Shown here: one piece after another, positions 1 to 32,000 of the stretch | Numbering within the stretch: position 1 is the first letter of the stretch | Layout of the letters: every line of letters begins with the position of its first letter | Origin: Synechococcus elongatus PCC 6301 | GTDB lineage: Bacteria; Cyanobacteriota; Cyanobacteriia; Synechococcales; Synechococcaceae | Direction: 5' to 3' | Length of the DNA: 32,000 bases | Assembly: GCF_000010065.1 (NCBI RefSeq) | Contig: NC_006576.1 | Location: forward strand, 360,001 to 392,000 | The notes under the pieces: generated by a model | Databases searched by the model: none | Seen by the model: only the letters and a program-made list of their open reading frames with translations | Told to the model about the DNA's origin: nothing | Program-made: the position numbers and the translations under genes

Positions 1-1827
1 CTCAACTTGATTGCTGGCCTTGCCCAACCCAGCAGCGGCGGCATCATTCTTGAAGGTCGGCAGGTCACGGAACCTGGCCCCGATCGCATGGTGGTTTTCC
101 AGAACTATTCGCTCTTACCGTGGCGAACTGTCCGCCAGAATATCGCCCTTGCCGTCGATAGTGTTCTGCACGATCGCAATCGCACCGAGCGCCGCACGAT
201 TATCGAAGAAACCATTGATCTTGTTGGGTTGCGGGCCGCAGCCGACAAATATCCCCACGAGATTTCCGGCGGGATGAAACAGCGGGTCGCGATCGCACGC
301 GGCTTGGCGATTCGGCCCAAACTGCTACTCCTAGATGAACCCTTTGGTGCCTTGGATGCCCTGACCCGTGGCAACCTGCAAGAGCAACTGATGCGGATTT
401 GCCAAGAGGCTGGTGTGACGGCGGTGATGGTCACCCATGATGTCGACGAGGCATTGTTGCTCTCCGATCGCGTCGTGATGCTAACGAACGGTCCCGCCGC
501 CCAAATCGGTCAGATTCTGGAAGTTGATTTCCCCCGTCCCCGCCAACGGCTGGAGATGATGGAAACGCCTCACTACTACGATCTGCGCAACGAGCTGATC
601 AACTTCCTACAGCAACAGCGACGGGCCAAGCGGCGAGCCAAAGCTGCAGCACCAGCTCCGGCTGTGGCAGCGTCGCAGCAGAAAACTGTCCGACTGGGCT
701 TTTTGCCCGGCAACGACTGCGCTCCCTTGGCGATCGCTCAAGAATTGGGTCTGTTCCAAGACCTCGGTCTGTCCGTGGAACTGCAGTCCTTCCTGACCTG
801 GGAGGCACTGGAAGACAGCATCCGGCTGGGGCAACTGGAGGGCGCCTTGATGATGGCGGCCCAGCCCCTCGCCATGACCATGGGTCTGGGGGGACACCGG
901 CCTTTCGCGATCGCAACACCCCTGACGGTCAGCCGCAACGGTGGGGCGATCGCCCTCTCCCGTCGCTACCTCAACGCCGGTGTACGCAGCCTCGAAGATC
1001 TCTGCCAGTTCTTAGCTGCAACTCCCCAGCGATTGCGCCTCGCCATTCCTGATCCAATTGCCATGCCAGCCCTGCTGCTGCGCTATTGGTTGGCCAGCGC
1101 CGGCCTCAACCCCGAGCAAGACGTTGAGCTGGTGGGAATGTCGCCCTACGAAATGGTGGAGGCACTCAAAGCCGGTGACATCGATGGCTTTGCGGCGGGT
1201 GAAATGCGGATTGCTCTCGCCGTCCAAGCAGGAGCCGCCTACGTCCTAGCAACCGATTTGGACATCTGGGCGGGACATCCTGAGAAGGTTTTGGGGCTGC
1301 CAGAAGCGTGGCTACAAGTGAATCCTGAAACCGCGATCGCCCTTTGCTCGGCCCTGCTCAAAGCCGGCGAACTCTGCGACGATCCTCGTCAGCGCGATCG
1401 CATTGTCGAGGTCTTGCAACAACCGCAATATCTCGGGTCTGCTGCCGGCACGGTGCTACAGCGCTACTTTGACTTTGGCTTGGGCGATGAACCCACCCAA
1501 ATTCTGCGCTTCAACCAATTCCACGTCGATCAGGCCAACTACCCCAATCCGCTCGAGGGCACTTGGCTGCTGACTCAGCTCTGCCGCTGGGGTCTGACGC
1601 CCTTACCCAAAAACCGGCAGGAATTGCTCGATCGCGTCTATCGCCGCGATATCTACGAAGCCGCGATCGCTGCCGTGGGCTTCCCGCTCATCACTCCCAG
1701 TCAGCGAGGCTTCGAACTCTTCGATGCGGTGCCCTTCGACCCCGATAGCCCGCTGCGCTACCTCGAACAATTCGAGATCAAAGCGCCGATTCAGGTTGCT
1801 CCCATTCCGCTTGCTACCTCTGCCTAG
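1..1827 (+). CDS. nrtC: Nitrate/nitrite ABC transporter ATP-binding subunit NrtC, 5'-truncated by the window edge (ABC ATPase fused to an NrtA-like C-terminal domain)
   Basis: The reading frame is open to nt 1 (LNLIAGL...). It has the ABC signature ISGGMKQRVAIARGL and Walker B LLLLDEPF. A long C-terminal solute-binding-like domain follows an Ala/Arg-rich linker. Paralogous nrtD and then narB lie immediately downstream. Confidence 0.9.
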   Translation, partial: LNLIAGLAQPSSGGIILEGRQVTEPGPDRMVVFQNYSLLPWRTVRQNIALAVDSVLHDRNRTERRTIIEETIDLVGLRAAADKYPHEISGGMKQRVAIARGLAIRPKLLLLDEPFGALDALTRGNLQEQLMRICQEAGVTAVMVTHDVDEALLLSDRVVMLTNGPAAQIGQILEVDFPRPRQRLEMMETPHYYDLRNELINFLQQQRRAKRRAKAAAPAPAVAASQQKTVRLGFLPGNDCAPLAIAQELGLFQDLGLSVELQSFLTWEALEDSIRLGQLEGALMMAAQPLAMTMGLGGHRPFAIATPLTVSRNGGAIALSRRYLNAGVRSLEDLCQFLAATPQRLRLAIPDPIAMPALLLRYWLASAGLNPEQDVELVGMSPYEMVEALKAGDIDGFAAGEMRIALAVQAGAAYVLATDLDIWAGHPEKVLGLPEAWLQVNPETAIALCSALLKAGELCDDPRQRDRIVEVLQQPQYLGSAAGTVLQRYFDFGLGDEPTQILRFNQFHVDQANYPNPLEGTWLLTQLCRWGLTPLPKNRQELLDRVYRRDIYEAAIAAVGFPLITPSQRGFELFDAVPFDPDSPLRYLEQFEIKAPIQVAPIPLATSA

Positions 1828-1836
1828 GTCTTGACC

Positions 1837-2661
1837 ATGACTGCGATCCTTCCCTCCACGGCTGCAACGGTGAATACGGGTTTTCTTCATTTCGATTGTG
1901 TTGGCAAAACCTTCCCAACGCCCCGGGGTCCCTACGTGGCGATCGAGGACGTTAATCTCTCGGTGCAACAGGGTGAATTTATCTGTGTGATCGGCCACTC
2001 TGGCTGTGGCAAATCGACCCTACTCAACTTGGTCTCTGGCTTCTCGCAGCCGACGAGCGGCGGCGTCTATCTAGATGGTCAGCCGATTCAGGAACCGGGG
2101 CCCGATCGCATGGTGGTCTTCCAGAACTACTCGCTCTTGCCCTGGAAGAGTGCCCGCGACAATATCGCACTGGCCGTCAAAGCAGCGCGTCCCCACCTCA
2201 GCACCAGTGAGCAGCGGCAAGTTGTCGATCATCACCTCGAACTGGTGGGACTGACCGAAGCGCAGCACAAGCGGCCCGATCAGCTCTCCGGCGGGATGAA
2301 ACAGCGCGTTGCGATCGCCCGTGCCCTCTCAATTCGGCCTGAAGTGTTGATCCTCGATGAACCCTTCGGTGCCCTTGACGCGATTACAAAGGAAGAGCTG
2401 CAAGAAGAGCTGCTCAATATCTGGGAAGAAGCGCGCCCGACGGTGTTGATGATCACCCACGATATTGATGAGGCCTTGTTCCTCGCCGATCGTGTCGTGA
2501 TGATGACCAATGGCCCCGCAGCCACGATTGGTGAAGTGCTGGAAATTCCCTTCGATCGCCCCCGCGAACGCGAAGCCGTGGTTGAAGACCCTCGCTATGC
2601 CCAACTGCGGACTGAAGCACTCGACTTCCTCTATCGGCGTTTCGCCCACGATGACGACTAA
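1837..2661 (+). CDS. nrtD: Nitrate/nitrite ABC transporter ATP-binding subunit NrtD
   Basis: Walker A GHSGCGKST, signature LSGGMKQRVAIARAL and Walker B VLILDEPF. It shares the peptide EPGPDRMVVFQNYSLLPW with NrtC. ATG at 1837 is preferred over the in-frame TTG at 1831. Confidence 0.9.
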   Translation: MTAILPSTAATVNTGFLHFDCVGKTFPTPRGPYVAIEDVNLSVQQGEFICVIGHSGCGKSTLLNLVSGFSQPTSGGVYLDGQPIQEPGPDRMVVFQNYSLLPWKSARDNIALAVKAARPHLSTSEQRQVVDHHLELVGLTEAQHKRPDQLSGGMKQRVAIARALSIRPEVLILDEPFGALDAITKEELQEELLNIWEEARPTVLMITHDIDEALFLADRVVMMTNGPAATIGEVLEIPFDRPREREAVVEDPRYAQLRTEALDFLYRRFAHDDD

Positions 2662-2858
2662 CCGCCGCCCTGGCTTCCATCTTGCGGTGGAAGCTCCCAG
2701 ATCTCTCTAATTGCAGCGGCGATCGCAGGGCCTGATCAATCCCCACAAGCGGTTGCTTTCCCTCATTGCCTTGTCCCTTCTCCCCGTGCGGGGGGAGGGA
2801 AGCTGCTCTAGTGTTTCATCGCTCCTGATCCCTCGGTAGCGGCGTTGGCGCTGAGGGA

Positions 2859-5048
2859 ATGTTCGATCTCTCGAAGTTTCTGCCGGTCATCACTCCACTC
2901 ATGATCGATACCGCCAAAACCTTGTGCCCTTACTGCGGTGTGGGCTGTGGACTGGAAGCTGTCCCCCCGGCACAACCCGGCCGAGCCACGGTCCGCGATC
3001 GCGAGGGCACACCGATCTGGCAGATTCGGGGCGATCGGCAACATCCCTCCAGTCAGGGAATGGTCTGCGTCAAAGGCGCAACGGTGGCGGAATCTGTCAG
3101 CAAAAGCCGGCTGAAATATCCAATGTTCCGGGCCAGTCTCGACGACCCATTCACGGAAATTAGCTGGGACGAAGCCCTCGACCGCCTCTGCGATCGCATC
3201 CAACAGACGCAGGCCGACTACGGCAAAGACGGTATCTGCTTCTACGGCTCCGGCCAGTTTCAAACTGAAGACTACTACATCGCCCAAAAGCTGGTGAAAG
3301 GTTGCCTCGGCACCAATAATTTCGATACCAACTCGCGACTCTGCATGTCCTCAGCGGTGTCGGCTTACAGTCTTTGCCTGGGTAGCGATGGCCCACCCGC
3401 CTGCTACGAAGATCTTGATCTAGCAGACTGCCTGCTGATCGTGGGCAGCAATACAGCGGAGTGCCACCCGATTCTCTTCAATCGCTATCGCAAGCGCCAT
3501 AAACAGGGTGGCACCAACCTGATCGTCGTCGATCCACGCTGCACACCAACGGCTGAGGTTGCCGATCTCCACCTGGCACTCAAGCCCGGCAGCGATGTCG
3601 CCCTGCTCAACGGCTTGGGCTGGCTGCTCTACCAAATGGGCTATGTCAAAAAGGACTTCATTGCCAACCAGACCGAAGGCTTTGAAGACTGGCTAGCGAT
3701 CATTGAGGACTATCCACCCCAGCGCACAGCAGAACTGACGGGACTGGCAGTCGCTGAGCTGGTGCGAGCCGCCGACTTGATTGCCTCAGCTCAGCGCTGG
3801 CTCTCGCTTTGGTCGATGGGCGTCAATCAGTCGATTCAGGGTACGGCGAAGGCGACCAGCCTGATCAACCTGCACCTCTTGACCCGCCAAATTGGTTTAC
3901 CAGGCTGTGGTCCTTTTTCCTTAACTGGCCGACCAAACGCCATGGGCGGTCGTGAAACGGGTGGGCTCGCGCATCTGTTACCGGGCTATCGCAAGGTCAT
4001 CGATCCCCAGCATCGTGCTGATGTGGAGACGATTTGGGGACTGCCGATGGGCAGTATTTCGCCTCAACCCGGTCGTACCGCTTGGCAGATGATCGAAGGC
4101 CTGGAGCAGGGTGCAGTGGGCTTCCTTTGGGTAGCAGCGACCAATCCAGCAGTCAGTCTGCCGGATGTGAAACGGGCTCAAGCAGCCCTGAAGCGATCGC
4201 CTTTTACCGTTCTCCAAGACGCCTACCATCCCACCGAAACCACAACCTACGCCCACCTCCTTTTACCCGCTGCTCAATGGAGCGAGAAAACGGGCACGAT
4301 GACCAACTCCGAGCGGCGAGTGACGCTTTGCCAAGCCTTTCGCCAGCCCCCCGGGGAAGCCCGAGCCGATTGGCAAATTTTTGCGGAAGTGGGACGGCGC
4401 TTAGGGTTTGCCTTTGACTACACCGATGCGGCTGCCGTCTTTGCAGAGTATGTGCAGGTGACAGCGGGTCGGCTCTGTGACCTCAGCGGCCTGAGTCATG
4501 AGTTGCTGGCGCAGGCGGGACCTCAACAGTGGCCATTTCCAGCGGGAGCAGAACCGACGACCGAAAGTAAGCGCCTCTACACGAAACATCACTTTGCCTA
4601 TGCCGACGGTCGTGCCCGTTTCCAGCCTTTTCATCACTTGGGAGTAGCAGAGCCACCCGACGATCGCTATCCCTTGGTGCTGACAGTGGGACGACTTTAC
4701 GGCCACTGGCATACTCAAACCCGGACCGGCCGCATCGACAAAATCAACAAGCTGCATCCCAGCGCATTTGTCGAAATTCATCCCCGCGATGCCGATCGCT
4801 ACAACATCAGTGAAGGGCAAGCTGTTGTGATTCGATCGCGACGCGGAGAAGGCTGTTTTCCGGCCAAGGTGACAACGGCAATTTCACCAGGAGTATTGTT
4901 TGTGCCGATGCATTGGGGGGCACTATGGGGCGATCGCACGGAGGCTAATGCCCTCACCCATCCGGCAGCTTGTCCCATTTCTGGCGAACCAGAACTCAAA
5001 GCTTGTGCTGTGCAGATTGAAGCAGCGAGTTCAACCTTCACAATCTAA
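2859..5048 (+). CDS. narB: Ferredoxin-dependent assimilatory nitrate reductase (molybdopterin oxidoreductase family)
   Basis: 729 aa. The N-terminal Fe-S cysteine cluster is CPYCGVGCG...C. The body is MopB-type and the C-terminal part is molybdopterin-dinucleotide-binding-like. It sits directly after nrtCD. Confidence 0.9.
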
Positions 5049-5138
5049 GGGTGTGCAATCAAGAGCCTCACTAAAGCGATCGCTAAGTTGATCTCTAGGC
5101 AGAGCCTTATGGCAGCAATTCTGGCTGACTGTTCTCGC

Positions 5139-5465
5139 CTAAAGGAATGGAATCCGTAAGAGAAATACCCCCCAAGCGATGGTAGCGCCGTAGTAGCAGT
5201 AGCTGGTCATCCTAGCGAAGCTAGAAAGTCTACGATGTCTTTTGACTAAAAAAAGAGTGGGAATTAGCAGCAGAGCTGAAGGCAGATAGGCAGCTATAAA
5301 AATGATAGTTCCAATACCCAGATAGCCTCCTTGGCTGACAAGTAGGAGGTGATAGAATCCCCAAACAATCGCACCAATAATCACAATTATTTGGCAGGCT
5401 GATATCACCTCAAACAAGTTATTAGAGGAGGAGGGATGATCTGTCGGTGGTTTAGAAGCGCTCAT
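5139..5465 (-). CDS. Hypothetical small membrane protein (about 3 predicted TM segments)
   Basis: 108-aa ORF with hydrophobic stretches (IIVIIGAIVWGFYHLLLV, IIFIAAYLPSALLLIPTLFLV). It is AT-rich and has no HIP1. I recognise no family. Confidence 0.5.
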   Translation of the reverse strand: MSASKPPTDHPSSSNNLFEVISACQIIVIIGAIVWGFYHLLLVSQGGYLGIGTIIFIAAYLPSALLLIPTLFLVKRHRRLSSFARMTSYCYYGATIAWGVFLLRIPFL

Positions 5466-5562
5466 GCTGTTCCCAGAGAGACAGGCTTAATCGCATATTG
5501 TCTCTAGATAAAACAAAAGACAATTAATGAGTCAATTAAGGTATCAACTTTTGCGATCGCTG

Positions 5563-6087
5563 CTAAATCAGGCCCGGAATAAAAGCTTTAACGCGAGTTT
5601 GGTAGTCGACGTAGTCGGAATAACGATCGCGCAACCATCGTTCTTCTAGCCGCGCCTTCCCAATCAGAACCCCAATTAAGGCGAGGCTGACTGCTGCCTG
5701 ACTAAGACTCCAAAGCGCGATCGCCCAACCAAGACTGCCTATCATCAAGCCGCTGTAGAGCGGATGACGAATCCAAGCATAGATCCCAGTTTGCACCAGG
5801 GTTGATTCTGCATGGGGTGCCGGAAGCGGCGAGAGGCTATCTCCCAAAAAGCGCAGACCGGCAATCGCCAGTCCAGCTCCCATGATCAGGAAGGGAATTG
5901 CGATCGCCCATCGCCAAACAATCCAATCTGCTGCGATCGGGATGGCCCAGCGGGGAACCAAAACGAGGGCCACCAACAAGACGAGTTGCGCCAGAAGCCA
6001 ATACTCACCGCGATCGCCCCGATACCAATGCTTCCAGTCAAAGCCCCAACGCTGAAACAAAGCCATAGCCGCCTCCGAGCTCTGCAC
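5563..6087 (-). CDS. Isoprenylcysteine carboxyl methyltransferase (ICMT)/phospholipid methyltransferase-family membrane protein
   Basis: 174 aa, multi-TM, with a C-terminal motif GIYAWIRHPLYSG...EERWL typical of the ICMT/PEMT family. Confidence 0.7.
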   Translation of the reverse strand: MQSSEAAMALFQRWGFDWKHWYRGDRGEYWLLAQLVLLVALVLVPRWAIPIAADWIVWRWAIAIPFLIMGAGLAIAGLRFLGDSLSPLPAPHAESTLVQTGIYAWIRHPLYSGLMIGSLGWAIALWSLSQAAVSLALIGVLIGKARLEERWLRDRYSDYVDYQTRVKAFIPGLI

Positions 6088-6331
6088 ATACTATGACTAA
6101 TCTGAGAGCGATCGCAGACTGTAATGTTCAGAAATTTTTCTTAAAATTAGCCATTAGAAATTTTGCAAGTGAATCCATCAAAATCAATAACAAATATCAC
6201 TTAAAACGATTACTTTAATTGTCTTTTTGCGACAACAAAAATCCTTTTGATTGATCCAAGAAGTTGACTTTTTAGGAGGTACTTGAAATGATGAAGTGAA
6301 GCATCTGCCATAGACTGACAGGTTGGGCGCC

Positions 6332-7015
6332 ATGAAGTGGCATTTTCTTAGACTTTCCCTGGAACGCCCCTACAATCAGCTATTGTTTATTCTTGTTGCG
6401 ATAATCTCTGTTGGGATTATCTTCAAGATCAACCCAATTGCAACAATTGCTGTTTCTTTTATCCTGTTTAGCAGCTTGCTACAAGTCATCAAAATTGCAC
6501 GCCCCTCACTGCAGACATCCAAGTCCCTACTTAGGTTTTCCCTATTAACTTTCAGCATTATTGTCATCAATGAATTAGGAGTTCTACAACCCTTTCCCGG
6601 TCTTAGTGAAATTTTTCGATTTGTTACCCTTATCGCCCTATCAGTTTTTTTGAGTCTTGTAATTATACTGCTGATCAAAACTCTAATGCATGAGTCGCAA
6701 GTCACTGCCGACCTCGTCAAAGGAGGTATTTGTATCTATTTTTTAGTTGCAATTCTTTGGTCGCTCCTCTATGAGGCGATCGCTGTTTTTGATCCTCTCG
6801 CTTTCTTGATATTGCCGGAGCACAAAGACAATAATCCTTATGTTTACTTCAGCTTTATCACGCTGACCAGCACAGGCTTCGGGGATATTTTGCCAATCAA
6901 TCCGGTTGCAAAACTGCTAGCTAGCTTTGAAGCAATGTTTGGGCAACTCTATCTGGCGATCGTGATTGCTCGTTTGGTCAGTCTTTACAGCAGTCAAAAT
7001 TCGTCGGACTCCTAG
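6332..7015 (+). CDS. Ion-channel family protein with a K+-channel-like pore (TxTSTGFGD)
   Basis: Multi-TM protein. The pore-helix/selectivity-filter-like segment YFSFITLTSTGFGDILP is followed by a final TM. ATG at 6332 is preferred over TTG at 6323. The gene is AT-rich. Confidence 0.7.
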   Translation: MKWHFLRLSLERPYNQLLFILVAIISVGIIFKINPIATIAVSFILFSSLLQVIKIARPSLQTSKSLLRFSLLTFSIIVINELGVLQPFPGLSEIFRFVTLIALSVFLSLVIILLIKTLMHESQVTADLVKGGICIYFLVAILWSLLYEAIAVFDPLAFLILPEHKDNNPYVYFSFITLTSTGFGDILPINPVAKLLASFEAMFGQLYLAIVIARLVSLYSSQNSSDS

Positions 7016-7315
7016 GATCCACGCAGCTGCATGGCCTTAGAACTGGGGCGAATGTGAATAGCCTCTCGTGCCAACGGTTCTGCGATCGCACATTTAATCA
7101 GTCTCTCTTCACCTCAGCCCCGTCTTTTGGCCGCCAGATCACTGGACCCTCAGGATGCGATCGCGCTACTGCATCCCGTGTTTGTGAAGACTGGCTGCAG
7201 CCTCAGTCAGCTTTCAGAAAGTTACAAAACTCAACACTTGGGCGCTAATTTCTTAACGATACAAGGGGAGTGCGATAATACATCCTTGCAGGATAACCAT
7301 TGCAGCGTCGGTTTT

Positions 7316-7855
7316 ATGACTCAAGTATCGGGAGCTTCAGACGTCCCCAGCATGGGGCGTCGGCAGTTCATGAACCTGCTGACCTTCGGCTCAGTCACAG
7401 GTGTCGCCCTGGGTGCCCTTTACCCCGTGGTGAACTACTTTATTCCGCCTTCCAGTGGTGGTAGCGGTGGCGGTGTCGCAGCCAAGGATGCGCTTGGCAA
7501 TGATGTCGTCCTCTCTAAGTTTTTGGCTGATCACAATGTGGGCGATCGCACCTTGGTACAAGGTCTGAAGGGTGACCCCACCTATCTTGTGGTCGAAAGT
7601 AGCGAAGCGATCGGCGACTACGGCATCAACGCAGTTTGCACCCACTTGGGCTGCGTGGTGCCTTGGAACGCTAGCGAAAACAAATTTAAGTGCCCCTGCC
7701 ACGGTTCGCAGTACGACGCAACCGGCAAAGTGGTCCGTGGTCCCGCACCGCTGTCCTTGGCGCTGGCTCACGTTTCCGTGACCGACGACAAAGTCTTCCT
7801 CTCGCCCTGGACCGAAACCGACTTCCGCACCGGCGACAACCCCTGGTGGGCTTAA
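7316..7855 (+). CDS. petC: Cytochrome b6f Rieske iron-sulfur subunit
   Basis: Rieske boxes CTHLGCVV and CPCHGSQY. The N-terminus has a twin-Arg-like signal and TM ([13 protein letters not shown]). The internal ATG at 7316 gives the usual 179 aa. The ORF-track start at 7127 adds a non-conserved extension. Confidence 0.9.
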
Positions 7856-7900
7856 TTACTCCCCCGTCCTCTGAAGACTTCCGAGCCCTGTAATAAAGCC

Positions 7901-8875
7901 ATGAACATGCGTTTTTCTCCAAAAGCTCTTGTGCGCCAACTGGGTCGCCTGAGCTTGGTTGCCTGCCTCAGCCTGGGACTGTTGGGTGCTGCAGACTGGC
8001 TCCAGCCTCAAGCAGCGGCAGCCTATCCCTTCTGGGCCCAAGAAAACTACGCTTCGCCGCGGGAAGCGACCGGCAAAATTGTCTGTGCGAACTGCCACTT
8101 GGCTAAAAAGCCAACCGAGGTGGAAGTGCCTCACTCCGTTCTGCCCGACACCGTTTTCAAAGCGGTTGTCAAAATCCCCTACGATCGCTCCTCGCAGCAG
8201 GTCTTGGGTGATGGCAGCAAGGGTGGCCTGAACGTCGGTGCTGTTTTGATGCTGCCCGACGGTTTCAAACTGGCGCCTGAAGACCGCATCTCCGAAGAAC
8301 TGAAAGAAGAGATCGGCAACGTCTACTTCACCAACTACTCGGCAGACCAAGAAAACATCATCTTGGTGGGCCCGCTGCCTGGCGATGACCATCAAGAGAT
8401 TGTCTTCCCGGTACTTTCGCCCGATCCAGCCAAAGACAAAAACGTCTTCTTTGGTAAGTATCAAATTCACGTCGGCGGCAACCGTGGCCGTGGTCAGGTC
8501 TACCCTACCGGTCAAAAGAGCAATAACGGCGTTTACACCGCTTCTGCAGCTGGTGTGATCGATGCGGTCACCGAAACGGCTAGCGGCTACGACATCGTCA
8601 TCCGTAAGGCAGATGGTTCGACCGTGACCGACGCAGTGCCGGCTGGCCCCAGCCCGATCGTGGCAGTGGGTTCGGAAGTTGCAGCTGGCGCAGCGCTGAC
8701 CAACGATCCGAACGTCGGTGGCTTTGGCCAAATCGATACCGAGATCGTGCTGCAAAGCAGCAATCGGGTCTTGGGTGTGATTGCTTTCTTCTTTGCTGTG
8801 ATGCTGGCGCAGATCATGCTGGTGCTCAAGAAGAAACAAGTCGAGAAAGTGCAAGCTGCTGAGCTGAACTTCTAG
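7901..8875 (+). CDS. petA: Cytochrome f (apocytochrome f precursor)
   Basis: A signal peptide is followed by mature YPFWAQENY and the heme motif CANCH. There is a C-terminal TM anchor. The gene lies 45 nt after petC, consistent with a petCA operon. Confidence 0.92.
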
Positions 8876-8902
8876 ATCTGGTTGCAATAACGGTTGCAAG
8901 AG

Positions 8903-8936
8903 AGAGGGCGGGCCTAGCTTGCCCTCTTTGTATTTG
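8903..8936 (+). terminator. Putative intrinsic terminator after petA
   Basis: Stem AGAGGGC (8903-8909) pairs with GCCCTCT (8921-8927) and is followed by the T-rich TTGTATTTGG. Confidence 0.55.
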
Positions 8937-8958
8937 GATAGAAAGGGATGCTGTAACG

Positions 8959-9828
8959 GTGGCGATTGTGACTCTCTTGGCCCTGCAATTCACCTCCCCA
9001 GGTCCAACTCTTGTTGAGATTGGGCCACTCAGCATCCGTTGGTATGGCCTTTTGATTGCCTCAGCAGTTCTGCTGGGAATTAGCCTGTCTTCCCGTCTGG
9101 CTCGACGCCGCGATATCGATCCGAATGCGATCGCGGATCTTGCCGTCTGGCTGGTGATCGGTGCGATTCCTGCCGCCCGTCTTTACTACGTCGCCTTTGA
9201 ATGGCAGCAGTATGCCAGTCGCCCCGCCGAAATCTTGGCGATTTGGCACGGCGGCATTGCAATTCATGGCGCCATTTTGGGCGGTACTGCCGCCCTGATT
9301 CTCTTTGCTCGGCGGCGGCAGACTCCGATCTGGCAGCTTACCGATGTGGTGGTGCCTTCGCTCGCACTTGGACAAGCGATCGGGCGTTGGGGTAACTTTT
9401 TTAACTCCGAAGCCTTTGGCACACCCACCGATCTGCCTTGGAAACTATTCATCCCCATTGATCGCCGACCCCTGGCCTACATCCAGAGCGAGTATTTCCA
9501 CCCGACCTTTCTCTACGAATCGCTCTGGAATTTGCTGCTTTGCCTGTTGCTGATCTGGCTATTCCGGCAAGGCCTGCGCCAGCGATTGCCACTCAAGGCT
9601 GGGGTGATGACTTGTATCTATCTGATTGGCTACAGTCTCGGTCGGATCTGGATTGAAGGACTGCGTACCGATAGCTTGATGCTCGGTTCCCTGCGGATTG
9701 CCCAGATGGTCAGTATCGTGGCGATCGCCTTTGGGGTGCTGGGTTTGGTCTGGATCTACGGCCTGAAGCGATCGCTGCCGGATGTGGTTCGTCCCGCCAT
9801 TTCGGGAGAGTCGCGTAGTGAGCTTTAG
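8959..9828 (+). CDS. lgt: Prolipoprotein diacylglyceryl transferase
   Basis: The N-terminus [21 protein letters not shown] and the motif [13 protein letters not shown] are typical of Lgt. Multi-TM. The start is GTG. Confidence 0.88.
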
Positions 9829-10612
9829 TGCAGGCGTTTACTTCGTCGGGGTCGGCCCGGGTGACCCGGAGCTAATGACGGTACGGGCTCAAAAGCTGAT
9901 TGCCGCCGCCGATGTTCTGCTCTACACCGATTCCTTGGTGCCCCCGGCAATTTTGGCGGATGCAAGGCCAGACGCAGAACGACTGCCAACGGCCCATCGC
10001 ACGCTGGAAGAGATTTTGCCAATCCTCAAAGAGCGAGTGGCCGCGGGAGCGATCGTGGCGCGGCTCCACGACGGCGATCCCAGCCTCTACAGCACGATCG
10101 CGGAACAGATCGCAGGGTTGCGATCGCAGGACATTCCCTATCAAGTTATTCCTGGCGTCAGCGCCTTTCAAGCAGCGGCCGCTCGACTCGGGCAAGAACT
10201 GACTTTGCCGGGACTGGTTCAGACGATCATCCTGACTCGCTGTGCCGGTCGAATTGGACTGCCCGATCGCGAATCCCTCTCGTCCTTAGCCGCGCATCAA
10301 GCTAGCCTCTGTCTCTATCTGAGCGCTCGCCAAGCGGAAAAAGCGCAGACGGAATTGCTGGAACATTACTCCCCAGAAACGCCGATCGCAGTTTGCTATC
10401 GACTGGGTTGGCCAGATGAAGCGATTTGGCTAGGGAAACTGTCGGAACTGGCGCAGATCACTCAAGATCAGCAACTCGATCGCACGGTGCTCTATCTGAT
10501 CAGTCCTGCTTTACAAGCCGTCGAGACTGGGCGATCGCAGCTCTACAATCCCGACTATCACCATCTGTTTCGGCCAGAAACTACAGCAGCACGATCGCCC
10601 CAGCCATCATGA
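9818..10612 (+). CDS. cobM: Precorrin-4 C11-methyltransferase (tetrapyrrole methylase family)
   Basis: N-terminus [18 protein letters not shown] plus YTDSLV. GTG at 9818 gives a canonical N-terminus and overlaps the lgt 3' end by 11 nt. ATG at 9782 is an alternative start. Confidence 0.8.
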
Positions 10613-11450
10613 GCGCCGCGCCCAAAAAGCGCTGTCGGAGCTGCTTTTCACCAAAAAAGACTGCGCCGTAGACGACGCCAATCAGGGTGCTGAGCCGTTT
10701 GACGGAAATGATTTGTACGACCGTGGCTTGGTTGAGCGCCACCATTTGCGCGACGACGCCAACGCTGTTGAAAATCGCCATGGCACTGAGCGATCGCCAA
10801 GGGTATTTTCGGACAGGCCCTAAGCCGCGCCCCAAGATCAGCAGCACGATGCCGGTGCTGCCAAACAGACAGAGCAGCCAGAAATAGGGATCAGAGGACT
10901 GGACGCCGATTTTGTCGAGGTTGCTGGTGATACTCCAGAGGAAAGCCACGACCACCATGATTCGTTGAGCTGGCTGCTGCCAGAGATCGATCAGCGGTTG
11001 TAATCGAGAGCTACTGTCGCGATCGCGGCGATTCAGTTGATAGGCACCAATCACGAGCAAGATCACGCCAGCGCTGCCCTGCCAAGCCAAATGTTCTGCC
11101 ACAATCAGCGGCGAAGTCAGCAGTAGAAACAGGGGTGTCAGGTTAACGATCGGGGCTACGAGCGATAACTCACCCATTTGCAGCGCCCGTGCGTAGAGCC
11201 AAAAGGCCACTAAATTGAGGCTGCTGCCCAGCAAGCAGCTCCACCAAAAGTTGGGCCCGATCGCCGGAATCCCCTGCCAGAGCACAATCGGCAAGAGGAG
11301 TAGCGTTGTGAGGAGCGAGAGCAACGCGGCTAGACGCGTGGCCGAGAGTTGCTGCAAGCTGCGCTTGGCAAACAGGTCTTTGGTCGCCTCACAGGTGGCT
11401 GTCAGGCTGGCAAGTAGTAACCAAGGTGCCAAGCGAATCTCCGTGGGCAT
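10581..11450 (-). CDS. EamA/DMT-superfamily transporter
   Basis: 289 aa, about 10 TM, with a two-fold internal repeat architecture typical of EamA. Its 3' end overlaps the cobM 3' end by 32 nt (convergent). Confidence 0.7.
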
Positions 11451-11477
11451 GCTGAGGGAGCGTTTCTCTGCAATCCT

Positions 11478-12212
11478 ATGGCGACTTCTGGTTTGCGCGT
11501 GGCTGATCTGCCCGAAGATGAGCGACCGCGGGAACGGCTGATGCGATCGGGAGCTAGCAGCCTCTCGACGGCTGAACTGCTCGCGATCTTGTTAGGAACG
11601 GGACAAGGACCGGGTGGATTGTCCGCCGTTGGGCTGGGTCAACTGCTCCTCAGTCAGCTAGGAGAACACCAACGCGAACCGTTGCGCGTTCTGCGTCAAA
11701 TTACGGTTACTGAACTGATGCAAATTCCTGGAATTGGTCCAGCTAAGGCGACAGCGATCGCTGCTGCGATCGAGTTAGGTAAGCGCATCTATCAAACGAC
11801 GACGAGTGAGTTGCTACCGATCACGTCGCCGGAAGCGGCTGCCAAGGCTCTCAGCGCCGATCTGATGTGGGCGGAGCAGGAACGCTTTGCCCTGCTGCTG
11901 TTGGATGTTCGCCATAACCTCTTGGCCCAACGGGTGCTGACCATCGGGACCGCCACTGAAACCTTGGCCAATCCCCGCGAAATTTTCCGAGAAGCCCTAC
12001 GCCTCGGGGCAACTCGCTTGATCGTGGCCCATAACCATCCGTCTGGGCAGGTCGATCCCAGCAGTGCCGACCTGAGTTTGACGGAACAACTACTGCAACT
12101 CGGGCAAGCGCTGGAGCTACCCGTGCTCGATCACCTCATTTTGGGCCAAGGACACCATCGCAGCTTGCGCGACACCACAGGGCTTTGGCAGAAATTTCCA
12201 CAGGGCGATTGA
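11478..12212 (+). CDS. radC: RadC-like JAB-domain protein
   Basis: N-terminal motifs ERPRERL and [10 protein letters not shown], an HhH segment IPGIGPAKA, and the JAMM motif HNHPSG...PS..D. Confidence 0.88.
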
Positions 12213-12253
12213 ACTTGCGCGATCGCTGAAATCGCCGTAATATTAGAGCTTAC

Positions 12254-12325
<72 letters not shown>

Positions 12326-12435
12326 TCAATCTAAACACTTTTGTGACTCTTTTGTGCCCACTAAGGACTGCGAATAATCCTGGCTTGGGCGCTTGAACGT
12401 AGCGATGTTTTTCGGGTCGAAAGCCTGGCACTGGG

Positions 12436-13785
12436 CTAGATCAAATCCGCAATCGCTGCTTCGGGACCAACTAAGGAAAGGCAGCCTTGCTGGAGCCAAG
12501 TTTGAGCAACGCGCTGTAAGTCAGTCGCTTGTACGGCCGCGATCGCTTCCGGAAACTGCTGGTCAAAATCGATGCCCAGACCCAGCGTTTCGTACCAGCC
12601 ATAGAGTTGAGCAATTTGAGCGTTGCTCTGTTTACTAAGCGCGTACTGCCCCAACACCTTGCGTTGGGTGACGGCCACTTCCTCAGAACTGAGCAGGGCT
12701 ACACTGAGGCGATCCAACTCCGATCGCAGCGCCGCTAGGGCTTGGGGCCCATTTTCGATCGCTGTTCCTAGGTAGGCGACGAATGGTGCGGGGCCAAGTC
12801 GCGTCGGGAAGACCGCCGAAACTTCGTAGGCAAGGCTTTGCTTTTCGCGCAGCTCTACAAACAGGCGACTGGACATGCCATTACCCAGGTAAGCCGCCAG
12901 CAACTTGAGTGCCGTGTAGTCGGGCGATCGTACATCAACGGTGGCGAAGCCCAGCATCAAAATCAGCTGTTGCATCTGACGGACTTGGCTGACGCGATCG
13001 CTGGGTTGATTGCGATCGGGCAGTAGGGCGATCGGTGCGGGAGTCGGCGGATTTTGCCAATCCCCAAAAACCTCTTCGACCCAAGATTCGGCTTCTTCGG
13101 GGGTGATCTGCCCTGCCACACTGATCACCAGTTGATCCGGGCGGAAGTATTGCTGATGTGCCGCTGCCAAGCGATCGCGGCTGAGGGACCCGAGGGTCGT
13201 TTCGGTGCCCAAGGTGTCGAGGGCATAGGGATGCTGACCGTAGAGACTCTGCCGCAGTTGGTCGTAGGCCAGATTGAACGGCTGCTCCCGTTGACTGCGC
13301 AAGGCTTCGAGGGCTAAGCGTTGCTCTAGATCAAATTCGGCATCTGGCAGACTGGGATAGCGCAACAGTTCCGCTGCCAAGGTCAGCAAGGCTGGGAAAT
13401 CAGCGGCAACGCTCTTGAGGCTGACCAAGAAATAATCGTTGGCGACATCCGTGCCGAGGCTCGCGCCACTGGACTCAACAAATTCAGCGATTTCATGGGC
13501 ACTGCGATCGCGGCTGCCCTTGGTCAACAAAGCCGAGAGGAGCGCCAGTAAGCCTGCTTGTTCAGGGGGCTCGCTACTGCTGCCCTGCCGCAAGAATAGT
13601 CTCCCCGCCACAATATTGGCGCTGGGATTTTCGTAGACCAACAGAACAATACCGTTGGCTAATTGGCTGCGATAGCACGGGGAGGTCAGGAGGGCAGGCA
13701 AGGGGAAATTGTCCTGAGCGGGTCGCCGCTGTGACGGCTTGAGCAATGGATTTACAAAAGAGCAAAGGCTCACACGGAGGCGCAA
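12436..13785 (-). CDS. M16-family peptidase homologue lacking the HxxEH zinc motif (probable non-catalytic subunit)
   Basis: M16B-like two-domain architecture. Where GxxHFLEHMxFKGT is expected, the sequence reads GLLALLSALLTKGS. The start codon is uncertain because the N-terminal 40 aa look non-conserved. Confidence 0.75.
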   Translation of the reverse strand: MRLRVSLCSFVNPLLKPSQRRPAQDNFPLPALLTSPCYRSQLANGIVLLVYENPSANIVAGRLFLRQGSSSEPPEQAGLLALLSALLTKGSRDRSAHEIAEFVESSGASLGTDVANDYFLVSLKSVAADFPALLTLAAELLRYPSLPDAEFDLEQRLALEALRSQREQPFNLAYDQLRQSLYGQHPYALDTLGTETTLGSLSRDRLAAAHQQYFRPDQLVISVAGQITPEEAESWVEEVFGDWQNPPTPAPIALLPDRNQPSDRVSQVRQMQQLILMLGFATVDVRSPDYTALKLLAAYLGNGMSSRLFVELREKQSLAYEVSAVFPTRLGPAPFVAYLGTAIENGPQALAALRSELDRLSVALLSSEEVAVTQRKVLGQYALSKQSNAQIAQLYGWYETLGLGIDFDQQFPEAIAAVQATDLQRVAQTWLQQGCLSLVGPEAAIADLI

Positions 13786-13877
13786 GGCCCTTTTGTTACG
13801 ATAGCCTGCGCGCTTGCAAGCCTTGCGCGATCGAGATTTTAGAGTGAGTAGTCAATAGGCGTTTTTCAGCGTTGGCG

Positions 13878-14624
13878 ATGTCCTCCAGCACGCGAGTCGG
13901 CCTCAAAGAACAGCTGCATCCCTTGATTCGGGATTTGGCCACAGGCATCGAAGCGACTTGGCAGCGGTGGCTGAACCTCGAGCCCTACGCGGCGATGCCA
14001 GCAGATTTGGGTTACATCGAAGGCAAGCTAGAAGGCGAGCGGCTCCAGATTGAAAATCGCTGCTACCAAAGCCGGGAGTTTCGCAAACTGCACCTCGAGC
14101 TAGCACGGGTTGGCAACAACCTCGATATCCTCCACTGTGTCCTGTTTCCCCGAACAACTTTTGATCTGCCGATGTTTGGCGCAGACTTGGTCGGCGGCCG
14201 GGGTCAGATCAGTGCGGCGATTGTCGATCTCTCACCGACTACGATTGCCCGAGAACTTTCCAACGATTACATCGCAGGTTTGACGGCGTTGCCCAATCCA
14301 ACCTTTCAAGGCCTGCGGGAGTTACCCACGTGGGGTGATATTTTCTCGTCCTTCTGTCTGTTTATTCGCCCCGGGTCACCCGAGGAAGAAGCGGCCTTCC
14401 TCGATCGCGCCTTGGGCTTTTTGCAAGTCCATTGTCAACAGGCAGCGGCAGCTACAGCGCTGACCGACCCAGAGGCGATCGCCACCGTGCTCGAGCAGCA
14501 GCGCTACTACTGCGAGCAGCAGCGACGCAATGACAAAACCCGTCGCGTCTTGGAAAAAGCCTTTGGTGATGACTGGGCCGATCGCTATATGACGACCATG
14601 CTCTTTGATTTGCCCAGTGATTGA
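13878..14624 (+). CDS. pcyA: Phycocyanobilin:ferredoxin oxidoreductase
   Basis: Strong recalled similarity to PcyA (DLGYIEGKLEGERLQIENRCYQ, FRKLHLELA, LDILHCVLFP, NDKTRRVLEKAFG). ATG at 13878. Confidence 0.9.
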   Translation: MSSSTRVGLKEQLHPLIRDLATGIEATWQRWLNLEPYAAMPADLGYIEGKLEGERLQIENRCYQSREFRKLHLELARVGNNLDILHCVLFPRTTFDLPMFGADLVGGRGQISAAIVDLSPTTIARELSNDYIAGLTALPNPTFQGLRELPTWGDIFSSFCLFIRPGSPEEEAAFLDRALGFLQVHCQQAAAATALTDPEAIATVLEQQRYYCEQQRRNDKTRRVLEKAFGDDWADRYMTTMLFDLPSD

Positions 14625-14712
14625 GGCAATCGCCTGAGCAAACCGAATTCACGACCGTTACGAAGCGTAATAATCCTTGGCAGAATAAAGAGACTCCTTT
14701 TTGACTGCTGCC

Positions 14713-15813
14713 ATGGTTGAGACGCGCAGTCCGGCGACTTTCAAGCCGGCTCTTTCAGGCAATCGCCAGCGCTGGCTGATCTACGGTGGCCTTGCAATCG
14801 TCGTCATTGGGGGTGTGGCATTTTTGCGGAGTCGCAGTGCTGCTCCTCCAGAGCCGGCTCCTGTGGCTCAAACCCAAGTCGATCGCTATGTGGGCGCTTT
14901 GGGTCGCTTGGAACCGGAAGGCCGTGTGGTCAAGCTGACGGCTCCCCAGTCGGGCTTTAGTCAGGCACGGATTGCGGATCTGCGAGTTGAAGAAGGCGAT
15001 CGCGTTAGCGAAGGGCAAATTCTGGCGGTACTGGACAATCAGCCAGAATTGGCTGCTGCTGCCGCTGCCGCCAATAGTGCAGTTGCGGTAGCCACAGCAG
15101 ACTTGAACCGAATTTTGGCGGGTGCCAAATCGACCGATCGCCAAACCCAGCAGCAGCAGATCAACCGTATTCAAGCGGAACTAGCGATCGCTCAGCGGGA
15201 ATACGATCGCAACCAAGCCCTGTTCCAGAGTGGCGCGATCGCGGCCACAGCCCTCGATAGCAAGCGTTTGGATGTTGAGCGACTTCAAGGTGAGCTAGCA
15301 GTAGCTCGCAGCACCCTCGCCAGTTTGTCGGAAGCCCAACCGGAAGAAGTCCAACTCGCTCAAGCCCGCCTCGCTCAAGCTCGGGCTCAGGCCCAAGAAG
15401 CAGCAGCGCAACTGGCAAATACGGTCATTCGCGCCCCCTTTGCGGGTCAAGTGCTGCGAGTCAATAGCCGACCGGGTGAAAGCGGCAGTGATGACGGGGT
15501 GATTGAATTAGCCCGCACCGATCGCATGCAGGTGGTGGCGGAAGTCTATGAAACGGACGTGGGGCGGATCCGCGTTGGTCAACCCGTGACGATTACCAGT
15601 GAGCACGGTGGCTTTAGCGGCAGTCTTACCGGTCGAGTGGCTTTGATCGGCGGCAAGATCGACAAGAAAGGCGTTTTCAGCACTGATCCTGCCTCCGATA
15701 TCGATTCGCGTGTGGTCGAAGTGCGGATCGATCTGGACCCCAGCGATCGCCAAAAAGTCTCGCAGCTAACCAATCTCCAAGTCCTGGTGCGGATTGATGC
15801 AGGTCGCTCTTAA
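14713..15813 (+). CDS. devB: DevB-type ABC exporter membrane fusion protein (HlyD family)
   Basis: N-terminal TM, lipoyl/beta-barrel segments and a long Ala/Gln-rich coiled coil. The gene overlaps the devC-like gene downstream. Confidence 0.8.
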   Translation: MVETRSPATFKPALSGNRQRWLIYGGLAIVVIGGVAFLRSRSAAPPEPAPVAQTQVDRYVGALGRLEPEGRVVKLTAPQSGFSQARIADLRVEEGDRVSEGQILAVLDNQPELAAAAAAANSAVAVATADLNRILAGAKSTDRQTQQQQINRIQAELAIAQREYDRNQALFQSGAIAATALDSKRLDVERLQGELAVARSTLASLSEAQPEEVQLAQARLAQARAQAQEAAAQLANTVIRAPFAGQVLRVNSRPGESGSDDGVIELARTDRMQVVAEVYETDVGRIRVGQPVTITSEHGGFSGSLTGRVALIGGKIDKKGVFSTDPASDIDSRVVEVRIDLDPSDRQKVSQLTNLQVLVRIDAGRS

Positions 15814-16975
15814 ATGGCCATGGCCACGCCGGATTCCCCTCGCATGGCGACAGTTAGCCCGCCAGCGGGTGCGACTGCTCGTGGCCTTAGCCGGCATCAG
15901 CTTTGCCGGTCTGCTGATGTTTATGCAAATGGGCTTTCGCGACGGTCTGTTTGACAGCATCGTCACCCTACATGAGGCGATCGCGGCGGATGTGGTGCTG
16001 ATCAGTCCGCAATCGACCGCACTGACGTCGATGCGGCCTTTTCCGCAACGCCGCCTCTACCAAGCCCTCAGCCTGTCGGATGTGCAATCGGTTAGCCCGC
16101 TTTACGTCGGCTTGGTCAACTGGAAAAACCCAGAGAACCGCCAACCGCGATCAATCCTGACACTGGGCATTAGTCCGGATGAGGCCGCATTTGACCTCAA
16201 GGGCTTACCGGAAAATCTCAATGCAATCCGCATCCCAGATGTCGTGTTGTTTGACCAGACCTCGCGATCGGAATTTGGCCCAGTAGCCCAGCGTTTTCGG
16301 TCGGGGCAATCGGTGGTTACCGAGGTCGGCGAGCGGCGGATTCGCGTCGGTGGACTGTTTACGATGGGCGCCTCATTTGGAGCCGACGGCAATATTATCA
16401 CTAGCGATCTCAACTTCCTGCGTATCTTTCCTCAGCGACGACGCGATGAGATTGATGTGGGGTTGATCCGCGCTGAACCCGGCACCAATATTGCCCAGCT
16501 CGTCCAAGAACTACAGCGATCGCTGCCACCCGATGTGCGAGTCATGAGCAAGCGGCAATTTGTCGAATTTGAGCGCAACTATTGGGCGACCAGTACAGCG
16601 ATCGGCTTCATCTTCACCTTCGGGACGGTGATTGGCTTCATTGTTGGCGGCGTGATCGTCTATCAGATTCTCTACAGCGATGTTTCGGACCATTTGGCGG
16701 AGTACGCTACCCTCAAGGCGATGGGCTACAGCGATCGCTACTTACTGTGGGTCGTGTTTCAAGAAGCCCTGATTCTGGCTGCGCTGGGCTATATTCCCGG
16801 CGTGATTCTCTCGACAGGTCTCTACGCCATCACCCGCAGCGCCACGATGATCCCGATTGGGATGACCTTCGATCGCGCCTCGATTGTCTTTATCCTCACC
16901 CTTGTCATGTGTTTGGGGTCAGGCATGATCGCGGTGCGTCGCCTAGAGGCAGCTGATCCAGCCGACATTTTCTAA
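15797..16975 (+). CDS. devC: DevC-type ABC exporter permease (FtsX/MacB-like)
   Basis: N-terminal TM, a large periplasmic domain and a C-terminal FtsX-type 3-TM bundle. Its ATG overlaps the devB 3' end by 17 nt. Confidence 0.8.
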   Translation: MQVALKWPWPRRIPLAWRQLARQRVRLLVALAGISFAGLLMFMQMGFRDGLFDSIVTLHEAIAADVVLISPQSTALTSMRPFPQRRLYQALSLSDVQSVSPLYVGLVNWKNPENRQPRSILTLGISPDEAAFDLKGLPENLNAIRIPDVVLFDQTSRSEFGPVAQRFRSGQSVVTEVGERRIRVGGLFTMGASFGADGNIITSDLNFLRIFPQRRRDEIDVGLIRAEPGTNIAQLVQELQRSLPPDVRVMSKRQFVEFERNYWATSTAIGFIFTFGTVIGFIVGGVIVYQILYSDVSDHLAEYATLKAMGYSDRYLLWVVFQEALILAALGYIPGVILSTGLYAITRSATMIPIGMTFDRASIVFILTLVMCLGSGMIAVRRLEAADPADIF

Positions 16976-16995
16976 CTGGGAACGAGCAATCGCTC

Positions 16996-17880
16996 TCAAA
17001 GAGCCGCGAGTACGACTTTGGGCTTGCACAGTCCTGCCGCGATCGCGCCGATTCCTAAGAACTGGCCGTTGAGATCATAGACACGGACTGGAGCTGCATC
17101 GGGAAGAACACTGTCAGGCACGGGCATCGCTTGTCCTTGTCGCCAGCGATCGCTGGTTTCGGCACTCAGTTGAACTTTGGCTAAATGCTGCAATGGCAAA
17201 TCCAAAGCCAAGAGCGGCACCGCTGCTCCATCGAGCAGTTCAGTCAGCGGCGTGCTCTGGTTCAGATCAAAGCCACTACTCGCAGTACGACGCAACTCTG
17301 CTAGGGTGCCACCGACCCCCAGCACGGCTCCGAGGTCTCGCGCTAGAGAACGGATGTAAGTGCCAGCACCACAGTGGATTTCGACAGATAATTCGGCTTG
17401 ACTGCCCGATCGCCACTGGAGAATTCGAATTGACTGAATTTCTACGGTGCGCCAAGGGAGCTCCGTGGGGGCTTCCCCGCGCCGAGCAAGCTGATAGAGT
17501 CGCTGCCCTTGCACTTGTACGGCACTAACCTGGGGCGGTTGCTGCTGAATGTGGCCGAGGAATTGGGGTAGCGCCGCCTCGATTGCCTCTCGCGACAAGT
17601 GGCTGGTATCGGCTTCTGCCAGGCGATCGCCCGTCAGATCGTCCGTACTGGTCTGCAACCCGAAGCGAATGGTGCCGACGTAGGTTTTGCCACTGGGAAG
17701 ATAGGGTAGGAGCCGCGTGGCTCGTCCCACCGCGATCGGCAGAACACCTGTGACTGCCGGATCAAGCGTGCCACCATGGCCGATACGCCGCTCCCGTAAC
17801 AGACGCCGTAACTTGGCGACACAGTCATGGGAAGTCCAGCCCGCTGGCTTATCGAGGTTGACAAACCCTTCCGATGACAT
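16996..17880 (-). CDS. truB: tRNA pseudouridine(55) synthase
   Basis: N-terminus GFVNLDKPAGWTSHD and the catalytic motif HGGTLDPAVTGVLPI. Confidence 0.9.
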   Translation of the reverse strand: MSSEGFVNLDKPAGWTSHDCVAKLRRLLRERRIGHGGTLDPAVTGVLPIAVGRATRLLPYLPSGKTYVGTIRFGLQTSTDDLTGDRLAEADTSHLSREAIEAALPQFLGHIQQQPPQVSAVQVQGQRLYQLARRGEAPTELPWRTVEIQSIRILQWRSGSQAELSVEIHCGAGTYIRSLARDLGAVLGVGGTLAELRRTASSGFDLNQSTPLTELLDGAAVPLLALDLPLQHLAKVQLSAETSDRWRQGQAMPVPDSVLPDAAPVRVYDLNGQFLGIGAIAAGLCKPKVVLAAL

Positions 17881-17972
17881 AGCAAGACCTCTGTCTTAAG
17901 ACGGTAGACTGCATCACAGCCACAAGCGATCGTCGATAGTAGAATTGGCTCTTCTGAGTTACGGTTGCGCAG

Positions 17973-18350
17973 ATGGCCAATATCCTCGTTGTTGATGACA
18001 GCAGTCTCTACCTAGAACTTGCCCGTCAAGCCTTAGTTGATCATGGCCACCAGGTTGAACTTGCCAACAACGGTCAAGAAGCCTTGCAATCCGTCGCCAA
18101 CAAGAAGCCTGTCTTGATTCTGCTCGATATCGTTATGCCAGAAATGAATGGCTACGACGTACTGCGATCGCTCAAGAAATCAGCTGAAAACGCTACGATT
18201 CCTGTCATTCTTTGCTCGACCAAAGGCGAGGATTTTGACAAGTATTGGGGGCTCAAACAGGGAGCCAATGCCTACTTGACTAAGCCCTATGAACCAACCG
18301 AACTATTGCTATTGGTGCAGGAACAACTGACTGCAGCCCGCAATTCTTGA
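17973..18350 (+). CDS. Stand-alone CheY-like response regulator receiver
   Basis: 125 aa with DD at residues 8-9, phospho-acceptor D52 (LLDIVMP), S82/T83 and K104-P. There is no output domain. Confidence 0.85.
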   Translation: MANILVVDDSSLYLELARQALVDHGHQVELANNGQEALQSVANKKPVLILLDIVMPEMNGYDVLRSLKKSAENATIPVILCSTKGEDFDKYWGLKQGANAYLTKPYEPTELLLLVQEQLTAARNS

Positions 18351-18420
18351 AATTTGGCGGGGCGATCGTGACCTCTGACCTGACAAAATCAATTGATCAG
18401 ACGCGATCGCAGACAAAGTG

Positions 18421-18453
18421 AAGGGGATCAGGACAATAATGTCCGATCCCCTT
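18421..18453. terminator. Putative bidirectional intrinsic terminator between the convergent receiver gene and rpmA
   Basis: AAGGGGATC-A-GGACA / ATAA loop / TGTCC-GATCCCCTT forms 14 bp with one bulge. T-containing tracts flank it on both strands (TGTTCT on +, CACTTTGTCT on -). Confidence 0.6.
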
Positions 18454-18471
18454 TGTTCTAGTTCGCTGGAA

Positions 18472-18738
18472 TTAAGCAGCTTCGCCAGCAGGGTAAACGC
18501 TGACTTTCTTGCCGCCTTTGCCTTTGCGCTCAAAGGTGACGACGCCGTCGATCAGTGCAAACAGGGTGTCGTCACCGCCGCGACCAACATTGACACCCGG
18601 ATGGAACTTAGTACCCCGTTGACGAACGATGATGCTGCCCGAGCGCACCACTTCGCCACCGAATTTTTTGACGCCGAGGCGCTGAGCGTTAGAGTCACGC
18701 CCGTTACGAGTACTACCCGTACCTTTCTTATGAGCCAT
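18472..18738 (-). CDS. rpmA: 50S ribosomal protein L27
   Basis: [24 protein letters not shown]... is the canonical L27 N-terminus. Confidence 0.95.
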
Positions 18739-18772
18739 GGTCTTGGAATCCTCTGGTTAGAACGACGAAAAA

Positions 18773-19156
18773 CTAGCCAGCAGCGTCAATGTCCGCTTCT
18801 GATTTCGGTAAGTCAGCCGCGTTAGCCGTCAAGACTTTACCGCCTACAGTAATCGACTCCACCAAAACCCGGGTCAAATCTTGGCGATGGCCTTGTTTCT
18901 TACGGGTTTTTTTCTTGGGCGTCATCTTGTAGACAGTGACTTTGCGACCCCGAGGGTGACTCAGAACCGTCACTTGCACTGTGGCACCGGCCACGTAGGG
19001 CTGTCCAATCTGCGGTGCGCCTTCGTCTTGAACGAGCAGGACTTTGTCGAGGGTGAGCGACTGATCCAAGTCTGCGTCGAGGCGATCGAGATCGTAGAAC
19101 CGACCGGGTTCAACCCAGAGTTGCTTATCGCTTGCTTCGATGATTGCGTAAGCCAT
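18773..19156 (-). CDS. rplU: 50S ribosomal protein L21
   Basis: [26 protein letters not shown]... is L21-like. It lies directly upstream of rpmA, the conserved rplU-rpmA pair. Confidence 0.92.
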
Positions 19157-19393
19157 GCATTTTCAGCCGTAGAGGTGGCTACACCTGCCGAGGGCAGAGA
19201 GAGCACTTGAAGAAACCTGTTCCGAGCCGCCTTTTAAACAACAGCCCTCTATCATCTCAGAAACTTTTGAGAACTGTCAAACTGTGGACAAAGCGATCGC
19301 GGCCTCATGAGCTGCAGTGCTAGGCTAAATTAAATTTTTCCTTTGTCCAGAGATTAATCTGTCTGCAGACTCAGTCCTGACAGGAGCGACTGC

Positions 19394-20248
19394 GTGCTCT
19401 CGCAAATTGCAATCTGCATTTGGGTGGAATCGACGGCAATTTTGCAGGATTGCCAGCGGGCGCTGTCGGCCGATCGCTATCAACTCCAAGTCTGTGAGTC
19501 TGGCGAAATGCTCTTGGAGTATGCCCAAACCCATCGTGACCAAATCGACTGCCTGATTTTAGTGGCAGCCAATCCCAGCTTCAGGGCAGTTGTTCAGCAG
19601 CTCTGCTTTGAGGGAGTGGTGGTACCAGCGATTGTCGTAGGCGATCGCGACAGTGAGGATCCCGATGAACCAGCCAAAGAACAGCTCTATCACAGCGCTG
19701 AACTGCACCTCGGTATCCATCAGCTCGAGCAATTGCCCTACCAAGTTGATGCTGCACTGGCTGAATTTCTGCGCTTAGCCCCGGTCGAGGCCATGGCCGA
19801 CCACATCATGCTGATGGGGGCCAACCACGATCCCGAGCTATCGAGCCAGCAGCGGGACCTCGCTCAGCGACTACAAGAGCGCCTAGGCTATCTCGGGGTC
19901 TACTACAAGCGTGATCCCGATCGCTTTCTGCGCAACCTACCCGCCTACGAAAGCCAAAAGCTGCACCAAGCGATGCAGACTAGCTATCGTGAAATCGTTT
20001 TGAGCTATTTTTCGCCGAATAGCAACCTCAACCAGAGCATTGACAACTTCGTCAACATGGCTTTCTTTGCCGATGTTCCAGTCACCAAAGTGGTAGAAAT
20101 TCACATGGAGCTGATGGACGAGTTTGCCAAGAAGCTCCGCGTAGAGGGACGTTCAGAGGACATTTTGCTGGATTATCGGCTGACTTTAATTGATGTAATT
20201 GCACATCTTTGTGAGATGTATCGACGGTCTATCCCACGAGAAACCTGA
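19394..20248 (+). CDS. kaiA: Circadian clock protein KaiA
   Basis: 284 aa with a GTG start. The sequence matches my recollection of S. elongatus KaiA throughout (MLSQIAICIWVESTAILQDCQRAL...EMYRRSIPRET). Confidence 0.95.
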   Translation: MLSQIAICIWVESTAILQDCQRALSADRYQLQVCESGEMLLEYAQTHRDQIDCLILVAANPSFRAVVQQLCFEGVVVPAIVVGDRDSEDPDEPAKEQLYHSAELHLGIHQLEQLPYQVDAALAEFLRLAPVEAMADHIMLMGANHDPELSSQQRDLAQRLQERLGYLGVYYKRDPDRFLRNLPAYESQKLHQAMQTSYREIVLSYFSPNSNLNQSIDNFVNMAFFADVPVTKVVEIHMELMDEFAKKLRVEGRSEDILLDYRLTLIDVIAHLCEMYRRSIPRET

Positions 20249-20337
20249 AAAGGTAAAGGAGGTCTTAAGCTCGGCTCAATTTCTCTCTTTATCCTGTTAG
20301 ATGGTTTGATTGCTGTTGCTACCCCGTTGATCTGCGT
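20249..20337 (+). promoter_or_regulatory. kaiA-kaiB intergenic region expected to carry kaiBC promoter/5' leader elements
   Basis: It is established that kaiBC is transcribed as a dicistron from its own promoter upstream of kaiB. I could not pinpoint a -10/-35 or TSS by eye, and part of the promoter may lie inside the kaiA 3' end. Confidence 0.4.
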
Positions 20338-20646
20338 ATGAGCCCTCGTAAAACCTACATTCTCAAGCTCTACGTCGCCGGCAATACTCCAAACTCAGTC
20401 CGTGCCCTCAAAACGCTCAAGAACATTCTCGAAGTTGAATTTCAAGGTGTTTATGCTCTAAAGGTGATCGATGTTCTCAAAAATCCTCAGTTGGCAGAAG
20501 AGGATAAAATCCTAGCGACGCCAACCCTCGCCAAGGTTCTACCACTGCCTGTCCGACGGATTATTGGTGATTTATCCGACCGTGAGAAAGTTTTGATTGG
20601 CCTTGATTTACTCTACGGCGAACTTCAAGATTCCGACGACTTCTAA
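20338..20646 (+). CDS. kaiB: Circadian clock protein KaiB
   Basis: 102 aa, [32 protein letters not shown]..., thioredoxin-like KaiB family. Confidence 0.95.
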
Positions 20647-20695
20647 CTGTCGTTAACTGCTTTGTTGGTACTACCTGACTTCACCCTCTTTTAAG

Positions 20696-22255
20696 ATGAC
20701 TTCCGCTGAGATGACTAGCCCTAATAATAATTCTGAGCACCAAGCCATCGCTAAGATGCGCACGATGATTGAAGGCTTTGATGATATTAGTCATGGCGGT
20801 CTTCCAATCGGGCGATCGACCCTCGTTAGTGGTACTTCAGGAACCGGCAAGACCCTTTTTTCTATTCAATTTCTCTATAACGGTATTATCGAGTTTGATG
20901 AGCCTGGGGTTTTCGTTACTTTCGAAGAAACCCCGCAAGATATCATTAAAAACGCCCGTAGTTTTGGCTGGGATTTAGCCAAGCTGGTCGATGAGGGCAA
21001 ACTATTTATTCTTGATGCTTCACCCGATCCAGAAGGTCAAGAGGTTGTTGGCGGCTTCGATCTCTCTGCTCTGATTGAGCGGATTAATTATGCAATTCAA
21101 AAGTATCGAGCGCGGCGGGTTTCAATTGACTCGGTCACGTCCGTTTTCCAGCAATATGATGCCTCTTCTGTGGTTCGCCGCGAACTCTTTCGGTTGGTAG
21201 CTCGCCTAAAACAAATTGGGGCAACTACGGTCATGACCACCGAGCGTATCGAGGAATATGGCCCGATCGCTCGTTACGGTGTTGAGGAATTTGTCTCCGA
21301 TAACGTCGTGATTCTCCGCAACGTTTTGGAAGGGGAGCGCCGTCGCCGCACCCTCGAAATCCTCAAGCTACGTGGCACCAGCCACATGAAAGGGGAATAT
21401 CCGTTCACGATTACGGATCATGGCATCAATATCTTCCCGCTCGGGGCAATGCGCCTTACGCAGCGATCGTCGAACGTGCGTGTTTCATCTGGTGTCGTCC
21501 GACTCGATGAAATGTGTGGTGGGGGCTTCTTTAAGGACTCAATCATTCTGGCAACTGGCGCTACAGGCACTGGTAAAACTCTGTTAGTTAGCCGTTTCGT
21601 TGAGAATGCTTGTGCTAACAAAGAGCGGGCGATTCTGTTCGCTTATGAAGAGTCACGAGCTCAGCTGCTCCGCAATGCCTATTCATGGGGAATGGACTTT
21701 GAGGAGATGGAGCGCCAAAACCTCCTCAAAATTGTTTGCGCCTATCCTGAATCTGCAGGTCTTGAAGACCATTTGCAGATTATTAAGTCGGAGATCAATG
21801 ACTTTAAGCCAGCTCGTATTGCAATCGACTCCCTCTCTGCTTTGGCGCGGGGCGTTAGCAACAATGCCTTCCGCCAATTTGTAATTGGTGTCACTGGCTA
21901 CGCGAAACAAGAAGAAATCACGGGACTATTCACAAATACCAGTGATCAATTTATGGGAGCGCATTCGATTACTGACTCCCATATCTCAACAATTACGGAT
22001 ACGATTATCTTGCTCCAATACGTCGAGATTCGTGGCGAAATGTCCCGCGCCATTAACGTCTTCAAGATGCGCGGATCTTGGCATGACAAAGCAATCCGCG
22101 AATTCATGATCAGCGACAAAGGGCCGGACATCAAGGATTCTTTCCGGAACTTTGAGCGGATTATTTCAGGTTCGCCAACACGGATTACCGTCGATGAGAA
22201 AAGCGAACTCTCGCGAATTGTGCGCGGCGTTCAAGAAAAAGGGCCGGAGAGCTAG
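20696..22255 (+). CDS. kaiC: Circadian clock protein KaiC (duplicated RecA/DnaB-like ATPase)
   Basis: 519 aa. Two Walker A motifs: GTSGTGKT (aa 46-53, nt 20831-20854) and GATGTGKT (aa 288-295, nt 21557-21580). Phosphosites S431/T432 lie in HISTITD (nt 21986-21991). Confidence 0.97.
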   Translation: MTSAEMTSPNNNSEHQAIAKMRTMIEGFDDISHGGLPIGRSTLVSGTSGTGKTLFSIQFLYNGIIEFDEPGVFVTFEETPQDIIKNARSFGWDLAKLVDEGKLFILDASPDPEGQEVVGGFDLSALIERINYAIQKYRARRVSIDSVTSVFQQYDASSVVRRELFRLVARLKQIGATTVMTTERIEEYGPIARYGVEEFVSDNVVILRNVLEGERRRRTLEILKLRGTSHMKGEYPFTITDHGINIFPLGAMRLTQRSSNVRVSSGVVRLDEMCGGGFFKDSIILATGATGTGKTLLVSRFVENACANKERAILFAYEESRAQLLRNAYSWGMDFEEMERQNLLKIVCAYPESAGLEDHLQIIKSEINDFKPARIAIDSLSALARGVSNNAFRQFVIGVTGYAKQEEITGLFTNTSDQFMGAHSITDSHISTITDTIILLQYVEIRGEMSRAINVFKMRGSWHDKAIREFMISDKGPDIKDSFRNFERIISGSPTRITVDEKSELSRIVRGVQEKGPES

Positions 22256-23259
22256 CCAGCGATCGCGCTTAGGTATTCTTGTCTCAGCTCAGTCGTCAAC
22301 CCGAGCACCGAGAAAGCTAAGGCCTCGCGATAAAGCCGTTGTGCTGGATTCTGTAGCGAATTCGCCGCACCAGCGGCACTGAAAACAGCGGCTTGGGTAC
22401 AACGATGCATCAGGGTCAGGGCTTGAATGCGTAGACTCAGCGCCTCTCTGAAATCAGCTTGGCCCAAGGCTTGAGCGATCGCCTGTTCGAGTTGCCCAAG
22501 TTGGGCAGTTAGAACTTCTCGGCAATCTGCATCGCGCGCAGTCAGCAGCCCTAGACAGGCACGTGCTAACCCACAGGCGAAGGCCGAGGGACTGAGCGTC
22601 CCTTGGCGATCGCGATCGCGGATCCAAGTGGCGGGCAGGATGGTCACCAAGCGATCGCGGGGCAGGGTGATGATTAGTTGCGCTGCAACCGTTCCGGTTG
22701 TACCCATCGCGGCCAGTGCGAGCGGTGAGACCTTCCACTCAGGCGCTTGGGCCGGGATCAACGCAAACGGTGTTTGCCCCTCTGGCAATGGCGCAGCAAT
22801 CAGAAACTCTTCAAAAAAACCCCAACCGGTCAGCCAAGGCAGTTCTCCCGACAGAACGATGTGATCCTTATGCCAACTGGCTTGCAGGGGTGAGGGCGAT
22901 CGACGCAGATGGGAAAAGCCAATCCCCACCGTAGGACGGCCGTAGCTGAGGCCAGAGAGTCGGCGATCGCTGGGTTGATGCTTGCTCAGAAAAGAGGCTG
23001 CACTCTGGTGCTGGGTTTGTAAAAAAGCCAAGGCACCGGAAGCACTCGCGATCGCCGCTTGAGCCTGCCATACCTCAACCGGTGAGAGCGCTAAACCTTC
23101 CTCACAGGCAGGGACAGAAAACCCGAGCCAACCGCGATCGCCCATTGCCTGCAACACCTGAGCCAGCACTACCGGATCCTGATCGATCCGCTCGGCTTGG
23201 GGCTGCACCTCAGCGGTCAGCCAAGCTTGCAAATCTTGCAGGTCGAATCGAGGAGCCAT
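22252..23259 (-). CDS. Acyl-CoA dehydrogenase-like family protein
   Basis: 335 aa. The N-terminal region (ERIDQDP..L..L...GWLG) and the overall helical/beta/helical layout resemble the ACAD family, but this is a weak family call. Its stop codon overlaps the kaiC stop within GCTAGC. Confidence 0.6.
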   Translation of the reverse strand: MAPRFDLQDLQAWLTAEVQPQAERIDQDPVVLAQVLQAMGDRGWLGFSVPACEEGLALSPVEVWQAQAAIASASGALAFLQTQHQSAASFLSKHQPSDRRLSGLSYGRPTVGIGFSHLRRSPSPLQASWHKDHIVLSGELPWLTGWGFFEEFLIAAPLPEGQTPFALIPAQAPEWKVSPLALAAMGTTGTVAAQLIITLPRDRLVTILPATWIRDRDRQGTLSPSAFACGLARACLGLLTARDADCREVLTAQLGQLEQAIAQALGQADFREALSLRIQALTLMHRCTQAAVFSAAGAANSLQNPAQRLYREALAFSVLGLTTELRQEYLSAIAG

Positions 23260-23284
23260 ATCAGCGGGCGATCGCGATTAAACC

Positions 23285-23788
23285 TTAGGCAGCGAGTGCT
23301 GCTTCGATCGCTTGAATCAGGCTGGCATCGTTGGGGGCAACGCCACTCTTGAAGCGGGCTAAGACAGTGCCATCCTTGCCGACCAAAAATTTCTCAAAGT
23401 TCCAAGCTACGTCACCGGCAGGGTCCGTTTGCGTCAGCGCTGCGTAAAGAGGATGTTGATCCGCGCCTTTGGCATGGACTTTATCGAACAGTTCGAAGCT
23501 GACATCGAAACGAGTGGAGCAGAAGGTTTTGATCTCCTCATTGCTGCCCGGTTCCTGGGCCCCAAAGTCATTGCAGGGGAACGCCAAGACCTGCAGACCG
23601 CGATCGCGGTATTGGCGATAGAGGGCTTCCAAGCCGCTGTACTGCGAGGTGTAACCGCAGTAGGAGGCCACGTTGACAATCAACAACACCTGACCGGCGT
23701 AGTCGCTGAGGCTTTTCGCTGCACCGTCGATGGTTGTGACGGCGATGTCAGTGACTTGAGGAGCCATGGATACGTTACGAATCTTCAT
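23285..23788 (-). CDS. Glutathione peroxidase-family protein (Cys-type)
   Basis: Motifs LLIVNVASYCGYT, LAFPCNDFGAQEPG and WNFEKFLV are GPx hallmarks. An alternative start lies at the internal Met (MAPQV, nt 23767). Confidence 0.88.
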   Translation of the reverse strand: MKIRNVSMAPQVTDIAVTTIDGAAKSLSDYAGQVLLIVNVASYCGYTSQYSGLEALYRQYRDRGLQVLAFPCNDFGAQEPGSNEEIKTFCSTRFDVSFELFDKVHAKGADQHPLYAALTQTDPAGDVAWNFEKFLVGKDGTVLARFKSGVAPNDASLIQAIEAALAA

Positions 23789-23918
23789 GGTCTATTCTCG
23801 CAGGCACTCGGGCTGAGCTGCAGAGCCGCTCTGAAATCTCAAGCTTCGGGCGAGCTGGAAGCCAAGCAAAGGCGATCGGGTTTTTAGCGAGCGGGGAGTC
23901 CCGTGATGCTTTGGGATT

Positions 23919-24335
23919 TTAGGAAAGGAGAGGGTTAGCGAGTTCCCAGTCCACCACCCGCAAACCCGTGATGCGAACAAACTCTCGCGTGTTGTAGGTG
24001 ACGAGGGTGGTATCGAAAGCACGAGCCGTGGCTGCAATCAGGAGATCATTTGGGCCAATGGGTTTGCCTTGGGCAGCGGGGTCAGCGCGAATCAGTCCGG
24101 CTTCTTCGGCACAGCGATCGGTGAAGGGGAGACTTTGCAGAGGAGCAAAGAAGCGATCGAGGAGCTGTAGGTTCGCTTCGACGTTTTGACTACGGCGTGC
24201 CCCGTAGAGCAGTTCAGATTTGACGATGCTGCAGAGGGCAATGTCTGCGGGCGATTGTTGCCGAAAGTGCTGCAGTAACTGGGGATGGCGGCGATTAAGG
24301 AGCTGGATGCAAGCGTTGGTGTCGAGCAGAAACAT
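23919..24335 (-). CDS. vapC: PIN-domain toxin, VapC family
   Basis: N-terminus MFLLDTNACIQLL and C-terminus DLLIAATA...LVTYNTREF are typical of PIN/VapC. It begins 3 nt after the upstream antitoxin gene. Confidence 0.88.
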   Translation of the reverse strand: MFLLDTNACIQLLNRRHPQLLQHFRQQSPADIALCSIVKSELLYGARRSQNVEANLQLLDRFFAPLQSLPFTDRCAEEAGLIRADPAAQGKPIGPNDLLIAATARAFDTTLVTYNTREFVRITGLRVVDWELANPLLS

Positions 24336-24338
24336 TGT

Positions 24339-24563
24339 CTATTGCCAGTCCAGGCGCTCTTCCCAGGCATCAGATGTGGGGCGTTCCGGTGGGTCGCCTT
24401 GCCACTGTCTAAAGATTTCGAAGTAGCCCTCAGGCCAGTCGTGGTTGAGGTCGCGCTTGACGAGGAGCGCCAGATATTTAGAGAGAGACAGCTGAGCGGA
24501 TTCTGCCTTGGCTTGTAGTCGCTTGGCGATGTCTTCGGAGACATAGCAATGGAGCTGAGGCAT
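24339..24563 (-). CDS. Ribbon-helix-helix (CopG-like) antitoxin partner of VapC
   Basis: 74 aa. The beta-strand LHCYVSEDI is followed by two helices (AKRLQAKAES / LSKYLALLVKRDL). It sits immediately upstream of vapC. Confidence 0.75.
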   Translation of the reverse strand: MPQLHCYVSEDIAKRLQAKAESAQLSLSKYLALLVKRDLNHDWPEGYFEIFRQWQGDPPERPTSDAWEERLDWQ

Positions 24564-24631
24564 AAGGAATAGGTTGTTTATATGTAGAGTATGTGTCTCT
24601 CAGACTAGCACTGCTAGGGTGGGAACAATAG

Positions 24632-24715
24632 GATAGCGATCGCCTCTTACCTAAGCTGATATCTGATGAAATTCGGATCAAAGATGCCGAGAAAGTAGCT
24701 GAGGAGGTGTTGTAG
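24632..24715 (+). pseudogene. Remnant resembling the C-terminus of a type I R-M specificity subunit (HsdS)
   Basis: In-frame translation gives DSDRLLPKLISDEIRIKDAEKVAEEVL*, bounded upstream by a TAG at 24629. It resembles the conserved ...LLPKLISGEIRV.DAE... HsdS tail. Its TAG overlaps the GTG start of the next gene (TAGTG). Confidence 0.55.
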
Positions 24716-24975
24716 TGCCAGAGATTAGCCGCTTCTTTGGAATCATTATCACTATGTACTACAACGACCACGCGCCGCCCCACTTCCATGTTCGCTATGG
24801 TCAACAGAAAGCCATCATTTCTATTGATACTCTTGCCGTTTTAGAAGGAAGCCTTAAACCCCGTACCCTTGGGCTCGTGATTGAATGGGCAGCTCAGCAC
24901 CAAGCCGAACTAAGGAATGACTGGCAGCTTGCCCGCCAAAACGCTCCCCTAGAAGCGATCGAACCACTGGAGTAA
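24715..24975 (+). CDS. DUF4160-family protein (cassette 1)
   Basis: 86 aa, MPEISRFFGIIITMYYNDHAPPHFHVRYG... is the DUF4160 signature. GTG start with the SD GAGGAGG 7 nt upstream. Confidence 0.8.
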   Translation: MPEISRFFGIIITMYYNDHAPPHFHVRYGQQKAIISIDTLAVLEGSLKPRTLGLVIEWAAQHQAELRNDWQLARQNAPLEAIEPLE

Positions 24976-24979
24976 GACC

Positions 24980-25324
24980 ATGCTCAAAGATGTCATTGCT
25001 GTAAAAGCGATCGAAGATTATCAACTTCAGATCACCTTTGAAGACCATAAAGAAGGAATCGTTAATCTAGCCGAAATCATCGAGTTTAGCGGCATCTTCG
25101 AGCCGCTCAAGAATCCTACTTACTTTGCTACTGTCCAAGTTGATCCAGATCTCGGGACTCTTTGCTGGGACAACGGTGCAGATATTGATCCGGTGGTTCT
25201 GTATGCCAAAGTCACGAACCCAGAAACATCCCTATCTGAGATCCGTGATCGGCTTTTACCTCAGCTAATGTCTAGCGGAAGTGAGCGTAAGGATGCTGAG
25301 GAAGCAACTGGGGAGAGCTTGTAG
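24980..25324 (+). CDS. DUF2442-family protein (cassette 1) with a C-terminal extension that reads through an HsdS-tail-like remnant
   Basis: The core (aa 1 to about 80: ..YQLQITFEDHKEGIVNL...LCWDNGADIDPVVLY) matches DUF2442. The tail EIRDRLLPQLMSSGSERKDAEEATGESL is homologous to the remnant at 24632-24715. Confidence 0.78.
   Translation: MLKDVIAVKAIEDYQLQITFEDHKEGIVNLAEIIEFSGIFEPLKNPTYFATVQVDPDLGTLCWDNGADIDPVVLYAKVTNPETSLSEIRDRLLPQLMSSGSERKDAEEATGESL
25238..25324 (+). pseudogene. Second HsdS-C-terminus-like remnant, fused in frame to the cassette-1 DUF2442 ORF
   Basis: The 25-aa stretch DRLLPQLMSSGSERKDAEEATGESL* is identical at 14/25 positions to DRLLPKLISDEIRIKDAEKVAEEVL*. The 11-mer TTGTAGTGCCA is identical at both junctions (24710-24720 and 25319-25329). 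Confidence 0.5.
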
Positions 25325-25572
25325 TGCCAACTGTTCTTTTTTTGCGAGGTTGGCGGTTCCATTTCTATTCCAATGAAGGAACGGAACCAATCCTCATTCA
25401 CGCTCAAAGAGGAGAGGCTGAATGTAAATACTGGCTTAATCCAGAAATCTATGACATCCGAGAAGCCTATGCTTACAATATGAGTAAACGAGATACAAGA
25501 GAGGTACGCAAAATTATCCTGCAAAACTTTGATGAAATCGTAGAAGCTTGGACTAACTATTTCGGAGAGTAA
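25324..25572 (+). CDS. DUF4160-family protein (cassette 2)
   Basis: 82 aa, MPTVLFLRGWRFHFYSNEGTEPILIHAQRGEAECKYWL... is DUF4160-like. Its GTG start shares a G with the preceding TAG. Confidence 0.75.
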   Translation: MPTVLFLRGWRFHFYSNEGTEPILIHAQRGEAECKYWLNPEIYDIREAYAYNMSKRDTREVRKIILQNFDEIVEAWTNYFGE

Positions 25573-25574
25573 AT

Positions 25575-25835
25575 ATGAATCCACATCATATCGTTCAAAA
25601 CCTTAGCTTTGACCAAGAAAACATGATTCTCAGTGTTGATGGGTCAACGTACTCTATCCCAATTAGCCAAGCTTCAAAACGGCTCTCTCAAGCAACAGAA
25701 GCAGAACGCAAGCTTTATCAAATTTCTCCCTCTGGCTATGGCATTCATTGGTTAGCAATTGACGAAGACCTATCCATTGATGGCTTGATTCGCTTGGCAA
25801 ATAGTCTGCCAGTCCAGAATGCCTCCAGATTCTAA
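25575..25835 (+). CDS. DUF2442-family protein (cassette 2)
   Basis: 86 aa with the DUF2442 hallmark ...ISPSGYGIHWLAIDEDLSIDGLI. It starts 2 nt after the DUF4160 stop. Confidence 0.75.
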   Translation: MNPHHIVQNLSFDQENMILSVDGSTYSIPISQASKRLSQATEAERKLYQISPSGYGIHWLAIDEDLSIDGLIRLANSLPVQNASRF

Positions 25836-25926
25836 CCATGCATGGCTTTGAGGAAATGCCCCGTGGGACTGGCCTCAGACAAAGCCCCTGAGTTAGCGAT
25901 CGCCAGTTTTGGCTAAGTGCTATTGT

Positions 25927-25946
25927 TGTACAACAAGCTGTACAAC
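25927..25946. promoter_or_regulatory. Putative YefM/YefM-YoeB operator: two TGTACA cores 12 bp apart
   Basis: TGTACAAC lies at 25927-25934 and again at 25939-25946, ending 10 nt upstream of the yefM ATG (25957). The E. coli yefM-yoeB operator also uses two TGTACA-core palindromes with 12-bp centre spacing. Confidence 0.6.
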
Positions 25947-25956
25947 TCCTCGGCTC

Positions 25957-26211
25957 ATGAAAGTTGTTTCCTTCAGTGACGCCAGAAAAAATCTCAAGAC
26001 TGTCTTGGATGAAGTCGTCAACGACGCTGACTACACGATCATTACTCGCCGCAATGCCGAGGAGGTCGTGGTCATGTCCCTCGACTCCTTCAATAGCCTG
26101 ATCGAAACCTTCCACCTGCTCAAATCCCCTGCCAATGCTGCTCACCTACAACGCTCGATCGCTCAGTACCAGCAAGGTCAAACAGTCGAGCGAAATCTAT
26201 TAGATGCGTAA
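25957..26211 (+). CDS. yefM: YefM/Phd-family antitoxin
   Basis: MKVVSFSDARKNLKTVLDEVVNDADYTIITRRNAEEVVVMSLDSFNSLIETFHLLKSP.N is classic YefM. The internal ATG at 25957 is preferred to the ORF-track start at 25909. Confidence 0.9.
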   Translation: MKVVSFSDARKNLKTVLDEVVNDADYTIITRRNAEEVVVMSLDSFNSLIETFHLLKSPANAAHLQRSIAQYQQGQTVERNLLDA

Positions 26212-26467
26212 GCTGGCTTGGACAAACGAGGCTTGGGAAGATTACCTGTATTGGCAAGGGCAGGACAAGAAGACCTTAAATCGCATCAACAAGCTCATTA
26301 CCGAAACCTTGCGATCGCCCTTTGAGGGGATTGGTAAGCCAGAAGCGCTCAGGGAGAACCTGACTGGGTTTTGGTCACGCCGCATTGACGACACCAATCG
26401 CTTAGTTTACGCAGTAGCAGATGACTACCTGACCATTATTTCCTGTCGCTACCACTACAGCGATTAA
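26204..26467 (+). CDS. yoeB: YoeB-family mRNA interferase toxin
   Basis: MRKLAWTNEAWEDYLYWQGQDKKTLNRINKLI...FWSRRIDDTNRLVY...CRYHY matches YoeB. It overlaps yefM by 8 nt (ATGCGTAA). Confidence 0.9.
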   Translation: MRKLAWTNEAWEDYLYWQGQDKKTLNRINKLITETLRSPFEGIGKPEALRENLTGFWSRRIDDTNRLVYAVADDYLTIISCRYHYSD

Positions 26468-26593
26468 TACCTCCTCAGTCTTTTCAACAATATGGGTACT
26501 GGCTGAGTAATCACAGTTGTGCCAAGGGCAGCAAGTCTGAACAGCAATGTGATGTCTGTCAGCACAAGTAAGGTATGAAATTTATAGACAGAC

Positions 26594-26827
26594 TCATTGA
26601 TATTTTTGGCTGAGATAGTCGCTGTAGTCTGCCTGTAATTCCTGATCGCTAACGGTTGTTCCTAAGCGTTTGGCAATTCCCCGCAATCCAATCAGCGTTC
26701 CTGGCGGAATCACTGACTGGGGTTGGGGGCTTTGTTGCTGCAGAAACTCCGCAAAGTGCAAAACCTCCGTCACCTTTTCTTCAGGAAGCGTTTGGATCAG
26801 TTGGTAGAGTTTCTCGGCAGCAGTCAT
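26594..26827 (-). CDS. DUF2281-like antitoxin-type protein, apparently orphan
   Basis: From the internal Met the sequence reads MTAAEKLYQLIQTLPEEKVTEVLHFAEFLQQQ..., a DUF2281-like N-terminus. No intact partner ORF lies downstream. Confidence 0.55.
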   Translation of the reverse strand: MTAAEKLYQLIQTLPEEKVTEVLHFAEFLQQQSPQPQSVIPPGTLIGLRGIAKRLGTTVSDQELQADYSDYLSQKYQ

Positions 26828-26865
26828 GACTGAAGCCGTTGGATCTGTCTTTATATCGTGGCGAA

Positions 26866-27069
26866 TCATGGCTGGGTCTGGGGGATCCAAGTGATGCGCT
26901 GGAAGCGGGCAGGGTTGCCAGCGGTATAACGCACCGTGTTTTGAATGTTGCGATGGCCTAAGTAGTCCTGAATATCGCGAGTCGGTAGACCCTGTTCAGC
27001 CAAGGCATAGCCGCAGGACTGGCGGAACATGTGCGGGTGAACCTGAATTTTGAAAGCTTTAGCGATCGC
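26866..27069 (-). pseudogene. 3' fragment of a FimB/FimE-like tyrosine recombinase (phage integrase family)
   Basis: My manual reverse-strand translation gives AIAKAFKIQVHPHMFRQSCGYALAEQGLPTRDIQDYLGHRNIQNTVRYTAGNPARFQRITWIPQTQP*. This contains box II (HxxR ... LGH ... catalytic Y). An in-frame TAA at 27070-27072 cuts off everything N-terminal. Confidence 0.8.
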
Positions 27070-27102
27070 TTAGACTGGTTGGCCTCTAGTTGTTTGCTTG
27101 CC

Positions 27103-27345
27103 ATGCAAACTGTTGGCGCGTTTGAAGCCAAGACCCATCTCTCCAGCCTGCTCGACTCCGTCTGTCAGGGGGAGCAGATCGTGATTACCCGCCACGGTTG
27201 CCCGATCGCCCGTTTGGTGCCAGCAGAAGGTCCTGATCAGTCTGCGGTCCAAGCCGCGATCGCCCGTCTTCGGCAGCTCAGCCAAGGTCAAACCCTCAAC
27301 GGAATTACGGTGCAGGAACTCCGTGATACTGGGCGGCGGGCATGA
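27103..27345 (+). CDS. Phd/YefM-type antitoxin paired with VapC
   Basis: MQTVGAFEAKTHLSSLLDSVCQGEQIVITRHGCPIARLVP is a prevent-host-death family N-terminus. Its stop overlaps the vapC start (ATGA). Confidence 0.82.
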   Translation: MQTVGAFEAKTHLSSLLDSVCQGEQIVITRHGCPIARLVPAEGPDQSAVQAAIARLRQLSQGQTLNGITVQELRDTGRRA

Positions 27346-27755
27346 GCTTTGTGTTGGATGTCTCACTGGCTTGTGCTTGGTGTTTTGCGGATGAGGCAAC
27401 ACCGGAATCTTGGGCTTTATTGGAGCAGTTGCAACAATCTCCAGCAGTTGTCCCTGCACTTTGGCTCTGGGAAGTTGGGCATGTCTTGGTGCAAGCAGAG
27501 CGCCGGCAAAGGATTAGCGCCGCTGCGAGTCGTGAGTTTTTATCGCTGCTAGAGATGTTGCCGATTGAGGTAGAACCCGCTGCTGTCGGTACCGTTTGGC
27601 ATGACACATTGGCGATCGCTTGCAGTCAACAGCTGACTGCTTATGACGCAGCTTATTTGGAGCTGGCGATGCGGCGGGGATTCGCTCTGGCAACTTGCGA
27701 TCGCGCCTTGATCAGTGCTGCGGAAGCCGTGGGAGTTACGTTACTGCCGACCTAA
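27342..27755 (+). CDS. vapC: PIN-domain toxin, VapC family (second copy)
   Basis: N-terminus MSFVLDVSLACAWCFADE and C-terminus TAYDAAYLELAMRRGFALATCD are typical of the PIN family paired with Phd-type antitoxins. Confidence 0.85.
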   Translation: MSFVLDVSLACAWCFADEATPESWALLEQLQQSPAVVPALWLWEVGHVLVQAERRQRISAAASREFLSLLEMLPIEVEPAAVGTVWHDTLAIACSQQLTAYDAAYLELAMRRGFALATCDRALISAAEAVGVTLLPT

Positions 27756-27824
27756 AAACTGCAGATATAGACTTGGACCTCCGATTTACGACCGCCATCG
27801 GCAAAATGGTAGGTTGCAGTTGCC

Positions 27825-30293
27825 TTGTCCCTGCAATCGCCCGTGAAGTCTTTCCCGTTCGCCCGTTCGCCTGCCCATGCCAGCGATCGCCGCGATGCCC
27901 TAATCCTGCTGGGGTTCTGGCTCCTGTCCTTAGCGATCGATGGACTTTGGCGGGGCTTCGATCTGGCACCCCCAGCTTGGGATCAAGGCGATCACTTCAG
28001 TCGGGCACTCGCCTTTTGGCAGGCTTGGCAATCGCCGCAGCTTTTGGATGGAGGCTGGTGGACGCAACTATGGCAATTGGCACCGACCTATCGCGGGCCG
28101 CTGACCTACCTGTTGACCCTGCCACTCTTCTCGTTATTCGGCGCGAACTGGGAGAGCGCGATCGCTAGCAACGGTCTGTTTAGCGGGCTGCTACTGATTA
28201 GCACCTACGGACTGGGACGACTCTACGCCAATCGCACAACAGGTTTGGTTGCAGCAGGGTTGAGTTTGGCCGTGCCGCTGACGATCATTCAGCGCGTCGA
28301 CTACCTGATCGACTACAGCCTAACGGCGATGTTGACGCTGACATGGCTCTGCCTATCGCTTTGGCAATTCGCCCGGACTCCCAAGCGAAGACTGGGTGCA
28401 GCGATCGCGAGTGGGATAGCGATCGCGGCTGTCTTTTTAACCCGTCCCACTGGACTTCTCTTCCTCTGGTTACCTTTCCTGTGGCTGGCGATCGCGGCGG
28501 TACTGCAACTATTTCGACGGTACCGCTGGCAACCCCTAGCAGAACTGCTGTTGGTGAGTGGCATTGCTGGACTATTGTCTTGGCCATGGTTTAGCACCAA
28601 CTGGCTGACGATCCTCTCCTCGATTGCCAATGCCCGCGACTGGGGCGTGAAGTATCAGGAAGGCTTGGAGGCGAATACCCTTTCAGGTTGGCTCTACTAC
28701 CCCGAGAATCTGCCCGAGATGCTGTCGCCTTGGCTGCTCGGAGTCCTGATTGTCAGTAGTGCGAGCGCCGGCGTTTGGCTCTGGAAGCGAGGCGAATCGG
28801 GACCCGGTTCCCGCGATCGCTGGCTCTGGCTGGCGGGCTTCCTGTTGGGCGCTTATCTAGTCTGTGTGCTGGGAAGTACTAAGGTCACCCGCTTCTTCCT
28901 GCCGCTGCTGCCCAGCCTGATCGTGCCGTTGGTGACTCTACCAACGGTTCTGCCGCGCCGCTGGCAAGTAGGGCTTTGGACTGGGGTTGGAGCGATCGCG
29001 ATCGCCGTGGGATTGCAAACGATCTTTCCGACACCGCTTCGTGCTAGCTGGCCGACCCGCTTTCCCCAAACCCAAGCTTGGCCGTTGGCTGAGATTATTG
29101 AACGGATCCGCGAGACACAACCGCAGCTACAATCGACGCTGGCGGTCTTGACCGATGCTGAAGCCTTGAACGCCTTCAACCTTAACGCCGAGGGGCAAAA
29201 GCAGGACTTCAGTGTGTTTGCGCGGCAGACTCTAGCGCCCGAAGACAACTGGCAGGCAGATTTTCGAGCCTTTGACTGGTTCCTCAGCAAAACCGGCGAT
29301 CAGGGCGTGATGGCGGGTGAGCGGGAGAAACGACTGGTCGAGGCGATCGCGCAGTCTCCCGAATTCCAGTCGGTTGGGCAATGGCCACTCCCAGACGGCA
29401 GTCAAGCGGAACTGTGGCAGCGGCGAGCCCTGACCCTCTCAGCTAAACCGATCACCTGTCCCAGTCAGCCGCTGGAGCTCACGGTCACAGCACCCTCTCA
29501 AGCAAAAGCCGGTCAGCCCTTCCAGATCACCTATCGGCTACGTGGATCGATCGAACAGCTGCGCAACAGCCTGTTGTTGATCAGCTGGCAAAACGATCGC
29601 GATCGCCTCTGGGTTCAAGATCATCAACCCGGGCTGGGCTACCTCAAAGCCGGGAGGGACTGCGTGGAATTGGAAGAACGGCTAACCACTCAGGCACCGG
29701 ACTCTCTCCCTGAAGGCTCCTATCAGCTCCAGGTGCAACGCCTCGATCGAGAAACGGGCGATCGCCAAACCCTACGGACTGCCCCCACTGCGATCGCCCT
29801 TGGATCCACACCAGCCCCCATCAGTCCCACAGCCCTCGATCCGGTCAGTCGCTTGCATCAGTTGGGGGCACTCCTAGAGACTGGTCAGGTTGATCCGCTC
29901 TTTGCTGACGTGAATCTTCTCAATCAGGCTGATCCTGAGCAGCATTATCTGCACCAGGCGATCGCCAGTCTCCAAGCGCGGTTAGCGGATGAGCCGAACC
30001 AGTTGGACTGGCTTTATCCCCTCACCCTCAGCTATGTGCTGGAGCGGCAAGCCCCCCAAGCGGAGGCCGTGCTGCAGCGGATTGTGGCAGTCAATCCTGA
30101 CAATGCTTGGAACTGGACTTACCTCGGGTTTGTACAGCTCTATCAATTTCAAGGCAACAAGGCACAGCAGTCTCTACTGGAAGCTGCTCTGCGCCAGCCC
30201 GAAGTGCCGATCTTGCCGACTTTACAAGCGGTGGCAGCAGTGCAGTCTGGACAGTGGGGCGAAGCGATCGCCCGTTTACGGGGAGAGAAGTAA
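27825..30293 (+). CDS. GT-C fold (family 39 / ArnT-PMT-like) membrane glycosyltransferase with a C-terminal TPR region
   Basis: 822 aa. The N-terminal half has about 12 TM and an early periplasmic-loop acidic motif (PPAWDQGDH). The C-terminus is soluble with TPR-like repeats. The TTG start at 27825 is uncertain. Confidence 0.75.
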   Translation: MSLQSPVKSFPFARSPAHASDRRDALILLGFWLLSLAIDGLWRGFDLAPPAWDQGDHFSRALAFWQAWQSPQLLDGGWWTQLWQLAPTYRGPLTYLLTLPLFSLFGANWESAIASNGLFSGLLLISTYGLGRLYANRTTGLVAAGLSLAVPLTIIQRVDYLIDYSLTAMLTLTWLCLSLWQFARTPKRRLGAAIASGIAIAAVFLTRPTGLLFLWLPFLWLAIAAVLQLFRRYRWQPLAELLLVSGIAGLLSWPWFSTNWLTILSSIANARDWGVKYQEGLEANTLSGWLYYPENLPEMLSPWLLGVLIVSSASAGVWLWKRGESGPGSRDRWLWLAGFLLGAYLVCVLGSTKVTRFFLPLLPSLIVPLVTLPTVLPRRWQVGLWTGVGAIAIAVGLQTIFPTPLRASWPTRFPQTQAWPLAEIIERIRETQPQLQSTLAVLTDAEALNAFNLNAEGQKQDFSVFARQTLAPEDNWQADFRAFDWFLSKTGDQGVMAGEREKRLVEAIAQSPEFQSVGQWPLPDGSQAELWQRRALTLSAKPITCPSQPLELTVTAPSQAKAGQPFQITYRLRGSIEQLRNSLLLISWQNDRDRLWVQDHQPGLGYLKAGRDCVELEERLTTQAPDSLPEGSYQLQVQRLDRETGDRQTLRTAPTAIALGSTPAPISPTALDPVSRLHQLGALLETGQVDPLFADVNLLNQADPEQHYLHQAIASLQARLADEPNQLDWLYPLTLSYVLERQAPQAEAVLQRIVAVNPDNAWNWTYLGFVQLYQFQGNKAQQSLLEAALRQPEVPILPTLQAVAAVQSGQWGEAIARLRGEK

Positions 30294-30296
30294 GGC

Positions 30297-31727
30297 ATGA
30301 ATGACCATACCGCCGCGATCGCGGCCCATTTTGATCAGCTAGCACCCAACCTCGATCGCTGGCGGCGACGCAACCGCACCTACTATCGCGATCTCGAAAA
30401 ACTGCATCGCTTCTGGATTCCTACCGGATCACGAGTGCTGCAGGTTGGTTCTGGTTTGGGCGATCTGCTAGCAACGGTTGAACCATCCTTCGGCATCGGG
30501 ATTGATGTCTCACCGCAGGCGGTGGCAATCGCTCAGCAACGCCATCCACAGCTGCAGTTCCACTGCTTGGCTGCCGAAGAGTTGACACCCGAGGCGATCG
30601 GCAATCCTGAGCCTTTTGACGCGATCATCCTGACGGGAGTGCTCAGCTACCTGACGGATATTCAAGTTGTGCTGGAGCAGCTCCAAGCCTTTTGTCATCC
30701 CCGCACGCGCTTAATCCTTGGCTTCCATAACTTCCTCTGGCAGCCCTTGCTCACGGCCGCTGAAAAGGTGGGACAGCGATCGCCCCAACCGCCCGAAAGC
30801 TGGCTGGGTATGCAGGATGTGCTCAATTTACTGACGCTGACGGGCTATGAACCAATCAAGCAGGGGCGGCGCTTCCTTCTGCCTCGGCAAATTCCGCTAC
30901 TGACCGGCTGGATTAACCGCTGGATCAGCCCGCTACCGGTGATTGAGCATCTAGCGCTGACTAACTATGTGATTGCGCGGCCCCTGGCTCAACCGCGATC
31001 GCAACCCACAGTCTCGGTGATTGTTCCGGCTCGCAATGAGGCGGGCAATATTGCAGCAGCAGTCGAACGCTTGCCAGAACTGGGGGCTGAGACAGAGCTG
31101 ATCTTCGTGGAAGGCCATTCCCGCGATCAGACTTGGGAGACGATCGAGCAGACGGTGGCGGAGTATCAAGGGCCGCTGAAACTGCTGGCCTGCCGCCAAA
31201 CTGGCAAAGGTAAAGCCGATGCAGTCCGGCTCGGCTTCGATAAAGCCAGCGGCGACATTTTGATGATTCTCGATGCTGACTTAACTGTGCAGCCGGAGGA
31301 TCTCGGCCATTTCTACCGCGCGATCGCCAGTGGCAGGGGCGAATTTATCAACGGCTCTCGGCTGGTCTATCCGCGATCGCGGCTGGCGATGCCGGGGCTG
31401 AATACCCTTGCTAATCGAACCTTCGCCCTGATCTTTTCCTTCCTACTCGGTCAGCCGCTTAAGGACACCCTCTGCGGCACCAAGGTGCTCTGGAAAACCG
31501 ACTACGATCGCGTGGCGGCAGGGCGGAAATACTTTGGTGACTTCGATCCCTTTGGTGACTTTGACCTACTGTTTGGTGCCGCTAAACTCGGCCTCGAAAT
31601 TGTCGAAGTACCAGTGCGTTATCAAGAGCGCAGCTACGGCAGTTCCAACATTGCTCATGTCCGCGAAGGGCTGATTCTGGCACGGATGTGTCTCTACGCC
31701 GCTGGCAAACTGAAGTTCCCTCACTAG
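30297..31727 (+). CDS. Bifunctional class I SAM-dependent methyltransferase / family 2 glycosyltransferase
   Basis: The N-terminus has the SAM motif VLQVGSGLGDL. The C-terminus is GT2 (VSVIVPARNEAGNI..., ILDADL). It starts 3 nt after the GT39 stop. Confidence 0.82.
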   Translation: MNDHTAAIAAHFDQLAPNLDRWRRRNRTYYRDLEKLHRFWIPTGSRVLQVGSGLGDLLATVEPSFGIGIDVSPQAVAIAQQRHPQLQFHCLAAEELTPEAIGNPEPFDAIILTGVLSYLTDIQVVLEQLQAFCHPRTRLILGFHNFLWQPLLTAAEKVGQRSPQPPESWLGMQDVLNLLTLTGYEPIKQGRRFLLPRQIPLLTGWINRWISPLPVIEHLALTNYVIARPLAQPRSQPTVSVIVPARNEAGNIAAAVERLPELGAETELIFVEGHSRDQTWETIEQTVAEYQGPLKLLACRQTGKGKADAVRLGFDKASGDILMILDADLTVQPEDLGHFYRAIASGRGEFINGSRLVYPRSRLAMPGLNTLANRTFALIFSFLLGQPLKDTLCGTKVLWKTDYDRVAAGRKYFGDFDPFGDFDLLFGAAKLGLEIVEVPVRYQERSYGSSNIAHVREGLILARMCLYAAGKLKFPH

Positions 31728-31743
31728 TTCCAACTGGACTGTT

Positions 31744-32000
31744 TTGACTGCTGCTAAACCTCGCGCCTCAACCATCCCGGGCCAGCGCTGGATTTTACCG
31801 CTGCTGTTGGTCACCGCATTGCTCAATCTGGGGCTGATGATTTGGGGTGGCTGGCAGACGATTTGGCAACAGTTTCGCCAGATTCCAATCGCCTTCTATC
31901 CCCTCAGCCTCCTGCTGATGGGTTTGAGCTATAGTCTGGGCTTTTGGCGCTGGCACACCTATTTGCAAGTGCTTGATCATTGGCTGCCAGTCCGTTCCAG
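31744..32000 (+). CDS. Flippase-like (UPF0104 / lysylphosphatidylglycerol-synthase TM-region family) membrane protein, 3'-truncated by the window edge
   Basis: My translation from TTG 31744 gives (M)TAAKPRASTIPGQRWILPLLLVTALLNLGLMIWGGWQTIWQQFRQIPIAFYPLSLLLMGLSYSLGFWRWHTYLQVL... It stays open to the window end and is absent from the ORF track. Confidence 0.5.
   Translation, partial: MTAAKPRASTIPGQRWILPLLLVTALLNLGLMIWGGWQTIWQQFRQIPIAFYPLSLLLMGLSYSLGFWRWHTYLQVLDHWLPVRS

Follow-up and report, generated by a model that had tools for sequence, protein, structure and literature searches.

In the window, the 32,000-nt stretch of Synechococcus elongatus PCC 6301 DNA analysed here, positions 19394-22255 almost certainly hold the canonical kaiA/kaiBC clock of S. 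elongatus as deposited in the original, Sanger-era PCC 6301 record, with one KaiA substitution, T133A, that is most probably a base-calling error. The kaiABC system encoded here is real, complete and already known. No new biology follows from the locus, which encodes the most intensively studied prokaryotic clock with the sequence of the reference. Proteins that are identical (KaiB, KaiC) or identical at 283 of 284 positions (KaiA) to those encoded here are established to run a temperature-compensated rhythm of about 24 h that sustains itself in vivo and after reconstitution in vitro (summarised in PMC13142295 and PMC7205874).

The three genes are adjacent and co-oriented on the + strand, with spacers of 89 nt between kaiA and kaiB and 49 nt between kaiB and kaiC. 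kaiA (19394-20248) begins with a GTG start codon and encodes 284 aa, with a pseudo-receiver domain at the N-terminus and a KaiC-binding dimerisation domain at the C-terminus. kaiB (20338-20646), the first gene of the kaiBC operon, encodes a fold-switching thioredoxin-like protein of 102 aa. kaiC (20696-22255) encodes a protein of 519 aa, predicted from its sequence to be a P-loop ATPase with CI and CII domains and with autokinase/autophosphatase activity. These open reading frames agree exactly with the trio of 284, 102 and 519 aa that a preliminary description of this DNA had assigned to KaiA, KaiB and KaiC. By the gene-cluster criterion, the proximity of kaiB and kaiC is compatible with a single operon, and the co-transcription of kaiBC is established knowledge.

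A phmmer comparison returned solved Kai structures as the top matches for all three products, with E-values of 5e-188 for KaiA, 5e-62 for KaiB and 0 for KaiC, which lie far outside chance expectation. KaiA was identical at 283 of its 284 positions to PDB chains 5n8y_M and 5c5e_A, and also to 4g86 and 1r8j. Its two Pfam domains, PF21714 (KaiA_N, residues 6-130) and PF07688 (KaiA, residues 162-283), both scored far above their cut-offs. The GTG start and the length of 284 aa have likewise been reported for kaiA (PMC7205874). KaiB was identical over all 102 residues to 4kso_C and to the KaiB of 5n8y, matched PF07689 with 102.4 bits (cut-off 27), and contained G88 and D90.

Identity was also complete for KaiC, whose 519 residues all match 1u9i_A and seven further entries, 2gbl, 3dvl and 5n8y among them. 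PF06745 was found in two stretches of the protein (419 bits, cut-off 26.6), and the internal duplication was still detectable when CI was aligned with CII (25% identity, E = 3e-17). In CI, translation places the Walker A motif GTSGTGKT (G46-T53, with K52) at 20831-20854; the catalytic glutamates E77/E78 lie at 20924-20929, by calculation from the first base of kaiC (20696). The corresponding features of CII are the Walker A motif GATGTGKT (G288-T295, with K294) at 21557-21580 and the catalytic glutamates E318/E319, computed in the same way to lie at 21647-21652. Walker B aspartates were read at D145 (RVSIDS) and D378 (RIAIDS). The phosphorylation segment of CII, from T426 to S431 and T432, occupies 21971-21991, and the A-loop and C-terminal tail (E487-S519), the segment bound by KaiA, occupies 22154-22252; all of these features are on the + strand. 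The KaiC peptide in the co-crystal with KaiA (5c5e_G) has the same sequence as residues 500-519, and 1suy_C matches residues 488-515. The nucleotide positions previously given for both Walker A motifs and for S431/T432 (21986-21991) proved exact.

The preliminary description had expected Kai proteins as best matches and both ATPase domains and the phosphosites in KaiC. Because the best matches are Kai proteins, and because KaiC has its two ATPase domains with their catalytic glutamates as well as S431/T432, neither of the two findings that it had named as speaking against its assignment, best matches outside the Kai family or an incomplete KaiC, was made. Its judgement that the system is not novel is likewise borne out. 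KaiB and KaiC are identical to S. elongatus proteins that have been crystallised and also imaged in the KaiABC complex. From the identity of all 519 residues to the characterised protein (1u9i, 2gbl, 3dvl, 7dxq and others), we infer that this KaiC would form hexamers with autokinase, autophosphatase and slow ATPase activities.

KaiC assembles into hexamers in which two ATPase rings are stacked. During the day, KaiA binds CII at its C-terminal A-loop and tail and drives autophosphorylation, with T432 modified first and S431 second. The phosphorylated state is then relayed to CI, where the slow ATPase lets fold-switched KaiB bind. KaiB sequesters KaiA, KaiC is dephosphorylated, and the cycle of roughly 24 h restarts. 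Output from the clock runs through SasA and CikA to RpaA.

A putative site for this last step is present in the locus. An exact match to the published recognition motif of phosphorylated RpaA, TAAA-N7-TTAA (TAAAGGAGGTCTTAA), lies at 20254-20268 on the + strand in the kaiBC promoter region. It starts 6 nt past the kaiA stop codon and is present once upstream of kaiB; in the 32-kb window as a whole, the motif occurs twice, against 0.28 expected occurrences. [quoted passage not shown] The inferred core of PkaiBC spans 20290-20312 (+ strand) and contains two candidate -10 elements, TATCCT (20290-20295) and, 7 bp downstream, TTAGAT (20297-20302). When the published footprint and the 7-bp shift are mapped onto the sequence, kaiBC transcription would start at about 20304-20312. 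Phosphorylated RpaA bound to the motif just downstream of kaiA would bring RNA polymerase to the kaiBC promoter and so enclose the protein oscillator in a transcription-translation loop. Among 80 other cyanobacteria, the exact motif shows no conservation in the spacer between kaiA and kaiB, where it was found in 2 loci (1.5 expected).

kaiA is known to have a promoter of its own, reportedly described by Ishiura et al. in 1998. Such a separate promoter must lie in the 237-nt gap (19157-19393) between the divergent genes rplU (- strand) and kaiA (+ strand). A consensus scan found no + strand promoter in this gap; its sole site there was on the - strand (19280-19251), facing rplU. Over the whole scanned region, 19100-22800, the counts were no better than those in shuffled sequences (4 promoters versus 3.0, 5 terminators versus 3.8), and neither PkaiA nor PkaiBC was picked up. 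For activator-dependent promoters, this is the expected outcome. Downstream of kaiC, no terminator-like hairpin was found on the + strand, and an Rfam scan of 17500-24000 (E <= 1) returned no RNA family. The kaiC stop codon TAG (22253-22255) overlaps the stop codon of a convergent acyl-CoA-dehydrogenase-like (ACAD-like) gene (22252-22254, - strand) in the palindrome CTAG (22252-22255). The gene order around the locus is receiver, rpmA and rplU, then kaiA, kaiB and kaiC, followed by the ACAD-like gene and a glutathione peroxidase gene.

The single residue by which KaiA departs from the reference is encoded by codon 133 (19790-19792, + strand), which reads GCC (Ala) here, whereas every other S. 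elongatus record has ACC (Thr). The preliminary description had tentatively suggested a KaiA difference near LAPVEAMADH, and this turned out to be correct: residue 133 is Ala in the window but Thr in each of the S. elongatus KaiA chains deposited in the PDB. The alignment to the PCC 7942 kaiABC genes that it had proposed revealed one differing base, G instead of A at 19790, and T133A is the only difference across the whole kai locus from PCC 7942 and from the resequenced PCC 6301. An A at this position, and hence Thr133, is found in the resequenced PCC 6301 (CP085785), in the PCC 7942 type and in UTEX 3055. An exact-product look-up of the A133 form among 153 billion gene positions gave no match, which does not amount to true absence, since a cluster look-up yielded one NCBI record.

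That record, BAD78522.1, derives from a single contig, the original PCC 6301 chromosome of 2,696,255 bp, and the L21, CheY-like receiver and ACAD-like proteins of the window in their window-specific forms are likewise known only from this contig (BAD78521, BAD78519 and BAD78525). Compared with the resequenced PCC 6301, the window has 17 differing sites over 21.3 kb. Of the 14 that fall in coding sequence, 12 are non-synonymous, among them two Leu-to-Pro substitutions and two substitutions in ribosomal protein L21. The divergence of kaiC from UTEX 3055, which is regarded as genuine, consists in contrast of 7 synonymous and 0 non-synonymous differences. The published PCC 6301 sequence shows more than 1,000 apparent SNPs, most of which have been explained as sequencing errors (PMC9239245). 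In the accessible portion of the supplementary text of that study there is no kaiA entry, and the site is there neither listed nor dismissed. Most probably, KaiA T133A reflects faulty base calling in the older PCC 6301 record and is not a property of the organism. As a matter of annotation hygiene, the substitutions peculiar to this record should not be taken as strain biology: UniProt and RefSeq entries derived from it (e.g. WP_011242646.1) carry a KaiA form that no resequenced strain supports. Among the substitutions specific to the record are KaiA T133A, G10D and K79T in L21, and D47V in the receiver.

Alternatively, the PCC 6301 subculture used for the original sequencing might truly have carried A133, possibly as an allele with a slight influence on period. 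A133 is indeed what the deposited record encodes, and an A to G transition is a plausible spontaneous mutation. The resequenced culture (Golden lab archive, 1988) is not the one sequenced originally, so a clone-specific A133 allele is conceivable. We nevertheless consider it very unlikely: A133 occurs on 1 contig and T133 on 279, and A133 is embedded among the predominantly non-synonymous record-specific differences, at essential or conserved residues, that the literature ascribes to sequencing errors (PMC9239245). The further proposal that the stock sequenced in 2004-2007 carried A133 as a true allele that slightly alters KaiA hinge dynamics, and hence period or entrainment, appears highly improbable; if true, it would be a clock variant of natural origin that distinguishes 'legacy' laboratory strains. 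A deep mutational scan did find that KaiA mutations near the pseudo-receiver hinge can lengthen the period (PMC13142295). Residue 133, however, sits between the two KaiA Pfam domains, and its column is hypervariable among 80 KaiA homologues (P 30, S 11, Q 9, R 8 and others), so A133 would probably be neutral even if real, and a phenotype is unlikely.

Two other readings concern the locus as a whole. KaiC-like proteins with single or double ATPase domains are widespread outside clocks, and one could ask whether what is encoded here is a Kai system in reduced or divergent form, for instance a KaiBC hourglass timer or a KaiC-like ATPase without a clock role, in place of the self-sustained three-protein oscillator, although nothing specific to this locus points that way. 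A full-length KaiA with 283 of 284 reference residues, KaiB and KaiC identical to the proteins behind the oscillator structures, and an intact A-loop and tail, S431/T432 and both catalytic sites leave this reading practically no probability, and sequence identity already refutes it. Archaeal PH0186, PH0284 and SSO2452 were seen among the weaker KaiC matches. The base composition could suggest that kaiBC is a horizontally acquired island: the G+C content of kaiB (0.46) and kaiC (0.49) is below that of the whole window (0.55), and the longest HIP1-free gap of the window (19641-22259, 2,618 nt) spans the locus. That gap, however, is only marginally unusual under random placement (p about 0.05), the adjacent receiver gene is equally low in G+C (0.48), and no mobility genes directly flank the locus. 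The kaiABC order in 79 of 80 loci from other species, together with the high identity of KaiB and KaiC there, is more consistent with strongly constrained vertical inheritance than with recent transfer. We therefore rejected horizontal transfer as the cause of the low G+C content and the HIP1-free stretch, and regard an acquired kaiBC island as very doubtful.

The canonical S. elongatus clock was compared with related loci. In a contig search of genomes with KaiA, S. elongatus itself was absent from the matches, the best of which was 49% identical, and the strain comparison is therefore based on separately retrieved strain loci. The 2,862 nt of the kai locus are identical in PCC 7942 (Synpcc7942_1218/1217/1216) and the resequenced PCC 6301 apart from the base at 19790 (G here, A there) that gives rise to T133A. 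Both intergenic spacers, the kaiA start codon GTG, the RpaA motif and the overlapping stop codons are included in this identity, and the flanking gene order is common to all three. In UTEX 3055 (CP033061), the KaiB and KaiC proteins are identical, kaiB and both spacers are identical at the DNA level, and KaiA has the T133 reference form; besides site 19790, the differences are the 7 synonymous ones in kaiC and 3 in the rplU-kaiA spacer. In other cyanobacteria (Microcoleus, Crocosphaera, Moorena, Leptolyngbya and others), the A-B-C order and orientation are shared by 79 of 80 loci, with about 88% identity for KaiB and about 82% for KaiC but only about 45% for KaiA.

The three co-oriented + strand genes of the preliminary description were recovered at exactly the same coordinates. 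In the list of open reading frames for positions 18000-24000, kaiA (19394-20248, 284 aa) has a GTG start, as noted in the literature (PMC7205874), and kaiB (20338-20646, 102 aa) and kaiC (20696-22255, 519 aa) start with ATG; 89 nt separate kaiA from kaiB, and 49 nt separate kaiB from kaiC. Each Kai protein was searched against every chain sequence in the PDB. KaiB was identical to S. elongatus KaiB (4kso, 5n8y) in 102/102 residues, KaiC to S. elongatus KaiC (1u9i, 2gbl, 3dvl, 5n8y, 7dxq and others) in 519/519, and KaiA to 5n8y_M and 5c5e_A in 283/284. The sole KaiA mismatch is an alanine in place of threonine at residue 133 (T133A; codon GCC, 19790-19792).

The internal duplication of KaiC that had been proposed earlier was evident from the alignment of its two halves (25% identity, E = 3e-17). 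Pfam placed PF06745, the KaiC model, in two stretches of KaiC, and the KaiB domain in KaiB. Direct translation bore out the positions previously assigned to the Walker A motifs GTSGTGKT (G46-T53, 20831-20854, + strand) and GATGTGKT (G288-T295, 21557-21580, + strand) and to S431-T432 (21986-21991, + strand). KaiC also retains all its other functional residues (K52/T53, E77/E78, D145, K224/R226, K294/T295, E318/E319, D378, T426, K457/R459), together with E487 and the A-loop and tail (487-519). The best matches are Kai proteins, and KaiC lacks neither an ATPase domain nor the phosphosites; the preliminary description was correct in both observation and interpretation.

Exact-sequence look-up identified the A133 form of KaiA as BAD78522.1 / WP_011242646.1 of S. 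elongatus PCC 6301, present in a single contig of 2,696,255 bp, and the T133 form (ABB57248.1 and others) in 279 contigs. The window versions of ribosomal protein L21 (BAD78521), a CheY-like receiver (BAD78519) and an acyl-CoA-dehydrogenase-like protein (BAD78525) were likewise present only in the record carrying BAD78522.1. Because all four proteins are found only there, the window is the original PCC 6301 chromosome record, and the substitutions in KaiA and its neighbours are therefore most likely artefacts. This provenance is the sole new information. Adomako et al. (2022, PMC9239245) note over 1,000 apparent SNPs and indels in the PCC 6301 sequence as published and put most such SNPs down to sequencing errors; T133A is accordingly read as a probable base-calling error.

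A query with the exact KaiC protein retrieved three long contigs; one of them, CP085785.1, represents PCC 6301 as resequenced, according to Adomako et al. (2022, PMC9239245). Alignment of 21,305 bases of the window to this contig showed differences at 17 positions (11077, 12412, 12413, 12415, 13894, 16106, 16373, 16396, 18112, 18921, 19128, 19790, 22769, 24079, 25394, 26064 and 31596), and the differences from the PCC 7942-type locus are identical. Only 19790 lies inside the kai locus. Non-synonymous changes make up 12 of the 14 genic differences, two of them Leu-to-Pro; these 12 also include G10D and K79T in L21 and D47V in the PDLILLD-type motif of the receiver. Three other differences are packed within 4 nt in the intergenic region just downstream of tRNA-Val. 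Errors in the old record fit this pattern better than real polymorphism does. Genuine divergence, as seen in kaiC and kaiB of UTEX 3055 (genome-wide identity about 98.5%; PMC9239245), looks quite unlike it: in the kaiABC locus of UTEX 3055 (8699-11560 of the contig compared), the 7 differences in kaiC are all synonymous and all in the second half of the gene (21535-22204), and kaiA and kaiB are identical to the window in DNA sequence except at site 19790. Even if genuine, T133A would probably be neutral. Residue 133 lies between the Pfam domains KaiA_N (6-130) and KaiA (162-283), and an alignment of 80 KaiA homologues from other cyanobacteria shows hypervariability at this position (P 30, S 11, Q 9, R 8, N 5 and others), with F125, L126 and L128 just upstream nearly invariant.

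Structural work on RpaA-dependent transcription published in 2026 (PMC12916501) gives TAAA-N7-TTAA as the sequence recognized in the kaiBC promoter by the clock-output regulator RpaA, with a footprint from -58 to -36, and places the -10 element and the transcription start site 7 bp downstream of the earlier assignment. A motif match, TAAAGGAGGTCTTAA, was found at 20254-20268, 6 nt past the kaiA stop codon; the 32 kb contain 2 such matches against 0.28 expected. Placing the published footprint on the sequence suggests a kaiBC start site at about 20304-20312, with TATCCT (20290-20295) as the candidate for the older -10 element and TTAGAT (20297-20302), exactly 7 bp away, for the newer one. According to PMC7205874, the kaiA ORF and the complete kaiBC promoter overlap. 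The other exact match (25425-25439) lies inside a toxin-antitoxin island and may be due to chance. A generic sigma-70 promoter and terminator scan of 19100-22800 gave counts close to those in shuffled sequence (4 vs 3.0 promoters, 5 vs 3.8 terminators). Its best sigma-70-like site (19251-19280, - strand; TTGACA, 18-nt spacer, TG-extended GATGAT, 10/12) points towards the rplU-rpmA operon; this candidate and the kaiA promoter, which share a spacer, are probably divergent promoters. No Rfam family matched in 17500-24000 at E <= 1.

In the palindrome CTAG, the kaiC stop codon (22253-22255) shares bases with the stop codon (22252-22254, - strand) of a 335-aa gene that runs towards it. A search for a + strand terminator hairpin downstream of kaiC found none, so the kaiBC transcript must end inside the convergent gene. 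The window holds 87 copies of HIP1 (GCGATCGC), where 1.3 would be expected, and the longest HIP1-free gap (19641-22259, 2,618 nt) takes in most of kaiA and the whole of kaiB and kaiC; with p about 0.05 the gap is only marginally unusual. kaiB and kaiC also have a lower GC content (0.46-0.49 vs 0.55 for the window).

Two ribosomal-protein genes upstream of kaiA sits the stand-alone CheY-like receiver gene (17973-18350, 125 aa, PF00072), with a GC content of 0.48 like that of kaiBC; its V47 is specific to this record, all other strains having Asp, and this analysis found no evidence tying it to the clock. Downstream of the glutathione peroxidase gene, the low-GC region at 23919-27760 (down to 0.44) contains many small toxin-antitoxin-type genes (PIN, two DUF4160/DUF2442 pairs, Phd/YefM-YoeB, DUF2281, a second Phd-PIN pair) and a phage-integrase fragment of 54-60 aa, and has the appearance of a mobile island in decay. 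Indels set UTEX 3055 apart from the window in this stretch. The lowest GC in the window is far upstream of kai, at 5000-7500, where it falls to 0.41 (6001-7000) and the AT skew changes strongly.

A KaiA scan with one genome per species returned 251 confirmed relatives, none of them an S. elongatus locus and the best 49% identical; S. elongatus appears to be absent or masked in the collection scanned. In 79 of the best 80 of these 251 loci, kaiA, kaiB and kaiC are co-oriented in that order, and in the one exception kaiA and kaiB alone were detected. Median identities among these 80 are 45% for KaiA, 88% for KaiB and 82% for KaiC; their kaiA-kaiB spacers show no conservation of the exact RpaA motif (2 loci vs 1.5 expected). 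In the known clock, KaiA attaches to the CII tail and stimulates KaiC to autophosphorylate, information on the phosphorylation state passes to CI, and KaiB binds CI and sequesters KaiA, upon which KaiC dephosphorylates and a new cycle begins. SasA and CikA set the phosphorylation of RpaA, and RpaA~P switches kaiBC on at dusk. Since the window's Kai proteins are the reference proteins save for one KaiA linker residue, this mechanism can be assigned to them by sequence identity and not by analogy: the kaiABC system found here is the one already known.

Follow-up and report, generated by a model that had tools for sequence, protein, structure and literature searches.

The window analysed here is a 32,000-nucleotide stretch of DNA from Synechococcus elongatus PCC 6301. 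Its positions 24632-25835 are occupied by two DUF4160/DUF2442 gene pairs, each with a copy of the HsdS C-terminal tail upstream. The block adjoins the kaiABC clock genes, has further toxin-antitoxin (TA) modules and an integrase fragment as neighbours, and lies in a region (24400-26800) whose GC content is 40-49%, versus 55-60% in the flanks. A preliminary description of this DNA had located the two pairs and their TAG/GTG overlaps; re-reading the sequence bore out both the coordinates and the sequences. For brevity, the putative products are called toxin and antitoxin, numbered by cassette. The features of the block are as follows.

24632..24715, + strand: HsdS C-terminal tail remnant 1, 27 codons (DSDRLLPKLISDEIRIKDAEKVAEEVL) plus a TAG stop at 24713-24715
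24701..24717, + strand: translation-initiation joint 1, a GAGGAGG Shine-Dalgarno sequence at 24701-24707 and then the TAGTG stop/start overlap at 24713-24717
24715..24975, + strand: first DUF4160 gene (PF13711, GTG start), DhiT-like putative toxin 1, 86 aa
24980-25324, + strand: first DUF2442 gene including its tail, 114 aa, the last ~31 codons being remnant 2
24980..25228, + strand: core of the first DUF2442 gene, DhiA-like putative antitoxin 1, with PF10387 at residues 5-78
25229..25324, + strand: HsdS tail remnant 2, in frame on the first DUF2442 gene, ending …SLSEIRDRLLPQLMSSGSERKDAEEATGESL and then TAG at 25322-25324
25310..25326, + strand: translation-initiation joint 2, a weakened Shine-Dalgarno sequence (GGGGAGAG) and the TAGTG overlap at 25322-25326
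25324..25572, + strand: second DUF4160 gene (by Pfam; GTG start), DhiT-like putative toxin 2, 82 aa
25575..25835, + strand: second DUF2442 gene (by Pfam), DhiA-like putative antitoxin 2, 86 aa, with no tail copy after it

The tail copies comprise 25-31 codons, and at both of them the TAG stop overlaps the GTG start of a DUF4160 gene; the GTG of the first DUF4160 gene shares its G with the TAG of remnant 1. Within each pair, the two genes lie on the same strand and are separated by gaps of 4 nt (24975 to 24980) and 2 nt (25572 to 25575).

Two putative toxin-antitoxin pairs

According to Pfam, the first gene of each pair encodes a single-domain PF13711 (DUF4160) protein, with scores of 83.6 bits (E = 1.2e-23) for the first and 57.0 bits (E = 2.3e-15) for the second, against a cut-off of 23. 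The partner genes match PF10387 (DUF2442) with 58.7 bits (E = 6.5e-16) and 48.5 bits (E = 1e-12), the cut-off being 23.9. The preliminary description took such pairs to be functionally uncharacterized; in fact, they constitute the DhiTA type II TA family, which has been tested in Dickeya and in Thermus. In Dickeya dadantii, the toxicity of DhiT is neutralized by DhiA, and together they form a complex that represses the promoter of the pair (PMC8198452). In Thermus, a DUF4160 + DUF2442 pair stabilizes plasmids: a plasmid without the second ORF (DUF2442) gave no transformants, and one without the first (DUF4160) did give them (PMC12724237). The four genes, which in S. elongatus are poorly annotated and neighbour a clock locus, can now be assigned to this experimentally tested family. 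Toxicity, neutralization and any role in defence in S. elongatus would follow by analogy with the tested homologues, which are distant in sequence.

The block resembles the DhiTA locus of D. dadantii 3937 in having both Pfam domains, the toxin-first order and a spacing of a few bases (PMC8198452). The Dickeya locus differs in being a stand-alone bicistron with its own autoregulated promoter, whereas the block is a tandem of two divergent cassettes, each with a start that overlaps the stop of an hsdS tail; one of its putative antitoxins bears an hsdS tail as a C-terminal extension. With the persistence-enhancing module of Thermus thermophilus it has the domain pair and the gene order in common (PMC12724237). 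For the Thermus module there is genetic evidence that the second ORF neutralizes the first and that the pair stabilizes its replicon. That module resides on a plasmid, with no restriction-modification (R-M) context; the block, in contrast, is chromosomal and sits in a TA island with R-M scars.

Toxin 1 has 7568 homologues, the closest at 88-90% identity. Its N-terminal residues are invariant among these relatives, which supports the GTG start, and its HxH motif is intact (PPHFHV). In toxin 2, leucine (codon 25393-25395) replaces the nearly invariant first histidine of that motif. The exact sequence of toxin 2 is that of syc0340_d of S. elongatus PCC 6301, and the histidine is present in the common S. 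elongatus allele and in all relatives; the PCC 6301-specific change provides a natural allele pair for testing the conserved motif. An AlphaFold2 model of toxin 1 reached a pLDDT of 96.5. Comparison of this model with the PDB by Foldseek returned no match better than E 0.5, and sequence searches of the PDB also came back empty; with no PDB match for the fold, no enzymatic mechanism can be proposed. A published study found no structural homologue either (PMC12065111).

Purifying selection acts on all four genes. Relative to their counterparts in L094, one of the related loci considered below, dN/dS was 0.07 for toxin 1, 0.07 for the core of antitoxin 1, 0.05 for toxin 2 and 0.10 for antitoxin 2 (76% amino-acid identity to its L094 counterpart).

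The HsdS tails and their joints

Is the resemblance of the two remnants to HsdS genuine? We scored them with a profile built from the tails of seven full-length HsdS proteins, all of them Methylase_S by Pfam. Remnant 1 attained 45.9 bits (shuffle maximum 10.0) and remnant 2 attained 25.5 bits (shuffle maximum 7.3); the iE of remnant 1 was 2e-13 among 21,891 six-frame segments. Via the profile, both match the conserved helix (…RD.LLPKLMSGEIRV.DAE…) at the C-terminal end of HsdS. The likeness extends to the DNA, in which remnant 1 is 73-76% identical to the tails of L094, L082 and L001. These scores bear out the HsdS resemblance claimed in the preliminary description, and we regard both tails as genuine hsdS remnants. 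They are fragments and not hsdS genes: the two PF01420 target-recognition domains are absent.

Some searches were less telling. Neither peptide matches PF01420 (Methylase_S) in Pfam at E up to 10; this check, which had been proposed at the outset, was uninformative, as the model does not score the short tail. Bare-peptide searches of Pfam and of PDB sequences gave nothing useful because the peptides are too short, and the only PDB match was a designed helical bundle. A protein search with a 42-aa genuine tail retrieved nothing but short ORFs, several annotated as type I S subunit; three of their loci were inspected, mostly frameshifted or fragmentary R-M loci, and added little. The missing PF01420 match and the helical-bundle match might be taken to mean that the resemblance is coincidental, that is, a generic amphipathic helix or a low-complexity match. 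The profile scores, the DNA identity and synteny, with full-length hsdS in exactly the same position at syntenic loci, refute that interpretation, and we attach practically no probability to it.

The two remnants differ in their coding status. The frame of remnant 1 opens only at 24632, right after an in-frame TAG (24629-24631), and its only in-frame start codon lies at the extreme end; because there is no usable start codon, remnant 1 is untranslatable alone. Remnant 2 is fused in frame to the first DUF2442 gene, as originally described, and the fusion is conserved in relatives. Its middle part is degenerate. The dN/dS of remnant 2 against tail c of L094 is 0.28, versus 0.05-0.10 for the genes, a measure that on 25-codon tails is too noisy to decide protein-level selection on the fused tail.

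How far does the repeat between the two units extend? The junction 11-mer TTGTAGTGCCA, reported earlier at 24710 and 25319, indeed occurs exactly twice in the window, at those positions (shuffle mean 0.01; two occurrences in 0 of 100 shuffles). The 25-aa peptides of the remnants are identical at 13 of 25 positions on recounting, rather than at the 14 first given, and in the shuffle control that had been suggested none of 200,000 shuffles reached either this identity or the BLOSUM62 score. At the DNA level, 55 of 84 bases agree between the two tails, and no other place in the window matches tail 1 at more than 39 of 84. The rest of the two units, beyond the tails and the junction, can hardly be aligned at the nucleotide level. 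Therefore, the repeat is the tail, not the whole 600-bp unit.

The preliminary description had instead viewed the cassettes as copies of one duplicating unit, an hsdS tail plus DUF4160 plus DUF2442 that was tandemly duplicated here and whose copies then diverged. The common layout of the two units and the identical 11-mer at the joint are what such an event would leave. However, the toxins align at only 20% identity and the coding DNA is essentially unalignable, as against 65% identity for the tails, and each toxin has many closer relatives in a large family of its own. Moreover, the same tandem of divergent cassettes is present in L094-L096 at 79% nucleotide identity, and therefore predates the S. 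elongatus PCC 6301 genome. Local tandem duplication was rejected on alignment and synteny, and we deem it exceedingly improbable.

The tails end in a recurrent arrangement. The GAGGAGG of joint 1 is encoded by the tail's Glu-Glu-Val codons, and every intact hsdS tail lying ahead of a DUF4160 or PIN gene (L001, L056, L081, L082, L086, L094) terminates in a GAGGAGGTG..TAGTG/TAATG joint. The GAGGAGGTG…TAGTG sequence is kept wherever an overlapping gene follows and has decayed where none does (tail c of L082, tail c of L089). Among about 69 HsdS tails sampled independently, 41 share bases with the following start codon, and GAGG lies just upstream in most. As its last codons encode both GAGGAGG and the overlapping stop, the tail probably acts as a portable translation-initiation and coupling element: its end (…Glu-Glu-Val-x-stop) provides a Shine-Dalgarno sequence and a stop that overlaps the GTG or ATG of the next gene. 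Remnant 1, an untranslatable scar, would still supply a Shine-Dalgarno sequence and start to toxin 1. Remnant 2 would be translated as the C-terminus of antitoxin 1 and would couple this translation to that of toxin 2. Joint 2, whose L094 orthologue reads GAGGAGGTGATGTAGTG, is predicted to be a genuine site of termination-reinitiation coupling from the first DUF2442 gene to the second DUF4160 gene. A consensus scan for promoters and terminators upstream of 24632 gave no promoter candidate; any position assigned to the promoter of the block would be presumptive.

Related loci in type I restriction-modification operons

Over 1201 bp, positions 24639-25838 of the window align colinearly with L094, at a nucleotide identity of 79.1%. 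At one edge the homology begins where the tail begins; at the other it ends 3 bp past the last stop codon. In the metagenome contigs L094-L096, the matching stretch is the hsdS-hsdR spacer of a type I R-M operon. The order in L094 is hsdS-tail / 74aa-tail / first DUF4160-first DUF2442::tail / second DUF4160-second DUF2442 / hsdR, with hsdR directly after the second DUF2442 gene; that in L082 is hsdS-tail / PIN-74aa-tail / DUF4160-DUF2442::tail … hsdR. Tail b of both loci is a separate ORF of 38 codons. All three genes, hsdM, hsdS and hsdR, are present in L081, L082, L086, L088 and L094.

In the type I R-M operons L001, L056, L081, L086 and L087/L088, an intact hsdS ends in the same tail and its stop codon overlaps the start of the DUF4160 gene by 1 nt, so that the overlap with the hsdS stop predicted in the preliminary description holds among the closest relatives. 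In L082 and L094, the start of the DUF4160 gene overlaps the stop of a short extra tail that lies 3' of hsdS. The 113-114 aa DUF2442::tail fusion is conserved in L001, L082/L083, L089-L091 and L094, and the fused tail is intact in the L094, L082 and L001 orthologues of the first DUF2442 gene. The TA cassettes behind hsdS in L082, L001, L181/L182 and L094-L096 each end in or precede another tail copy. Relatives of the block sit between hsdS and hsdR with PIN, MNT/HepT, RhuM, DUF1828 and AAA_15/DUF4276 genes; the spacer is a general landing place for accessory genes.

The general tie between DUF4160/DUF2442 and type I R-M that had been proposed proved to be limited to a sub-lineage: only 4 of 80 more distant relatives (65-80% identity) have type I R-M genes within 4 kb, and DUF4160 follows one to three of ~70 sampled hsdS tails, frequencies that are rough because the related loci are few, mostly metagenomic and picked as best matches. 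In the window, a phmmer search (E<1e-3) with HsdM, HsdS and HsdR of L081, L082 and L056 against six-frame segments of at least 50 aa from all 32 kb found nothing.

Origin of the block and role of the tails

The hsdS leftovers on unrelated TA pairs imply that the pairs were lifted out of an R-M operon. In all likelihood, the 1.2-kb block represents two different DhiTA-family cassettes from a cyanobacterial hsdS-hsdR spacer, now free of R-M genes in a horizontally acquired TA island, with the tail as both coupling element and recombination joint. The low GC content of the region and the neighbouring TA modules and integrase fragment support a foreign origin. We infer the direction of this transfer. 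In the parental state, accessory cassettes would be stacked behind hsdS, each ending in or followed by the last ~25-31 hsdS codons. Such an origin accounts for the odd peptide remnants beside the S. elongatus TA genes.

The repeated, conserved tail could serve as a joint for insertion, reordering and loss of cassettes, most likely by homologous recombination. The upstream partner of toxin 2 varies: its tail is carried by antitoxin 1 in the window and in L094, and in L181/L182, in which the tail-TAGTG-DUF4160 joint is kept, by a different protein of 64 aa. This swap of partners, together with the tail-cargo-tail arrangement of L116 and L085 around other cargo, suggests shuffling of cassettes at the tail. 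The lack of a 3' tail behind cassette 2 shows that some cassettes depart from a simple cassette-plus-tail unit.

Alternatively, the tail copies might be sites of a site-specific system, comparable to integron attC sites or to the att sites of a small integrative element. Integron cassettes form promoter-less arrays with a repeated boundary, and TA pairs are commonly carried by integrons; some integrative elements duplicate the 3' end of the gene they enter, which leaves that gene intact. The present cassettes are likewise promoter-less and arrayed, a ~90-bp repeat marks each boundary, the target 3' end is duplicated, and a C-terminal fragment of a tyrosine recombinase lies at 26866-27030. This fragment, however, is truncated, 1 kb from the block and on the opposite strand, and no integrase gene accompanies the R-M-embedded arrays L081, L082, L086 and L094. 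Tail DNA (four tail regions, both strands) folds no better than shuffled controls (z -0.42 to +1.04), and the attC reading was rejected because these controls revealed no attC-like hairpin. The present arrays differ from integrons in both respects, hairpin and adjoining dedicated integrase. Since the repeat is plain coding sequence belonging to the adjacent gene, homologous recombination offers the simpler account, and it is the one we infer; a site-specific system appears very unlikely.

A further question is whether the tail on the antitoxin works as a protein module. It might dock the antitoxin to HsdM/HsdS, with the toxin freed when R-M is disabled, as a PrrC-like backup; in S. elongatus it would be decaying because the R-M partner is gone. 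The embedding of PrrC in EcoprrI is a precedent (PMC12707154). Consistent with a module, the tail on antitoxin 1 of L094 differs from the hsdS tail there at 7 of 75 bases, with six codons changed synonymously and none non-synonymously, although a firm dN/dS estimate would need more than 25 codons. In-frame tail fusions are found on two unrelated upstream proteins, and tail 2 of the window, which lacks an R-M partner, is degenerate in the middle. On the other hand, most DUF2442 partners of close DUF4160 relatives are tail-less proteins of 83-97 aa, even in R-M operons (L081, L086, L087), and tail b of L082 and L094 is unfused. In addition, tail ends decay exactly where no downstream gene uses the joint, which fits an RNA-level role. 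We therefore consider a docking module unlikely. The same low probability applies to a broader version, in which the tail tethers the TA pair to the HsdM/HsdS methyltransferase as a PrrC-like restriction guard, with the toxin firing once the R-M enzyme is inhibited or lost, and is also a recombinase-independent, integron-like joint by which type I R-M operons gather and swap guard cassettes. If that were true, S. elongatus would retain an R-M guard in disarmed, relict form.

TA modules inside type I R-M operons are already known. Excerpts of earlier papers describe PIN-like toxins coupled to HsdM/HsdS/HsdR (PMC5499597), TgvAB between hsdS and hsdR in Vibrio cholerae VPI-2 (PMC12409362) and PrrC in EcoprrI (PMC12707154). 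Like the relatives of the block, these systems are accessory genes in type I R-M operons; as far as the excerpts go, they belong to families other than DUF4160/DUF2442 and are described without duplicated hsdS or hsdM tail boundaries bearing a Shine-Dalgarno sequence and an overlapping start. The block itself, unlike them, has lost its R-M genes. The cassette architecture bounded by duplicated tails appears to be new, and homologous exchange at the tails is a suggested route by which defence operons are remodelled. The tail profile, combined with the stop/start overlap, offers a simple signature for finding such cargo and its orphaned descendants. The related loci illustrate how TA and defence cargo builds up in cyanobacterial type I R-M operons: cassettes follow one another behind hsdS, and each has as its boundary a duplicated tail with a ribosome-binding site and an overlapping start. 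The same holds behind hsdM, where duplicate HsdM tails flank the cassettes that separate hsdM from hsdS.

Layout of the block and identity of the remnants

The 1.2-kb block at 24632-25835 had been read, in a preliminary description, as two tandem units of about 600 bp, each made of an hsdS 3'-end remnant, a DUF4160 gene (here, toxin 1 or 2) and a DUF2442 gene (antitoxin 1 or 2). Direct reading of the sequence, with Pfam for the domains (E-values of 1e-12 to 1e-23 for the four), placed all of its features where they had been described.

Features of the block (window positions)
24632-24712, + strand: remnant 1, a 27-codon open stretch; TAG at 24713-24715
24715-24975, + strand: DUF4160#1 (Pfam), 86 aa; its GTG start begins with the G of the remnant 1 TAG
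24980-25324, + strand: DUF2442#1 (Pfam), 114 aa; begins four bases past DUF4160#1
25324-25572, + strand: DUF4160#2 (Pfam), GTG start
25575-25835, + strand: DUF2442#2 (Pfam)

The last ~31 codons of DUF2442#1 (remnant 2) are similar to remnant 1, and the TAG of this gene (25322-25324) overlaps the GTG of DUF4160#2. The 11-mer TTGTAGTGCCA is confined to the two stop/start joints (expected count 0.01), and the two 84-nt tails are identical at 55 positions, the next-best match anywhere in the window reaching 39. The 25-residue tail peptides share 13 identities rather than the 14 first counted; the similarity is nonetheless above chance, as none of 200,000 shuffles equaled it. Outside the tails, the two cassettes gave no meaningful alignment, and the toxins are only 20% identical. 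These comparisons argue that the repeated element is the tail with its joint, not a 600-bp unit. Public annotations of DUF4160#1 differ among S. elongatus records (73, 77 or 86 aa); family conservation supports the 86-aa GTG start.

Are the remnants truly derived from hsdS? Because direct searches with the bare peptides were uninformative, relatives of the DUF4160 genes were examined instead. Among 80 genome loci whose proteins are 64-80% identical to toxin 1, two carried a full-length ORF ending on the DUF4160 start codon: L001 (452 aa, tail …RDRLLPKLMSGEIRVKEAEEIVEEVR, TAGTG overlap) and L056 (417 aa, tail …RDLLLPKLMSGEIRLQEAEKIVEEIV, TAATG overlap). Both ORFs are Methylase_S proteins by Pfam. 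A contig look-up showed that most of the closest toxin 1 relatives (81-90% identity) immediately follow hsdS within a type I R-M operon; the order at locus L081 is hsdM-RhuM-VapBC-MNT/HepT-hsdS-DUF4160-DUF2442-DUF1828-hsdR, and L086 and L087/L088 have similar layouts. L082/L083, whose tail array is taken up below, belong to this set as well. We also scored the remnants against a profile built solely from seven genuine HsdS tails, with 2000 shuffles as controls. Remnant 1 scored 45.9 bits (best shuffle, 10.0) and remnant 2 scored 25.5 bits (best shuffle, 7.3); the DNA of remnant 1 is 73-76% identical to genuine hsdS tails. Taken together, these data indicate that both remnants are real pieces of hsdS, as had been supposed.

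Origin of the tandem and its surroundings

The protein nearest to toxin 2 (85% identity) led us to loci L094-L096, in which the order is hsdS end, 74-aa gene, 38-codon tail copy, DUF4160#1, DUF2442#1 fused in frame to a tail, DUF4160#2, DUF2442#2 and hsdR. There, the 114-aa DUF2442#1 is fused to a perfect tail copy, and DUF4160#2 starts on its stop codon. Window positions 24639-25838 are colinear with L094 631-1830, at 79.1% identity across 1201 bp; homology is limited to the stretch from the tail to 3 bp past the last stop codon. Between the window and L094 lineages, dN/dS is 0.05-0.10 for all four genes. The colinearity contradicts the local duplication of one unit that had been proposed as the source of the two cassettes, as does the low identity of the toxins. 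The tandem would thus be older than its arrival in S. elongatus.

The cyanobacterial HIP1 palindrome GCGATCGC lies at 24636-24643, precisely where, on the left, homology with R-M-embedded arrays starts, and is encoded by Arg-Asp-Arg codons of several hsdS tails (L094, L001); its position may be a coincidence in a HIP1-rich genome. The hsdR after the L094 array (1842-4453) looks split: an N-terminal HsdR-like frame runs from ~1842, and the gene called from 2153 has no HSDR_N. A frameshift, an error of assembly or decay to a pseudogene could account for this.

No hsdM, hsdS or hsdR was found in the window. The block lies in a toxin-antitoxin (TA) island (23919-27755) that adjoins kaiABC, and GC content is 40-49% across 24400-26800 vs. 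55-60% in the flanks.

Features around the block (window positions)
19394-20248: KaiA
20338-20646: KaiB
20696-22255: KaiC
23919-24335, - strand: PIN toxin gene, TA island
24339-24563, - strand: small gene beside the PIN gene, presumed antitoxin by position only
25957-26467: YefM/YoeB, TA island
26594-26890, - strand: DUF2281 gene, TA island
26866-27030, - strand: tyrosine recombinase C-terminal fragment, 54 aa
27031-27755: Phd/PIN pair, TA island

Given the missing R-M genes, the low GC content and the TA neighbors, we conclude that the block is an orphaned, horizontally acquired fragment.

The DUF4160/DUF2442 family

The pair had been presented as uncharacterized, but the family has been tested in two organisms. 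In Dickeya dadantii 3937 it is named dhiTA: overexpressed DhiT is growth-inhibitory in both Dickeya and E. coli, co-expression of DhiA prevents this, and the DhiT-DhiA complex represses the promoter (PMC8198452). On Thermus thermophilus plasmids, the pair raises plasmid persistence; a plasmid without the second ORF (DUF2442) gave no transformants, while one without the first (DUF4160) did (PMC12724237). The locus consists of two cassettes of this TA family that derive from an array between hsdS and hsdR and are now orphaned.

DUF4160 is also a predicted effector domain in Menshen NsnC proteins (PMC12065111). An AlphaFold2 model of toxin 1 (pLDDT 96.5; five strands, then two helices) had no fold match in the PDB, and the same report likewise found none for DUF4160. 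One DUF4160 gene, either of the two, is among the heavy-metal/produced-water-induced genes in an S. elongatus transcriptome (PMC12727749). The sequence of DUF4160#2 matches syc0340_d of PCC 6301 exactly. In both, codon 24 (25393-25395) is Leu (CTC); the allele common in S. elongatus (~340 contigs), like every relative, has at this position the first His of a nearly invariant HxH motif. The Leu may be a strain-specific, toxin-inactivating substitution. Database names vary: DUF2442#1 is a [quoted passage not shown] in UniRef, and relatives of DUF4160#2 are "Mug157" at JGI.

The tail as a proposed joint between cassettes

Among the relatives compared, all hsdS tails located before a DUF4160 or PIN gene have the ending …GAGGAGGTG-xxx-TAG/TAA-TG. 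The Glu-Glu-Val codons there make up a Shine-Dalgarno sequence, and 7-8 nt further on comes the start codon, which overlaps the stop. We also examined an independent metagenome sample, made up of 80 loci that carry such tails (~69 evaluable). In 41 of them the tail overlapped the start of the following gene, usually as ATGA or GTGA, and GAGG lay just upstream in most. The downstream genes encoded HsdR (16) or mixed accessory functions, including integrases, DUF4268, AAA_15/21, reverse transcriptases, Abi, Fic and one DUF4160. The 3' joint is kept where an overlapping gene comes next (L094 tail c, L082 tail b, both window tails) and lost where none does (L082 tail c, L089 tail c), which suggests that the tail serves as a portable element for translation initiation and coupling. 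Remnant 1 cannot be translated, because it has no start codon; all it can provide is the GTG and the Shine-Dalgarno sequence. Remnant 2 is translated as the C-terminus of antitoxin 1 and would couple toxin 2 to it by termination-reinitiation.

Other loci have comparable arrangements. At L082 the tail is present in three direct copies (hsdS-tail, PIN-74aa-tail, DUF4160-DUF2442::tail), and L094 likewise has three. At L181/L182, DUF4160#2 starts on the TAG of a tail fused to a different, unrelated 64-aa protein, and the DUF2442#1 core is fused to the end of the 74-aa protein known from L082 and L094 (chimeric small proteins at L182 149-529 and 1082-1276 and L181 867-1055). A third, orphan DUF2442 follows cassette 2 there. 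Tails flank a 275-aa, weakly DUF4145-like cargo at L116 26-1263; at L085 4323-5219, in a non-R-M chromosomal context, an orphan tail and a second tail flank a 160-aa cargo with no Pfam match. L089-L091 represent another orphan without R-M genes, with a 6-codon 5' remnant (…VEKVI*, TAGTG) and a DUF2442::tail fusion. At L086-L088, cassettes (MNT/HepT, DUF433/PIN, VapBC) lie between hsdM and hsdS, followed by short HsdM C-terminal tail copies. These are short ORFs ending …ESARLEKAIRENLSALGYTL* (L086 706-822 and 1907-2035; L087 919-1008; L088 just upstream of hsdS at 3521), a duplicated-tail pattern on the hsdM side too. On the contig of protein P0128, outside any R-M operon, a 67-aa hsdS tail fragment (897-1100) overlaps the start of a RhuM-family gene (1097-2164) by 4 nt. 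RhuM lies inside the R-M operon in L081, and the RhuM-family gene on the P0128 contig is likely another piece of cargo that was orphaned and still bears a tail scar.

Most simply, the conserved ends of these genes would be joints of shared homology through which cassettes are gained, relocated and lost. Integron-like site-specific recombination at the tails is unlikely, as tail DNA folds no better than chance and no integrase accompanies the arrays. It might also be asked whether the antitoxin-fused tail ties the TA pair to the R-M enzyme as a guard. The hsdS and fused tails of L094, which differ by six synonymous and no non-synonymous codons, would fit such a role; however, many antitoxin partners are tail-less, and this, with the pattern of tail decay, makes a guard unlikely.

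How general is the association? In 5 of 7 lineages with at least 80% identity to toxin 1, the gene lies behind hsdS or a tail copy, whereas of the 80 loci in the 64-80% range, only 4 lie within 4 kb of type I R-M genes. The proposed tie to type I R-M thus holds among close relatives and is sub-lineage-specific. Other toxin 2 relatives (L097, L098-L100) are outside R-M operons. Three reports already document TA modules and other defense genes embedded in type I R-M operons (PMC5499597, PMC12409362, PMC12707154); both the DhiTA family and the general TA/R-M association are already known. What appears to be a new variant is the architecture, in which duplicated tails bound the cassettes and serve as portable coupling elements; it merits a systematic survey.
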